Of a DNA stretch of 64,000 bases, positions 1 to 64,000 are shown in pieces. Position 1 is the first letter of the stretch. Each line of letters opens with the position of its first letter. The notes beneath the pieces are model-generated. The model was given only the letters and a program-made list of their open reading frames with translations. It was not told where the DNA came from and ran no database searches. The translations under genes and the position numbers were made by a program. The stretch is taken from contig CAWHUO010000019.1 in the NCBI GenBank assembly GCA_963832605.1, positions 38,108-102,107 on the forward strand, given 5' to 3'. This stretch comes from an uncultured Alphaproteobacteria bacterium. GTDB taxonomy: Bacteria; Pseudomonadota; Alphaproteobacteria; Rhizobiales; Xanthobacteraceae.

Positions 1-303
1 GGGCGCTGGCGCCGGTGCATAGGTGTAGCCCGGAGAGTAGTCATAGTAGCCGGGCGCCGCGTAGGCCGGCCCATACGCGTAACCGGGCGCATAGTCATAG
101 TAGCCGGGCGCCCATAACGGCGAAGTTACCGCTGCTACCGTTCCGCCGATCACCCCGGCGGCAACCGCGCCGGGACCGTAGTCCCATCCGGGACCCCATC
201 CCCAACGGGGACGGTACTGTGCGGAAGCGGGTCCGACACTTGCCAAAACGGCGCAGGCCATCAGTGCAAGCGCCGCGGCGCCACCCAAAAGTTTCGCTCT
301 CAT
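1..303 (-). CDS. Small secreted Gly/Tyr/Pro-rich protein, partial (C-terminus off the window)
   Basis: My own reverse-strand translation from ATG at 303: MRAKLLGGAAALALMACAVLASVGPASAQYRPRWGWGPGWDYGPGAVAAGVIGGTVAAVTSPLWAPGYYDYAPGYAYGPAYAAPGYYDYSPGYTYAPAPAP. It has a signal peptide, a glycine-zipper-like stretch and PGYYDY repeats. It is absent from the ORF track because no stop lies in the window. Confidence 0.5.
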   Translation of the reverse strand, partial: MRAKLLGGAAALALMACAVLASVGPASAQYRPRWGWGPGWDYGPGAVAAGVIGGTVAAVTSPLWAPGYYDYAPGYAYGPAYAAPGYYDYSPGYTYAPAPAP

Positions 304-511
304 CTTGCTCTCCATTGCTGGAACAAGGTTCCAAGTTTTCTTGACGCTCGCGATCGGTCTTTGCGATCGCATCACTGAGCGCCAATGATCGAGAGCAAAC
401 TCTGGTTCCCGGGCGCGACGTTCGTTCTCAGCTCATGATGGGTGGCAGTTCCACGCGCAGCGGAGGAACCGGCGCTGGAACAATCCGGCCATCGCGGCGA
501 AACGCGGCCAA

Positions 512-1540
512 CTATCGCGCGCGCTTGCGTTCCTCCGGCACGAGTGAGATCGTCAGCCGCTCGGTGCCGCGCAGCACATCAAAAGCGACGCTCCGCCCGA
601 TCTTCTCCCCGGTGAGCGCGCGGATCAGATCGTCGGCGCCGGCGATCACGCCGCCGTCGAGGCCAAGCACGATGTCGCCCGCCTTTAATCCGGCGCGATC
701 GGCGGCACTGCCTGTTTCGACGGCGGAGACCATCACCGCGTTTTCCTGATCAAGACCAAGCGCGCGGCGGAGCCGCGGCGGCACTGCGGTCTGCTGCGCG
801 GAAACGCCGATAAAGGCGCGGCGCACGCGGCCGTGCCGCACCAATTCGCCGAGCACGAAGCTCGCGGTATTGGCGGCGACTGCAAAGCAGATGCCCTGCG
901 CGCCCATGATCACCGCGGTGTTGATGCCGACGACCTCGCCATGGGACGAAACCAGCGGGCCGCCGGAATTGCCGGGGTTGAGCGCAGCATCGGTCTGGAT
1001 CACGTCGTCGATCAGGCGGCCGCTGCGGGCGCGCAGCGAACGGCCGAGTGCCGAGACGACGCCGGTGGTCACCGTCGATTCAAAGCCGAGTGGATTGCCA
1101 ATGGCGATCACCAGCTGGCCGCGTTTGAGCCGTTTGGAATCGCCGAGCGGCGCTGCCGGCAGCGTCACCGGTTCGTCGACGCGAATCAGCGCGAGATCGG
1201 TATCAGGGTCATCGCCGACCAGGCGGGCGCGCAGATGTTGACCGTCGGCGGTGGTGACGTCGATTCGCCGCGCGGCGCCGGCGACGTGGCTGTTGGTGAG
1301 GATGAGCCCGTCGGGCGCCAACACGACGCCCGAGCCGGAGCCGCCGCGGGATGGTCCCTCGGCTTTCCCGGTGCGCACGGCAAGGCCGACCACGGCCGGG
1401 CCGACCCGGTCGACAACGTCGATCACCGCGCGGGAATAGGCGTCAAGCAGCGCTTGGTCTTCGGGCGGAACTACGAATTGACCGGCTGCGGCGGGTCGGC
1501 CCCCGCCCAGGCCGGCATCATTCAAGGGCATTATTTTCAC
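512..1540 (-). CDS. Trypsin-like serine protease with C-terminal PDZ domain (HtrA/DegP, S1C family)
   Basis: 342 aa ORF. Catalytic triad context TNSHV, DLALI, GNSGGPL. PDZ-like C-terminus (GLKAGDIVLGLDG). Confidence 0.9.
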   Translation of the reverse strand: MKIMPLNDAGLGGGRPAAAGQFVVPPEDQALLDAYSRAVIDVVDRVGPAVVGLAVRTGKAEGPSRGGSGSGVVLAPDGLILTNSHVAGAARRIDVTTADGQHLRARLVGDDPDTDLALIRVDEPVTLPAAPLGDSKRLKRGQLVIAIGNPLGFESTVTTGVVSALGRSLRARSGRLIDDVIQTDAALNPGNSGGPLVSSHGEVVGINTAVIMGAQGICFAVAANTASFVLGELVRHGRVRRAFIGVSAQQTAVPPRLRRALGLDQENAVMVSAVETGSAADRAGLKAGDIVLGLDGGVIAGADDLIRALTGEKIGRSVAFDVLRGTERLTISLVPEERKRAR

Positions 1541-1692
1541 GGGAAGTTGCCTGTTTGGGTTGGCTCGCCTGGCGCGAGCCCGATCGGATATATGGGAATT
1601 CCGCTAAGGCCCGGGGAGGGCGACAATTTCTTCTGCGGTTGACAGCGGCGAGCACTTATAGTGCGGATGCGGGAAACTTCCTGGGAGGCCTT

Positions 1693-2899
1693 ATGGCCAA
1701 CGCCAATGCGGCCCGGCCGGCTGTTGCCCTCTTGCTCGCTGCAGCGCTTTCGTCCCTTGCCGGCTGCGGTCAAAGCCAGCAGCAGGCCGGCGCGCCGCCG
1801 CCGCCGACGGTGACGGTGGCGAAGCCGGTGCAGCGCACGGTCGTTGATCAGGACGAATATGTCGGGCGCTTCGTCGCCGTCGATGCGGTTGACGTGCGCT
1901 CGCGGGTGTCCGGCTATCTTTCCGAGATCCATTTCACCGATGGCCAGATGGTGAAAAAGGGCGATCTCCTGTTCGTCATCGATCACCGGCCGTTTCAGAT
2001 TGCGCTCGAGCAAATGCGCGCCAATCTGGAGCAGGCGCGCGCCAATCTCGCCTTCACCGAGGCCGATCTCGCCCGCGGCCAGGAATTGTTGCACAATAAG
2101 ACCATCACCGAGCAGACCTACGACCAGCGCACGCAGGCCAAACGCGTGGCGGAAGCCTCCGTCACCGCGCAAGAGGCGATGGTCCACTCGGCCGAGCTCG
2201 ACCTCAATGAATATTCCCAGCTGCGCGCGCCGGTCGACGGCCGCATCGGCGACCGCCGCGTCTCGGTCGGCAATCTGGTCACCGGCGGCAACGGCAGCAA
2301 CACGACGCTGCTCGCCACCATCGTCTCGATCGATCCGATCCGCTTCGAATTCACCTTCGACGAGGCTTCCTACCTGCGCTACCAGCGTTTCGCCGGCGCC
2401 AACGGGCAAATGGGGAGCAGCGAGGGCGGTGCGGTGCCGGTCGCGCTCAAGCTGATCGACGAGACCGACTTCCGGCACACCGGCAAGATGGATTTCGTCG
2501 ACAACGCCATCGACCGCTCCTCGGGCACCATCCGCGGCCGCGCGGTTTTCGATAATCCCGGCGGCCTGTTCACGCCCGGCATGTTCGGCCGCATCCGCGT
2601 TCCCGGCTCGCCGCCGCATACCGCGTTGCTCATTCCCGACGCAGGCGATCGGCACCGAGCAGGCGCGCAAATTCGTGCTTGTCGTCGATGACGGCGGCGT
2701 GGCGCGGCAGAAATACGTCATGCCCGGCCAGCTCGACGACGGCTTGCGCGTGATCAAGGAGGGCCTTGCCGCCGCCGACCGCGTGATCGTCAACGGCCTC
2801 ATGCGCGCGCGCCCCGGCGTGAAAGTCACGGTAGAAGAGCAGGCTCCTCCGGCTGCCTCGTCGGCGCACCAAGACGCCGCGCAGGCGAAGGCGGACTGA
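1693..2899 (+). pseudogene. RND efflux periplasmic adaptor (membrane fusion protein), disrupted by one frameshift near 2640
   Basis: ATG at 1693 gives a lipoprotein signal, MANANAARPAVALLLAAALSSLAGC. The HlyD-type adaptor body runs in ORF 1351..2691. The C-terminus continues in another frame (ORF 2675..2899: ...AIGTEQARKFVLVVDDGGVARQKYV...). Confidence 0.85.
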
Positions 2900-2906
2900 G
2901 GCCGGG

Positions 2907-5900
2907 ATGCGCATTTCGCATTTCTTCATCGACCGGCCGATCTTTGCCGCCGTGATCTCGATCGTGTTCGTGATCCTCGGCGCCGTGTCGTTTTCGCGCC
3001 TGCCGATCGCGCAATACCCCGAGATCGCGCCGCCCTTGATCAGCGTCACCGGCCAATATCCCGGCGCCAGCGCCGAGGTCGTGGCCTCGACCGTGGTCAC
3101 GCCGATCGAGCAGCAGATCAACGGCGTCGAGAACATGATCTACATGGCGTCGAACTCGACCGCCGACGGGCGCTTCTCGATCGCGGTCAGCTTCGAACTC
3201 GGCACCAATCTCGACATCGCCCAGGTGCAGGTGCAGAACCGCGTCGCCATCGCGCAGCCGCGGCTGCCGGCCGACGTGCGCAATATCGGCGTCACGGTGC
3301 AGAAAGTCCTCGCCCGACCTGATGATGGTCGTGCACCTCTACTCGCCCGACCAGTCGCGCAACTCGCTGTTCATCTCCAATTACGCCACGCTCGAAGTGA
3401 CCGACGCGGTCACCCGCGTCGACGGCGTCGGCTCGATCATCGTGTTCGGCGCCCGCGATTATTCGATGCGCGTGTGGCTCGATCCCGATCGCCTGCAATC
3501 GCTCGGCCTGACCGCGACCGACGTCACCAACGCGCTGCAGGGGCAGAACATCCAGGTCGCCTCCGGCATGCTCGATCAGCCGCCGGTCGCGCATCCGGGC
3601 GCCTTCCAGATCGCGGTGCAGACGCTCGGCCGCCTCGCCGATCCCGACGAATTCGCCTCGATCGTGGTCAAACAGACGCCCGGCGCCGTGGTGCGGTTGA
3701 AGGACGTCGCCAGGGTCGAGCTGGCGGCGCTCGATTATTCGTCGAATTCCTATCTCGATCACGATCCGGCGGTGGCGCTCGCCATCTTCCAGCGCCCGGG
3801 CTCCAATGCGCTGGCCACCGCCGAAGGCGTCAAAAGCCTGATGGACCAGCTGTCGAAGCGATTTCCGCCCGGCGTCAAATACGACATCTTCTTCAATCCG
3901 ACCCAGTTCATCCAGCAATCGGTCGACGCCGTGATCGAGACGATCGGCGAGGCGATCGTGCTGGTCGTGCTGGTGGTGATCCTGTTCCTGCAGACCTGGC
4001 GCGCGGCGATCATTCCGCTCGTCGCCATCCCGGTGTCGCTGATCGGCACCTTCTTCTTCATGGCGGCGTTCGGCTTCACGCTCAACAATCTGTCCCTGTT
4101 CGGGCTGGTGCTGGCGATCGGCATCGTGGTCGATGACGCCATCGTCGTGGTCGAGAACGTCGAACGCAACATCGCCTCGGGCCTGGCGCCGCGCGAAGCG
4201 GCGCGCAAGAGCATGGACGAGGTCGGCTCGGCGCTGATCGCCATCGCGCTCGTGCTCTGCGCCGTGTTCGTGCCGTCGGTGTTCATCACCGGCATATCCG
4301 GGCAATTCTACCGGCAGTTCGCGCTGACCATCGCCGGCGCCACCATCATTTCGCTGATCGTCTCGCTGACGCTGTCGCCGGCGATGTGCGCGCTGCTGCT
4401 GAAGCCGCACGCGATCCGACGCATCGCGACCGCTGGTGGGAGCGGCCGATCCACGGCTTCTTCCGGCCTTTCAATCGCGGCTTCAACGGCCTCGGCGCGC
4501 GGCGTCTCCTGGCTCGCGACGCGCACCGTGCGCCGCGCCGGCGATCATGGTGGTCGATCTATGTCGTCGTGATCGGTTTCGGCCTCAACCAGTTCCGCCA
4601 GACGCCGGTCGGCTTCATCCCGCAGATCGACGCCGGCTACATGATCGTCGTGGTGCAGCTGCCGCCCGGCGCGTCGCTGGCGCGCACCGACGCGGTGCAG
4701 CAGCGCGCGCTCGACATCGCGCTCGAGCGTGCCCGGCGTCGCCCACGGCGTGAACGTCGTCGGCTTTTCCGGCGCGACCTTCACCAATTCGCCCAACGCC
4801 GGCGCGATCTTTCTGGTGCTCGATTCCTTCGAGAAGCGCGCCAAGGATCCGCGCCAATCGGCGCAGGCATCCAGGCCGAGCTCAATCGCCGGCTGTCCAA
4901 GATCCAGGACGGCTTCTTCGTCGCGGTGCTGCCGCCGCCGGTGCGCGGCATCAGCAATGCCGGCGGCTTCCGCATGATCGTCGAGGACCGCGCCGGACAC
5001 GGCTCGGCGGCGCTGCGCAGCGCCACGGCGGCGATCATGGCGCGCGCGGCGCAGACGCCGGGCCTGACCAACGTGTTCACGCTGTTCGAGACCTCGACGC
5101 CGCAGCTCTATCTCGACATCGACCGCACCAAGGCGCAGCTGCTCGGCGTCAACGTGCACGGACGTGTTCAACGCGCTGCAGGTCTATATCGGCTCGTCCT
5201 ACGTCAACGACTTCAATCTGTTCGGACGCACCTTCCGCGTCACCGCGCAGGCGCGTGACGAGGACCGCCAGGATATCGCCGATGTGCTCAAGATCCGCGT
5301 GCGCAATACCAACGGCGACACCGTGCCGCTTGGCTCCTTCACCACCGTGAGCGACATTTCCGGCCCGTTCCGGGTGCCGCGCTACAATCTCTATCCCTGC
5401 GCCGAGCTCGACGGCGCCGCCGCGCCCGGCTATTCGCAGGGCCAGGCGATTGCGATCATGGACAAGCTCGCGGCGGAAACGCTGCCGGAAGGTTTTGCCA
5501 CCGAGTGGACCTCGCTCGCGTTCCAGCAGATCAGGGCCGGCAATACCGCCATGTTCGCCTTCGTGCTGGCGGTGGTGTTCGTCTTCCTCGTCCTCGCCGC
5601 GCAGTACGAGAGCCTCACGCTGCCGCTGGCGGTGATCCTGATCGTGCCGATGTGCCTCGTTGCCGCCATCACCGGCGTCATCCTGCGCGGGCAGGACAAC
5701 AATATCCTTACCCAGGTCGGCTTCGTGGTGCTGATCGGGCTGGCCGCCAAGAACGCCATCCTGATCGTCGAGTTCGCCCGCCAGCTCGAGGATCAAGGCC
5801 GCAACCGCTGGGAAGCCGCGGTCGAGGCGACGCGGCTGCGGCTCCGCCCGATCCTGATGACGTCGTTTGCGTTCATCCTCGGCGTCTCGCCGCTGGTCTG

Positions 5901-6084
5901 GGCGATCGGCGCCGGCGCCGAGCTGCGCCAGGCACTCGGCACGGCGGTGTTTTTCGGCATGATCGGCGTGACCGCGTTCGGACTGATTTTTACGCCAGTG
6001 TTCTATGTGATCGCCCGCGCGATTGCCCGACTTGGCCCGCGGCGCGGCAAACTGCGGCAGACGAAAGTGCAGCCGGCGGAGTAG
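2907..6084 (+). pseudogene. RND efflux permease (AcrB/MexB-like, HAE1 family), broken by 7-8 frame changes
   Basis: Homologous sequence can be followed through ORFs 2907.., 3322.., 4386.., 4436.., 4729.. and 5164..6084. Approximate switch points are 3305, 4405, 4497, 4550, 4725, 4868 and 5158. N-terminus MRISHFFIDRPIFAAVISI and the C-terminal TM bundle are typical of AcrB. Confidence 0.9.
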
Positions 6085-6304
6085 CCGTTCTTCGACTACG
6101 GCTGACGCCAATCGGCATTGGTGCGCAAGGCGAAATTGTCCGCCGCTGCACATGAGCTAAAGCGTTGTTTCTGCGGGTGCCGCGAAGCATCGGGACATCT
6201 ACCTATGCCCGCGTTTGCAGATTTTTTCGTTCATTCAGTATTTAGCTGAGCTGGCTCGGCTGATTTGCGGCCGATCATCCGGTCCAACTCGCCTTGTCGA
6301 TGCC

Positions 6305-7366
6305 ATGAGCCAACTTCTGTTTCTCACCGACACCCTGGCGAAAGCAGAGTCCATGCGGGTGTGGCTCGGTTCGAGCTTTGCGCTCGAAGTCATCCATTCC
6401 TCTCGAATAAGCGATGCGGTTCCAGACGACGACTTGCTCGTCGATATAAGCCTGACCAACGACATTATGTTTTTCCGAATCAGGAACTGGTTAAATCTCC
6501 GCCGTAGAGATCGAAAACTGATCTTTTTGGTCGACCGAAGTTCTCCAATCGAATCGATAAGGTCGAGTGAACTGGACGCCACGCATATTTGCCATCGTCC
6601 GCCCGACAGGAATCGCATCTTTGACGCGCTGTTGGGTGACTTTGGTTCTCTCGCGTCCGATGTATCGAGTCCGCCGCTCAAAAGCTGTCAGGGGGTCGGT
6701 CCGACGCTCAACGCGCTCGAGAGCATGTTCCGCTCGTCGCGCCAAGGTCTCGCGCTGGATCTGCCGGCGATAAACAGCGCCAGCGACATCGTGATCGAGA
6801 CGGTACGAGGCATGGGATTGGAAGAGTGGCTTAACATCGTGCGAAGACATCACAGCCAAACCTACCAGCATTCTCTGATCGTGGTCGGGGTTACCGCCGC
6901 TTTCTGCGGCCGGCTCGGTTTTTCAAATACGGAGCAGTCGCGGATTGCGCTTGCGGCGATGTTTCATGATATCGGCAAGGTCTACCTTCCAATATCCGTG
7001 CTGGAAAAGCCCTCGGCTCTCGACGAAGGCGAATGGGCGGAGATGCGCAGGCATCCGCGGTACGGATACGAAACTTTGAGGCTGGTCTCCGGCATTCACA
7101 AGGACATTCTGGAGGTGGTCCTTCATCATCACGAGCTTCTCGATGGATCGGGCTATCCGGACGGATTGGCCTCGAACGGCATCGGCAACTCGGTGCGTAT
7201 CGTGACCATCTGCGACATCTTCGCGGCCTTAATCGAACGGCGGCTGTACCGAAAAGCCATCTCCGGCGATGAGGCTTTGGGCAAAATGCGCAAGATGGGT
7301 GCGAAGCTCGATCAGGCTATCTTGCGCGAGTTTGCCTTTGCTTCGGATTTACGGTTGGTTGCCTGA
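6305..7366 (+). CDS. HD-GYP domain protein (probable c-di-GMP phosphodiesterase) with divergent N-terminal domain
   Basis: HDIGK ... HHHELLDGSGYPDGL motifs. An alternative TTG start lies at 6215. The gene is about 46-53% GC in sampled stretches against about 65% background. Confidence 0.8.
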   Translation: MSQLLFLTDTLAKAESMRVWLGSSFALEVIHSSRISDAVPDDDLLVDISLTNDIMFFRIRNWLNLRRRDRKLIFLVDRSSPIESIRSSELDATHICHRPPDRNRIFDALLGDFGSLASDVSSPPLKSCQGVGPTLNALESMFRSSRQGLALDLPAINSASDIVIETVRGMGLEEWLNIVRRHHSQTYQHSLIVVGVTAAFCGRLGFSNTEQSRIALAAMFHDIGKVYLPISVLEKPSALDEGEWAEMRRHPRYGYETLRLVSGIHKDILEVVLHHHELLDGSGYPDGLASNGIGNSVRIVTICDIFAALIERRLYRKAISGDEALGKMRKMGAKLDQAILREFAFASDLRLVA

Positions 7367-7421
7367 TTTAGGGCTTCTTCCCCGGCGCGCACGGTCTTGG
7401 TTTTCGGCGCGGCGTGGGATA

Positions 7422-8000
7422 ATGGCAGACCGTATCTGCGACTGGATGGCGATGCCGAGGCCTTCGTTGCATAGCCCGACAAACATCGAGACCTCCTGGC
7501 CGGACGCGATCCATGCGCACTTCCGTCGCGTGGACATTCGCCAAATCGGTTATGTACCCGATGCTGGCCATAGCCGGCTCATTACGCTCTGCCGCGACGA
7601 CCCAAACATCGCCGACGTTGTGCTGACCACCGAGGAGGAGGGGGTAGGGCTCGTCGCTGGCGCGGCGCTGGGCGGCCAGCGCGCCGCTTTGCTTATGCAG
7701 TCGAGCGGCGTCGGCAATTGCATCAATATGTTTTCGTTGCTGCGCAATTGCGGCTTCGGTTGTTTGGTGGTCGTGACCATGCGCGGCGAATTCGGCGAGT
7801 TCAATCCCTGGCAAGTGCCGATGGGCGCGATCACTGAGGAGGTTATGCGCCTTTCTGGCTTTCTCACCTATCGGATCGAAAGCGCCGACGCCGTCGATGA
7901 GATCGTCGGTGCCGGTTGCGACATGGCATTCGACGGCAATCTCCAAATTGCGATTCTGCTGTCACAGCGGCTGATCGGCCGCAAGCAATGGACGCGATAA
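7422..8000 (+). CDS. Thiamine-diphosphate enzyme, alpha (pyrimidine-binding) subunit of a split sulfopyruvate/phosphonopyruvate-decarboxylase-type enzyme
   Basis: ATG at 7422 within ORF 7269..8000. Sequence ...GYVPDAGHSRLI...TTEEEGVGLVAGAALGGQRAALLMQSSGVGNCIN... resembles ComD-like subunits. The stop overlaps the start of the next gene. Confidence 0.7.
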   Translation: MADRICDWMAMPRPSLHSPTNIETSWPDAIHAHFRRVDIRQIGYVPDAGHSRLITLCRDDPNIADVVLTTEEEGVGLVAGAALGGQRAALLMQSSGVGNCINMFSLLRNCGFGCLVVVTMRGEFGEFNPWQVPMGAITEEVMRLSGFLTYRIESADAVDEIVGAGCDMAFDGNLQIAILLSQRLIGRKQWTR

Positions 8001-8562
8001 TGCTCGACCGGCGGGATTTTGTGCGGCAGCTCCTCGTCGACCGCGGCGATCTCCTTGTCGTCTGCGGCCTCGGCTCGGCGACCTGGGATGTCGCCGCGGC
8101 CACCATGCGCTCAACTTCTATCTCTGGGGCGCCATGGGCGGCACCGCGATGATCGGCCTTGGGCTGGCGCTGGCGCGGCCCGACCGCCGCGTTGCCGTCA
8201 TCACCGGCGACGGCGACATGCTGATGGGGATGGGCAGCCTCGCGACCATCGGCGTCAAAGAGCCGAACAATCTCGCCATCGTGATGCTCAACAACGCGCG
8301 CTACGCCGAGACCGGCATGCAGCCGAGCCATACCGATGCCGGCGTCGATCTTGCCGGTACGGCGCTGGCGTGCCGGTTCAAACACGCGCGCACGATTTCG
8401 CACCTCGAGGAGGCGGCGGACATCCGTTCACTGCTCCACGCCGGCGAGGGCCCAATCTTCGTCGATGCGCGCATCAAAGCCGAGGATGTGCCGCGGGTGT
8501 TGCCGCTGCGCGACGGTCACGCGATTAAGCAGCGCTTTATCGCGGCTCTGAATTCCGCCTGA
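7988..8562 (+). pseudogene. Thiamine-diphosphate enzyme, beta (diphosphate-binding) subunit, one frameshift near 8100
   Basis: The N-terminus MDAIMLDRRDFVRQLLVDRGDLLVVCGLGSATWDVAAA lies in the frame of ORF 7916... It continues as HHALNFYLWGAMGGTAMIGLG in the frame of ORF 8134..8562. The ThDP motif GDGDMLMGMGSLATIG...NN is present. Confidence 0.7.
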
Positions 8563-8707
8563 TACGCAAGGCACGTCGCGGCGGGGCTCCAGAATTTGGC
8601 CGAAAACATGGGAGGGGTCCAACTTCAATGTGATTTCTCTATCCGTTGGTTTGCTTGTATGCAGTCTTCCGGCACTATGGGGCTGCATTGAGAGGGGAGA
8701 TTGTCAC

Positions 8708-9148
8708 ATGATCCGCAGCGTTTTCATTGTCGCGGGAGTTGCCTTAAGCCTGACCGTCGCGTTGGCGCAGCAAGACCCGATCGCCGCTCGCAAGGCGCTG
8801 ATGAAGGCCAATGGCGACGAGGCCAAAATCGGCGCCGCCATGATGAAGGGCGAGGCGCCTTTCGATCTCGCTGCGGCGAAGAAGATTTTCGCTGCATGGG
8901 AAGATGCGGCCATGAAGATGCCAGAGCTGTTCCCCGACAACTCGAAGACCGGCGGCGATACCGCTGCCCGTGCCGAAATCTGGCAGAACATTCCCGACGT
9001 CAAAGAAAGATTTGCCAAACTCGGCGCCGACGCCAAGGAGGCGGCCGCTACGGTCACCGATCTCAACAGCTTCAAGGCGTCGTTCGGCAGCATCGGCAAG
9101 AATGATTGCGGCGGCTGTCACGAAAAATACCGGGTCAAAAAGAGCTGA
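8708..9148 (+). CDS. Class II c-type cytochrome (cytochrome c-prime / c-556 family), secreted
   Basis: ATG at 8708. Signal peptide MIRSVFIVAGVALSLTVALA. There is a single heme motif, CGGCH, close to the C-terminus, as in four-helix-bundle class II cytochromes. Confidence 0.8.
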   Translation: MIRSVFIVAGVALSLTVALAQQDPIAARKALMKANGDEAKIGAAMMKGEAPFDLAAAKKIFAAWEDAAMKMPELFPDNSKTGGDTAARAEIWQNIPDVKERFAKLGADAKEAAATVTDLNSFKASFGSIGKNDCGGCHEKYRVKKS

Positions 9149-9243
9149 CCGGAACGATGGCCGATGTCCGCTCGTCCTCGGGAATGTGGGGACCCAGTGC
9201 TGGGTTCCTGTCTTCGCGGGAATGAGCGGAGAAACACGGCGCG

Positions 9244-10174
9244 ATGCGAACGCTCACGTTCATCGCCGCGGCCGTCGCCGCCGTCGCTGCGCTTCTTTGG
9301 GCGCTGACAATTCCGGCGACCGTTCCGGCTTCGGCGCTGCCGTCCGTATACGCCGGATATCGGCAACGGCCGGACGATGTTCGATATCGGCGGTTGCGCG
9401 TCCTGCCACGCCACGCCGAACGCGAATCCCAATAAGGTCGAGCGCACGCGGCTGGGCGGCGGCTTTGCTTTGAAATCGCCGTTCGGCACCTTCTATGCGC
9501 CGAACATCTCTCCCGACGCGCGCGACGGCATCGGCGCCTGGAGCGAGGCGGATTTCGTCACCGCGCTCTGCAAGGGAACCTCGCCGCGCGGCAAGCATCT
9601 GTTCCCGGCATTCCCCTATACGTCCTATGCGCGCATGGAGCTTTCTGATGTGCGCGATCTCTTTGCCTACATCAAAACTCTGCCGCCGGTGGCAGGCCGA
9701 CCGCCCAAGCACGATCTCAAATTTCCCTTCAATGTCCGCCGGCTGGTCGGCGTGTGGAAGCTTCTGTTTTTCCACGTCGCGCCATTTACCGCGCAATCGG
9801 CGGAACTCAATCGCGGGGCTTATCTGGTCAATGCGCCCGGACACTGCGCGGAGTGCCACAGCCCGCGTAATTTTCTCGGCGCTGTTGTCGAAAGCCAGCG
9901 CTTCGCCGGCGGCCCTGCTCCGGACGGCAAGGCGTGGGTGCCGAATATTACGCCGACGGGGCTGCAGCACGATGACCCTGTGTGGTCGGAGAAAGACATC
10001 GCGAGCTATCTCAGTGACGGCATGGAGCCGGGCGGCGATTTTGCCGGCGGACCGATGGCGGAAGTTATTCGCAATACGTCGCTGCTCAGCGCCAGCGATC
10101 GCGCCGCGATAGCGGCCTACATTTATTCCTTGCCGCCGCGGCAAGGCCCGAAGCCGCCGCCGAAGAAGGAGTAG
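9244..10174 (+). pseudogene. Di-heme cytochrome c, one frameshift near 9345
   Basis: Two CXXCH motifs (CASCH, CAECH) lie in ORF 9377..10174. The signal-peptide-like N-terminus MRTLTFIAAAVAAVAALLWALTIPA sits in a different frame (ORF 9244..). Confidence 0.75.
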
Positions 10175-10179
10175 GACAG

Positions 10180-10431
10180 CTACGACCCGCCGAACGCCTT
10201 GAAGGTGATGATGGTGCGCGTGTCCTGCACGCCGGGGACGGTTTGCACCTTCTCGGCAATGAAATGGCCAATGTCGGTTCCCTGCTCGACATAGAATTTA
10301 ACCAGCAGGTCGAAATCGCCGGCCGTCGAATAGATTTCCGAGGCGATCTCGGCATCCGCCAGCCTGTTGGCCACCTCGTAGGACTTGCCGAGCTGGCACT
10401 TGATCTGCACGAAGAAGGGAACCATGCGCAC
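10180..10431 (-). CDS. Stand-alone Lrp/AsnC ligand-binding (RAM) domain protein
   Basis: 83 aa, no HTH domain. Sequence MVPFFVQIKCQLGKSYEVANRLADAEIASEIYSTAGDFDLLVKF... is typical of the AsnC-type effector domain. Confidence 0.75.
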   Translation of the reverse strand: MRMVPFFVQIKCQLGKSYEVANRLADAEIASEIYSTAGDFDLLVKFYVEQGTDIGHFIAEKVQTVPGVQDTRTIITFKAFGGS

Positions 10432-10524
10432 CTCCGGACGGGCCTACAGTACGAATAGCCAAGCCGGCTGCAAGAGCCGCGCCGGGCATAGTATCCTCAA
10501 GCCGGCGCTGAAAGACCACGCAAA

Positions 10525-11292
10525 ATGCATGCACCGATCGAGTTCGCCGAAATCGCCGCCGATATTCTGGCGCGCGTGCGCGCGCGGGCGCCGCGCGTAC
10601 ACTGCATAACCAACAGCGTGGCGCAGCAATACACGGCGAATATGCTGCTTGCGGCCGGCGCGGTGCCGTCGATGACGATTTCGCCCGAAGAGGTCGGTTC
10701 CTTCGTCGCCGCCGCCGATGCCTTGCTGGTCAACCTCGGCACTTTCGATGCCGAGCGTCGCGCGGCGATCGAGGTCGCGATCGATGCCGCCGATGCGGCG
10801 CGGAAGCCTTGGGGCCTCGATCCCGTCTTCATCGAGTTGGCGCCTGCGCGCGCGCAGTTCGCGCGTCAACTCCTTGGCCGCGGGCCGGCGGTCGTGCGCC
10901 TCAACGCCGCCGAGTTTGCCTCGCTCTCCGGCGATGATCCTGCCGGCGACGCGCCGGACCGCCTGGCCAAGCGTCACGCGACGGTCATCGCGCTCACAGG
11001 CAGCTTCGACCTCGTGACCGACGGCCCGCGCCGCTCCACGATTGGCAACGGCGATCCCTTAATGCGACGCGTGACCGCGATGGGCTGCGCCGGCTCGGCG
11101 CTGGTATGCGCCGCACTCGTAGTCGAGGGCGATGCGTGGCTCGCGGCGAGTGCGGCGTTGACCGCGCTCGGTGTTGCCGGCGAAGTCGCCGCGCTGGAAG
11201 CGCGCGGACCCGGCAGCTTCGCGATCGCGATCATCGACGCGCTCTACGCCCTCGATGCTGCGACCTTACGCAAGCGCGCGCGGGTGTCGTGA
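10525..11292 (+). CDS. thiM: Hydroxyethylthiazole kinase
   Basis: 255 aa. VHCITNSVAQQYTANMLLAAGAVPSM and the C-terminal MGCAGSAL region are typical of ThiM. The stop overlaps the thiE start (GTGATG). Confidence 0.9.
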   Translation: MHAPIEFAEIAADILARVRARAPRVHCITNSVAQQYTANMLLAAGAVPSMTISPEEVGSFVAAADALLVNLGTFDAERRAAIEVAIDAADAARKPWGLDPVFIELAPARAQFARQLLGRGPAVVRLNAAEFASLSGDDPAGDAPDRLAKRHATVIALTGSFDLVTDGPRRSTIGNGDPLMRRVTAMGCAGSALVCAALVVEGDAWLAASAALTALGVAGEVAALEARGPGSFAIAIIDALYALDAATLRKRARVS

Positions 11293-11951
11293 TGCGGGTC
11301 GATCTGCGCCTCAACGCCATCGTCGATCCCGAGCGCGCCGGTGGCTACGACCTGGTCGATCTTGCGCGCCGCGTTGCCGCCGGCGGAGCGACGCTGGTGC
11401 AGCTGCGCGACAAGAAAAGCGAAACGCGGGCGATGGTCGACGCGGCGCGCGCGATCAAGGCGGCGCTTGCTCCGTTTGGGGTATCGTTCGTCGTCAATGA
11501 TCGCGTTGACGTGGCGCTCGCGGCGCCGGCCGATGGCGTTCATGTCGGGCCGGACGACATGGCGGTCGAAGATGTGCGCCGCCTGCTCGGGCCGAATGCG
11601 ATTATCGGCCTGTCGATCAAAACGGTAATCGAAGCTGAAGCAGCGCCCGTCGAACTCATCGACTATGCCGGAATCGGCGGTGTCTACACGACGCTTTCGA
11701 AGCAGCAAAAGAGCGCGCCGATCGGGCCGGAAGGGTTCGCCGACGTGGCCGCCGTTCTGCGCAGGCGCAAGCCGCAACTGCCGCTCTGCGGCATCGCCGG
11801 CATTGATGCCGGCAACGCCGCCGCGGTCATCGCTGCCGGGGCCGATGGGGTTGCCGTCATTTCGGCGTTATCGCTCGCACCCGAACCGGCCGCTGCCGCG
11901 CGTGATTTGCGCGAAATCGTCGACAGCATGCTGGCGAAGCGCGGCACGTGA
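11292..11951 (+). CDS. thiE: Thiamine-phosphate synthase
   Basis: ATG at 11292 within ORF 11106..11951. MRVDLRLNAIVDPE...LVQLRDKK...FVVNDRVDVALAAPADGVHVGPDD...IGLS... matches the ThiE fold motifs. Confidence 0.9.
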   Translation: MRVDLRLNAIVDPERAGGYDLVDLARRVAAGGATLVQLRDKKSETRAMVDAARAIKAALAPFGVSFVVNDRVDVALAAPADGVHVGPDDMAVEDVRRLLGPNAIIGLSIKTVIEAEAAPVELIDYAGIGGVYTTLSKQQKSAPIGPEGFADVAAVLRRRKPQLPLCGIAGIDAGNAAAVIAAGADGVAVISALSLAPEPAAAARDLREIVDSMLAKRGT

Positions 11952-11974
11952 TGCGTGCGGCGCCGATACATCAT

Positions 11975-13474
11975 TTACTGATTGCCGAGCCGGTCCTGCG
12001 GTTGCCGAGACGCGCTCTGCGGCGGGCCCATGGTGTTGAACTTTGCCTTCTGTTCGTCGCTCAGCGAATCGTAGAACGCCGCGAGCTTCGGCCGCACGCT
12101 CTTCATGGCCTCCACCATCGCGCTCAGCCGCGTCTTGACGGCGTCGAGCCGAGCCACCGGAGTCTGCGGCATCTGAGTCGGGCATGAGGTCTGCAGCTGT
12201 TCAGCCGCATTTTCTGATGCCTTCTGCAGGCCGTCGAACGCATCCTGCTGCTGCGCGTTTGGCCGCACCACCTGCTCGATCCGCTGCACCGGCAGCTTGG
12301 CGACGTCGCCAGGCTTCGGGCCACAAAGCGCCGCCACATCGCCGCCGGCCGGCGCACCTTGTTCCGCTTGCGGCGCACCGGCTTTGCCGATCCCGTCCAA
12401 TTTTTGCTTCTGCTCGTCGCTCAGCGAGTCGTAAAATTTCTCAAGCGGGTCGCGGACGACTTGCACCGCACTGATCATCGCATCGAGCCGCTGCTCGGCG
12501 GTATCGAGGCGCGCAACCGGTGTCAGTGGAACCGCGGTTGGGCAGGAGGCCTTGACAATGTCGCTGGCCTTGATCGATGCCTCGCGCAGATCGTCCAGGG
12601 CGGCGACCTGGTCGCCCGTCGGTCGCACGTCTTTTCGTATCTGCGCGATCGGGAGGTCAGTCACGCCCGGCGCGAGCCCGCTGCAGCTTTGCTCGGCTGC
12701 CTCATTCATTTGCGCGGCCGCCCGGCGCTCGGCGCCAGTCGTGCCGTAGTAGACGTTTGGAGCACCGGAATAGCCGTAGTCCGGCCCATAGCCGTAGTCC
12801 GGGCCCGAACATGCTGGCGAAGACGAAATCGGGGCCTAACGCCCAGAACGGGTCGTCATAGCCATAGGGCCAGAACGCGTAGGAGAAGACGTCACCAAAG
12901 AGGAAAGGCCAGAATACCGGTCCGGCCCAGCCACCCCAACCGCCGCCCCAGCCCGCTCCCCAAAAGCCGTGGCCCCACCGGTTCCATCCGCGCCCATCGC
13001 CGAATGCGTTGCGGTTGAAGCCGGCGCGATTCAAATTGTACAGGCCGTGGAAATCCCGGGCCGCCAACCGATTGTGAGCGAACTCGCCGCGGCCGGCCAC
13101 GCGGTTGGCGCCGTGTACGCCACGTCCGGCAAAGCCGCGGCCGGCAACCCCGTGACCCACATGGCCGACGTGACCGGCAAACCCATGACCGGCGAAGCCG
13201 TGGCCAGCAAAGCCATGACCACCGAGGCCGTGGAAGCCGCCGCCGTGGAAGCCGCCGAAACCGCCATGGAAACCACCACCGCCATGGAAACCACCACCGC
13301 CATGGAAACTACCCCACCGCCATGGAAACCACCACCGCCGTGGAAACCGCCGCCCCCGTGCCCACCGCCACCTCCCCGTGCCGCTGACGCGTCGGTCGAA
13401 ATACATGCCGCCGCAACGGCGGCACCGGCGAGGAGCGCGATAACAGTTCTGCTCGAAATGGCGCGATTTGACAT
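11975..13474 (-). pseudogene. Secreted Gly/His/Phe-repeat protein with two C-terminal LTXXQ-like (Spy/CpxP-like) repeats; two frame changes (about 13310 and 12800)
   Basis: ATG at 13474 has an AGGAG-like RBS and gives the signal peptide MSNRAISSRTVIALLAGAAVAAA. GGGGFH and GHGFA repeats follow, then an FWPYGYDDPFW motif. Two DSLSDEQK(Q/A)K repeats sit in ORF 11975..12709. The three ORF pieces join cleanly when single-base shifts are allowed. Confidence 0.65.
13100..13380 (-). repeat. Coding tandem repeats (18-nt GGGGFH units and 15-nt GHGFA units)
   Basis: Plus strand shows ccatggaaaccaccaccg reiterated at 13263-13350. One unit is 20 nt (ccatggaaactaccccaccg), which causes the frame change. 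Units of gtgaccggcaaaccc/atgaccggcgaagcc type occur at about 13160-13220. Confidence 0.8.
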
Positions 13475-13728
13475 GGCGCGATCTCCTTGGGCGCCGCAAT
13501 CGGCGCATCCCGCCCCAATCAGAAACTTTTCGCGGGTGCGGAGGTTGCGCGCGATTGTTGTTAAATTTTCGCAATGGTTGCGTTGCAGCAACTGAAAGGC
13601 TGCGATTGTGGTCGGTCGTTCGGATATGGCTGCGTGGCCAAGCGCCGGCGTTGCGTTACATAGACGCGAAGGCAGGCTCGCGATGCGCGGATATCTGACC
13701 GCTTGAAAGCTCAAAGGAGCATTGTGCG

Positions 13729-14524
13729 ATGACAGCCATCGCCTTGACCATCGCTGGCTCGGATTCGAGCGGCGGCGCCGGCATCGAGGCCGATCTTAAG
13801 ACGTTTTCCGCGCTCGGCGTTTATGGTGCCGCCGTCATCACCGCGCTCACAGCGCAGAACACCAAGGGCGTGTTTGCCATCCACGACGTGCCGGCGGATT
13901 TTATTGCCGCGCAGATCAATGCTGTGTTCACCGATCTTGATGTCGGCGCGGTGAAGATCGGCATGCTCGCCAATGCGCCGGCGATCGACGTTGTCGCTGC
14001 CGCGCTCGACCGCTATCGTCCGCGTAACGTCGTGCTTGATCCGGTGATGGTCTCAAGCTCGGGCGCGCGATTGCTGCGTGAGGACGCGATCGGTCGGCTC
14101 CGCGAACTGGTCTCACGCGTGCGCGTGGTCACGCCCAATTTACCGGAAGCCGCGGCGCTGCTCGGCGCGCTCAGCGGCGCGCGACGAAGATGAAATGCGC
14201 AAGCAAGCGCAAGCGCTGCTGTCGCTTGGCGCCGGCGCGGTGCTGATCAAGGGCGGTCACGGCAGCGGGCCGGAGAGCGTCGACCTTCTGGTCGAGGCAA
14301 ATAGCTGCGTGCGCCTGGCCGCGCCGCGTATTGAAACACCCAACACGCATGGTAGCGGCTGTACGCTCGCGTCCGCCATGGCCGCTGGATTGGCCAAAGG
14401 GCTTTCGCTCGAAGATGCGGCGAAACAAGCCAAGACTTATGTGAGTGCTGCAATCGCCGCCGCAGATCGGCTCGCGGTCGGCTCGGGCCGCGGCCCTTTG
14501 CATCACTTTCATGCCTGGTGGTAG
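13729..14524 (+). pseudogene. thiD: Hydroxymethylpyrimidine/phosphomethylpyrimidine kinase, one frameshift near 14180
   Basis: N-terminus IAGSDSSGGAGIEADLKTF...KIGML lies in ORF 13729..14193. C-terminus ...VLIKGGH...THGSGCTLASAMAA...HHFHAWW lies in ORF 14078..14524. Confidence 0.9.
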
Positions 14525-14607
14525 CGCCTGACGCCCGACGACATGGCCTTTCGGGCCACCCGGAAAATTGCTACCGCTTGTTTCAACGGAAAAAGACTTG
14601 GGCGGAG

Positions 14608-15523
14608 ATGACGACAATGTTCTCTACGCTTACCTCCATCGCCACGCTAGCAACACTGCTGGCGGCCGGGCAGGCGTCGGCGGCGGAATATGAGGTCGCG
14701 AACCATGCCGGCCTTGTTTACGCCGAGCACGACGGGACCAAGCTCATCGGAGATCTTTATCTGCCCAAGGGCCGCGAGCAAAGCGCCAGTGCTGGTGGCG
14801 GTTCACGGCGGCGGATGGCAAATCGGCAGCCGCGACTTTTACCGCTACTGGGGCTTGTTCCTCGCCCGCAACGGCTACGCGGTTTTTGCCATCGATTACC
14901 GGCTGGGCAAGCCCGGCGTTTATCCGGCCGCCGTCTACGATGCCAAGGCGGCGGTCCAGTTCGTGCGGGCAAAAGCCGCCGATTACGATCTCGATCCCGA
15001 CCGTATTGGCCTCATCGGCAACTCCGCCGGCGCGCATCTTTCCGCGCTCGTCGCGCTTGCCGGCGACCAATACAATTCCGCTTACCGCGACGATGCCAAT
15101 GCCGCCGTTCCCGCCAACGTCAAGGCGGTGGTCGGTTTCTATGGCGTCTACGATATGCACGCACAGTGGACCCACGATCTCTCCACACGTCCAAGCGATC
15201 TCATTGTCGAGAAATTTCTCGGCACCTCGCCGATGCAGAACCGGCGCATCTATTTCGAGGCTTCCCCGATCAGCCACGCCACCGTCGATCACAATAAAAT
15301 ACGCTTCCTGCTCATTCACGGCACCGATGACGACATTGTCGATCCCCCGACCCAGTCGGGCGCCTTTCTTACCGCGCTGACCCAGGCCGGTTTTTTCGTT
15401 CGGCGAATCATCATTCCCGGCGCCGGGCATTTCTGGTCAGCTGATCCGTTCGAAAACGAGCCGCACAGCTACAGCGCCCTGGCGATCCCGCGGCTGATGC
15501 GATTTCTTGAAGGCTCGCTCTGA
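14608..15523 (+). pseudogene. Secreted alpha/beta hydrolase (esterase/lipase family), one frameshift near 14770
   Basis: Signal peptide MTTMFSTLTSIATLATLLAAGQASA lies in the frame of ORF 14518... HGGGW oxyanion motif, GNSAGAH nucleophile elbow and HGTDD lie in ORF 14690..15523. Confidence 0.8.
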
Positions 15524-15597
15524 CTTGGAAAAGAATTGGAAAGAGGCGGCGAGGCGACCCAACGGCCGCACTAGAGCCGCCATAACACAGGGAGGAA

Positions 15598-16008
15598 ATG
15601 GTCATGCTGAAGTCAATCATGGTGACAGGTGCCGTCGCGCTCGCCGTCACGGCGGCGGTCCTCATCCCGATGCGCAGCCATCAGGCGGCCGCGCAATCGG
15701 GCCCGTTTCAGGTCAATGCGGTCGATATCGATGTGGCGCCGGGCCAGATCGACGCCTATCTGGCGGCGCTCAAGGAGAACGGCGCGGCTTCGGTGCATGA
15801 GCCGGGCTGCCGCGAGTTCAACATCGCGGTCTCGCAGAAGGATCCGAACCACGTGCTGATCTACGAGGTCTACAATGATGCCGCGGCCGCGCAAGCGCAT
15901 CGCGAGACCGATCATTTCAAGAAATACGCGGCGGCCACCAAAGACATGGTCGCCAAGCGCGAAGCTCGGGGCTTTTCCTCGGTCGCGATGAACATGAAAG
16001 GGATGTAA
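15598..16008 (+). CDS. Antibiotic-biosynthesis-monooxygenase (ABM) domain protein with signal peptide
   Basis: 136 aa. N-terminal hydrophobic signal, then a ferredoxin-like ABM domain (...CREFNIAVSQKDPNHVLIYEVYNDAAAAQAHRETDHFKKY...). Confidence 0.7.
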   Translation: MVMLKSIMVTGAVALAVTAAVLIPMRSHQAAAQSGPFQVNAVDIDVAPGQIDAYLAALKENGAASVHEPGCREFNIAVSQKDPNHVLIYEVYNDAAAAQAHRETDHFKKYAAATKDMVAKREARGFSSVAMNMKGM

Positions 16009-16035
16009 TCGGTGTTGAGGCGATCGGACAATCAC

Positions 16036-16964
16036 ATGGCAACAAAGAAAAGGGCGCCGTCGGTGTTGTCGGTCTCGGCATCATGGGCGGCGCGTTCGCC
16101 GAAAATCTCCTCGCCGCGGGCTGGCGCGTCATCGGCTACGATATCGCGCCGGCACGCCGGCGCGCATTGTCGCGGGCCGGTATTGAAATCGCCGCGGACG
16201 CCGGCGAAGTGGCGCGGGCGGCGTCGACTATCATTCTGAGCTTGCCCAGTCCCGCGGCGCTCGCCGCGACGGTCGACGCCATGGTCAAGGCCGACCTGCC
16301 GCGCCGGGTGATGATTGAGGCCTCGACGTTCAAGCTCGAGGACAAGGCCGCCGCCGAAGCAGTGCTGCGCAAGGCCGGCCACGTTCTGCTCGACTGCCCG
16401 GTGAGCGGCACCGGTTCCCAGGCCAAAGTCAAAGACCTCGTCATCTACGCTTCGGGGGGCAGTGCCGAGATCAAGAAGCTGCGTCCGCTATTCGCCGATT
16501 TTACGCGCGCGGTGCAAGACCTCGGCGAATTCGGCAACGGCAGCCGCATGAAGTACGTCGCCAATTTGCTCGTCGCTATCCACAACGTGGCGAGCGCCGA
16601 GGCGCTGGTGCTCGCCATGAAAGCCGGGCTGCCGCCGGAGCTGGTGTACGAGCAGGTCAAGGCGGGTGCCGGCAATTCGCGCGTGTTCGAGCTGCGCGGG
16701 CCGATGATGGTGAAGGGCCGCTATGACGATCCCACCATGAAGGTGTCGACCTGGCAGAAGGACATGGAGGTGATCGGCGGTTTTGCGCAATCGCTCGGCG
16801 CGCCCACTCCTCTGTTCTCCGCGACGCTGCCGATTTATGCCGCCGCCATGTCGACCGGCTACGCCATGCAGGATACGGCATCCACCTGCGCCGTGCTCGA
16901 AGCGATGGCGGGGATCAAGCGCGGCAAGGCGCGAGCGAAACGCCGGCGCAGCCGGGAGCAGTGA
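16036..16964 (+). pseudogene. NAD(P)-dependent 3-hydroxyisobutyrate-dehydrogenase-like oxidoreductase, probable 1-nt indel in an A-run near 16050
   Basis: The Rossmann motif VGVVGLGIMGGA lies upstream of the first in-frame ATG (16083) with no start codon in that frame. ATG at 16036 (MATKK) is one frame off. The rest of ORF 16083..16964 is HIBADH-like. Confidence 0.75.
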
Positions 16965-17206
16965 GATCACGCCGCCAGCAGTGCGGGAATTTTCCGTACA
17001 CTACGGATGATGTGGACGCCCCAGGCGGAACGCGGGCACGTTCGGGAATTTTCGTAATTTCCTTTTTCCTGACCTAGATCAAATCGCTGACCATGGAGAG
17101 GGCGTAGCGTTGCACGCGTCTCTCCGTACACCCGTTCCATCGGTGCGAAGGATTGAAAGCTGCCGGCTCTGCCGTTGCCGACTGCAAAAGAGCAAAGGCC
17201 CGCCAA

Positions 17207-18211
17207 ATGCCCAAAGTTGTGAACTTGGCGCTGCAGGGTGGCGGCAGCCACGGCGCCTTCACCTGGGGTGTGCTCGACCGCCTGCTCGAAGAAGAAGCCC
17301 TACAATTTGAGGGTATCACCGGCACGAGCGCTGGTGCGGTCAACGCCGTCGTGCTCGCCGATGGGCTGGCGGCCGGTGGCCGCGAGGGAGCACGGGATGC
17401 ATTACGGGTCTATTGGCGAAAAGTGTCCGCCCTCGCTGAACGCGGCCTTTTCAGGCCTTCCTTGCTCGATAAGGGCAACCCCGATTTCGGGCTCGAGCGC
17501 TCACCCGGTTTCTGGTTCCTCGAGCCGATGACCTACTTCGCGTCCCCCTATCAGATGAATCCGTTCAACTACAATCCTTTCAAGGACCTGTTGGCGGAGG
17601 CCATCAACTTCGAGCGCGTTCGCCGGCAAACGGAAGTCAAGTTGTTTCTGTGCGCCACCGATGTTGAAACCGCCAAAGTGAAAATATTCGCCGGTAACGA
17701 GCTTCGCGTCGAGCACGTACTCGCTTCCACCTGCCTGCCGCTGCTGATGCAGGCCGTCGAGGTTGACGACCACTATTATTGGGACGGTAGTTATGCGGGC
17801 AATCCCGCGATCTATCCTCTGGTCTATGAATGCGAGACGCGCGACATCCTGATGGTCCACATCACTCCGGCTGAGCGCCCCGGGGTTCCGACCACCTCGC
17901 CGGCGATCATGAATCGCATGCAAGAGATCAGTTTCAATACTGCACTCATTCGTGAAATGCGGATGATCGCATCTTATAACAAGCTGATCGAGCAGGGCAG
18001 GATGAGCGGCGGCAAGCGCATGCTCGTGCATGTAATCGAAGCCGAGGAATTCATCAGAGCGTTTTCGTGGTCAAGCAGATTGAACGCGGACTGGGATTTT
18101 CTGCAGCATCTTCACAGCATGGGGCGCGCGCGCGCCGACCAGTGGCTGGAGGCCAATTTCGAGCAAATCGGTCTCGAAGCGACTGTGGATTTGGACGCCA
18201 AATATTTTTGA
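17207..18211 (+). CDS. Patatin-like phospholipase
   Basis: GGGSHG oxyanion loop, GTSAG nucleophile and the WDGSYAGN catalytic Asp region. ATG at 17207 within ORF 17153..18211. Confidence 0.85.
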   Translation: MPKVVNLALQGGGSHGAFTWGVLDRLLEEEALQFEGITGTSAGAVNAVVLADGLAAGGREGARDALRVYWRKVSALAERGLFRPSLLDKGNPDFGLERSPGFWFLEPMTYFASPYQMNPFNYNPFKDLLAEAINFERVRRQTEVKLFLCATDVETAKVKIFAGNELRVEHVLASTCLPLLMQAVEVDDHYYWDGSYAGNPAIYPLVYECETRDILMVHITPAERPGVPTTSPAIMNRMQEISFNTALIREMRMIASYNKLIEQGRMSGGKRMLVHVIEAEEFIRAFSWSSRLNADWDFLQHLHSMGRARADQWLEANFEQIGLEATVDLDAKYF

Positions 18212-18369
18212 TCGTGATTTGGCAGGGTCGGGTATCTTACGCCTCCCAAGGATTATCATTGCCTTGGCGTTGATGAAATCCGCGCCATAGTGTTGCGTGA
18301 TATCGCCCCGGCCATTATCCCGTCCGCGATAGTGTGGTAAGGGCCGCCAGGCACTGAGAACGAAAAGCC

Positions 18370-19227
18370 ATGGTGGTGCGCCGCCGCATATTTGAACAGC
18401 AGACGTCCCGGATCGCCATCTGGGCGCGCCGGGTCGCGCTGTTTTCGCTCGCCGCGACGGTCATTGCCATCATTATTGTGCGGTCGGGCGCGCTCGACAT
18501 CGTGCCGGCGCTGTCGACGCTGGCCGGCGCATTGGTGCTCGCCGTGGTCGCGATCCTGCTCGCCTTCGCCGCCGGCGTCGCCATCTGGACTGAGGGCGTC
18601 GGCGGGGTGCGCGAGGCGATCACCGCCTTCGTCCTCGGCGTCGCCCTCATTGCCTATCCGCTCTACCTCGGCATCAAGGCCTACCGGTTGCCGGCGATCT
18701 ACGACGTCACCACCGATCCGATCGATCCGCCGCGGTTCGAGGCGATCGCGCGGTTGCGGCCGCGCGACGCCAATCCGGTCACCTACGCGGGTCTCTACGC
18801 CGCGGAGCAGCAGCGCGCGGCCTATTCCGATATCGAGCCCGACCTGACCAATGCGTCGCCGCAAGAGGCTTATGACGCGGTGCTCAAGGTTATCGGCAAA
18901 CGCAAGTGGCACGTGGTCGACGCGCGTCCACCGCAGGATCCGGGAGCACGCGAGGGCCGTGTCGAAGCGATTGCGCGCACACCGATCCTCGGCTTCCGCG
19001 ACGATGTCGTGGTGCGGGTGCGCGCGACGCCGGATGGCGCCCGCATCGACGTGCGCTCGGCCTCGCGCTACGGTCGCCATGATCTCGGTGCCAACGCTGC
19101 GCGCGTGCGTGCGCTCATCGACGACGTCGACGATGTTCTGGCGGCCCCGGTGCCGGAGAAGAAACAACCGGCACCAGCACCCAAGCCCACTCAGGCGGCG
19201 GGCAAGGGCAGTTCGGCCAAACGGTAA
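18370..19227 (+). CDS. Membrane protein with DUF1499-like C-terminal domain
   Basis: 285 aa. Three N-terminal TM helices, then ...GFRDDVVVRVRATPDGARIDVRSASRYGRHDLGANAARVRALI... as I recall for DUF1499. Confidence 0.65.
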   Translation: MVVRRRIFEQQTSRIAIWARRVALFSLAATVIAIIIVRSGALDIVPALSTLAGALVLAVVAILLAFAAGVAIWTEGVGGVREAITAFVLGVALIAYPLYLGIKAYRLPAIYDVTTDPIDPPRFEAIARLRPRDANPVTYAGLYAAEQQRAAYSDIEPDLTNASPQEAYDAVLKVIGKRKWHVVDARPPQDPGAREGRVEAIARTPILGFRDDVVVRVRATPDGARIDVRSASRYGRHDLGANAARVRALIDDVDDVLAAPVPEKKQPAPAPKPTQAAGKGSSAKR

Positions 19228-20123
19228 GTGCCGACGATCGACGGCGGCCCTTCGGTCGTGACGATGCCGCGCGCGACCAAATCCTCAAGATGCGCGAGCA
19301 CGGAGAGCGAAGCCGCGCCGGTAAGCCGCGGATCGAGGCCGATATAGATCGCTCGCACTAGCGTCGGGATATCGGCGGCGCCTTTTTTGAGCCGCCGCAC
19401 GATCGATGCCTCCCGCCCATGCCGATGCTGGATGTAGCTCTGCACAAAGCGCGGCGCGTCGCGCACCGGCCCGCCATGGCCGGGCAGATAGATCGGCTCG
19501 CTCCGCCGCGCCAGCTTCTCCAGCGAGGCCATGTAATCGCTCATCGCGCCGTCGGGCGGGGCCACGATCGAGGTCGACCACGCCATCACATGGTCGCCGG
19601 AGAAGATCAGGTCCGCTTCCTTGAACGCATAAGCCATGTGGTTGGCCGTGTGTCCCGGCGTGGTCACCGCTTCGATGGTCCAGCCTTCGCCGGAAACCAC
19701 CTCGCGGTCGGCGAGTGACATATCGGGGCGAAACTCCATATCGGCGCTGGCATCGAGCCGGCCCGCTTCGCCGGTGTGGAGCGGGCGCGCCAGGCGGTGC
19801 GGCCCTTGCGCATAAACGGTCGCGCCGGTTGCGGCCTTGACCATCGGTACTGCCGGCGAATGGTCGCGATGGGTATGGGTGACGAAAATATGGGTGACGG
19901 TCTCGCCGCGCACGGCATCGAGCAATGCCGCGATGTGGGTGTAGTCTTCCGGACCGGGGTCGACGATCGCGACCTTGCCGCGCCCAATAATGTAACTAAC
20001 CGTTCCTTTGAAGGTGAACGGCCCGGGATTGTTGGCGACAATGGCGCGCACGCCCGGTGCCACCTCTTCGACCCGGCCAGGGACAAGATCGAAGCTCTTG
20101 TTGTATGCGATGTCGTCGCTCAT
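19191..20123 (-). CDS. MBL-fold metallo-hydrolase
   Basis: HTHRDH (HxHxDH) motif, downstream His/Asp ligands and a winged-helix-like C-terminus. ATG at 20123 (MSDDIAYNKSF) within ORF 19191..20300. Confidence 0.85.
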   Translation of the reverse strand: MSDDIAYNKSFDLVPGRVEEVAPGVRAIVANNPGPFTFKGTVSYIIGRGKVAIVDPGPEDYTHIAALLDAVRGETVTHIFVTHTHRDHSPAVPMVKAATGATVYAQGPHRLARPLHTGEAGRLDASADMEFRPDMSLADREVVSGEGWTIEAVTTPGHTANHMAYAFKEADLIFSGDHVMAWSTSIVAPPDGAMSDYMASLEKLARRSEPIYLPGHGGPVRDAPRFVQSYIQHRHGREASIVRRLKKGAADIPTLVRAIYIGLDPRLTGAASLSVLAHLEDLVARGIVTTEGPPSIVGTYRLAELPLPAA

Positions 20124-20256
20124 GCGGGCCTGCGGGGAGGGCGTCGATGTGTAACGCCCGCCGACATAGTCGGTCGGAGCACGCTTGGCAAAGTCGGCGC
20201 GTAAATCGAGGGTGGGGCCACCCGACCCGGCCGCTGAAGTCGCGCGGACGGAGTGC

Positions 20257-20298
20257 CCAAAAAGGATGGAGCCCCGGTGCCGGGATCGCCGGGGCTCC
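20257..20298 (-). terminator. Rho-independent terminator-like hairpin
   Basis: Minus strand reads GGAGCCCCGG-(11 nt)-CCGGGGCTCC followed by ATCCTTTTTGGG. It lies about 250 nt downstream of the recR stop and about 135 nt upstream of the MBL hydrolase start. Confidence 0.55.
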
Positions 20299-20549
20299 AA
20301 GCAATCTCATTCAACACGAATTGTGAGATCGAGATCGCACCCAAGGCCATGCAAACTGTAGGCCAACTCGGGAGAAGCCGCCTTACACCGGGCGGCGGGG
20401 TCTGGACCGGTTCCGAATAGCGCCACCAGCCGCCCGAAGGCCTCGCGTGACAGTATTCCTGGTCGCGCAGCGGGCGCCCGCTGGCTAAATTGCAGGCACT
20501 GGCACGAATCACCCATTCGCGATGGGCGATTCGCCGGCGACCCGGGGGC

Positions 20550-21152
20550 CTAAAACGGCGTCCGGCTGCGCATGGCGGCCGCCAGCGTGCCCTCGTCGAG
20601 GTAATCGAGTTCGCCACCGACCGGCACCCCATGCGCCAGCCGGCTGACCTTGACCTTGGCGTCGTGGAGGAGGTCGGTGATGTAATGGGCGGTGCTTTGG
20701 CCGTCGACCGTGGCGTTGAGCGCAAGGATGATTTCGTTGACCGCCGGATCGTGCGCTCGCTTGATCAGCGCGTCGATTGTGAGGTCATCCGGCCCGACGC
20801 CGTCCAGCGGGGAGAGCGTGCCGCCAAGCACGTGATAGCGCGCGTTGATGGCATGCGCGCGTTCGAGTGCCCACAGGTCGGAAACATCGGCCACCACCAC
20901 GATAGCGGACGGGTCGCGCCGCGGATCGGTGCAGACCGTGCACGGATTTTGCGTGTCGATGTTGCCGCAGACCCGACACACCTCAATCTTTTCCATCGCG
21001 GTCTGCAAAGCCGCAGCCAGCGGCGCCATCACCCCCTCGCGCTTTTTGATGAGGAAGAGCGCGGCGCGCCGCGCCGAGCGCGGCCCCAGCCCCGGCAGGC
21101 GGGCGAGCAACTGGATCAGGCGTTCGATCTCAGGACCGGCGGCGACGGGCAT
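20550..21152 (-). CDS. recR: Recombination protein RecR
   Basis: 200 aa. HhH N-terminus ([11 protein letters not shown]), Cys4 zinc finger [16 protein letters not shown] and Toprim domain. Confidence 0.95.
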
Positions 21153-23313
21153 CGACTAGAACAATTTCAGCCCTGGCGGCAGCGGCATGCCGCCGGTGAG
21201 CGCCTGCATACGTTCGGCCAACAGCGCTTCGAGCTTGCGGCGGGCATCGGCGTGCGCGGCGACAATGAGATCCTGAAGAATTTCCTTCTGGTCCGGCTTG
21301 AGCAGCGAGTCGTCGACGTGCGCGGCTCGCGCTTCGCCCTTGCCGGAGAGCTTGAGCATCACAAGGCCGCCGCCCGCCGCGCCTTCGACCTCGATGCGGT
21401 CGAGCTCGGCCTGCATTGCCTCCATCTTCGACTTGAGCTCGGTGGCCTGTTTCATCAGGCCCAGGAAATCGACCATGCGGGCACCTGTTGTACGAATCCT
21501 CATCGTCAGCGCGGCCGGCATCGGGCGGCACATCGAGCGGTATCTCGTCCACCGCGGCCGGCCCGCCTGCGGGGGTCCGCACATCGACGATTTCGGCGCC
21601 GGGAAAGCGCGCCAGCACCACCTGCACCAGCGGATCGCCGCGCACGCCGTCTTTCAGCTCGGCTTTGCGCGTCTGCGCCTGGGCGTAGAGGCTCGGCATT
21701 CCCGGCTCAGCGGACACGATGACCATCCAGCGCCGCCCGGTCCACTCGGCGAGCTTTTTCGAGAGTTCGCCGGTCAGCGATTTCGGCGCACTGGATTCGA
21801 GACCGATCTCGAGCCTGCCGTCCTCGAAACGCACGAGCCGCACCTCGCGCTCGAGCGCGCTCTTAAGGCCGAGGTCGCGCTTTTCAGCGGCCAGCGCTAC
21901 CAAGTCCTCGAAGCTATCCAACGCGCGCGGCGGTGCATTCACCTCTTCCTGGCGCGCGATTGTCTCGCTCGCCGGCAGGTCGGCCGGAGCGGCGGCTGCG
22001 ACCGCGGCAGCCGCGCCGCGCGTTGCACCGCGGGACATCTCGGTGCGCGGCGCTTCCGCGCGCGCCGACATTTCGGAACGCGGCGACGACGGACCGGCCG
22101 GCGCTGGCGCCGCGCCGTTGCCGCGCGCGCCCTCGCCGAGCAAGCGGATGACCTCGTCGGGCGTCGGCAGGTCGGCAGCGTAGGCGATGCGCACGAGCGC
22201 CATCTCGGCGGCGGCAAGCGGCCGCCCCGCGGCGGCGACTTCCTCGAGGCCTTTGAGCAGCATCTGCCAAGTGCGGGCCAACACTCGCATCGAGAGCTTG
22301 GCGGCAAAGTCGCGCCCGCGCGTCCGTTCAGTTTCGGTCAGCGAAACATCGTCAGCCAAGGCCGGCACGATTTTGACCCGGGTGACGAAGTGCGTGAACT
22401 CGGCCAGATCGCCGAGCACCATGGCGGGATCGGCGCCGGCATCGTACTGGTCGCGCACTTCAGCAAGCGCGCGGGCAAGGTCGGCGCGCATCAACGCTTC
22501 GAACAGATCGATGACGCGGGCGCGGTCGGCAAGGCCGAGCATCTGCCGTACATCTTCGGCGCGGACCGGTCCGGCAGCATGCGCGATGGCCTGATCGAAC
22601 AGCGACAGCGCATCGCGCACCGAGCCTTCCGCCGCGCGCGCGATCAGCGCCAAAGCCTCGGGCTCGGCGGTGATCGATTCCTTACCGGCGATGCCTTGCA
22701 GATGCGTGACCAGAAGCGCCGCGTCGACCCGGCGCAGATCGAAGCGCTGGCAGCGCGAGAGGACCGTGATCGGAACCTTGCGGATTTCCGTGGTCGCGAA
22801 CACGAATTTCGCGTGCGGCGGCGGCTCCTCCAGCGTCTTGAGCAGCGCGTTGAAGGCGGCGCCGGACAGCATATGCACTTCGTCGAGGATGTAGACCTTA
22901 TAGCGGGCCGAGACCGGAGCGTAGCGGATGGCCTCGTTGATTGCGCGGACGTCCTCGACGCTGTTGTGCGAGGCGGCATCCATCTCGATCACGTCGAGAT
23001 GCCGGCTTTCCATGATCGCCTGACAGTGCACGCCGAGCACCGGCATGTCGATCTTGGGACCGGTGAGTGATCCGTCCGGCAGCTCGTAATTGAGCGCACG
23101 GGCGAGAATGCGCGCCGTCGTGGTCTTGCCGACGCCGCGTACGCCGGTGAGGATCCAAGCCTGCGGGATGCGCCCGGTCTCGAACGCGTTCGAGATCGTG
23201 CGCACCATAGCGTCCTGGCCGATCAAATCGGCGAATGTCGACGGTCGGTATTTGCGTGCCAGCACGCGGTACGATTGGGCCGGGGTGGCAGTTTGAGTTG
23301 TCGCGTCGTTCAT
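21130..23313 (-). CDS. dnaX: DNA polymerase III subunits gamma/tau; 3' end probably artefactually extended through ybaB
   Basis: ATG at 23313 ([24 protein letters not shown]). Walker [16 protein letters not shown] and a tau C-terminal region are present. Recognisable DnaX sequence ends about 21480-21520 (..[12 protein letters not shown]..). The frame has no stop until 21130 and fully overlaps ybaB with Arg-rich nonsense. Confidence 0.85.
21156..21476 (-). CDS. ybaB: YbaB/EbfC family nucleoid-associated protein
   Basis: ATG at 21476 gives [39 protein letters not shown]... (106 aa), the classic partner between dnaX and recR. Confidence 0.9.
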   Translation of the reverse strand: MVDFLGLMKQATELKSKMEAMQAELDRIEVEGAAGGGLVMLKLSGKGEARAAHVDDSLLKPDQKEILQDLIVAAHADARRKLEALLAERMQALTGGMPLPPGLKLF

Positions 23314-23457
23314 CGCAGCCACTATAACCTGATCCTGACGTGCGAGGCCGTGAAACAGCCGAGCGCCGAAGCATGGCTGATACACCATCACCCTTCGAGG
23401 CTCGCTGCGCTCGCACCTCAGGGTGAGGTCGCAGGGCGATTTATTCGAGGCGCTCAG

Positions 23458-23566
23458 AGGGGTGGGAGGCTGACGAGCGACCCGAACCGCGCTCGTTAGG
23501 GCTGCTTCCTTCCGGACCTGACCCGGTTGGCGAGTGGCTCGTCCACCGCCAACCTCCCGGCTCCTA
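23458..23566 (-). ncRNA. ffs: Signal recognition particle RNA (small bacterial 4.5S type)
   Basis: Minus strand contains the invariant GGTCAGGTCCGGAAGGAAGCAGCC domain IV motif. It is flanked by a long closing helix (GGGAGGTTGGCGGTGGACGAGC ... GCTCGTCAGCCTCCC). It sits immediately upstream of dnaX, as in many bacteria. Ends are approximate. Confidence 0.85.
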
Positions 23567-23753
23567 TATCGGCCGGGGCAGGGGAGAAAGCAAGCCGGGC
23601 GGCGTTCCCGCTGTGCTTGCATTGAGAGCGTCGGTCGCAGCGTTCCCTTACGGTATCTTCCTTATGGATAAATCCTCAATTTCGTTACGGCATTCGCCTC
23701 GCTAGCCTTCCTCAACCTCGCCGCTGGCGAACAAGGTTACAGGGAGAATTGCA

Positions 23754-24020
23754 ATGTCGATCACGGCCGCTGCTAACATCGCAAGCAGAATGATGCAGGA
23801 GAGTGCCGATGCCGGAGAATTCCTCCAACTCGGCATGATGTACTCGACCGGCAACTCGGTGCCCGCCGACATGGTTGCCGCGCACAAATGGTTCAACATT
23901 GCGGCCATGCGCGGCAACAGCGAAGCGGCGCGGCTGCGCCGCGAGATTGCCGGCGAAATGTCGGACGCCGAAATCGCCGCTGCGCAGCGTGAGGCCCGCG
24001 TCTGGTTCACGCACCATTGA
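23754..24020 (+). CDS. Sel1-like (SLR/TPR) repeat protein
   Basis: 88 aa. LGMMYSTGNSVPADMVAAHKWFNIAAMRGNSEA is a canonical Sel1 repeat. Confidence 0.75.
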   Translation: MSITAAANIASRMMQESADAGEFLQLGMMYSTGNSVPADMVAAHKWFNIAAMRGNSEAARLRREIAGEMSDAEIAAAQREARVWFTHH

Positions 24021-24374
24021 GCCTTACCAGCAGTCAGTCTTGAGGATGCGGAACCAACGCCGCCGAACGGGGGTTTGCAGCGTTGGAGGTTCGCAAGACG
24101 TAATCAGTTTGGCCGCCTTCTGCACAAGCTTGGCGTAGGCGCTGGAGGCGCTCCGCCGTGCTAATGCCATGGACGGCGTGTTTATAATTGCGAAGACGGC
24201 CCGGTCGTGGTGGCATGGGCCAAGCAGCCGCCGGGACCGGCGGACGGATACGCAGATGGATTGTTGATTGGCAGCAGGAAGCTGGGATCGGCGCCATGGC
24301 CTGACCATGCGACGCCCGTTTGAGCCTAGCCGGGGGCTTAAAGGTTGACGCGCTGCCGCACTGGAGAGGACGCT

Positions 24375-24806
24375 ATGAAGCATTACCGGCTCTACAGCAT
24401 TTCGGCTCTCGCTTTATTGACATTTGTCGCCGCGGGCACCGCGCTCGCCGATCCGCGCGGCCTTTGGCAGGCGCAGGATGGCGCGGTCGTGCAGGTAGCC
24501 CCATGCGGCCCGGGCCTTTGCGCGACCGTGGTAAGCCCCCGGTCGGAGGTAGACCCCGATACCGGCCGGCCCTGGACCGACAAGCATAACCCCGATCCGG
24601 CGCTGCGCGGCCGGCCGTTGGTCGGCGTCGCCGTGCTTTATGGGATGATGCCGGACGGCGCCAACAGATGGTCGGGAACGCTCTACAACGTCGACAATGG
24701 CCAAACCTATCAGGGCCGTCTCGTCGAAATCGACCACAACACGGTGCGGGTTGAGGGTTGCGTCATCGGCATTTGCGGCGGCCGGAACATGCGGCGGATC
24801 CAGTAA
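24375..24806 (+). CDS. Secreted DUF2147-like protein
   Basis: ATG at 24375. Signal peptide MKHYRLYSISALALLTFVAAGTALA, then GLWQAQDG...VQVAPCGPGLC...WSGTLYNVDNGQTYQGRL..., as I recall for DUF2147. Confidence 0.7.
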   Translation: MKHYRLYSISALALLTFVAAGTALADPRGLWQAQDGAVVQVAPCGPGLCATVVSPRSEVDPDTGRPWTDKHNPDPALRGRPLVGVAVLYGMMPDGANRWSGTLYNVDNGQTYQGRLVEIDHNTVRVEGCVIGICGGRNMRRIQ

Positions 24807-25036
24807 TCTCTGTCGTTACGACCGTTCCTTGAACGTTTTTACGTGGCAGACTCGATAGTCACGGCTTCGATGAAGCGCGCTTGACCGCAACGACCCGCGC
24901 GGCTTCAATCGAGCGCAAACCAAAGAGTGACCGGGAGTGAAACGCATGAATTTCCACATGGCGATCGCGCGACAGATGGCGGCTTCTCGATCGCCGCGCC
25001 GCGAAGCCCCCGAGTAAGCCGGTCATTCTGGTCAAC

Positions 25037-25993
25037 GTGTCCAAGGAGCCCGATCCACATTCGCCGCCACGCCTCGCTTATGGCGGCAGCCAAATCGCGC
25101 GCGCGGCCGATTATCGAGGCGACGCCGCCAAGCTTGCGACGCTGGCGGAGAGCGACCACGCCCGCTTCTACGTGATCGGTGGCGAACTCGTGGTGCTCAA
25201 GCAGCGCGATGAGACATTCGATCCGATGTTTTCTGTTGCTGAGGCGCGCGCGCTCGGCTCTGCAGGCGAAACCGTGTTCCTCGGGCTGTTGGACAAGGCG
25301 CCGCGTTTCGGCGCCGGGCTCGATCCGGCTGTGGTCGAGTCCTTGCAGGCGCGCGACGATCTTAAGCTGACCGATCTGCGTACCATCGCGGTGCAAAGTG
25401 TCGTCGCGCCGGAGCACGTGCCGCCGCTGGCCGAAGCCAAGGCCGTCCTCGGCTGGCACGCCCGCCACCGCTTCTGTCCCAATTGCGGCGCGGCGTCGGT
25501 ATTCAAGCAGGGCGGCTGGCGCCGCGACTGCCCCTCCTGCGGGGCCGAGCATTTTCCGCGCACCGATCCGGTGGTCATCATGCTGCCGATCTCCGGCGAG
25601 CGCTGCGTGCTCGGTCGCTCGCCGCGCTTTCCGCAAACCATGTGGTCGTGTCTCGCCGGCTTCGCCGAACCCGGCGAGTCGATCGAGGAGGCGGTGCGGC
25701 GCGAAGTGCAGGAAGAAGTCGGAATCGCCTGCGCGCGCGTCAAATATTTCGGCTCGCAGCCTTGGCCATTTCCCTCGTCGCTGATGATCGGATGCCACAC
25801 AGTCGCGGTCACGGAAGACATCGTCGTCGATCGCCATGAGATCGAGGACGCGCGCTGGTTCGACCGCGATGAGCTCAAACTGATGCTGATGCGGAGCCAT
25901 CCGCAGGGTCTCACCACGCCGCCGCCGATCGCGATCGCGCATCACATCATCCGCGCCTTTGCCGAGCGTGGCGGCGAAGTTTTGGGAGGCTGA
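25037..25993 (+). CDS. nudC: NAD+ diphosphatase (NADH pyrophosphatase), Nudix family
   Basis: Zinc ribbon CPNCG...CPSCG, Nudix box GFAEPGESIEEAVRREVQEEVGI and downstream SQPWPFPSS, typical of NudC. Confidence 0.9.
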   Translation: MSKEPDPHSPPRLAYGGSQIARAADYRGDAAKLATLAESDHARFYVIGGELVVLKQRDETFDPMFSVAEARALGSAGETVFLGLLDKAPRFGAGLDPAVVESLQARDDLKLTDLRTIAVQSVVAPEHVPPLAEAKAVLGWHARHRFCPNCGAASVFKQGGWRRDCPSCGAEHFPRTDPVVIMLPISGERCVLGRSPRFPQTMWSCLAGFAEPGESIEEAVRREVQEEVGIACARVKYFGSQPWPFPSSLMIGCHTVAVTEDIVVDRHEIEDARWFDRDELKLMLMRSHPQGLTTPPPIAIAHHIIRAFAERGGEVLGG

Positions 25994-25996
25994 AGC

Positions 25997-26947
25997 TTGC
26001 GGGGCGCGGCGACCAATGGAGGGACTGCGCCGCGCATCCTGTGCACCGGCATCATCGTTCTAGACGAGGTGTTCCGCGTCGAGGCTTTTCCGCAGGCCGA
26101 CGGCAAGCAGGTGGCGACGGACTTTTTTGTCGTCAACGGCGGTTGCGCCGCCAACGCCGCCGTCGCCATCGCGCGGCTTGGCGGGCGCGTCGCATTGGCC
26201 GGCCCAATGGGCGGCCCGGCCGGCGAAGATGGCAACGGCGATCGCGTGTTGGCGGCGTTGGCGCGTGAGCATGTCGACACCAGCGCCTGTCAGCGCCTTC
26301 CCGGAATGGCGACGGCATTGTCGGCGATCTTCATCAATGCGCAGGGCGACCGCACCATCGTGACTTACAGCGACCGCCGGGTCGATGCGATCGTGCCGGG
26401 CGATGCGCAGGCGCTGGTCGGCGGGGTCGATCTCGTGCTCGCCGACAACAGATATCCGAATTTCGTACGGCCGATCTGCGAAGCGGCGCGTGCCCGCAAC
26501 GTGCCGGTGCTTCTCGACGGCGATAAGCCGGCGGCCGTGGACGATCCGTTGTTTCGCATCGCCTCCCACGTCATCTTTTCATCCGAGTGCCTGCGCGCGA
26601 CGACCGAGTGCAGCGATCTCGGCGAAGGATTGCTGCGCATCGCGCAGCATAGCGACGCGTTTCTTGCCGTCAGCAATGGGCCGCACGACATCACCTTCCT
26701 CGAAGGCGGCGCGTTGTGCCGCTTGCCGGTGTTCGAGATCCACGCGGTGGATACGCTCGCGGCCGGCGATGCTCTGCATGGCGGCTTCGCACTGGCGCTG
26801 GCCGAAGGGCAAACCGAGATCGAGTCTATGCGCTTTGGCGCTGCCGTCGCCGGGATCAAATGCAGCCGCCTTGGCGGCTCCGCCGGTGCACCGAAACGGG
26901 CCGAAGTCGAGGCGTTCTTGGCGGATTATAGCGGTCCCACTCCCTGA
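25997..26947 (+). CDS. PfkB-family sugar/nucleoside kinase
   Basis: 316 aa, ribokinase-like fold. Anion-hole motif DTLAAGDALHGGFA. Non-ATG start as listed in the track. Confidence 0.8.
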   Translation: MRGAATNGGTAPRILCTGIIVLDEVFRVEAFPQADGKQVATDFFVVNGGCAANAAVAIARLGGRVALAGPMGGPAGEDGNGDRVLAALAREHVDTSACQRLPGMATALSAIFINAQGDRTIVTYSDRRVDAIVPGDAQALVGGVDLVLADNRYPNFVRPICEAARARNVPVLLDGDKPAAVDDPLFRIASHVIFSSECLRATTECSDLGEGLLRIAQHSDAFLAVSNGPHDITFLEGGALCRLPVFEIHAVDTLAAGDALHGGFALALAEGQTEIESMRFGAAVAGIKCSRLGGSAGAPKRAEVEAFLADYSGPTP

Positions 26948-27071
26948 ACGGGCACGGATTTGCTAAGCGGCGCCGCTGAAAAATGGTGCTTGATTTGGAA
27001 TATTTTTCTCTGTAAGTATGCATTTCGCTTGAAATTTGGAAAAATACTACTTTCGCCGGGGTTCGTGTGCC

Positions 27072-27524
27072 ATGGACGCCATCGACCGCAAAATCTTGGC
27101 CGTGCTGCAGGAGGACGCCTCGCTCGCGGTTGCCGAGATTGGCTCTCGCGTCGGGCTGTCTTCGACGCCGTGCTGGAAGCGCATTCAGCGCCTGGAGGCC
27201 GACGGCGTCATTCAGAGACGCGTCGCGCTGGTCGATCAGGACCGTATCGGGCTTGGCGTTACCGTGTTCGTCTCGATCGAGACCGGCGACCACTCGCAGG
27301 AATGGCTCGATCGCTTCGCCAAGATTGTCGGCGCCATGCCGGAAGTGATGGAATTCTATCGCATGGCCGGCGACGTCGATTACATGCTGCGCGTGGTCGT
27401 GCCGGATATCGCCGGTTACGACGCTTTCTACAAGCGGCTGATCACGGCGGTGCCGCTAACCAACGTGACCTCGCGCTTCGCCATGGAGAAGATCAAATCG
27501 ACGACGGTGCTGCCGATTCCGTGA
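27072..27524 (+). CDS. Lrp/AsnC family transcriptional regulator
   Basis: ATG at 27072. MDAIDRKILAVLQEDASLAVAEIGSRVGLSSTPCWKRIQRLE HTH followed by a RAM domain. Confidence 0.9.
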   Translation: MDAIDRKILAVLQEDASLAVAEIGSRVGLSSTPCWKRIQRLEADGVIQRRVALVDQDRIGLGVTVFVSIETGDHSQEWLDRFAKIVGAMPEVMEFYRMAGDVDYMLRVVVPDIAGYDAFYKRLITAVPLTNVTSRFAMEKIKSTTVLPIP

Positions 27525-27554
27525 GTTCCGCGACCTTAGCCCCGAGTGCGAGCC

Positions 27555-28052
27555 TCAATGTCCCGACGCTGCGGCGCCGGCGCCGGCTGCTTGTGCGTTG
27601 CGAGTGGTAATCTCGGCCAGGGTCTTGTCGAAGTATTCATTTGCATCACCGAGCGTGAGCCGGCGCGAACACTCGGGCGTACAGCTATAGGTTTCGCGTT
27701 CGGCGCCGCGATAGACCACGACGGTCCTGTCGCGTGCTTCGGTCACCTCGACGGTATGCTCCGTCAGCACGATGCCGCTGTGGTCGAGGACGATGAAGTT
27801 GGTGGCGCCGTAGCCCTTGGCGGTGATGACGGCGAGGCCGCCAGGCTGAATCGAGAGATCGGCAATCAGCGGATTGCCGACCACCACCGTTGCGGCCCGC
27901 TCAGGCAATTGCAGGAGCCTGGCTTGGTCGAGCGGGACGACGATCGGCTCGACGGCGGCTGCCGGCGAGACCATAGCGATGAACAACAGGGCAGCTGATA
28001 GCCAATGCAGCGGACTTGAGCCCGCCGCGCCTCGCGCGCACGACGCCGTCAT
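27555..28052 (-). CDS. Secreted protein with pilus-formation (secretin N-terminal-like) domain
   Basis: 165 aa. Signal peptide, then VVPLDQARLLQLPERAATVVVGNPLIADLSIQPGGLAVITAKGYGATNFIVLD, resembling the N-terminal domain of CpaC/RcpC-type proteins. Confidence 0.65.
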   Translation of the reverse strand: MTASCARGAAGSSPLHWLSAALLFIAMVSPAAAVEPIVVPLDQARLLQLPERAATVVVGNPLIADLSIQPGGLAVITAKGYGATNFIVLDHSGIVLTEHTVEVTEARDRTVVVYRGAERETYSCTPECSRRLTLGDANEYFDKTLAEITTRNAQAAGAGAAASGH

Positions 28053-28186
28053 CGCTACTCTCCGAAACGCTACGCGGACTAAAACACCGAAGAAGGCGCT
28101 ACTTCGCTAAGCTCAACTTGACGCAAATTGGTGAAGGAAATGCAAACCGTCCGCTGCGGCGGCGCGAGGCGATTTGCGCGCGGTTT

Positions 28187-29014
28187 TCAGCGCGTGAATG
28201 GATGCATCAGCTGGGCGCCGAAGCTCGTGGGGAATTCGCGATCGGCGATCCCGTACTGGTCGGGCAGTTCGCCGGCCGGCATGTAGAAGGTGCCGAAAAT
28301 TAGGTCGATGACCGGGAAGGTCGCGGCGAAGTTCTTCTCGCCGCCGCGGTCCGCGGCGGTGTGGTGCCAGCGATGGAAGACCGGCGTGGCGATCACGTAT
28401 TTGAACGGGCCGAGCGACCAGTCAAGATTGGCGTGCACGAACGCCGAATGCGCGATGGTAATGGGCCCGAGCACAACGAACACATTGGGCGAAACGCCGG
28501 CAAGCAAAAGAACGACGTCGGCGATCACCGAACCAAAAAACAGATTGACCGGATGGAAGCGCGCAGCCGAGATCCATTCCAGTTCTTCCGAGGAATGATG
28601 CACGGCGTGGTATTTCCATAAGTGTGCGCCGTGGAACAAGCGATGCGACCAGTAAGTGATAAGGTCTTCGCCGACGAGAAAAATGACCATCTGCACCACG
28701 AGGGGAAGCGCCGCCAACGGCCCATGGCCATTCTCGTAGAAGGCAATCAAACCATCCGCGGTGGTGATGCCGAACAGTACCGCGGCGCCGGCCACGAGCA
28801 TGCCGATGCGAAGATAGCGGGTCAGCAACGGAATGAAGAACCAATAGCAGAGGTCGGTGATGAGATCCTTCTTGCGCCACCACGGACGCCCGGGATTGCA
28901 GGCCCAGAAGTAGGTCAGCACGGTAAAGACGGCCGCCAGCGCCAGCGAGATCGGAACGCCTTTCATCAGCGTCTCGCCGACATTGGTAACGAAACCAAGC
29001 AATTCTTGATTCAT
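28187..29014 (-). CDS. Fatty acid hydroxylase / sterol desaturase family membrane protein
   Basis: Histidine boxes HRLFH, HAVHH and FHRWHH. Multiple TM helices. Confidence 0.8.
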   Translation of the reverse strand: MNQELLGFVTNVGETLMKGVPISLALAAVFTVLTYFWACNPGRPWWRKKDLITDLCYWFFIPLLTRYLRIGMLVAGAAVLFGITTADGLIAFYENGHGPLAALPLVVQMVIFLVGEDLITYWSHRLFHGAHLWKYHAVHHSSEELEWISAARFHPVNLFFGSVIADVVLLLAGVSPNVFVVLGPITIAHSAFVHANLDWSLGPFKYVIATPVFHRWHHTAADRGGEKNFAATFPVIDLIFGTFYMPAGELPDQYGIADREFPTSFGAQLMHPFTR

Positions 29015-29450
29015 GTCACGAGCCGAATTTCACAAGCCGCATTTTTTCGTCGGCCCGTTTTTTGATTGCGCGCCGCGCGCGGGACACCGCAGCAGGTATC
29101 AGGCAAGCCGATTAATAGCCGATGAATGGTGGAGTTCACGAACCGCGCAACGTAAGCTTTGCTGAGTTGCAACAATTGCACGTTGCGGCCTTACTTAAGC
29201 GAAACATTTGTCCGCTATGGGTTGATTGGAAAGCAAGACTGAAGCCTGCAGTAAAGACCACTGATATTTTGGCGTTGATGAAACACGTCGTTAACTACAT
29301 TGCAGATCACCCTGCCAACCCGGTGTTTCATCGGTTGATTTAACCGCATCGCAATTTCTGGCCGATAGCTTCACGCGTGATCCAAATCGTCCGGAAAACG
29401 GGCATTGGGTCGAGCTCAGACAGCCACGTGTGGATCTAAGGAGCCAACGA

Positions 29451-29615
29451 ATGAAGACCCTGCTCTCTCGTTTTGTGAAGGACGAGTCCGGCGCAACCGC
29501 CATCGAATACGGCCTCATCGCTGCCGGCATCTCCGTTGCGATCATTGCCGTCGTCAACGGCCTCGGCACCAAGCTGAATACGACGTTCAGCAGCATTTCG
29601 ACGCAGCTTAAGTAA
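29451..29615 (+). CDS. flp: Flp family type IVb pilin
   Basis: ATG at 29451, preceded by AAGGAG. MKTLLSRFVKDESGATAIEYGLIAAGISVAIIAVV carries the Flp motif G/ATAIEYGLI. Confidence 0.9.
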   Translation: MKTLLSRFVKDESGATAIEYGLIAAGISVAIIAVVNGLGTKLNTTFSSISTQLK

Positions 29616-29641
29616 GCGTCCTCTTGTGCTTGGCTATGAGA

Positions 29642-29670
29642 GGGCTCCGGTCGATCACCGGAGCCCTTTC
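29642..29670 (+). terminator. Hairpin after flp (terminator/attenuator-like)
   Basis: GGGCTCCGG-TCGATCA-CCGGAGCCC followed by TTTC, 27 nt after the flp stop. Confidence 0.5.
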
Positions 29671-29762
29671 GCGTTGTACGCCTGGCGGACGCGGCGGGCG
29701 CTAAGGAGCTTTCAACCTGCTCCGGATTATGGTGGGAAAGATATCGACGGTACCGGTTTGCC

Positions 29763-30275
29763 ATGGTCATGCTGACAGAAGCGATCAAGTTGACGCTGTT
29801 TCCGGCAATGATGGCGTTTGCCGCGTCGAGCGATTTGTTCACTATGACGATCGCCAATCGCGTCTCGCTGATCCTCGTCGGCGGCTTCGGCTTGCTCGCG
29901 GTCATGACCGGCATGACCGCCGCCGACATGCTGTCGCATGCCGGCGCCGCCGCCGCTGTGCTTGCGGTCGTTTTCGTCTTTTTCACGTGCGGCTGGATCG
30001 GCGGCGGCGACGCCAAGCTTGCAGCAGCGACGGTATTGTGGCTCGGCTTTGCCAACCTCGCCGATTATCTGCTGTTCGCTTCGTTGTTCGGCGGCGCACT
30101 CACCCTACTGATCATACAGTTTCGCGCCATGCCCTTGCCGCAGCTGTTCATCGGCCGCGAATGGGCCGAACGGCTCCACCGCCGCGACGGCGGCGTTCCC
30201 TACGGTATTGCCCTGGCGGCGGCGGCTCTGCTCGTTTATCCGCAAACCGAATGGATGGCGGCCCACGGCTTTTAG
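29763..30275 (+). CDS. cpaA: Prepilin peptidase (A24 family) CpaA/TadV
   Basis: 170 aa polytopic protein with the two catalytic Asp contexts SSDLFT and GGGDAKL. Confidence 0.85.
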   Translation: MVMLTEAIKLTLFPAMMAFAASSDLFTMTIANRVSLILVGGFGLLAVMTGMTAADMLSHAGAAAAVLAVVFVFFTCGWIGGGDAKLAAATVLWLGFANLADYLLFASLFGGALTLLIIQFRAMPLPQLFIGREWAERLHRRDGGVPYGIALAAAALLVYPQTEWMAAHGF

Positions 30276-30535
30276 CGCTTGCCTTTTTAGATTTAGCGCG
30301 TGTCTTTAGAAAACAGTAACCAATATTCGACGGGGATCGTTCTCCGAGCAAATTAGCCCCTAAGTCTATTCAATGCGTCAACTCGTGGCGCCCTGGGGCG
30401 CCGCCCGAACCTCGGCGTAACGCGTAATTAACGCGGTTTGGATACGGCTCATTAACCATGCCTTGACGTTTCGCTGGTGAAATCCGGCAACCCACGGCCC
30501 GTCCGCTGTTTGCGTCGTTTTGGAAGTGAAAAGTA

Positions 30536-31267
30536 ATGAAGCCCGCGCGCCTTATCGTACTTGGGATCGCTCTCGCCGCCGGCGGCGTCGCCGCCTTTCT
30601 CGCGAGCGGCAATCGGCAGCCCGAGGCGCCCAAAGCGCCGCCGCCGCCGCCGCTCGCCACTGTCGATGTATTGATCGCCAAGTACGATCTTGGTGTCGGT
30701 CAGGTTGTCGGCGACAAGGACGTCGGCTGGCAGACTTGGCCTGCCGCCTCGGCCGGAAACTTCATCAAGAAGACCGACCGGCCGGACGCGATCAAGGACT
30801 TCGTCGGCGCCGTCGTGCGCGCGCCAGTCGCCGCGGGCGAGCCGATACGCGACAACAAGGTCGTTGCCGCCAAGGGCGGTGGCTTCATGGCCGCCATCCT
30901 GCCGCACGGCATGCGCGCGGTCTCGCTGGACATAGCGCCCGATACCGGCGCCGGCGGCTTCATCCTGCCCAACGATCACGTCGACGTCATGCTGACACGC
31001 CGCGACAAGGCGGCGGAAAAAGCCAGCGGGGTCGAAAAATACCTCACCGAAACAATTCTGCGAAACGTGCGGGTGCTCGCCGTTGATCAATCGGTCGAGG
31101 AAAAGGATGGCCAGAAAGTCGTGATCGGGAAGACTGCGACGATCGAGCTCGATCCGCACCAAGCCGAGACGCTCGCGCTCTCGCACCAGCTCGGTTCGAT
31201 TTCGCTGGCATTGCGCAGCCTGCTCGATTTCGCAATCGCCGACTCCCGAAAGTGCGGAAGCGAATGA
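30536..31267 (+). CDS. cpaB: Flp pilus assembly protein CpaB/RcpC
   Basis: 243 aa. N-terminal TM anchor, SAF-like domain, and its position between cpaA and the secretin. Confidence 0.85.
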   Translation: MKPARLIVLGIALAAGGVAAFLASGNRQPEAPKAPPPPPLATVDVLIAKYDLGVGQVVGDKDVGWQTWPAASAGNFIKKTDRPDAIKDFVGAVVRAPVAAGEPIRDNKVVAAKGGGFMAAILPHGMRAVSLDIAPDTGAGGFILPNDHVDVMLTRRDKAAEKASGVEKYLTETILRNVRVLAVDQSVEEKDGQKVVIGKTATIELDPHQAETLALSHQLGSISLALRSLLDFAIADSRKCGSE

Positions 31268-31353
31268 GGAAAAGCAGGGGAAGGGCGTCAACACGGTGCG
31301 TTTCGGCGTGAGCACGCAGTCGGCAACGCGTTGACCCGCTCGGAGGGACTTAC

Positions 31354-32847
31354 ATGGTAGCAGCAATACCGATCCGTGCGGCAGCTCGGGCGGGCTTGGT
31401 ATCGCTGGCCGCGTGCCTATCGCTGGCGCAAGGCGGCGCCGGGGCAGCCGAACTCAATGCCGGCGAGCCGCCGATGCAGACGATCACGGTCGCCGCGAGC
31501 GATTTCGGCTCGCGTGCCGTCGCGCTCGGTACCGGCAAATCGGTCGTCATCGACTTTCCGCGCGACATCAAGGATGTGCTGGTCGCCAATCCCAAGATCG
31601 CCAACGCCGTGATCCGCTCCGCGCGCCGCGCTTACGTCATCGGCAACGACGTTGGGCAGACCAATGTGTTTTTCTTCGATGGCGAAGGCCGGCAGATGGT
31701 TGGCCTCGACATTGCGGTAACGCGCAACCTCAACGGCATCCGCTCGGCAATCAAGCAGATCCTGCCGGATTACGACATCCGCGTCGAAGGCATCGGCGAA
31801 GGCGTCATTCTCTCTGGCATCGTGTCCAGCCAGGCCGAGGCCCAGCAGGCCTTCGACATCGCGACGCGGCTCCTTAACGTCGGTTCCGCCGCGACAGTCA
31901 GTAGCGGCGACAAAGTGGTCAACGCCATCGTCGTTCGCGGCCGCGATCAGATTATGCTTAAAGTCACCGTTGCCGAGGTCGAGCGCGATCTCATCAAGCA
32001 GCTGGGCGTCAATCTGTCGGGCTCACTCGGCTACGGCACCGCGGTGGTCAATTTCAACAATACCAATCCGTTCACCGCATATGGCCAATCGCTCAGCGGC
32101 TCCAGCATCAGCGGCGGATGGAAATCCATCACCGCCACGTTGCAAGCCATGGAGCAGGCCGGCGTCATCCATACCCTCGCCGAGCCGAACCTGACCGCCA
32201 TCTCGGGAGAAACCGCAACGTTCCTGGCCGGCGGCGAGTTTCCGATCCTGAATGGCTATTCCTGCTCGGCGACGTCGAGTACGCCCGGGGCGCCGACCAC
32301 CTGCCAGCCGGCGATCGAGTTCAAGAAGTTCGGCGTCAGTCTAAACTTCACCCCGGTCGTGCTCAGCGAGGGTCGCATCAGCCTCAAGGTCATGACAGAA
32401 GTGTCGGACCTCTCCAGCAACAATTCGCTGACCATTCCCATTCCTGGCACCACTGACACAGTTACGGTGCCGTCGATCCGCACCCGCCGCGCCGAAACCA
32501 CGCTCGAAATTCCGTCAGGCGGTTCGCTGGCGATGGCCGGCATGATTCAGGACGAGACGAGACACAACATCAACGGCCTTCCAGGTCTGATGCAGCTTCC
32601 CGTTCTCGGATCGTTGTTTAAGAGCAACGACTACGTCAACCAGCGGACCGAGTTGATGGTGCTGGTGACACCCTATGTGGTGCGCGCGGTCGCGCAGAAG
32701 GACCTGTCGCGGCCGGACGATGGGTTCGCCGACGCCAGCGATCCGGCGCAAGTGCTGCTCGGCCGGTTCAATCGTATCTACGGCGTTGGCGGTGCTACCG
32801 ATCCGCCAGACAACTACCGCGGCAAATACGGGTTCATCCTCGACTGA
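31354..32847 (+). CDS. cpaC: Flp pilus secretin CpaC/RcpA
   Basis: 497 aa. Signal peptide, pilus-N domain and a secretin C-domain (LAEPNLTAISGETATFLAGGEFP ... PGLMQLPVLGSLFKS). Confidence 0.9.
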   Translation: MVAAIPIRAAARAGLVSLAACLSLAQGGAGAAELNAGEPPMQTITVAASDFGSRAVALGTGKSVVIDFPRDIKDVLVANPKIANAVIRSARRAYVIGNDVGQTNVFFFDGEGRQMVGLDIAVTRNLNGIRSAIKQILPDYDIRVEGIGEGVILSGIVSSQAEAQQAFDIATRLLNVGSAATVSSGDKVVNAIVVRGRDQIMLKVTVAEVERDLIKQLGVNLSGSLGYGTAVVNFNNTNPFTAYGQSLSGSSISGGWKSITATLQAMEQAGVIHTLAEPNLTAISGETATFLAGGEFPILNGYSCSATSSTPGAPTTCQPAIEFKKFGVSLNFTPVVLSEGRISLKVMTEVSDLSSNNSLTIPIPGTTDTVTVPSIRTRRAETTLEIPSGGSLAMAGMIQDETRHNINGLPGLMQLPVLGSLFKSNDYVNQRTELMVLVTPYVVRAVAQKDLSRPDDGFADASDPAQVLLGRFNRIYGVGGATDPPDNYRGKYGFILD

Positions 32848-32869
32848 CTTGCGGCGCAAGGAGACGGTG

Positions 32870-33619
32870 ATGCAAAGCTTCCGGACATTGATGGGCGAGA
32901 ACCGCGGCAACGTGGGGCTGGGCATTCGTGCCGCGCTCGTCGCCGGCTGCGCAGTCTTCCTCTGCGCCTGCAATACCGACCAACAGGTCGCCGCCGTACC
33001 CGACGTTCCCACCGATTACCGCTTGCGTCACCCGATCACGATATCTGAAGCCGATCACACCATCGAAATCTTCGTCGGCTCCAATCGCGGCGAGCTCAAC
33101 GCGGCGCAACGTGCGCAGGTGCTCGAATTCGCGCAGACCTGGAAACACGAAGCCACTGGCGGTGTCGTGGTCGATCTGCCGGTCGGCACTAGCAATGAGC
33201 GCGCAGCCGCCGAGGCTATGCGCACAATTCGCTCGATCCTGGTGGCGACCGGCGTGCCACCGGACGGCATCGTCGTGCGCGGCTATCACCCGCCTGGCCG
33301 CAACTTCGCGACCATTCGCATCACCTATCCGAGAATCGCCGCGCAAGCCGGGCCCTGCGGTCTATGGCCCGAGGATATCGGGCCGAGCTTTAACCGCGAT
33401 TTCATGGAGAACCAGCCGCCGTGGAATCAGGGCTGCGCCACCCAACGCAATCTTGCCGCCATGGTCGATAATCCCGCGGATCTCGTTCAGCCGCGCGCCG
33501 AGACGCCGATCTATACGATGCGGCGCACCACGGTCGTTGAAAAATATCGAGAGGGCGCCGACCCTTCGACGCAAAACGCTTCGAGCAGCACTGCCAAAAT
33601 CAGCGATGTTGGCAAATGA
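32870..33619 (+). CDS. cpaD: Pilus assembly lipoprotein CpaD
   Basis: ATG at 32870. Lipobox FLCAC. YRLRHPITISE...EIFVG is typical of CpaD. Confidence 0.8.
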   Translation: MQSFRTLMGENRGNVGLGIRAALVAGCAVFLCACNTDQQVAAVPDVPTDYRLRHPITISEADHTIEIFVGSNRGELNAAQRAQVLEFAQTWKHEATGGVVVDLPVGTSNERAAAEAMRTIRSILVATGVPPDGIVVRGYHPPGRNFATIRITYPRIAAQAGPCGLWPEDIGPSFNRDFMENQPPWNQGCATQRNLAAMVDNPADLVQPRAETPIYTMRRTTVVEKYREGADPSTQNASSSTAKISDVGK

Positions 33620-33631
33620 TGCGGGCATAGG

Positions 33632-34909
33632 ATGAGTTCAGCCAGCCAAGCCGTCCAGCTTGAAAGTCCCCCCACCGACGTTGCGGGGCGCGATGAACGT
33701 ATCGCGCCGGCGCCGCGTGTTTCGGTGCAGGCTTTCTGCGAAACCGTGGAAACCGCCGCCGCGATCCAGGCGGCCGGCGAAGATCGGCGCATGGCCAAAG
33801 CGCATCTGCGCATCCAGATGGGCGGCCTGGTCGCCGCGATCGAGGCCTATCAAAACTCGCCGACGCCGAACGTCATCATCCTCGAATCCGAGAGCCGAAA
33901 CGAAGATATCCTGGAGGGGCTCGATCAGCTTTCCCCCGTATGCGACGCCGCCACGCGGGTCATTATCATCGGGCGCGTGAACGACGTCGGGCTCTATCGT
34001 GATATGGTGCGGCGCGGCGTCAGCGACTATCTGATCGCGCCGGTCGGCGCCCTCCAGGTCGTGCGCGCGGTCTGTGGCCTGTTTTCTGCGCCCGACGCCA
34101 AGCCAGTCGGCCGGGTCATCGCCGTGGTCGGGGCCAAAGGCGGCGTGGGCGCTTCCACTATCGCCCACAACATTGCCTTTTCCGTAGCGCGAGACCAGGT
34201 CCTCGACGCGGTCGTGACTGATCTTGATCTCGCGTTCGGTACCGCCGGCCTCGATTTCAACCAGGACCCGCCGCAGGGCATCGCCGAAGCGGTGTTTTCG
34301 CCCGACCGCATCGACAATGCCTTTATCGACCGGCTGTTGTCGAAATGCACCGATCATCTGAGTCTCTTGGCGGCGCCGGCGACGCTGGACCATGTTTACG
34401 ACTTTGGCGCTGACGCATTCGAGGCGATCTTCGATTCACTGCGCGCGACCGTGCCGTGCGTCATTCTCGACGTGCCGCATCAGTGGACCGGTTGGACCAA
34501 ACAAACCCTGGTGGGGGCCGATGACATTCTGATCGTTGCCGCGCCCGATCTCGCCAACCTGCGCAACACCAAGAATCTCTACGATTTCCTCAAGGCGGCG
34601 CGACCGAACGATCATCGCCCGCTCTACTGTCTCAATCAGGTCGGTGTTCCTAAGCGTCCCGAAATCAAGGCCGCCGATTTCGCCAAGGCGCTGGACGACG
34701 AGGCAGTTGCTGCCATCCCGTTCGAACCGCAGGTGTTTGGCGCAGCGGCGAATAATGGCCAGATGATCGCTGAGATCGCCGCCAATCATCGCACTGCCGA
34801 GATATTTCGGCAGCTGGCGCAGCGGTTGATCGGCCGCGCTGAGCCGAAGAAGCAACGGGCGAGCCTGTTCTCGCCGCTGATCGATAAACTGCTGCAGCGG
34901 CAATCTTAG
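33632..34909 (+). CDS. cpaE: Pilus assembly ATPase-like protein CpaE/TadZ
   Basis: 425 aa. Receiver-like N-domain plus a MinD/ParA-type domain with deviant Walker A GAKGGVGAST. Confidence 0.9.
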   Translation: MSSASQAVQLESPPTDVAGRDERIAPAPRVSVQAFCETVETAAAIQAAGEDRRMAKAHLRIQMGGLVAAIEAYQNSPTPNVIILESESRNEDILEGLDQLSPVCDAATRVIIIGRVNDVGLYRDMVRRGVSDYLIAPVGALQVVRAVCGLFSAPDAKPVGRVIAVVGAKGGVGASTIAHNIAFSVARDQVLDAVVTDLDLAFGTAGLDFNQDPPQGIAEAVFSPDRIDNAFIDRLLSKCTDHLSLLAAPATLDHVYDFGADAFEAIFDSLRATVPCVILDVPHQWTGWTKQTLVGADDILIVAAPDLANLRNTKNLYDFLKAARPNDHRPLYCLNQVGVPKRPEIKAADFAKALDDEAVAAIPFEPQVFGAAANNGQMIAEIAANHRTAEIFRQLAQRLIGRAEPKKQRASLFSPLIDKLLQRQS

Positions 34910-34927
34910 CCGTCATCTGGAGTTGCG

Positions 34928-36481
34928 TTGGTGTTTGGCAAGCGTCCCAGTTCCGGCGGTACCGCTCCGGCCGTCATAGATCGGCCGCAGGCGGCGCCGA
35001 GTGCGGCAGCACCGCCGCCGGCTGTCGCGCCTGCTGCCGCCGCTGCCGCAAACGCCGCGCAGCAGGGCGGGCGCACGCCGTTCCCGTCAGCAGGGCTCGG
35101 GGCTCCGATTCTCGGGCCGCCATCGGCTAAACCCGCGGCCAGCCTGCAAAATCCGCCGGTACAAGTCCCTTCCGCAATCGATACCCGCCGCTCGGATACG
35201 TATTACGAAACCAAGGGGACGATTTTCGGCGCTCTGATCGAGGCGATCGACCTCGGTCAGCTCGCCAAGCTCGACGCCGAATCCGCCCGCGAAGAAATCC
35301 GCGACATCGTCAACGAAATCATCGCGATCAAGAACATCGTGATGTCGATCTCCGAGCAGGAGGATCTGCTCGACGACATCTGCAACGACGTGCTCGGGTA
35401 TGGGCCGCTAGAGCCGTTGTTGGCGCGCGATGAGATTGCCGACATCATGGTGAACGGCGCGGGCACGGTCTACATCGAGGTCAACGGCAAGATCCAGCGC
35501 ACCAGCATCCGCTTCCGCGACAATCAGCAATTGCTCAATATCTGCCAGCGCATCGTCAGCCAAGTGGGCCGCCGCGTCGATGAATCGTCGCCAATCTGCG
35601 ACGCCCGACTGCCCGATGGCTCGCGCGTCAACGCCATCGTGCCGCCGCTGGCGATCGACGGACCGGCGCTCACCATCCGCAAATTCCGCAAGGAAAAACT
35701 CACACTCGAGCAGCTTGTCAAATATGGCTCGCTGTCGCCGGAAGGGGCGGCCATCCTCAAAGTGATCGGCCGCTGCCGTGTCAACACGCTCGTCTCTGGC
35801 GGCACCGGCTCCGGCAAGACGACGCTGCTCAATTGCCTCACCCGTTACATCGACCCCGACGAACGCATCGTCACTTGCGAAGACGCCGCGGAGTTGCAGC
35901 TCCAGCAGCCGCATGTCGTGCGCCTGGAAACGCGGCCGCCCAACCTCGAAGGTGAAGGCCAGATCACGATGCGCGATCTGGTGCGGAACTGCCTGCGCAT
36001 GCGACCGGAGCGGATCATCGTCGGCGAGGTGCGCGGCGGAGAAGCGTTCGACCTTCTCCAGGCGATGAATACCGGTCACGACGGCTCGATGGGCACGCTG
36101 CACGCCAACAGTCCGCGCGAGGCGCTATCGCGTTTGGAATCGATGATCATGATGGGCGGATACGCGCTGCCCACGCGTACCATCCGCGAAATGATGGTCG
36201 CTTCCGTCGACATCATCGTCCATGGCGCGCGTCTGCGCGACGGCTCCCGCCGCATCACGCACATTACCGAGGTGATGGGGATGGAAGGAGACGTCATCAT
36301 CACCCAGGATCTGTTTCTGTTCGACATTCTCGGCGAAGACGCGAACGGCAATCTGATCGGTCGACACCGGTCGACCGGCATCGGTCGTCCGAGATTTTGG
36401 GATCGCGCGCGCTACTACGGCGAAGACCAACGCCTTGCGGCCGCGCTCGATGCAGCGAACACGGTAGACGCGCGGGCGTAA
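34928..36481 (+). CDS. cpaF: Pilus assembly secretion ATPase CpaF/TadA
   Basis: 517 aa. Ala/Pro-rich N-terminus, Walker [10 protein letters not shown], Asp/His boxes of VirB11/GspE-like ATPases. TTG/GTG start. Confidence 0.95.
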
Positions 36482-36542
36482 GGCGCGATGGTGGCGCCAT
36501 CTTCCGCGAAGTTAGGTGCCGAGGAGTAATCGGGAAGCCACG

Positions 36543-37517
36543 ATGAATACCTACGTCCTTTTTCTTCTGGTAGCGATCGCGATGGGTGGCGTCGTTTGGG
36601 TATTTGTTTACCCGTTTCTTTCCGGCGAGCGGAATACGGAACGGCGCCTGGCCAGCGTCGCGCAAACTGAGCCGACGGCGCATCGTCCGGCGACGCGGGC
36701 CGCTCACAAAACGCGCCGTGAGCAGGTCGAAGGCAGCCTCAAGCAGCTTGAAGCGCGGCAAAAGACCGCCAGCCGCGTGCCGCTCTCGGTGCGGCTCGTG
36801 CAGGCCGGGCTTAATTGGTCGACCCGCCGCTTTATCGTAACGGCGGCCGTGTTGGGCGTGGCCGCTCTTGCGTTGGCGCTCATGCTGAGAATCGGGTTGG
36901 TGCCGGCTCTCGGCCTAGCGTTTGCCGCTGGGGCCGGACTTCCGTTTTGGATTTTGAGGTTTCTAAAGAAGCGCCGGGAAACGCGTTTTCTTGAGATTTT
37001 TCCGGACGCTGTCGACGTGATCGTACGCGGCATCAAGGCCGGTCTGCCACTGCTCGATAGTCTCAAGCTGATCGCTGCCGAGGCAGAGGAACCCGTTCGC
37101 AGCGAAATCCGCGGCATCATTGAAACGCAGGCGATCGGTATCCCGATTGGCGAGGCTGTTCTGAAGCTCTACGAGCACATGCCGCTGCCGGAGGCGAACT
37201 TCTTTTGCATCGTTATTTCGATCCAGCAACGCGCCGGCGGCAATCTCTCCGAAACGCTCGGCAACCTGTCCCGCGTTCTGCGCGATCGCAAGAAGATGAA
37301 GGCGAAAATCCAAGCCATGTCGATGGAGGCCAAGGCCTCCGCTAGTATCATCGGCGCGCTCCCGATTGCAGTGATGCTGCTCGTGTACATCACCAGCCCT
37401 CAGTACATTTCGCTGTTATGGACGGAATCCCTCGGACGCGTGATGTTGGCCTGCTGCGTCGTTTGGATGTCCATCGGCATCTTCGTGATGCGCAAGATGA
37501 TCAACTTCGATTTCTGA
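36543..37517 (+). CDS. tadB: Type II secretion system F-family inner membrane protein TadB
   Basis: ATG at 36543. T2SSF domain (...FPDAVDVIVRGIKAGLPLLDSLKLIA...). Confidence 0.85.
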   Translation: MNTYVLFLLVAIAMGGVVWVFVYPFLSGERNTERRLASVAQTEPTAHRPATRAAHKTRREQVEGSLKQLEARQKTASRVPLSVRLVQAGLNWSTRRFIVTAAVLGVAALALALMLRIGLVPALGLAFAAGAGLPFWILRFLKKRRETRFLEIFPDAVDVIVRGIKAGLPLLDSLKLIAAEAEEPVRSEIRGIIETQAIGIPIGEAVLKLYEHMPLPEANFFCIVISIQQRAGGNLSETLGNLSRVLRDRKKMKAKIQAMSMEAKASASIIGALPIAVMLLVYITSPQYISLLWTESLGRVMLACCVVWMSIGIFVMRKMINFDF

Positions 37518-37526
37518 GCAACATTA

Positions 37527-38481
37527 ATGCTTCGCCTCCTCGAGCAGCTGATCGATCCGCACGTTCTCGCCATGGTGTTCGCCGCAATCGCGGCCGGTGC
37601 GACAGTGATCACACTGGCGATGCCATTGCTGGTTCGGGACACGCTGTCCACGCGTATGAAGGCGGTGGCCTTCGAGCGCGAAAAAATCCGCCAGCGAGAG
37701 CGCGAACGATTGGCGCAGGGGAATAGAGTTGCGCTGCGGCAATCGCCCAAAGCGTACATGAAAACCGTCGTTGAGAACTTCAATCTCAGCAAATGGGTCG
37801 GGCAGGAGGAAGCTCGCGCCTTGCTGGTGCGGGCGGGCTATCGCGGGCAGGCGCCTTATGTCACCTACCTTTTCTTCCGCATGGTGATGCCGGTGGTCAT
37901 GCTGCTGGGGTCATTGTTTTACGTCTTCGTGGTGATCGACCTCGATCAGCCGGCGTTGATCAAGATCGGAATCGCGATCGGTGCCGCTTATTTCGGCATC
38001 TTGAGTCCGAACCTGTTTCTCAAGAACAAGATTTCAGCGGCGGCAGCTTTCGATTAAGCGCGCATTCCCGGATGCGCTCGATCTGCTCCTGATTTGCATC
38101 GAATCGGGCATGTCGGTCGAGGCTGCCTTTCAGAAGGTCAGTGCAGAAATTGGAACGCAGTCCGTCGAGCTCGCCGAGGAACTCACGCTGACAACGGCGG
38201 AATTGTCCTATCTGCCGGATCGCCGTCAGGCGTACGACAATCTGGCGCAACGCGTTGGTCTCGAAGGCGTGAAATCGGTATGTCTGGCTTTGCAGCAAGC
38301 GGAACGTTACGGCACGGCGCTAGGCACGACCATGCGGGTGTTGTCGCAGGAGAATCGCGATATGCGCATGTCGGAAGCCGAGAAGAAGGCCGCTGGTCTG
38401 CCGCCGAAACTCACCGTGCCGATGATCTTGTTCTTCCTGCCGGTGCTGTTCGTTGTCATTCTCGGCCCGGCGGCGATTTGA
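37527..38481 (+). pseudogene. tadC: Type II secretion system F-family protein TadC, one frameshift near 38033
   Basis: ORF 37527..38057 ends ...LFLKNKISAAAAFD*. The expected continuation RRQLSIKRAFPDALDLLLICIESGMSVEAAFQKV reads in the frame of ORF 38110..38481. Confidence 0.85.
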
Positions 38482-38512
38482 GTCATGGGGCTGCAGTAAT
38501 CCCCGTCGCGGT

Positions 38513-39395
38513 TCATTCCCGCGGCGGCGGGGATCCAAAAGAACTTTGCGCCGTGCTTGAACCTGCCGGATCTCCGCCGCCGCGGGAAAAACGAGTGGAC
38601 AAGCGATCGTCGCCGCGGCGAGCCAGCATCTGCCGCAGATAGGCGACGTTGGCGGCAGCCTCGTCTGGTGGCAGATCGGCGCGCGCGATGGTCTGCGCTT
38701 CCGCGAAACGGCCTTGCAGGCCGACGACGAGTGCGAGGTTCTGCCGCACCCGCGAATTGACCGGACGCTGCGCTGCCGCCCGGCGTAACGTCGTCTCGGC
38801 CTCTCGGTAGATTCTTTGAGAGTGCATAGGAGAGCCCGAGGTTGGAGAGGACCGACGGCTCGTCTGGAACGATCTTCAGCGCGGTCAGGTAATAGCGCTG
38901 TGCGTCGGCATGGCGGCCCATTTGATCGAGCACGGCGCCTTGCGCCGACAAGATGTGCCAGTCGGGCTGGTCGGGCGTATGCGCGCGTTCCAGCACTTCG
39001 AGCGCCTGCCCATAATCCCCGGCCTCGGCCAGCGCCCGCCCGTAGGCGCCGAGGACGGCTTTGTCATGCGGATTCTCGATCGAAAGCCGCTCAAGGACGG
39101 CGACCGCCTGAGCGCGTTGCCCGGTTGCGCGCAACGCCTGGGCATAGCGCATCGCCACGTCGATGTTTGCGGGACTCGCTCGATATTTCTCCCCGTAGAC
39201 TTGAACATCCTGCCGCCAATCGGCATCCGGACGATCAGGCGGCGCCAGCGGCAGCGATCCCGTCGTCTCGGTGGTCTGCGTCGTTTGGCATCCGGCCGTT
39301 GCTACTGCGAGGACGGCGAGAAGGGCAGCCGAGGCGAAGAGGCGAACAGAGAGAATACTGTTCCCACCTGTTGAGGGCATCTCGATCGCTGCCAA
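38513..39395 (-). pseudogene. TPR-repeat lipoprotein (TadD-like), at least one frameshift near 38815
   Basis: Lipobox AVATAGC. TPR repeats lie in ORF 38307..39395 up to ...LGLSYALSK. They continue (RIYREAETTLRRAAAQRPVNSRVRQNLALVVGLQGRFAEA...) in ORF 38513..38827. The true 3' end is uncertain. Confidence 0.7.
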
Positions 39396-39651
39396 AATAA
39401 GTACCGCGGCGCCGGGCGCGCCGCCGCCGCAGGGCAGGTCAGCAATAGAACGTTAACCCTAATGAGAAGTTAACGGCGCCAGATGGGAGTTGGGGTGGTG
39501 CCGGAGGCAGCCAGGCGCTGGGGGAGGGAGCGCGACCGCTGTTGATTGAATTGCCTGCCGCCGGAGCTTCCTGCCGGACCTTGATCTTTTCGGAAAGAAA
39601 CCGCTTGTGGACCAAAGTCAGGTCGGGAGTGGTCTCTTCCGGATCGTCGTT

Positions 39652-40389
39652 CTAGGCCAGCACTTTGCTTGGCGTCGGGCGCATCTCGCCGACATAGCTC
39701 GAGGTATCGCCTTTGGGCCTTTCGCCGGCAATGGCATGACCCTCGACCATGTAATGCACGGCTTCGGCGATATTGGTGGCATGATCGCCGATACGCTCGA
39801 TGTTCTTAGCGCAGAACAGATGGTGGATGCACATGGAGATCGTACCCGGATCCTCCATCGTGTAGGTCAGCAATTCCCGGAACAGGGAAACGTAGAGCGC
39901 ATCGACGTCCTTGTCGGCTTGCCACACTTGCAGCGCCTTGCTCGGGTTGCGATCGACGAAGCTGTCGAGCACCGCCGCCAGCTGTGAGACCACGAGCGCC
40001 GCCATGTGCTTGAGCCCGCGCATCAGCGCGCGCTGCGAATTGTCGCCGCTCACGGCGATGACCCGCTTGCCGATGTTCTTTGCCAGATCTCCGACCCGTT
40101 CGAGATCGTTGGCGATGCGCAACATCGCTACGAGCGCCCGCAGATCGATGGCCATCGGCTGCCGCAACGCGATCGTCGCGATTGCCTTTTCCTCGATCTG
40201 CCGCTGCAAAGCGTCAACCGTCGCATCGGCAGCAATGACCTGGCGTGCCAAGCCGATGTCGCGGCGCGTTAGCGCGTCGATTGAGTCCGTAATTTGCTTC
40301 TGGGCGAAGCCGCCCATCTGCGCGACCAGCTGCGTGAGCTTGATGAGGTCGGTATCGAAGACTTGCGCGGTGTGCTCGGAAACGTTCAT
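39652..40389 (-). CDS. phoU: PhoU family phosphate-signalling protein (no pst genes adjacent)
   Basis: ATG at 40389 (MNVSEHTAQVFDTDL...). Two PhoU repeats carry the conserved E/D-xxx-D motifs (ANDLERVGDLAKNI, AKNIERIGDHATNI). Confidence 0.9.
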   Translation of the reverse strand: MNVSEHTAQVFDTDLIKLTQLVAQMGGFAQKQITDSIDALTRRDIGLARQVIAADATVDALQRQIEEKAIATIALRQPMAIDLRALVAMLRIANDLERVGDLAKNIGKRVIAVSGDNSQRALMRGLKHMAALVVSQLAAVLDSFVDRNPSKALQVWQADKDVDALYVSLFRELLTYTMEDPGTISMCIHHLFCAKNIERIGDHATNIAEAVHYMVEGHAIAGERPKGDTSSYVGEMRPTPSKVLA

Positions 40390-40880
40390 GGCATTTTCGC
40401 AGTCGCTGGCGCCTCGCTTCGGGCGCGTTCTCGTTCCCATTGCCAACGATCGACAACCGCCGAATCCGTGGCAAAGTCTCGCCGCTCCGTGAGCACAAAC
40501 AAGCGAGGCCCCGTGACGTGTGCGACTGTCGTTGGCAAGTGCGTCGTCTGCGTCGTCGGCAAGCGGCTCGATAGTTCCGCATCCGAGTTCGTCGGTTGCT
40601 CGGTCTTGGCGGACGAGCCGCAACGGAACGACGTACAATGGCCCATCGACTTACAACTCGGGCTGCATTAGACGCTGCCGAACACTCGTTAGATGCCGGC
40701 AAACGCCGCGAATCCAATGCGTTATCATCCTACGATTCGAGCGTGACGATCGGATGACACCGGGCTTTCGATAGCTTGACGGAGACGCCGGTCCCCTGTC
40801 ATCACAATCACATCGAGGCGCAAATAAAATTTCACCGATTCGCGGCGCGGCCTTAGGCCGGCCGGGCGTGCAGGGATCGG

Positions 40881-41144
40881 ATGATGGCCTCAGCGGTGGT
40901 GGATGCGATCGGAGCGATCGGCGCCGTCCTGACCACAGTGTGCTGGGTCCCGCAGGCGATCAAGATCATCCGTGATCGGGAAACACGCGCGATCTCGCTG
41001 CCGGGCACGACGTTATGCGTGCTTGGCGTGCTGCTTTGGCTCGTTTACGGGCTGGCGATCGTGGATGGGCCGTTGATCGGATCGAGCGTTGTCACCTTCG
41101 CCATCACGACGGTGATCTTGGTGCTGAAAATCCGCCACGGCTGA
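40881..41144 (+). CDS. SemiSWEET / PQ-loop family transporter
   Basis: 87 aa, three TM helices, PQ motif (CWVPQAIKI). Confidence 0.75.
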   Translation: MMASAVVDAIGAIGAVLTTVCWVPQAIKIIRDRETRAISLPGTTLCVLGVLLWLVYGLAIVDGPLIGSSVVTFAITTVILVLKIRHG

Positions 41145-41158
41145 TGAGCCGGATTATT

Positions 41159-41680
41159 TTAGGCCGCCGATGCCTGCTTGAGCAGGGCAAGCAGGCCTTG
41201 CAGCAATTGCCGCGGCGTGGGCGGGCAGCCGCTGATGTGGAGATCGACCGGAACTACGGCGCCGACTCCGCCGACGACACCGTAGCTGCCAGCGAATACG
41301 CCGCCATCGGCGGCGCAATGGCCCACGGCGACGACCCATTTCGGGTCCGGCGTCGCATTGTAGGTGCGCTCGAGCGCTTCGCGCATGTTCTTGGTCACCG
41401 GCCCGGTCACCAAGAGCACATCGGCATGGCGCGGAGAGGCGACAAAGCGCAGTCCGAAACGCTCCAGATCGTAGAAGGCATTGTTGAGCGCGTGGATTTC
41501 AAGTTCGCAGCCGTTGCAAGAGCCGGCGTCGACCTCACGGATCGCCAGGCTGCGGCCGAGCCGGAGGCGGGCGGCACGGTTGACGCCCTCCGCCAGTTCA
41601 GCAAGCGCGGCGTCATCGGGCAATGGCGGCGCTTCGGTCAGCGGCCGGTGCGTCAGGCTCTCGAACAATGTTCTGCGCAT
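41159..41680 (-). CDS. NuoB/HycG/HyfI-like small subunit of a group-4-hydrogenase-related complex
   Basis: 173 aa. DAGSCNGCELEI, SPRHADVLLVTGPVT, VGHCA and SGCPPTP are present, so all four Cys of the proximal 4Fe-4S cluster are retained. Confidence 0.9.
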   Translation of the reverse strand: MRRTLFESLTHRPLTEAPPLPDDAALAELAEGVNRAARLRLGRSLAIREVDAGSCNGCELEIHALNNAFYDLERFGLRFVASPRHADVLLVTGPVTKNMREALERTYNATPDPKWVVAVGHCAADGGVFAGSYGVVGGVGAVVPVDLHISGCPPTPRQLLQGLLALLKQASAA

Positions 41681-41737
41681 AATTCGCCTTTTTTAGTTGC
41701 GCACGTTTTGCACAGAAAACCGGTTTCTGCGCATGCG

Positions 41738-43266
41738 CTAGAGATCATGCCCCGCATACGAACAGTTGAACGACTTGTTGCAAAGTGGGAAGTCGGCGAC
41801 GATGTTGCCTTCGATCGCGGCTTCCAGCAGCGGCCATTGAAACCACGACGGATCGCGCAGGTGACAGCGATCGATGCGACGCCCGTCGAGTCGAACCCAC
41901 GCCAGCACATCACCGCGGAAGCCTTCGGCGAGACCCAACCCTTCGCCGCCGCTGTCGCCGACGCCATCGAGAGTGGTTGCTAACGGCCCGTCCGGAAGAC
42001 GCGTGAGAATCTGCTCGATCAGTTTCAGGGTTTGCTCGACCTCGCGGATGCGAATCCAGACCCGCGCATTGACATCGCCAGCGGTCAATACGGGTACCGC
42101 GAAATCGAGCTGATCATACGGGGCATAGCCGGGGGCTTTGCGTACATCAAAGTTGCGCCCACTGGCGCGTCCGACATAGCCAGCCGCTCCGAATTGCCGC
42201 GCCAGTTCGGCGCTGACGATACCGGTCGCAGCGGTGCGGTCCTGCAATGAGGCGGTGTTGTCGTAAAGCTCAACCAACCGCGGGAAGCGCTGGCCGATGT
42301 GCTGCAGAGTATCGCGCAGAAGCCTTATCCCGTCGGGGGCAAGATCGCTGGCGACACCGCCCGGTAAGTACCCGGTCCATCATCAGGCGATGACCAAAGC
42401 AGGCCATCGGCTGCGCGCAACACGTGTTCGCGCAGGATTCCGCAATGCGCATGCATGAGGGAAAAGGACGCGTCATTGCAGATGGCGCCGATGTCGCCGA
42501 AATGGTTTGCGAGCCTTTCGAGTTCCGCCATCAGCGCGCGGATATAACGCGCGCGCGGCGGCACTTCGATGTTCAGCGCTGCCTCGATGGCATGAGCAAA
42601 GGCGAGGCCGTAGGCGACGGTGCTATCGCCAGAGGTGCGCGCGGCAAGTTTCGCCGCCCGCTCGATCGTCGCGCCGGTCGTCAGCAACTCGATGCCCTTA
42701 TGCACATAGCCGAGGCGCTCTTCGAGCCGTACGACGGTCTCGCCGCCGGCGGTGAAGCGGAAGTGTCCGGGCTCGATGATGCCGGCATGCACCGGGCCGA
42801 CGGGAATCTGGTGCAAGGCTTCGCCTTCCGTCGGCAGAAACGTGTAGGCGGCTCGCTCGGCTGGTGCCGGTGTGCGCGCGCCGAGCGGATGTTGCACGTC
42901 CCAAAAGCCGAGATCGAGCCAGGGCCGCATATCCGGCGCGCCGACCGGCTCGTATCCGTAGAGGCTGTTAATCGCGCGCTCGAGGCGGATGGCTGGCGGA
43001 TGCACTGCGCCGACCGACGGAAACTTTCCGGCCGGGCATTCGAGGCTGATCACCGCGCCGTCGCCGGTTAAATCCTCGACGATCGCCATGTGGACCATGG
43101 GCACGACGCCGCTGTCGGCCCAGAGGCCGAAGAGCGTCGCCTGACCAGCGGCGATCTCGCTCGCGACGCGGCGCCAGACTTCTGCCGTCACGGTGAAGCG
43201 CGGCCAGGGCCGGTGACCGTCGACGCGGTCGCCCTCGGGGATGATGTCGAGAAGCGCAGCCATCAT
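41738..43266 (-). pseudogene. Fused NuoC/NuoD-like (HycE/HyfG-like) large subunit lacking Ni-Fe cysteine ligands; two frame changes near 42405 and 42365
   Basis: ATG at 43266, 1 nt after the upstream gene's stop. NuoC-like domain (HPPAIRLERAINSLYGYEPVGAPDMRPW). NuoD-like domain (PVGPVHAGIIEPGHFRF, LEERLGYVHKGIE). The L1 position reads LAARTSGDSTVAY and the C-terminal motif position reads NKSFNCSYAGHDL. Pieces are ORFs 42325..43410, 42270..42476 and 41738..42277. Confidence 0.85.
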
Positions 43267-43267
43267 C

Positions 43268-44707
43268 TTAGCCGAGCAGTCCAGCGACGTTCTGGAACCA
43301 GGCGACGAGTACGGGGGGCATGTAGATGCCGGCGGCCAGCACCAATCCAAGATGAGCGAACATCGGGACGTAGGAGGCCTGGGCCTTGGCATTGGAACCG
43401 TGCGGCTCACCGAAGGCGATGCTGTTGAGCCGCAGAAAGAGCCCGGCCAAGCCGACGAGAAGGCCGAAGACGAGAATGATCGCGAGCAACGGGGCGCGGG
43501 CGAACGTCGAGCTCACCACCAGAAATTCGCTCATGAAAATGCCGAGCGGCGGCAGCCCTGCGATCGCGACGACGCCAAGCACAAGACCCCAGCCGATGAC
43601 CGGATGAGTCTCAGTGAGGCCGCCGATATCGGCGATCCGCTGGCTGCCCTTGACCTGGGCGACATGGCCGACCGCAAAGAAGATCGCCGATTTGGTGAGC
43701 GAATGCATGGTCATGTGCAGGAGACCGGCAAAATTGGCGAGCGGACCGCCCATGCCGAACGCAAACGTGATGATCCCCATGTGCTCGATCGATGAATACG
43801 CGAACAGCCGTTTGATGTCGCGGCGGCGGTAGAGCATGAACGCCGCGAACACGAGGGAGATCAATCCGAGCGTCACCATCAGCGGGCCCGGCGCGAGCGC
43901 AGCCTGATTCACCGCCAGCAGCATTTTGAAGCGCAACAGAGCGTAAAGCGCGACGTTGAGCAGCAAGCCCGACAGCACCGCCGAGATCGGCGTCGGACCC
44001 TCGGCATGCGCATCGGGAAGCCAGGCGTGCAGCGGCGCGAGCCCGACCTTGGTGCCATAGCCCAGCAGCAGGAAGACAAAGGCGAGATTGAGCAGCGCCG
44101 GATCGAAATCGCCGGCGCGGGTGACGAGCACGGTCCAGACCATGGCGTCGAGACCTTCGCCGACCACCGGGCGCGCGGCCATATAGACGAGGATGGTGCC
44201 GAACAGCGCGAGCGCAATGCCGACGCTGCCGAGGATGAAGTATTTCCACGCGGCTTCGAGCGCCTCGTGGGTGCGGTAGATGCCGACCATCAGCACGGTA
44301 GTCAGCGTTGCCAGCTCGATCGCCACCCACATCAGACCGATGTTGTTGGCGACGAGCGCCAGATTCATCGCGAACATCAGGACTTGATACATGGCGTGGT
44401 AGAAGCGCACGAACGGCGGCGTCAGCCGTCCGATTTCCAGCTCATGGCCGATATAGCTTAAGCTGAACACACTGGTGGTGAAGCCGACGAAGGTCGTGAG
44501 CACGATGAACGTGCTGTTGAGATCGTCAACCAAAAGGTAGGGGCCGGGCGCCGGACGCTTGAAAAACAGCGAGAGCGCGCAGAGGAACGTCAGCGTCGTC
44601 GCCGCGACGTTAATCCGCGCCGTCGCCCGATAATCCGGCAGCACCGCCAACAGCGCGGCGGCCGCGGCGGGAATGAAGAGCACGCCGGTCAGAGCGTCGA
44701 AGTTCAT
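43268..44707 (-). CDS. NuoM/NuoN/HyfF-like antiporter-type membrane subunit
   Basis: 479 aa intact ORF, 14 predicted TM helices. Mrp/NuoLMN family signature regions (GYGTKVGLAPLHAWLPDAHAEGPTP). Confidence 0.9.
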   Translation of the reverse strand: MNFDALTGVLFIPAAAAALLAVLPDYRATARINVAATTLTFLCALSLFFKRPAPGPYLLVDDLNSTFIVLTTFVGFTTSVFSLSYIGHELEIGRLTPPFVRFYHAMYQVLMFAMNLALVANNIGLMWVAIELATLTTVLMVGIYRTHEALEAAWKYFILGSVGIALALFGTILVYMAARPVVGEGLDAMVWTVLVTRAGDFDPALLNLAFVFLLLGYGTKVGLAPLHAWLPDAHAEGPTPISAVLSGLLLNVALYALLRFKMLLAVNQAALAPGPLMVTLGLISLVFAAFMLYRRRDIKRLFAYSSIEHMGIITFAFGMGGPLANFAGLLHMTMHSLTKSAIFFAVGHVAQVKGSQRIADIGGLTETHPVIGWGLVLGVVAIAGLPPLGIFMSEFLVVSSTFARAPLLAIILVFGLLVGLAGLFLRLNSIAFGEPHGSNAKAQASYVPMFAHLGLVLAAGIYMPPVLVAWFQNVAGLLG

Positions 44708-45366
44708 CGGCGTTCTCCACGGAAGCGGTCGAGCGCCTGCACGTCGACCGTGTCAAAACGCTCGCGAATGCGGAACAGAAAGATTCCGATCACGATGAAG
44801 GCGATCAGGACGGAGAATGCGACGCTGATCTCAACCACGAGCGGCATGCCTTTGGCGCCGGTCGCCGCAAGTACGAGCCCATTCTCCAGCGACATGAAGC
44901 CGACCACCTGACTGACTGCATTTCTTCGCGTCACCATCATTAGCAGGCCGAGCAGCACCACTGAGAGGGCGAAAGCGAGATCCTCGCGCGCGATTGGATC
45001 AGCGCCGTGCGTCACGCGCAGCATGACCACCATGGACAGTGCCACCAGGCCCATGCCGGCAAGCATGGCGGGACCGACGCCTACCACCTTCTCGATCTCG
45101 CGGTGAATGCCGAGCCGCACAATGATCCGATGCAGCGAAATCGGAATGACGATCGCCTTGAAGACGAGTGCGATCGCCGCGGTGACGTAGAGATGCGGAG
45201 CATCCTGGACGAGAGCCTGCCAGGCGACCGAGGCGGACAGCACCAGCGCGTGCAGCGCGTAGGTGTTGATGAGCGCATAAAGCCGGTCCTGGTAGAGCTC
45301 GAGGAAGCTGATCAGCACCAGCAAGCCGGCGAGCAGATGGGCGATGTCGAATTCGAGCCGGCTCAT
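44704..45366 (-). CDS. HyfE-like membrane subunit
   Basis: ATG at 45366 (MSRLEFDIAHLLAGLLVLISF...), 220 aa, hydrophobic. The start overlaps the stop of the preceding reconstructed gene (TGATG). The stop overlaps the next gene's start. Confidence 0.8.
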   Translation of the reverse strand: MSRLEFDIAHLLAGLLVLISFLELYQDRLYALINTYALHALVLSASVAWQALVQDAPHLYVTAAIALVFKAIVIPISLHRIIVRLGIHREIEKVVGVGPAMLAGMGLVALSMVVMLRVTHGADPIAREDLAFALSVVLLGLLMMVTRRNAVSQVVGFMSLENGLVLAATGAKGMPLVVEISVAFSVLIAFIVIGIFLFRIRERFDTVDVQALDRFRGERR

Positions 45367-46323
45367 CAGAAGCTCCCAGACACGAACCGCAGCAGCGTCG
45401 CCAGGAGTCCGAGCATCAGGGCGACGCCGAGAAACTCCGGGACGCGGAACACGCGCATTTTGGCGATCGAGGTCTCGAACAGTCCGAGCAGGAAGCCGCC
45501 GACGGCAAGCTTTCCGACATAGGCGGCAATTCCGACGACGAGCGTCGGCAGTGCGGCAGCCGGCCGCTTCGATGCCCCATGGCGCGAACAGGCAGGCGAG
45601 CAGTGAAACGTAAAGGATGAGCTTGAGCGAGGACGACAGCTCGATCAGCGCCAGGTGCCGGCCGGAATATTCGAGCACCATCGCCTCATGCACCATCGTC
45701 AGCTCTAAATGTGTTGCCGGGTTGTCGACGGGGATACGGCCGTTCTCGGCGATCGCCACAATGACGAGGCCGACGAGCGCGAGGCCGAGCGAGACGCGCA
45801 ATCCAACCTGCGGCGACGCCATGAATTCGGCGACGGTCGAGAGCTGCGTCGAGCCGGCGATCAAAGCGAGCGTGAACACGAGCATGATCATCGCCGGCTC
45901 GGCGAGCGAGGCGATCATAACTTCGCGGCTTGATCCAATGCCGCCGAAGCTCGTGCCGACATCCATCCCGGCCAGTGCGAGGAAGAAGCGCCCGCTGCCG
46001 AGAAGAGCAATGATGGCGATGAGGTCGGCCGACCAGGAGAACAAAAGCCCGGTGCGGAAAGTCGGCACCAGCGAAGCTGCGACCCAGGTGGCGGCGAAGA
46101 TGAGGTAGGGGATGACGCGAAACAGCCACGAGGCGCTCTCCGCGAGCACTACCTCCTTGCGCATGAGCCGCACCAGATCGAGGTAAGGCTGAATGAGCGG
46201 CGGGCCCTCGCGGCGCAGCAGCCGCGCCTTCACCTTGCGCACGAACCCGGTGAACAGCGGCGCGAGGAGCAGCACCAACAGCATCTGTGTACCCTGAACG
46301 GTCAAATCGCGGATCAGGACCAT
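45366..46323 (-). pseudogene. NuoH/HycD/HyfC-like membrane subunit, one frameshift near 45555
   Basis: ATG at 46323 (MVLIRDLTVQGTQMLLVLLLAPLFTGFVRKVKARLLRREGPPLIQPY). After ...APWGIEAAG the listed frame turns into Arg-rich nonsense. My translation of the adjacent frame gives AALPTLVVGIAAYVGKLAVGGFLLGLFETSIAKMRVFRVPEFLGVALMLGLLATLLRFVSGSF*, ending at the hyfE-like start. Confidence 0.85.
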
Positions 46324-48326
46324 ATCGCAAGCACCAACAGCAAAATGACCAGGGCGCCGAATACCAGGGTCAGGAATTGGCGGATGGTCAGAAATTGCAG
46401 GCGATTGAGCCGGGTGGCGGTGGCGCCGATGCCGACAACAAGCGGCGCATAGAGCCAGTCCCAGACCGGATCGGAGAGCTCCACCCTGAACCGCGCCGGA
46501 CGCGTGTCGCCGGGCGGCGGCATCTCGACGTGCTCGCGGGCGTGGAAGACCATGGTGCCGAACACGCGGCGGATCGGCTGCGCGAAGCTCATGGCCGTGT
46601 ATTGCGTCGCCGGGCTCGCATCGGGATAGCCGCAATCCCAGGCCGGCGCGCGGCGCAACCGGTCCGAGGCGAAGCGGTGGATCGCGGACGCCGCGAGCGT
46701 GCCCGATATGATCATGAACAGAAAAACAAGCAGGCCGTCATAGGAGCTGCGGCTTGCGGCGATCGGGACGATCGAGAGCCATTGCGCGCCGATTTGCACC
46801 GGCATGCGCGCGCCGATCAGTGCCGATGAAACCGGCGCCAGCGCATCGATGAACAGAGCCGGGCAGGATTCCGGCGAGCAGGCACAGCAGCGCCAGAATG
46901 CAACATCGCGGCGAGCGAGAAGCGGTCAGTTTCGGCTGCGAGCTCGGCGGCGGCGCGTGCGCGGCCGGCCGAGAAACGTCACGCCGTAGGCCTTGACGAA
47001 GCAGGCGGCGGCGAGCGCCGCCGAGAGCGCCAGCAGTGCGCCGACGGCCGGTACCAGAAGCTTCAGCCCCCATGACGGCAGTTGCGGGCTCAGCAGGATC
47101 GCTTGGAACGTCAGCCATTCGGAGACAAAGCCATTGAGCGGCGGCAGCGCCGAGATCGCCGCGCAACCGACGAGGAAGACGAACGCGGTCTGCGGCATGC
47201 GGTGGATGAGGCCGCCGAGATGCTCCATGTCGCGTTCGCCGGTTGCGGTCAGCACCGCGCCGGCGCCGAAGAAGAGCAGACTCTTGAACAACGAATGATT
47301 GAACACGTGCAGCAGCGCCGGCGGTCAGCGCCAGCGCCGCGGCGAATGCCATGCCGTAAGTCTTGAAGGCGAGCGCGAGTCCGAGACCGATGAAGATGAT
47401 GCCGATATTTTCGACGGTGTGATAGGCGAGCAGACGCTTGAGATCGTGCTGCATCAGCGCATAGAGAACGCCCATGACGGCGGTGATACCGCCGACCGCG
47501 AGCACCACAATGCTCCACCACCAGGCAGCAGCGCCGGCAAGATCGAATACGATGCGCACGAAGCCGTAGACGGCGACCTTCGTCATCACGCCGCTCATCA
47601 GCGCGGAGACGTGGCTCGGCGCCGCCGGATGCGCGAGCGGAAGCCACACATGCAGCGGAACAACGCCAGCCTTCGAGCCCGCGCCAATGAGCGTGAGGAT
47701 AAGCGCCAACGCCCCAATCGTCGCGGAGGGATGCGCCGCGCGCATCTGCGCGAATGTATAAAGACCCTCCGGACCGGCGAGCAGGCCGAACGCCAGCAGC
47801 AAAGCGAGGGTGCCGAAACTCGCCATGACCAGATAGACGTAGCCGGCACGGACGTTCTCGGGCACGCGCGGGTGCGACATCACCAGCGCCCACGACGTCA
47901 GCGACATGAACTCCCAGCAGAACAGAAAAGTGAAGGCGTCATCGGCGACGACGACCAGCGTCATCCCCGCAAGAAACGCGGGATAGAACGGCAGCACGCG
48001 CTGCGGCGCCGTTTCATGTTCGCCATAGCCGAGCGCGAACAGGCTCGCGCTTGCGGCGCCGAGATCGACGACGATGAGGAAAAAAGCCGAGAGCGCGTCG
48101 AGCCGGAAATGCGCGCCAAGCCACGGCACGCCGAGCGGCAGCGTGACGCTGCAACGGTTCGGCCGCGCCGAGAAGATGTACCGCCGCGGCGACCAGCGAA
48201 ATCGCCGCAATGACCATGCTCGCGCCGTAGATAACGCGCGTGGCCGCTCGCGAGCGTCCGATGATCGACGGCGAAGGCTGCAAGCGCGAGCAGCATCGCG
48301 GCGCAGACAAGTGCGATCGTCAGCAT
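46314..48326 (-). pseudogene. NuoL/HyfB-like antiporter-type membrane subunit, about 6 frame changes
   Basis: Homologous sequence threads through ORFs 47961..48329, 48014..48310, 46738..48210 and 46926..47306. It then passes a short third-frame stretch (ETDRFSLAAML), the 46738 frame again (ILALLCLLAGILPGSV) and ORF 46314..46805. Switch points are about 48250, 48152, 47320, 46950, 46900 and 46840. Confidence 0.8.
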
Positions 48327-48580
48327 CACGTGGCCGACGTCTTTAGCCGCACGCCGCGCCCGCCATTTTGGCTCACCGTATTGTCGGAGATGAGTACAAT
48401 GCCGAGCGCGTCCAGCGCCGCGACAAGCTTCATCAGCGAATCGACGTTGCCCCGGATCACGCCGTCGCTCGCCTCCATGCGCTGAATGGTCGGTAGCGAC
48501 AGCCCGGCGGCTTCGGCAAGCCTGCGCTGATCAATGCCGAGAAGTGCGCGCGACGCCCGGAGCTGGCCGGCGGTAATCAT
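48326..48580 (-). CDS. XRE-family helix-turn-helix transcriptional regulator
   Basis: 84 aa. MITAGQLRASRALLGIDQRRLAEAAGLSLPTIQRMEASDG is a Cro/C1-type HTH. Its TGA shares one base with the ATG of the HyfB-like gene (TGATG at 48328-48324). Confidence 0.8.
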   Translation of the reverse strand: MITAGQLRASRALLGIDQRRLAEAAGLSLPTIQRMEASDGVIRGNVDSLMKLVAALDALGIVLISDNTVSQNGGRGVRLKTSAT

Positions 48581-48874
48581 GGGGTAAGACCGAATGATGC
48601 TTGGAATCGGTATTCTTACGCATATCCAATCTATATTGATGGCACAATCATATTTGCCACAATCGCCGAAAAGCGCCGAATACTACATCTGTCAGATTCG
48701 TGCTGGTTTTTTTATTTGGGATGCTTCCGGAATACGGCGGCCAAGCCAGCACTTCACGCCAAGTGTCGATCCATGGCGTCGCCGAAGCGCTCGCGCTCGT
48801 TGGCCGTGGCCCTTGGCTGTCTCGGCACGGCCTAGTTGGCACAGTCTGATGCATCAAGCACGCATTATGATGGT

Positions 48875-49010
48875 TTGAAAACTATATATCTAATATAGAT
48901 GTATAATATTGGACGTCTAAAATATATTAATACATGTTGAAGTCACATCTTTCGATATTTTATATCTAAGAAGTTCCAAATAAAGTATTTATTAACCAGC
49001 TCCGACTCTA
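48875..49010. other. Sharply AT-rich intergenic island (roughly 25% GC) in a roughly 65% GC background
   Basis: Direct reading gives aaaactatatatctaatatagatgtataatattggacgtctaaaatatattaatacatgttgaagtcacatctttcgatattttatatctaagaagttccaaataaagtatttattaacc. TATATCTAA occurs twice. There is a short inverted repeat, ATCTA-ATA-TAGAT, at 48888-48900. Confidence 0.8.
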
Positions 49011-49062
49011 CTTATGTTTGACAAGTTCCGTCGGTCGGAACGTCCGATTGGGGCAAGAGGGC

Positions 49063-49634
49063 ATGAGTGATCCAACCGTATCTGCCGAGGCCGTTGGAGG
49101 CCTGCCAGAGCCGCGCAATCAATCGGTACAGGACGCCTCCGGCGAAGCGCGGCCGATTGCCACGCTACAGAGCCGAACCAAGTCATCAGCTTCGCTATTG
49201 GCGATGAGCAATACGGTGTCGACATTGTGGCAGTCCGCGAGATCAGGGTCTGGTCGGAGGTCACTCAGCTGCCCGGCCAGCCGGACTCCGTGCGCGGCGT
49301 GCTTAATCTTCGCGGTGCTGTTGTTGCCGTTATCGACCTGCGCTGTCGGCTAGGCCAAGGCCGGACCGAGGCAACGCCGCTGCATATCGCAATCATCGTG
49401 CAGATGGCGGCGCGACAGATCGGCCTCCTCGCCGATCGCGTACTGGACATCATCTCTTTTGAGGCCTCCCAGATGCAGCCCGTACCGCGAATTGGCGACG
49501 GCTCGGATGCCGGTTTTCTCGCCGGTTTGGTCACGACTGGGGACGGCATGATCGCGCTCATCGATCTGCCCAATCTTCTATCGGTTGAGATCGACGACGA
49601 GGACGGGGCTCAGACCATTTCTGCGTTTGCGTGA
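49063..49634 (+). pseudogene. cheW: Chemotaxis coupling protein CheW, probable frameshift near 49150
   Basis: The CheW domain (QVISFAIGDEQYGVDIVAVREIRVWSEVTQLPGQPDSVRGVLNLRGAVVAVIDL...) lies in the frame of ORF 49227..49634, which is open back to 49071 without a start. A plausible ATG at 49063 (MSDPTVSAEAV) is in another frame. Confidence 0.8.
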
Positions 49635-49674
49635 ACCAAGATCGGATCCTTCAAATCGACGTGGGGGAATTGTC

Positions 49675-52322
49675 ATGAACTACGCAACTCTTCGCTCCGC
49701 AACCGTCGCTCACCAACCGATGGTCGGCGGGACCGAACTTGAGAGCCAAAAGAAACAAGGGATTGCCGCACTCGTCGTCGGCGTGGTTCTGCAAACGGGC
49801 GCCGTTGCAGCACACTATGCCGGCTTAGCAATGGCCATGAACGGCCTCGCTGTTGGTACTGCCATCGCGATCGGATATGCGGCGATCTGTCTTTATCGTA
49901 TGCGCGCCCCCGTCGGCGCCACGCTGCAAAGGACCGGGCTCGATGATCTGCGCATACAATCGGCGCTTGAGGCCTGCAAAACCAACGTGATGATCGCGGA
50001 CGATCAATACAACATCGTCTACATGAACGCGACCATGCTGGCGATGATGCGGGCTGCCGAGGCGGAGCTGCGCAAGGACATCCCGACCCTTAACAGCAAC
50101 AAGCTGATCGGCGTTAACATCGATACGTTCCACAAGAACCCGGCGCATCAGCGACGCATTCTGGAAGGCTTGAGCGGACCGATCGAGACCGATCTCAGCA
50201 TCGGCGGTCGCAGCTTTCATTTGGTCGTCACGCCGATTTTCCAGGACGGAAGCAAAGTTCGGCTTGGCACCGTCGTTGAATGGCAGGACCTAACCGCGGC
50301 GCGCGCTGCGGAGAAGGTAGCGCGGCGGCTGCAAGCGGCGCTTGAACTCATGCCAAACCAACGTCATGGTCGCCAACGAAAACTACGACATCGTGTACAT
50401 GAACGACACGATGCTGCAGATGATTCGGGCGGCGGAAGGCGAGATGCGCAAGGACGTGCCGGCGCTCGACAGCAGCAAGCTGATCGGCGCCAACATCGAT
50501 ATGTTCCACAAAAATCCGGCGCATCAGCGGCGCATCCTTGATGGGTTGAGTGGCCCGATCGAGACCGATCTCACCATCGGCGGCCGCAGCTTCCATTTAG
50601 TGGTCACGCCGGTCTTCGAGGAGGGAAGCAAAAAGCGGCTCGGCACCGTCGTCGAGTGGCAGGACTTAACAGCGGCAAAGGCAGCCGAACGCGAAGCTCT
50701 CCGCGTGCGCGCGGCGCTCGATTCCTGCCAGACGAACGTTATGGTCGCCAATGAGCATTACAACATCGTCTATATGAACAATACGATGTTGGAGATGATC
50801 CGGGCGGCCGAGAACGAAATACGCAAGGACGTTCCGGCGCTCGACAGCCGCAAACTCATCGGCGCAAATATCGACATTTTCCACAAGAATCCGGCGCACC
50901 AGCGGCGTATTCTGGATGGATTGACCCGCCCGATCGAAACCGATCTTCGGATCGGCGGCCGCAATTTCCACCTAGTGCGTCTCGCCGGTCGTGGACAAGG
51001 ACGGCAAACGCCTTGGCACGTCCGTGGAGTGGAAGGACGAAACCGCCGAGAAGGCGATCGAGGCTGAGATTGACGGCGTCGCCAAAGCCGCTGTCGCCGG
51101 CGACTTCTCACGCCAGCTTACGCTCGAAGGCAAGAAGGGGTTCATGCTCAATCTGGCCACTGCGATGAACGGCCTATGCCAAAACACCGCCGGTGCGCTG
51201 GATGACCTCGTCCGCATGCTGAGCGCCCTCGCCGACGGCGATCTGACGCAGCAAATCACCGCCGATTATCAGGGTGCGTTTGCCAAGCTGAAAACCGACG
51301 CGAACGTGATGGCCGATCGGCTGAGCTCGACAATAGGCGAAATCAAGATGGCGGCGCGCGAAGTATCGTCCGCGACCGCGGAAATCTCGACCAGCACCAC
51401 TGATCTATCGCAGCGGACCGAGGAACAAGCCGCGAGCCTCGAACAGACATCGGCATCAATGGAGCAAATGTCCGCGACCGTTAAAAAGAACGCAGAAAGC
51501 GCGCAAGAGGCCAATCACTCGGCTGCAAGCACCCGTGACGTCGCCGACCGCGGCGGTCAGGTAGTCGCTAAAGTCGTTGACGCCATGGCGCGGATCGAGG
51601 AATCGTCGCGCAAGATTTCCGACATCATCGGCGTGATCGACGAGATTGCACGGCAGACCAATCTGCTCGCGCTCAACGCCGCCGTTGAGGCGGCGCGGGC
51701 CGGCGAAGCCGGTCGCGGCTTCGCGGTCGTGGCGTCGGAAGTCCGCAGCCTCGCGCAACGATCCTCGCAGGCCGCCAAAGACATCAAGGACCTGATTATC
51801 AGCAGTAACAGTCAGGTGAAGGACGGTGTCGATCTCGTCAACAAGGCCGGTTCCGCATTAAATGAAATTGTGGAGTTGATCAAAAAGGTGGCCGACATCG
51901 TCGCCGATATCGCTTCGGCTAGCGCCGAACAAGCGGGTGGCATCGAGCAGGTGAACAAAGCCCTCACCCAGATGGATGAGGTCACACAGCAGAACTCCGC
52001 GCTGGTTGAGGAGAACGCTGCGACGGCGAAGACACTCGAGCATCAGGCGAGCCTCATGGACGAACGGATAGCCTTCTTCCGCGTCGGCGACGCAGAGGCG
52101 CACGCGCCGCTCGCCGTCGAAACGACTGCGGCTGCGCCCAAGGTAGCCGAGATTGGGACGGCCCAAACGAAGAGCCAGCCGAGCAAGCCCGCTGTAGCCG
52201 CGCGTAAGACTGGTAACGGAGCCAACGGCGCAGCGGCAACTGCCTCTCGACGCGGTCCGGCAGGCCGCACGCAGGCCGCGCTTGCTACAGCCGTCAAAGA
52301 CCCGGAGTGGAAAGAATTCTAG
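49675..52322 (+). pseudogene. Methyl-accepting chemotaxis protein with three tandem PAS-like domains, HAMP and signalling domain; two 1-nt insertions (about 50341 and 50985)
   Basis: ATG at 49675. Two TM segments and three 125-aa repeats. Highly conserved hairpin [42 protein letters not shown]-terminal pentapeptide EWKEF. Pieces are ORFs 49585.., 50342.. and 50991..52322. Confidence 0.9.
49963..51090 (+). repeat. Three tandem diverged 375-nt coding repeats (PAS-like modules)
   Basis: Units start at about 49963, 50338 and 50714 (ALEACKTNVM.., ALNSCQTNVM.., ALDSCQTNVM..). By eye, units 2 and 3 are roughly 80% identical at nucleotide level. Confidence 0.85.
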
Positions 52323-52366
52323 CGTGAATTGTCAGTGCTTCTGGATCAATCCACGAAGCTCTGATA

Positions 52367-52406
52367 GGGACCGACGCGGATGCCGACGCGTCGGTCCCAT
52401 TTTTTT
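52367..52406 (+). terminator. Rho-independent terminator after the chemoreceptor gene
   Basis: GGGACCGACGCG-(8 nt loop)-CGCGTCGGTCCC followed by ATTTTTTT. Confidence 0.8.
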
Positions 52407-52558
52407 GGAGTGAGCCGACTTCACGCGCCCACCGGTCGCCAATAAATTTCAGCACTTGCGCAGCAACATGACCACCTCGATGCGAGGATCTCACAAGCAT
52501 CCGCGGACCACCTGACGCTTAATTCTGCTGCGCTTTTTTCGATCAGGCGGAGAGCAAC

Positions 52559-53515
52559 TCAGGTGAGCACGCGCACCGGCTTGCCGTCGAGGAAGGCGCG
52601 GATGTCATCCACCATGCCGCCGAAAAAGGCTCGATAGTTCTGCTCGGCGACGTAGCCGAGATGCGGAGCAAGCACGACATTGTCGAGCTTGCGTAAGGGA
52701 TGCTCGACCGGCAGGGGCTCGACGTCGAACACATCAAGGCCGGCGCCAGCGATGCGTTTTTCACGCAGCGCGGCGATAAGTGCAGCCTCCTCGACGATCG
52801 GTCCCCGCGAGGTGTTGATGAGGTAAGCGCTCGGCTTCATCAGGCTGAGTTCGTTTCCGCCAATCAGACCGCGCGTGCGCGGCGATAGCTGCAAGTGGAT
52901 CGAAAGAAAATCTGCGCGGCGGAACAGATCGTCGCGGCTCACATATTCGGCGCCGATTTCCTTGCATTTCTCTGGGGTGAGGTTCTGGCTCCAGGCGATG
53001 ACATTCATTCTGAAGGCCCGGCCGATCTCGGCCACGCGGGTGCCGAGTTTGCCAAGCCCGAGAAGTGCCAGCGTCATGCCTTCGAGATCGAGCCCGATCG
53101 TGGTCTGCCAGGGTGCGCCGGCTTTCAGCCGCGCGTTCTCGTAGCCGATGTGGCGGGCAAGTTCGAGCATCAGCCCGATGGCGATAGCGGCGGTGGCGTT
53201 GCCGAACGCGGGCGTGCCGCAGACCACTACGCCGCGTGCCTTGGCGGCTTCGAGATCGAACGAGGCGTTGCGCATGCCGGTGGTGATCAGAAGCTTGAGA
53301 TCGGGCAGGGCCTCGATCACCGCGCGCGGAAAGGGGGTGCGCTCACGCATGGCGCAGATGATGGCAAAGCCTTGCAGCGCCGCAACGATCTTGTCCGCTG
53401 AACCGAGATGCTCGTTGAACACCTTGATTTCGACATCGGCTTTCACTTTCGACCAGTCGGCAAAAGTGAGCGCGACGTTTTGATAATCATCGAGAATGGC
53501 GCAGCGTAGAGGCAT
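52559..53515 (-). CDS. D-isomer-specific 2-hydroxyacid dehydrogenase family protein
   Basis: ATG at 53515 (MPLRCAILDDYQ). NAD-binding GLGKLG. Catalytic region ...NTSRGPIVEE...DVFDVEP...LAPHLGY. Confidence 0.85.
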   Translation of the reverse strand: MPLRCAILDDYQNVALTFADWSKVKADVEIKVFNEHLGSADKIVAALQGFAIICAMRERTPFPRAVIEALPDLKLLITTGMRNASFDLEAAKARGVVVCGTPAFGNATAAIAIGLMLELARHIGYENARLKAGAPWQTTIGLDLEGMTLALLGLGKLGTRVAEIGRAFRMNVIAWSQNLTPEKCKEIGAEYVSRDDLFRRADFLSIHLQLSPRTRGLIGGNELSLMKPSAYLINTSRGPIVEEAALIAALREKRIAGAGLDVFDVEPLPVEHPLRKLDNVVLAPHLGYVAEQNYRAFFGGMVDDIRAFLDGKPVRVLT

Positions 53516-53663
53516 CGTATTCCCTCGTGGTCGTTCCGTAGCGCCGCGAAGCGGCACACCCGGAATCTATAACCACCGCAGGTGCAAAGTCCTGCACTGT
53601 CTGGGACTATCGACACGGGACTCGCCGGCGGCGAACGGCCGCGCCCTGGATGACGTCTCCGGG

Positions 53664-53867
53664 TTAGGCGTGAGCCTTGGCAATTTCGTGCAGTGCGTGG
53701 CCGGTCTCGACGACCGCCGAGGCGGCTTTCGCCGCGATGCCGGCGCGTTTGGCGTGCCATTTCGGCCCGGGTCCGCGCATGTAGTGCAGTTCCGGCCGAT
53801 AGGGGTCGAAGAGATACGAAAAGCTCCGCGACAGTTCGCGAACGGACTTGGTGAGTCTACGGCGCAT
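53664..53867 (-). CDS. Small conserved hypothetical protein
   Basis: ATG at 53867. 67 aa: MRRRLTKSVRELSRSFSYLFDPYRPELHYMRGPGPKWHAK... I recall the YRPE.HYMRGPGPKW motif from related Rhizobiales genomes, but I cannot verify this here. Confidence 0.45.
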   Translation of the reverse strand: MRRRLTKSVRELSRSFSYLFDPYRPELHYMRGPGPKWHAKRAGIAAKAASAVVETGHALHEIAKAHA

Positions 53868-54246
53868 GGGGCGCTCCCAGCCGCTTTGCCGTGCCGCGTC
53901 ATCCCGCCGGCGCGATAACGAGCCCGATCGCGAAGACGCGGCTTTGCTGCAAAGTTTCGGCGAAAAGTCATTAAAAATTAGTACGAATGGTCGCCGGCGC
54001 GGCCGACATGCGGCTCGAATGTGATTCACAATTGACGAAGTCTTGCCGCGATCGGCAACTCGTGGGGCGGCGGCGCTTGTTATCGAGCGTGCATCGCTGC
54101 GGTCGGTCCTTGCCCTTCGCGCGCGCTGTCGCTACATCAGCGGCAGATTTTTCCCGAAATGAGCGCTTTTGCGGTCGCGCCCGAAAGGGCGCGGGTTCCG
54201 AACGGCGCCGAACAAGAGGACAGGCGCCCAACCTGAAATCTTTAGA

Positions 54247-55899
54247 ATGGCGCGTCAATTCATTTATCACATGCAAGGCCTCTCCAAGGTCTATCCCGGC
54301 AACCGGAAGGTCTTGGAGAACATCAATCTGTCATTCTATCCCGATGCCAAGATTGGCGTTCTCGGCGTCAACGGCTCCGGTAAGTCGACGCTGCTCCGCA
54401 TCATGGCCGGGCTCGACACAGACTTTTCCGGTGAAGCCTGGGCCGCCCAAGGCGCCCGCGTCGGCTATCTGGCGCAGGAGCCGCAGCTCGATCCGGCAAA
54501 ATCGGTCCGCGAAAACGTCATGGATGGCGTAGCGCCGCAGAAAGCGATCCTCGACCGCTACAACGAGCTCGCCATGAATTACTCCGACGAAACCGCCGAC
54601 GAGATGACCAAGCTGCAGGACGAGATCGAAGCCAAGGGGCTGTGGGATCTCAACTCCAAGGTAGACCAGGCAATGGATGCATTGCGCTGCCCGCCGGATG
54701 GTGCCGAAGTGGCACAGCTTTCCGGCGGCGAAAGGCGGCGTGTCGCGCTCTGCAAGCTCCTTTTGGAGCAGCCGGAGCTCCTCCTGCTCGATGAGCCGAC
54801 CAACCATCTCGATGCCGAGTCGGTCATGTGGCTCGAGGGCCACCTGCGGAATTATCCGGGCGCCATCCTCATCGTCACCCACGACCGCTATTTCCTCGAC
54901 AACGTCACCGGCTGGATCCTCGAGCTCGATCGCGGCCGTGGCATTCCCTACGAGGGCAATTACTCGTCGTGGCTGGTGCAAAAGCAGAAGCGGCTCGAGC
55001 AGGAGGGCCGCGAAGAGGAGGCGCGCCAGCGTACGCTTGCCCGCGAACAGGAATGGATCTCCGCTTCCCCGCGGGCGCGGCAGGCGAAATCCAAGGCGCG
55101 ATATGAACGCTACGAGGAATTGCTGAAAAAAGCCGGCGAGAAGCAGACGCAGACGGCGCAGATCGTCATCCCGGTCGCCGAACGGCTGGGGCAGAACGTC
55201 ATCGATTTCGAGCATCTGAAAAAGGGTTTCGGCGATAATCTGTTGATCGACGATCTCACTTTCAAATTACCGGCGGGCAGCATCGTCGGCGTCATCGGGC
55301 CGAACGGCGCCGGCAAGACGACTTTGTTTCGTATGATCACGGCGCAAGACAAGCCCGACCAGGGCACCATCAAGATCGGCGAATCCGTGCACCTCGGCTA
55401 TGTTGATCAATCGCGCGATACGCTCGACGGCAAGAAGTCGGTGTGGGAGGAAGTTTCCGGCGGGCTTGATCAGCTGCAGCTCGGCAAGCGCGAGGTCAAT
55501 TCGCGCGCCTATTGCGCGGCGTTCAATTTCAAGGGCGCCGACCAGCAGAAGAAAGTCGGCCAACTCTCCGGCGGTGAAAGAAACCGCGTGCACCTCGCCA
55601 AGATGCTGAAATCCGGCGCCAACGTGCTCCTGCTCGACGAGCCGACCAACGACCTCGATGTCGACACGCTGCGCGCGCTCGAAGAGGCGCTCGAGGATTT
55701 CGCCGGTTGCGCGGTGATCATCAGCCACGACCGCTGGTTCCTCGACCGCATTGCCACCCACATCCTCGCCTTCGAGGGCGACAGCCATGTCGAATGGTTC
55801 GAGGGCAACTTTCAGGATTACGAGACGGACAAGATGCATCGATTGGGGACGGACACGGTCATCCCGCACCGAATCAAGTATAAGAAGTTTTCACGGTAA
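54247..55899 (+). CDS. ettA: Energy-dependent translational throttle protein EttA (ABC-F ATPase)
   Basis: ATG at 54247 ([30 protein letters not shown]). Two Walker A motifs ([18 protein letters not shown]) and two LSGGE signatures. 550 aa. Confidence 0.95.
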
Positions 55900-56054
55900 T
55901 TATCGTAGTCGGGGAGGTGATTTTACTCGGCTTACATTTGCTCCGTCGAATGCCCATATAACGCTGGTGCCGTTGCGATTGTGCGAATAGCCCCGTGCTC
56001 GGGAGCGGTACCGTGATCGCCGCTACTGGTGGTTGCGCTTAAAAGGAGACGACA

Positions 56055-56282
56055 TTGGCGACAAGATCCAGTGAGGCCCGCTCAAGCGAGGCCCGTGCCC
56101 GTGCTGAAGCAAGTTTTAATAAAGAAGAGCGCGCCAAGGACGGCGTCAAGGCGATGTCGGAATATCAGGCCAACAGCCGAATAATTCGCGAGAAGACCGA
56201 GAGATTGAGGGCGCTCCGATTGGCCAAGGAAGCCGCCGACAAGGAAGCAGAGCTCGCAAAATCCTCGGCCGGCAAGCGGTAA
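56055..56282 (+). CDS. Small charged coiled-coil hypothetical protein
   Basis: 75 aa, TTG start, Lys/Glu/Ala-rich. No motif recognised. Confidence 0.35.
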   Translation: MATRSSEARSSEARARAEASFNKEERAKDGVKAMSEYQANSRIIREKTERLRALRLAKEAADKEAELAKSSAGKR

Positions 56283-56522
56283 GGCCAGGCGCGAGCTCCG
56301 GGTCGCCTTGAAACGACCACAACTATCGCCCATATAGGGCTGGCGGCCTAATAGGCCTGCGGCGAGCCGCGTGTACGGGACCCCGTCAAACGGCTTCTGG
56401 CTCGCTTTTTAATCATTTGTCACTGACAGCCCAGATCGCGCGGGGTGTCCTGTTTCACCCGCCATGCAGGCCCGGCGCAGCGCGCAGCGGCTGCATGAGC
56501 GCGCACATAGAAAGTTTCCTCT

Positions 56523-57852
56523 TTGACCGACTTCCACCACTTTGGACTCAACGACAAAATCATTCGCGCCCTCGCAGAAGAAAAATATCTCACCCCGACC
56601 CCGATCCAAGCGCAGACAATACCGACTGTCATGTCGGGCCGCGACGTGATTGGAATAGCTCAGACCGGAACCGGCAAGACCGCCGCCTTCGCGCTGCCAA
56701 TCCTGCATCATCTCGCCGCCAACGCGCACCCGACGGTGCGCAAGAGCTGCCGCATCCTGGTGCTCAGCCCGACGCGTGAACTGTCCGGGCAGATACTCGA
56801 CAGCTTCCGCGCCTATGGCCGCCACCTACACATCAGGACGGCGCTGGCGATCGGTGGCGTGCCGATGGGCGGGCAGGTTCGGGCCTTGCTGAACGGCGTC
56901 GATGTTCTTGTCGCCACGCCGGGCCGGCTCATCGACCTCGTCAAGAGCAACGCGCTTCGTTTAGCCGACGTTGAATGCCTCGTTCTCGACGAAGCGGATC
57001 GCATGCTCGATATGGGCTTCATCCACGACATCCGCAAAATCGTGGCAAAACTTCCGCCGAAACGTCAGACGTTGATGTTTTCCGCAACGATGCCTCGCGC
57101 CATCGCTGAACTCGCCGCGCAGATGCTGCATGACCCGATCAAGGTGGCGGTGGCTCCGGTGGCCTCGACCGTTGAACTGGTCGAGCAGCGCATCATCCGT
57201 GTCGATCGCGCCGCGAAGCCCACCATCCTCGTCGACGTGCTGCGGGACGAGGCGATCGACCGGGCGCTGATCTTTACGCGAACCAAGCATGGCGCCGACA
57301 AGGTCGTGCGCGGGCTGCTGCGGGCCGGCATCGCCGCCGAAGCCATCCACGGCAATAAATCGCAAAATCAGCGCGAGCGGGTGCTCGCGGCCTTTCGCAA
57401 AGGTACGGTCAGAACGCTCGTGGCCACCGATATCGCCGCACGCGGCATCGATGTTGATGGCATAAGCCACGTGGTGAACTTCGATCTGCCGAACGTGCCG
57501 GAGACTTATGTGCATCGTATCGGCCGCACGGCGCGGGCCGGCGCCGCCGGCGTGGCAATCTCGCTGTGCGACGGCGAGGAGGTAGCCTACCTGCGCGATA
57601 TCGAAAAACTCATTCGCATGTCGATTGCCATCAGCGACAGGCGCGCGCAGCCGGGACGCTCCGAGCCGCCGATCATGAAGGATCGGGCCGGCCGCATCCG
57701 CGGGCGGTGCTCCGGGTAAGGGTCGGCGACGGCGACAGCAGGGCGCGCCGGCGCGCCGAGAACAAAGTCACAATCAGCCGCAGGAGACTGCCGGCGGGAT
57801 CGCAGCGGTCGCTTTCCTGCAGCCCCACGGGGCAACGAGGCGCGAGTGTTGA
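56523..57852 (+). pseudogene. DEAD-box ATP-dependent RNA helicase (RhlE-like), probable frameshift near 57700 in the basic tail
   Basis: TTG start. AQTGTGKT, DEAD, SAT and HRIGRTARAG are present. The listed ORF stops at 57719. My translation of the next frame gives a plausible tail, [49 protein letters not shown], ending at 57852. Confidence 0.85.
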
Positions 57853-57896
57853 CCAACACGCGCCGCGTTGGACAAGCCATCCAAAGGGGTCGTAAC

Positions 57897-58172
57897 GTGT
57901 CGAAAGAAGAACTCCTGCAATTTGAGGGTCTCGTCCTTGAGATATTGCCCGACGCCCGCTTTCGCGTTCAGCTCGACAACGGCCACGCGCTCATCGCTTA
58001 TACCGCCGGAAGAATGAAGAAAAATCGGATCAAAACCTTGGCTGGCGATCGGGTGACCGTCGAAGTGTCGCCATACGATCTGGAAAAGGGGCGCTTGATC
58101 TTTCGCCACAAGGATGAACGGTCCGGCTCCGCCAGCCGCCCGCCGCAGCGCAACCAGTTTCGCCGGCGATGA
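57897..58172 (+). CDS. infA: Translation initiation factor IF-1
   Basis: GTG at 57897. (M)[71 protein letters not shown] plus a short basic tail. Confidence 0.9.
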
Positions 58173-58230
58173 CGCGGATGCTCAAGCCCTATTCCGATGA
58201 CAGCGGCAATGTCGCGGCAAGCGAGGCGGT

Positions 58231-58452
58231 GTGATGCGCTTCTTTATCTTCAAATCTGATGCGAGTCCCGACCTGCGCGCCTTCGGTAGCGATTTGGCTG
58301 GCAGCCGGCTGCCGAATCAATTCAGGCCCTGGCACGCGATCGGTGCCGTCGCGCCGGACCAGGATCCTCCGTATGGCCTTTCGCGCGAGGTCATCGAGAC
58401 GGCGATAACGGCCCAAGGTTTTCAGCTCTGGCGCTTGAGCAAAAAAGGCTGA
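58231..58452 (+). CDS. Small conserved hypothetical protein
   Basis: 73 aa: MMRFFIFKSDASPDLRAFGSDLAGSRLPNQFRPWHAIGAVAPDQ... Codon usage looks coding. No known domain recognised. Confidence 0.5.
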   Translation: MMRFFIFKSDASPDLRAFGSDLAGSRLPNQFRPWHAIGAVAPDQDPPYGLSREVIETAITAQGFQLWRLSKKG

Positions 58453-58505
58453 GCTTGTTGGACCGGAAGCGAGACGTTCGCAAATCTGCTAAAGGAGCGT
58501 CGCCA

Positions 58506-58721
58506 ATGACAGATCGCGACCATAAGTTCAAAGTTGGGCAGACGGTCGATCTCATTCCGTCGATTTCCCGCTCTGCTGCAGCCGGCCATTACCAAATTGT
58601 GAGCTTGCGTCCCGCCGATGGCGGAAATCCGCAATATCGCATCAAAAGCAGGAGCGAAAGCCACGAGCGAGTCGTTTCCGAGAGCGATCTTATCCTCTCG
58701 GCGCACTTGAAATTCGATTAG
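58506..58721 (+). CDS. Small hypothetical protein
   Basis: ATG at 58506. 71 aa: MTDRDHKFKVGQTVDLIPSISRSAAAGHYQIVSLRPADGGNPQYRIKSRSESHERVVSESDL. Confidence 0.45.
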   Translation: MTDRDHKFKVGQTVDLIPSISRSAAAGHYQIVSLRPADGGNPQYRIKSRSESHERVVSESDLILSAHLKFD

Positions 58722-58786
58722 TTTGGGGGGGCGACGCGTCGGGGCGATCGGCGCAGCGAGAAAACCGCAACCGGACCGGACAGGAA

Positions 58787-58999
58787 ATGACGATGTTCAA
58801 GATTTTCGAACTCAAAGGCCAAGGTTCGGCGCCGGCCACACAAGTCGGTGACAGGTATTCCACGCGCGAGCAGGCGATGGCTGCGGTGAAGAAGCGGCTC
58901 AAGACATTCAACGTGTCCGGACATAATCCGGAAGGTGATTATTGGTGGGCGCGGGATTCCGAAGGCTTGCGAAAATGCTGGATTTCCACCGCCGAATGA
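58787..58999 (+). CDS. Small hypothetical protein
   Basis: 70 aa: MTMFKIFELKGQGSAPATQVGDRYSTREQAMAAVKKRLKTF... Confidence 0.4.
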   Translation: MTMFKIFELKGQGSAPATQVGDRYSTREQAMAAVKKRLKTFNVSGHNPEGDYWWARDSEGLRKCWISTAE

Positions 59000-59017
59000 A
59001 CAGGCGGCGAGCCGACC

Positions 59018-59278
59018 ATGCTCAACTTTCCCAACCAGAGCCGGGTGTTTGATGCGACGCGGCGGGCCGTGCGGTTTTGGGGATACGAGAGCGCGATGGA
59101 GTGGTCATTCTTCGTCGGCGAGGATGAACTCAGACGCATGCAGCCGGATATGGGCCGGGATGAATTGGGTTTGCTCGAAGCGTTTGATTCGCATCGGCCC
59201 TTGATCTACGCCGCGGCAAAGAAAGCATTTACGCGCGCTCGCAAGGGATCCTACGAACTCGTGGCGGCCGATTTCTAG
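59018..59278 (+). CDS. DUF1488-like small protein
   Basis: 86 aa. MLNFPNQSRVFDATRRAVRFWGYESAMEWSFFV...AFDSHRPLIYAAAKKAFTRARKGSYELVAADF matches my recollection of the DUF1488 pattern. Confidence 0.55.
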   Translation: MLNFPNQSRVFDATRRAVRFWGYESAMEWSFFVGEDELRRMQPDMGRDELGLLEAFDSHRPLIYAAAKKAFTRARKGSYELVAADF

Positions 59279-59335
59279 CGCGTGAACCTGACTCCGCTTC
59301 CATGTCGGCGGGCTACCAGCAAGGCTCTGTCGCCG

Positions 59336-59590
59336 TCACGGTTGTTTGCTGCGCCGCGCCAACGGATATTCGCCGCTCTCGTACAAACGGCGGATCTCGT
59401 CGCTGCCGTATCTGCGCTCGTCGACTTCGAGAAAAGCGCCGACCAGGAGTTCGGGTGCAAGGTCTTCCATGCAGAAACGGATGGCCTCGGCGGCCTGGGC
59501 AAACCGCTTGTATGAAAGCGGCTGGCGGGTCGGTTTCCGCCTTCGAGTCGGAAACAACTCGGCGGCGGCTCGGTAGTCAAACTCGGCCAT
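59336..59590 (-). CDS. Small conserved hypothetical protein
   Basis: ATG at 59590. 84 aa: MAEFDYRAAAELFPTRRRKPTRQPLSYKRFAQAAEAIRFCMEDL...RRLYESGEYPLARR. Confidence 0.45.
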   Translation of the reverse strand: MAEFDYRAAAELFPTRRRKPTRQPLSYKRFAQAAEAIRFCMEDLAPELLVGAFLEVDERRYGSDEIRRLYESGEYPLARRSKQP

Positions 59591-59780
59591 CGGACGGGCT
59601 CTCGTGAACAAGAATTAGGATTCGTCCGAACCAACGTTCGTGTGGACGATAATATCAATATAAGATCAAAGTGCCACAATACCAGCCGGCCACGAGACAT
59701 TCTTGTCGGCCCCGAGGAGCCGGCGACATTTGAATCTATTTATCTGCTTTGGTCCTATACCACCGGTCGGCGAGAGCCAC

Positions 59781-60455
59781 CTACGGTTTCACCAGCAAGC
59801 CGTTCAGCACCAGATCGAGGTGGGCGTCGAAGTAAGTTTTCAAATCGAGCGGATGGCGGTCGTCGAACATCATCATCCAAAGGTCGACCAGCGCGATCGG
59901 TGCGATGATGACCAGTGGACACTCGGTCACCGCCGAGGGGCGGATCTCGCCGCGATCCATGCCGCGTTGGATCGCCCGCTTGAGCAAATCAACACAGGGC
60001 CGGTGGATCTCCTCGTGATAGCGGTCCGCGAGGGCCGGAAAACGCGACGCCTCCGCGATCAACATACGCACCACCTCGCGGCGGCGGCGATCTTCGACGA
60101 TGTGCTGGTAGATGAAGCTGAACTGCGCCTTTAGCAGTTCAGCAGTCGAGCCTTCGTGGCGTTCGAACATGGCTTGGATGGTGTCGAGCGTGGTTTTCAT
60201 TGCCTCGTGCACCATCGAAATGAACAAGTGCTCCTTGTTCTCGAAATAGACGTAGATCGTGCCTTTGGTGACGCCCGCGCGTTCGGCGATCTGATCGAGC
60301 GTGGTCATCGCGTAGCCGTTGCGCGAAAACTCGATGAACGCGGCTTCGACGATTTCCTGCGGGCGTTCGGCCTTGCGGCGGCGTCGGGTTTCCGTGCGCG
60401 TGTCCATCACGTCAGTCATGGGATGACCTGGAGTTCCCCGAATCATAGAAGTCAA
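59781..60455 (-). CDS. TetR/AcrR family transcriptional regulator, divergent from the efflux operon
   Basis: HTH TLDQIAERAGVTKGTIYVYF. An alternative start lies at 60419. Confidence 0.9.
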   Translation of the reverse strand: MTSMIRGTPGHPMTDVMDTRTETRRRRKAERPQEIVEAAFIEFSRNGYAMTTLDQIAERAGVTKGTIYVYFENKEHLFISMVHEAMKTTLDTIQAMFERHEGSTAELLKAQFSFIYQHIVEDRRRREVVRMLIAEASRFPALADRYHEEIHRPCVDLLKRAIQRGMDRGEIRPSAVTECPLVIIAPIALVDLWMMMFDDRHPLDLKTYFDAHLDLVLNGLLVKP

Positions 60456-60510
60456 GTTATTGACTAACCGGATAGTAAATAACTAGTCTGCCTTTGTTAA
60501 GGGTGGACAC

Positions 60511-62136
60511 GTGCAAATCTGGTTGGGGCAGTTCGGGCGGCGCCAGGGCCGGCAGGTCGGTGCGCGCCAGGTCAGGAGTTTGGCCGGTTTCGGCGTTTTC
60601 CGGCCGAAAGCAGTCGGCGTCGCGCTGTCGATCGGAACATTGGCGGCCTGCGCCGTCGGTCCCGACTTTAAGCCGCCGCCGGCACCGCCGGTCGGCGGCT
60701 ACACGCCCGATACGCCGCCCGCGACCACGACGACAGCCGACGTCGCCGGCGGGGCGGCGCAAGCGTTCGCCATGGGCCGCGACATTCCGGCCGAGTGGTG
60801 GAAAGTGTTCCATTCGAAGGAGATCGACGCACTGGTTGCCGAAGCGCTTCGCGCCAATCCGAACCTGCAGGCCGCGCAGGCCGCTCTGTGGCAGGCCAAG
60901 GAGAACCTCTATGCCTCCGCCGGTGCGCTGTTGCCGAGCGTAGACGGCGCCGCCAACGTCACGCGCCAACAGTTCTCGCCGGCGGAATTCGGCCTGTCCG
61001 GTCCGGCGGAGATCTTTAATTTGTACCAGGCGACCGTCAACGTCTCCTATACGCCGGATGTGTTCGGCGGCCAGCGGCGGCAGATCGAGGCCAATGCCGC
61101 AGTTGCAGAATATCAGCGCTTCGAGCTCGAAGCGACGTTTCTCACGCTCACCGCGAACGTGGTGACAGCCGCTGTCCAGGAAGCCTCGCTGCGCGGGCAA
61201 ATCGAAGCGACGGAAGAGATCATCAAAGCGGAAAGCGACCAGCTTGTGGTCGTGCGCAATCAATTCGACGCCGGCGCCGCCACCCGCGCCGATGTGCTGC
61301 AGCAGGAATCAGAAGTGGCGACGACAGAGGCCACCTTGCCGCCGTTGCAGAAGCAGCTCGAGCAGCAGCATCATGTGCTGCTGGCGTTGATCGGCCACTT
61401 TCCGAACCAGACAGTGCGCGAGCATCTGACGCTGGCATCGTTTCGCCTGCCGACGAGGCTTCCGGTCAGCGTGCCTTCACAGCTTGTCGAGCAACGGCCC
61501 GATGTGCGCGCGGCGCAAGCGCAGTTGCATCAGGCCAGCGCCTTGATCGGCGTCGCCTTTGCCAACAGGCTGCCGCAATTAAGCCTCACCGCACAATACG
61601 GCACGCTTGGCTTGACGCCGGCCGCGTTGTTCACGCCGGCCTCGACGATCTGGAGCCTCGGGGCGGGTGTCACGCAACCGATCTTCCACGGTTTTACTCT
61701 TCTGCACCAGGAGCGCGCGGCCAGAGCCGCCTATGAGATGGCCGACGCGCAATATCGCAACACCGTGCTGACCGCTTTCCAGAACGTCGCCGATGTCCTG
61801 CGGGCGCTGCAACTGGACGCCGCTACGCTCAAGGCCCAGCAGCGCGCCGTTCACGCCGCATCCGACACGTTCGATCTGACGCGCGGCCAGTACCGCCTCG
61901 GCGCCATCACTTACGTGGTCTTGCTCAACGCGGAACGCAGCTATCAGCAGGCGCGGCTCGCGTTGGTGCAGGCGCAGGCGGCGCGCTATGCCGACACCGC
62001 CGCCTTGTTCCAGGCGCTCGGCGGCGGCTGGTGGAACCGCCTCGACGTGATACCCGATCCCTTGAGCCCGGAGCCGCAACTCGTCCATGCCGCGAGCGAC
62101 ACGCCGCCGCCGGTGAAACTGGAGTCTACAAGATGA
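60511..62136 (+). CDS. RND efflux outer membrane factor lipoprotein (NodT family)
   Basis: Lipobox TLAAC followed by VGPDFKPP. Two OEP repeats. The true start is probably an internal TTG/GTG around 60575-60590. The stop overlaps the adaptor start (ATGA at 62133). Confidence 0.85.
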   Translation: MQIWLGQFGRRQGRQVGARQVRSLAGFGVFRPKAVGVALSIGTLAACAVGPDFKPPPAPPVGGYTPDTPPATTTTADVAGGAAQAFAMGRDIPAEWWKVFHSKEIDALVAEALRANPNLQAAQAALWQAKENLYASAGALLPSVDGAANVTRQQFSPAEFGLSGPAEIFNLYQATVNVSYTPDVFGGQRRQIEANAAVAEYQRFELEATFLTLTANVVTAAVQEASLRGQIEATEEIIKAESDQLVVVRNQFDAGAATRADVLQQESEVATTEATLPPLQKQLEQQHHVLLALIGHFPNQTVREHLTLASFRLPTRLPVSVPSQLVEQRPDVRAAQAQLHQASALIGVAFANRLPQLSLTAQYGTLGLTPAALFTPASTIWSLGAGVTQPIFHGFTLLHQERAARAAYEMADAQYRNTVLTAFQNVADVLRALQLDAATLKAQQRAVHAASDTFDLTRGQYRLGAITYVVLLNAERSYQQARLALVQAQAARYADTAALFQALGGGWWNRLDVIPDPLSPEPQLVHAASDTPPPVKLESTR

Positions 62137-63267
62137 TCAAACGCATGGTGATCATGCTCGTGGCGGTCGCCATCGTATTCGGTGGGATCTTCGGATTTCA
62201 GATCTTCAAAGCCGCGATGATCAAAAAATTCATCACGGCGTTGAGCAACCCGCCGCAGACGATCTCGGCCGCCAAGGCAAGTACCAGCGAATGGCAGCCG
62301 AAGGTCGAAGCGATCGGCAGCTTGCGCGCCGTAAAAGGCGCCGATCTGTCGCTGGAGGTCTCCGGCGTCGTCAAATCGATCTCGTTCAATTCCGGCGACG
62401 ATGTCGAGGAGGGCGCGCCGCTGCTCAAGCTGCGCACGGCCGACGACGTCGCCCGGCTTGCAGTCGCTGCAGGCGATGGCGGCGCTGAGCGATATCACCT
62501 ACGAGCGCGACCAAAAGCAATTCAAGATGCAGGCTGTCAGCCAGGCGACCTTGGACACTGACGCGGCCAATCTGAAAAATGCGCAGGCGCAAGTCGCCCA
62601 GCAAAAAGCCATCATCGAGAAGAAATTCCTGCGTGCACCTTTTGCCGGCCATCTCGGCATTCGCGCCGTTGATCTCGGACAGTATCTCGGGCCCGGCACG
62701 GTGATCGTGACGCTGCAGGCGCTCGATCCGATCTTCGTCGATTTCTTTGTGCCGCAGCAGTCGGTCGATCAGATCCGGTTGGGACAGGCGGTCACTGTGA
62801 AAGTCGATGCGTTCAAGGAGAAAACCTTCATCGGCGAGATAGCGGCGATCAATCCGAAGGTTGATACCGGCAGCCGCAACATTCAGATCCGTGCGACCTT
62901 GAAAAATCCGGACCACAAACTGTTGCCGGGCATGTATGCAACCGTCGACATCACCACCGGCTCGCCCAGCAATTACGTAACGCTGCCGCAAACGGCGATC
63001 ACCTACAACCCGTACGGCGACACGGTCTACGTCGTCGTCGACGGCAAGGAGCACAACGCCGACGGCAAACCGCAATTGATCGCGCGGCAGACGTTCGTGG
63101 CCGTGGGCCCGACGCGCGGCGATCAGGTCGCCGTGCTCAAAGGTATCGAGGACGGCGATATGGTCGTGACTGGCGGCCAGATCAAGCTGCACAACGGATC
63201 GGTGGTCTTGATCGACAACTCGATCACGCCGACGGCGGACGCCGCGCCCGTTCCGATCGACCGCTGA
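62133..63267 (+). pseudogene. RND efflux periplasmic adaptor subunit, one frameshift near 62458
   Basis: The N-terminus MIKRMVIMLVAVAIVFGG...LLKLRTADDVARL lies in ORF 62031..62561. It continues as QSLQAMAALSDITYERDQKQF... in ORF 62401..63267. Confidence 0.85.
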
Positions 63268-63279
63268 CGGGCCGCCGCG

Positions 63280-64000
63280 ATGAATTTCACCGATATCTTC
63301 ATTCGCCGTCCGGTACTGGCCTCAGTTATAAGCCTGTTTATCCTGGTTGTCGGTGTGCGTGCCTATTACGCGCTGCCGGTGCTGCAATATCCGCGCACCG
63401 AGAACGCGGTGGTGACGGTGACGACGACCTATTACGGCGCCGATCCAGACGTGGTCGCCGGCTTTATCACGACGCCGCTCGAAATCGCCATCGCCCAGGC
63501 CTACGGCATCGACTACATGACGTCGACCAGCCAGAGCAGCACGAGCACGATCACCATCTATCTGCGGCTCAATTACGATCCCGACAAGGCGCTGACCGAG
63601 ATCAACACCAAGATCGCTTCCGTCCTCAATCAGTTGCCGACCGGTACGCAGCAGCCGGTGCTTACCGTCAAGATCGGCCAGACCATCGATGCCATGTATC
63701 TTGGCTTCGACAGCGATACGTTGGCGCCGAACCAGATTACCGACTACCTCACGCGCGTCGTGCAGCCTAAGCTGCAGACCATACCCGGCGTACAGACCGC
63801 GGAACTGCTCGGGCAAAAGGTGTTCGCGCTGCGGGCATGGCTCGACCCGCAAAAGCTCGCGGCATTCGGGCTGACGGCGACCGATGTCAGTCAAGCGCTT
63901 GCGGCAAACGACTTCATATCCGGCATTGGCACGACCAAAGGCCAGATGGTGCAGGTTAACCTCACCGCCTCTACTGGTCTGCACTCGGCGAGCGAGTTCC
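63280..64000 (+). CDS. RND efflux permease (AcrB-like), partial, runs off the window
   Basis: My translation from ATG 63280 gives MNFTDIFIRRPVLASVISLFILVVGVRAYYALPVLQYPRTENAVVTVTTTYYGADPDVV... It is open to the window end, and so is absent from the ORF track. Confidence 0.9.
   Translation, partial: MNFTDIFIRRPVLASVISLFILVVGVRAYYALPVLQYPRTENAVVTVTTTYYGADPDVVAGFITTPLEIAIAQAYGIDYMTSTSQSSTSTITIYLRLNYDPDKALTEINTKIASVLNQLPTGTQQPVLTVKIGQTIDAMYLGFDSDTLAPNQITDYLTRVVQPKLQTIPGVQTAELLGQKVFALRAWLDPQKLAAFGLTATDVSQALAANDFISGIGTTKGQMVQVNLTASTGLHSASEF

Follow-up and report, generated by a model that had tools for sequence, protein, structure and literature searches.

A run of minus-strand genes at positions 41159-48580 of the window, as we call the whole 64,000-nucleotide stretch of DNA analyzed here, raises the question of what remains of a hydrogenase-like membrane complex when the residues that hold its Ni-Fe center have gone. 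The initial annotation had recognized six co-directional genes for HyfB-, HyfC-, HyfE-, HyfF-, fused NuoC-NuoD- and NuoB-like subunits. Sequence matches bore out all six as structural genes, and a seventh gene inside the same coordinates, encoding an XRE-type regulator, had been overlooked (Table 1). Start and stop codons of the operon genes abut or overlap, the sole exception being a 57-nt gap before hyqI.

Table 1. Features of the operon and its upstream region (positions in the window).
Feature	Position(s)	Strand	Description
hyqI	41159-41680	-	NuoB/HycG-like small subunit, 173 aa, intact; PF01058 E = 5.9e-35
hyqG	41738-43266	-	Fused NuoC-NuoD/HycE-like large subunit, 508 aa after correction
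Two 1-bp insertions in hyqG	42402, 42369	-	L081 state restores frame
hyqF	43268-44707	-	HyfF/NuoM-N-like antiporter-type subunit, 479 aa, intact
hyqE	44704-45366	-	HyfE-like membrane subunit, NuoK-like C-terminal half, 220 aa, intact
hyqC	45366-46323	-	HyfC/HycD/NuoH-like subunit, 318 aa after correction; Pfam NADHdh E = 5.6e-36
One 1-bp insertion in hyqC	45558	-	L081 state restores frame
hyqB	46314-48326	-	HyfB/NuoL-like antiporter-type subunit, 669 aa after correction
Six 1-bp insertions in hyqB	48266, 48150, 47317, 46954, 46900, 46858	-	Not in 97.3%-identical contig L081
hyqR	48326-48580	-	84-aa XRE-type helix-turn-helix protein, first operon gene; Pfam HTH_31/HTH_3; intact ORF
Upstream region	48581-49010	-	Leader of ~285 nt and AT-rich island (about 48870-49010)

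The locus is a further copy of the Ehr-type hyqRBCEFGI (Hyq) operon of soil alphaproteobacteria, which was published for Azorhizobium caulinodans between 2009 and 2012 (PMC2650096, PMC2930871, PMC3357923). Orthology to the A. caulinodans ORS571 genes (AZC_4355-4361, GenBank FJ378904; Ng 2009, Ciccolella 2010, Sprecher 2012) was assigned by published description, through the shared R-B-C-E-F-G-I order, protein lengths and cysteine positions (PMC3357923, PMC2650096), and through plasmid pRL11 of Rhizobium johnstonii 3841, which holds the same seven genes with a 66% identical HyqG. The A. caulinodans operon likewise opens with a small regulator gene and lacks hyfA, hyfD, hyfH and hyfJ; its HyqG is also a NuoC::NuoD fusion (~504 aa) with both CxxC pairs absent and Cys at ~258, 491 and 497 (about 259, 491 and 497 in 504-aa family members), and its HyqI has Cys at 55, 58, ~122 and 152, as in the window. 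The MAGs nearest to the window carry the label Xanthobacteraceae, the family in which Azorhizobium is placed (NCBI taxonomy). At least 593 GTDB species-representative genomes contain the operon, and among the 80 loci retrieved, nearly all that span the whole operon share its gene order, the betaproteobacterial ones included. At the gene level, the same six structural genes make up hyfBCEFGI of Cupriavidus metallidurans CH34 (Rmet_4666-4671) and C. necator H16 (H16_A2196-2201), a counterpart recorded under that name and whose role in lithotrophy was judged "very unlikely" (PMC2864759).

The earlier classification of the complex as Ehr, i.e., as group 4 hydrogenase and complex I modules devoid of Ni-Fe cysteines, was correct. 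Like the members of the Ehr group as defined in 2013 (pmid 23000657), to which no function has been assigned (PMC6349859, PMC10284858), it combines NuoB, NuoD, NuoH and antiporter-like modules. Ehr is, however, a broad and heterogeneous label, whereas the proteobacterial Hyq clade has a fixed set of six subunits plus HyqR and is set apart within Ehr by having neither a NuoI-like subunit nor a linked formate dehydrogenase. The locus is a Hyq family member inside the Ehr group, related to complex I and hydrogenase-4 but pared down, with no Ni-Fe site.

As given, hyqB, hyqC and hyqG are not intact, being interrupted by nine 1-bp insertions. The initial annotation had suspected that these frame breaks need polishing, and rightly so: over 21 kb, flanking genes included, the window and contig L081 differ by 44 1-bp indels, the two assemblies break at different places, and picking one assembly's state per indel yields a mosaic in which all six ORFs are restored. 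Removing the six hyqB insertions gives one uninterrupted ORF, and an intact 99%-identical protein (P0045) runs across the hyqG break. We conclude that the operon looks broken in the window because of 1-bp assembly errors and that it is intact rather than a pseudogene cluster. Nine breaks across three of the six structural genes, a shortened 313-aa protein in the public annotation (P0001) and an indel density ~1.8 times higher within the operon than in its flanks might be taken to mean genuine frameshifts in an operon that is decaying into a nonfunctional relic in its host. We consider this extremely improbable, since every break is a 1-bp insertion, with no deletions or stop-codon substitutions, the break sets of the two contigs do not overlap, and the pN/pS of the operon is 0.077 (raw Nei-Gojobori proportions, a proxy for dN/dS). 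Moreover, AcrB, MCP and tadC, unrelated genes located elsewhere in the window, are split in the same way, as is 2-Hacid_dh in L081, and many related loci in long-read "MFD" MAGs are similarly fragmented.

The best solved relative of HyqG is E. coli HycE of hydrogenase-3/FHL (HycBCDEFG; PDB 7z0s, 7z0s_E; E = 5.5e-56), which is also the best match to its predicted structure (TM 0.71), in a model that is weak in the pocket regions (pLDDT of <50 at residues 113-189, 337-398 and 468-503). The two Ni-Fe motif positions are occupied by LAARTSGDSTVAY and KSFNCSYAGHDL, so that all four ligand cysteines are replaced. Both strings quoted in the initial annotation are present in the sequence, and HMMER and MAFFT alignments uphold the loss that it had read from them: HycE C241, C244, C531 and C534 align with HyqG Ser212, Ser215, Ser502 and Gly505, with a conserved Cys501 one residue ahead of the C531 position. 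The replacement is clade-wide, with Ser at the first position in 77 to 78 of the 80 loci, at the second in 79 to 80 and at the third in all 80, and Gly at the fourth in all 80; the first Ser of RxSGDSTV deviates in three loci, in one of which the second does as well. Among the ~95 nearest representatives of 50% clusters, just 6 carry the complete set of four Cys. Little or no variation is seen in the pocket stretches RxSGDSTV, EPGHFRF, CND and NKSFNCSY, pointing to a constrained site; the pocket is polar, free of Cys and strictly conserved (Ser, Asp, Asn, Tyr and His). Since HyqG ends two residues past the His, it has no C-terminal extension for cleavage by a maturation protease.

The cluster ligands of the small subunit, in contrast, are all kept, as had been claimed: HyqI Cys55, Cys58 (a CxxC pair), Cys122 and Cys152 are invariant in 75 loci. 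They are predicted from their sequence pattern to hold one [4Fe-4S] cluster, the sole predicted cofactor of the complex, and there is no FeS-type Cys motif elsewhere in the predicted complex.

The membrane arm resembles that of E. coli hydrogenase-4 (HyfABCDEFGHIJ). HyqB scored 893.6 bits against NCBIfam NF005086 "hydrogenase 4 subunit B" (cut-off, 667), and HyqF scored 873.6 bits against NF005043 (cut-off, 533); identities to the E. coli proteins are 42 to 50% for HyqB, 40% for HyqF, 37% for HyqC and 45% for HyqI. HyqE matched NF008556 with an E value of 5.9e-26, under the family cut-off, and PF00420 weakly. The proton-path residues Glu139, Lys219, Lys250 and Glu403 of HyqB and Glu131, Lys220, Asn251 and Glu394 of HyqF are invariant and agree with those of NuoM and HyfB/HyfF, and the membrane Glu within LENG of HyqE is invariant as well. 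In HyqC, the loop ATHLELTMVHEAM stands in place of EAEQEL, with 11 of its 13 residues found in all 66 loci and the remaining two in ≥90% of them.

With E. coli Hyf and Hyc, the complex further shares the EPGHF loop and the small-subunit CxxC, but HyqG is only 29 to 33% identical to their large subunits, and Hyq lacks HyfA/HycB, HyfH/HycF, HyfD, FdhF, Hyp and HycI. The absence of ferredoxin-subunit, fdh, hyp and hycI genes noted at the outset held up in tblastn searches of the 64-kb window with E. coli queries (E ≤ 0.01), in which HyfA, H, J and R, FocB, HycA, B, F, H and I, HypA-F, FdhF, HydN, FhlA and NuoA, E, F, G, I, J and K found no match; Pfam scans of 30 other ORFs revealed nothing related. 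Complex I (NuoA-N) has homologous NuoB, NuoCD, NuoH, NuoK-like and NuoL/M/N-like subunits, and common to both are the antiporter Glu/Lys residues, the NuoD-type Asp adjoining the pocket (CND) and the lack of a C-terminal extension. Unlike complex I, however, Hyq has no NuoA, I, J or NuoEFG and has CxxC in place of the CC pair of the cluster motif, and in the alignment the quinone ligands Tyr273 and His224 of NuoD are replaced in HyqG by Gly and Ile. These replacements, with NuoA, I, J, K and the N-module absent from the window, support the earlier statement that this is not a full complex I.

We therefore favor, with a probability of about 0.6 for identity and general mechanism, a redox module without Ni-Fe that translocates protons and contains one [4Fe-4S] cluster. 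Its hydrogenase-4-like membrane arm would consist of the antiporter-like HyqB and HyqF, the NuoH-like HyqC and the NuoK-like HyqE, and its peripheral arm of just HyqG and HyqI. Electrons would pass through the single HyqI cluster between two sites. At one, a cytoplasmic partner, most likely ferredoxin or flavodoxin, would dock at the usual NuoI/HycF place; at the other, the Ser/Asp-lined pocket at the HyqG-HyqI-HyqC interface, the substrate would most likely be a membrane quinone or quinol. The redox reaction would be coupled reversibly to proton translocation via HyqB and HyqF. Both partners had to be inferred, because no electron donor or acceptor gene adjoins the operon in any of the 80 loci, and with the NuoD ligands missing, quinone binding would have to be noncanonical. 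The ferredoxin-quinone pairing taken by itself is tentative, with the odds somewhat against it.

The same lack of an adjacent redox partner and of a NuoI-type input subunit, together with the intact proton-path residues, would also suit a non-redox, Mrp-like cation/proton antiporter in which the peripheral arm and the FeS cluster are structural or regulatory relics. This is hardly probable, as the four cluster Cys and ~50 HyqG pocket-region residues are invariant over Alpha-, Beta- and Gammaproteobacteria, which is hard to expect of a relic, and the peripheral subunits HyqG and HyqI have a pN/pS of <0.3. For a redox complex, the pocket substrate might instead be neither quinone nor H+/H2 but a small soluble molecule that is reduced directly at the [4Fe-4S] cluster or close by, as has been suggested for sulfane in the Pyrococcus MBS complex. 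The polar, Cys-free pocket, the missing quinone Tyr and His and the remodeled NuoH-like coupling loop of HyqC point this way, but no conserved neighbor gene in the 80 loci indicates a substrate pathway, and the hosts are mostly aerobic Proteobacteria containing ubiquinone; by analogy with MBS, such a reaction seems conceivable but unlikely.

The proton-translocating redox module that we favor has to be weighed against published genetics, which the initial annotation passed over in stating that the role of such complexes is not established: H2 recycling and H2 evolution have been reported for Hyq. Its interpretation thus stands in part, in the Ehr class, the need for polishing and the distinction from complex I, and falls short on hyqR and the Hyq literature. 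According to the Ludwig laboratory, Hyq is a true H2-cycling "endo-hydrogenase", an H2:ubiquinone oxidoreductase with a noncanonical HyqG site that recycles nitrogenase H2 and reverses at <1 μM O2. In A. caulinodans, the operon is NifA dependent and its deletion slowed diazotrophic growth (PMC2650096); the very high H2 evolution of a hupSL mutant fell ~5-fold when hyq was also deleted, the nifK background included, and hyq was credited with ~80% of microaerobic H2 evolution (PMC3357923). The ferredoxin-quinone model does not directly explain this H2 evolution, and the invariant hydrogenase-type EPGHF loop of HyqG, including its Glu, and the hydrogenase-type rather than NuoB-type cysteine pair of HyqI likewise fit an enzyme acting on H2. 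Nevertheless, the claim is doubtful because Rhizobium 3841 retains the operon intact while its hup/hyp cluster is reported to be absent (PMC5852556). The clade-wide change of the four ligands to Ser, Ser, Ser and Gly, the missing C-terminal extension and a window free of hyp and protease genes argue in the same direction, and the three "completely conserved" HyqG Cys are missing from a paralogous cluster (L061) that keeps the Ser/Asp pocket. The proposers themselves called an Ni,Fe site "uncertain, if not unlikely", and the A. caulinodans deletion also removed hyqR, so that indirect effects are possible. While the initial conclusion of "not a hydrogenase" contradicts the published claim, the evidence favors it; we infer, short of proof, that the complex is not an [NiFe] hydrogenase, and we regard H2 cycling by Hyq as improbable.

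The XRE-type gene of the window is the counterpart of A. caulinodans hyqR (PMC2650096). The TGA that ends it shares bases with the start codon of hyqB (TGATG), and in 59 of 64 related loci an XRE-type gene directly precedes the structural genes on their strand; HyqR probably regulates its own operon. In contrast to A. caulinodans hyq, the upstream region contains neither a NifA box nor a canonical sigma-54 GG-N10-GC site, both of which are also absent from 52 related loci, and the window has no nif genes. The AT-rich island carries, at 48864-48930, four sigma-70-like hexamer pairs that overlap one another; identified by consensus matches only, they are putative promoters.

The six-subunit membrane complex recognized in the initial annotation belongs to the hyqRBCEFGI (Hyq) operon, which has already been described in Azorhizobium caulinodans ORS571 (PMC2650096, PMC2930871, PMC3357923) and whose family NCBI already models. 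The observation made on the sequence stood, but its novelty had been overrated and the Hyq literature dating back to 2009 had been missed; the window locus adds a further orthologue, flawed by assembly errors, to the operon described in that year. Seven co-directional, tightly packed genes lie at window 41159-48580 on the minus strand in the order R-B-C-E-F-G-I, and the start of hyqB overlaps the stop codon of hyqR (TGATG). All six structural genes had been recognized correctly, whereas the size of the operon had been underestimated by one gene, that of the regulator HyqR. The A. caulinodans HyqG is a fused NuoC::NuoD protein of 504 aa with neither CxxC motif but with Cys258, Cys491, and Cys497, and its HyqI carries Cys residues 55, 58, "112," and 152 of an N2-type cluster; we take "112" to stand for 122 or to reflect a small length difference. 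Gene order, HyqG features, and the four HyqI cysteines are all alike in the window, a comparison that relies on the published description and on the copy of Rhizobium johnstonii 3841 (Rlv 3841) as a proxy. Plasmid pRL11 of the latter strain carries all seven genes, its HyqG of 504 aa sharing the motifs at 66% identity.

Features of the window, with position, strand, and the evidence for each
Feature	Position	Strand	Description
hyqR	48326-48580	-	84-aa XRE-type HTH protein; Pfam HTH_31/HTH_3
hyqB	46314-48326	-	HyfB/NuoL-like; NF005086, 893.6 bits vs cut-off 667
hyqC	45366-46323	-	HyfC/NuoH-like; Pfam NADHdh, E = 5.6e-36
hyqE	44704-45366	-	HyfE-like; NF008556, E = 5.9e-26
hyqF	43268-44707	-	HyfF-like; NF005043, 873.6 bits vs cut-off 533
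hyqG	41738-43266	-	Fused NuoC-NuoD/HycE-like; HycE 7z0s_E, E = 5.5e-56
hyqI	41159-41680	-	NuoB/HycG-like; PF01058, E = 5.9e-35
PQ-loop gene	40881-41144	+	SemiSWEET-like; convergent with hyqI
PhoU-domain gene	39652-40638	-	Beyond the PQ-loop gene
tad/cpa pilus cluster	~30500-39400		RcpC/CpaB, secretin, CpaE, CpaF, TadB/C, TPR protein
AcrB-type RND pump gene	3322-6084	+	Broken into at least three ORFs
MCP gene	50342-52322	+	In two pieces
tadC-like T2SSF gene	37527-38642	+	In two pieces
AT-rich island	~48864-49010	-	~140 bp in a 62% GC genome
Small SRP RNA	23462-23557	-	RF00169, 57.8 bits, E = 4.6e-10; just upstream of dnaX
ORF overlapping the SRP RNA	21130-23622		dnaX

In the window, hyqB, hyqC, and hyqG are each split over several reading frames, as they might be if they were real pseudogenes. 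We rejected this reading, which we regard as highly improbable, on comparison with a sister contig from another ENA assembly (L081) that is 97.3% identical over 21.3 kb. The two are separated by 525 substitutions and by 44 single-base indels, which are scattered across the whole stretch, flanking genes included. Nine 1-bp insertions are private to the window (48266, 48150, 47317, 46954, 46900, 46858, 45558, 42402, and 42369), and the breaks in L081 form a different set with no overlap. Picking, indel by indel, the state of either the window or L081 yields six uninterrupted structural ORFs of 669, 318, 220, 479, 508, and 173 aa. Substitutions between the two comprise 99.5 synonymous and 21.5 nonsynonymous changes, a pN/pS of ∼0.077 that serves here as a proxy for dN/dS. 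The AcrB-type, MCP, and tadC-like genes are also split, indicating that 1-bp indel errors affect the whole window rather than hyq alone; the latter two are unbroken in L081, which has a 2-hydroxyacid dehydrogenase gene broken in a like manner. Long-read "MFD" MAGs make up many of the nearest relatives, and some of them are similarly fragmented. By these comparisons the frame breaks are evidently assembly errors. Given the restored mosaic ORFs, the synonymous excess, and the like damage to unrelated genes, we conclude that in the lineage of the window the operon is, as far as its sequence tells, intact and under purifying selection. Exact-protein look-ups of P0001, a truncated public protein of 313 aa, and of the window HyqF returned no record.

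The family is a strongly conserved derivative of complex I and hydrogenase 4 and is found widely among Proteobacteria of soil and the rhizosphere. Its six structural genes have been noted in Cupriavidus metallidurans and C. necator under the names hyfBCEFGI (PMC2864759), and Rhizobium has been named among the genera bearing orthologues (Sprecher 2012). Related loci occupy at least 593 stretches of the GTDB species-representative genomes; their hosts include Bradyrhizobium, Mesorhizobium, Ensifer, Rhizobium, Rhodopseudomonas, Methylovirgula, and beta- and gammaproteobacterial MAGs. Among the best 80 of these, the order HTH-B-C-E-F-G-I was essentially invariant and held in nearly all loci that span the complete operon; of the 64 loci with enough sequence, 59 had the HTH gene immediately upstream in the same orientation. 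Plasmid records matching at E <= 1e-30 numbered 170 (85 with HyqG coverage of at least 80%), not all of them necessarily Hyq, from organisms that include Escherichia, Proteus, and Rhodococcus. Two MAGs (L050 and L072, 2703-6735) have a tandem duplicate of hyqB, and in a betaproteobacterial MAG (L061, 144-4343) a second E-F-G-I cluster, 40 to 59% identical, lies immediately upstream of the hyq operon. Searching the literature on rhizobial hyf expression or fitness turned up nothing useful.

The loss of the Ni-Fe ligands proposed for the large subunit was borne out in the corrected HyqG, which has 508 aa with Cys263, Cys495, and Cys501 (at 259, 491, and 497 in 504-aa relatives). Aligned by HMMER and MAFFT against E. 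coli HycE and HyfG, HyqG has all four Cys positions replaced: HycE C241, C244, C531, and C534 align with Ser212, Ser215, Ser502, and Gly505, and the conserved Cys501 lies one residue ahead of the C531 position. Where group 4 enzymes have the L1 motif RxCGxC and the L2 motif DPCxxC, HyqG reads RTSGDS and FNCSYAG, and both strings originally quoted for these positions are present in the window sequence. Over 80 loci the first position is Ser in 78 (Cys in two), followed by Ser, Ser, and Gly. The sole deviations at the first ligand motif occur in L007, L039, and L037, two of which read RTCGDSTV, with Cys at the first former ligand position, and one RIAGDGTV. Among the ∼95 nearest full-length representatives of 50% clusters, just 6 (38 to 40% identical) have all four Cys and the remainder are of S-x-S-G types, so the ligand-less clade is large and old.

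The 80 loci share long invariant or near-invariant stretches around the former active site: VGPVHAGIIEPGHFRF, R-x-SGDSTV, ELER-A-NH-GD-GAICNDA, and ADFPLCNKSFNCSY-G-DL. The site reads as a mosaic of hydrogenase-like and NuoD-like features. It retains the hydrogenase-like EPGHF loop, Glu included; NuoD-like are an Asp (CND) at the position of a HycE His and the lack of a C-terminal extension, the protein ending in ...GHDL with no cleavable part. The quinone ligands H224 and Y273 of E. coli NuoCD align with Ile and Gly213 of HyqG. By its sequence, Hyq has neither a Ni-Fe site nor a canonical quinone site. The large subunit encoded by the paralogous cluster of L061 keeps GRVSGDSTVAY and NKSFN-SYSGHDL while all three "conserved" Cys are absent; these cysteines are dispensable there, and the pocket is therefore not a Cys-based metal site. 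An AlphaFold model of the intact homologue P0002, built from a shallow alignment of 39 sequences at least 73% identical, had a mean pLDDT of 64.9 and was poor in the pocket regions; its top PDB matches were HycE (TM 0.71) and then fused NuoCD, and it supports the overall fold assignment only.

No NCBIfam model matched HyqG at or above its own cut-off, and its homologues are inconsistently named in public records (P0022 and, among the plasmid matches, H12, H13, and H23), as "NADH-quinone oxidoreductase subunit C," "hydrogenase expression protein HypE," or "nickel-dependent hydrogenase large subunit." A Mesorhizobium huakuii "hypE" paper, followed as a lead on account of such names, describes a true HypE of 355 aa.

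The small subunit HyqI has its four cluster cysteines (Cys55, Cys58, Cys122, and Cys152, the first two forming a hydrogenase-type CxxC), in agreement with the initial annotation, and they are kept in 75 of 75 loci. We found no further FeS-type Cys motif in HyqG or HyqI, no tblastn match in the 64 kb to NuoI/HycF-type 2x[4Fe-4S] or HycB/HyfA ferredoxin subunits, and no conserved extra gene over 80 loci. The complex is accordingly predicted from its sequence to carry a single [4Fe-4S] cluster. In the membrane arm, the invariant Glu139, Lys219, Lys250, and Glu403 of HyqB match NuoM and E. coli HyfB/HyfF, and the invariant Glu131, Lys220, Asn251, and Glu394 of HyqF give a pattern equal to that of E. 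coli HyfF. Both subunits are antiporter-like by TM5 Glu, TM7 Lys, TM8 Lys, and TM12 Glu/Lys, and HyqE retains the NuoK-type membrane Glu. A HyqC loop, ATHLELTMVHEAM, substitutes for EAEQEL of NuoH/HycD and is nearly invariant, 11 of its 13 residues being fixed across the 66 loci. The proton-path residues of the arm are intact. Hyq as a non-redox antiporter, a reading that would draw on this arm and against which the fully retained HyqI cluster cysteines speak, is in our estimate very unlikely.

With E. coli proteins as tblastn queries, the 64 kb gave no match at E <= 0.01 to HyfA, HyfH, HyfJ, HyfR, FocB, HycA, HycB, HycF, HycH, or HycI, to HypA-F, FdhF, HydN, or FhlA, or to NuoA, NuoE, NuoF, NuoG, NuoI, NuoJ, or NuoK. 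A Pfam scan of 30 further window ORFs returned only efflux, tad-pilus, chemotaxis, and housekeeping genes, and the reported absence of accessory genes from the window therefore holds. The window has no nif genes, and neighbor clustering over 80 loci revealed no conserved partner genes other than the HTH gene; the PQ-loop, PhoU-domain, and tad/cpa genes are not conserved beside hyq in other genomes. Assignment to the energy-converting hydrogenase-related (Ehr) group, named by Marreiros et al. (2013), was right: clustered NuoB, NuoD, NuoH, and antiporter-like homologues occur together with a lack of Ni-Fe cysteines. In contrast to group 4 [NiFe] hydrogenases, the window has no Hyp genes or endopeptidase and HyqG no C-terminal extension. 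Nor is it a full complex I of 11 to 14 subunits, as had been noted, with NuoA, NuoI, NuoJ, NuoK, and NuoEFG unmatched in the window and the quinone His/Tyr replaced. Later genome papers still term the function of Ehr complexes unknown (PMC6349859, PMC10284858).

The puzzle posed by the family is a complex with one FeS cluster and with no Ni-Fe site, canonical quinone site, or encoded redox partner. We propose that Hyq would be a reversible, proton-translocating oxidoreductase, in which the cluster would bridge a cytoplasmic low-potential partner, docked at the place of NuoI, and a substrate in the conserved polar pocket. Our leading assignment, with a probability of roughly 35%, has ferredoxin or flavodoxin on one side and quinone/quinol on the other. 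Such an activity would fit the NifA-dependent expression of hyq and the diazotrophic growth defect reported in A. caulinodans (PMC2650096). That the pocket instead serves another small-molecule substrate seems improbable.

According to the published reading, Hyq is a true H2:quinone "endo-hydrogenase," for which in vivo H2 measurements in A. caulinodans deletion strains speak; those strains, however, also lacked hyqR, and the authors' own verdict on a Ni,Fe site is "uncertain, if not unlikely." Ligand loss is moreover complete and ancient, the protease-cleaved extension is missing, and an intact operon is kept in Rlv 3841, which is reported to have no hup/hyp cluster; the same is reported of every R. 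leguminosarum bv. trifolii strain analyzed (PMC5852556). The sole experimental claim, reversible H2:quinone activity, conflicts with the Hyq sequence, and we consider it doubtful that Hyq is such an enzyme.

It is unlikely, by our estimate, that Hyq is a Hyp-independent, nickel-free catalyst, a minimal proton pump akin to complex I with an invariant Ser/Asp pocket that lies beside the single [4Fe-4S] cluster and performs a chemistry new to the superfamily. One possible version of this would be real H2 turnover without a Ni-Fe center, which, if true, would bring the Azorhizobium genetics into line with the loss of the ligands. Another possible version, in which the proton motive force drives electrons uphill from quinol to ferredoxin or flavodoxin, would provide aerobic soil bacteria with a third route to low-potential reductant beside Rnf and FixABCX. 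Cultured hyq strains make the chemistry of the family at least as testable as the window copy does, and the near-invariant pocket, the dispensable Cys, the near-constant hyqR with its candidate palindromic operator, and the presence of hyq in Rlv 3841, reported to lack hyp, could be of use in designing experiments.

In A. caulinodans, hyqR is preceded by a NifA box and a sigma-54 promoter and belongs to the nif regulon. Within 400 nt upstream of the window hyqR we found no sigma-54 GG-N10-GC element matching the consensus at 8 or more of 11 positions, and 52 other loci showed sporadic weak matches only; neither the window nor these loci have a canonical NifA arrangement upstream of hyqR. NifA/sigma-54 control looks like a trait of the Azorhizobium copy, not one of the Hyq family. 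A near-match in the window, TGGCAA-N6-TTGT, was rejected for its wrong spacing. The AT-rich island contains four overlapping sigma-70-like hexamer pairs 290 to 350 nt upstream of hyqR, a distance that implies an unusually long leader; the island had no Rfam match at the gathering threshold. Many related loci, including L006, L009, L013, L031, L035, L047, and L065, have a palindrome GATGT-N5-ACATC 20 to 110 nt upstream of hyqR (e.g., TGATGTATAAAACATCA), a candidate operator for the XRE-type HyqR that is not evident in the window.

Elsewhere in the window, the dnaX ORF overlaps the bacterial small SRP RNA, and the true dnaX start must therefore lie further downstream.
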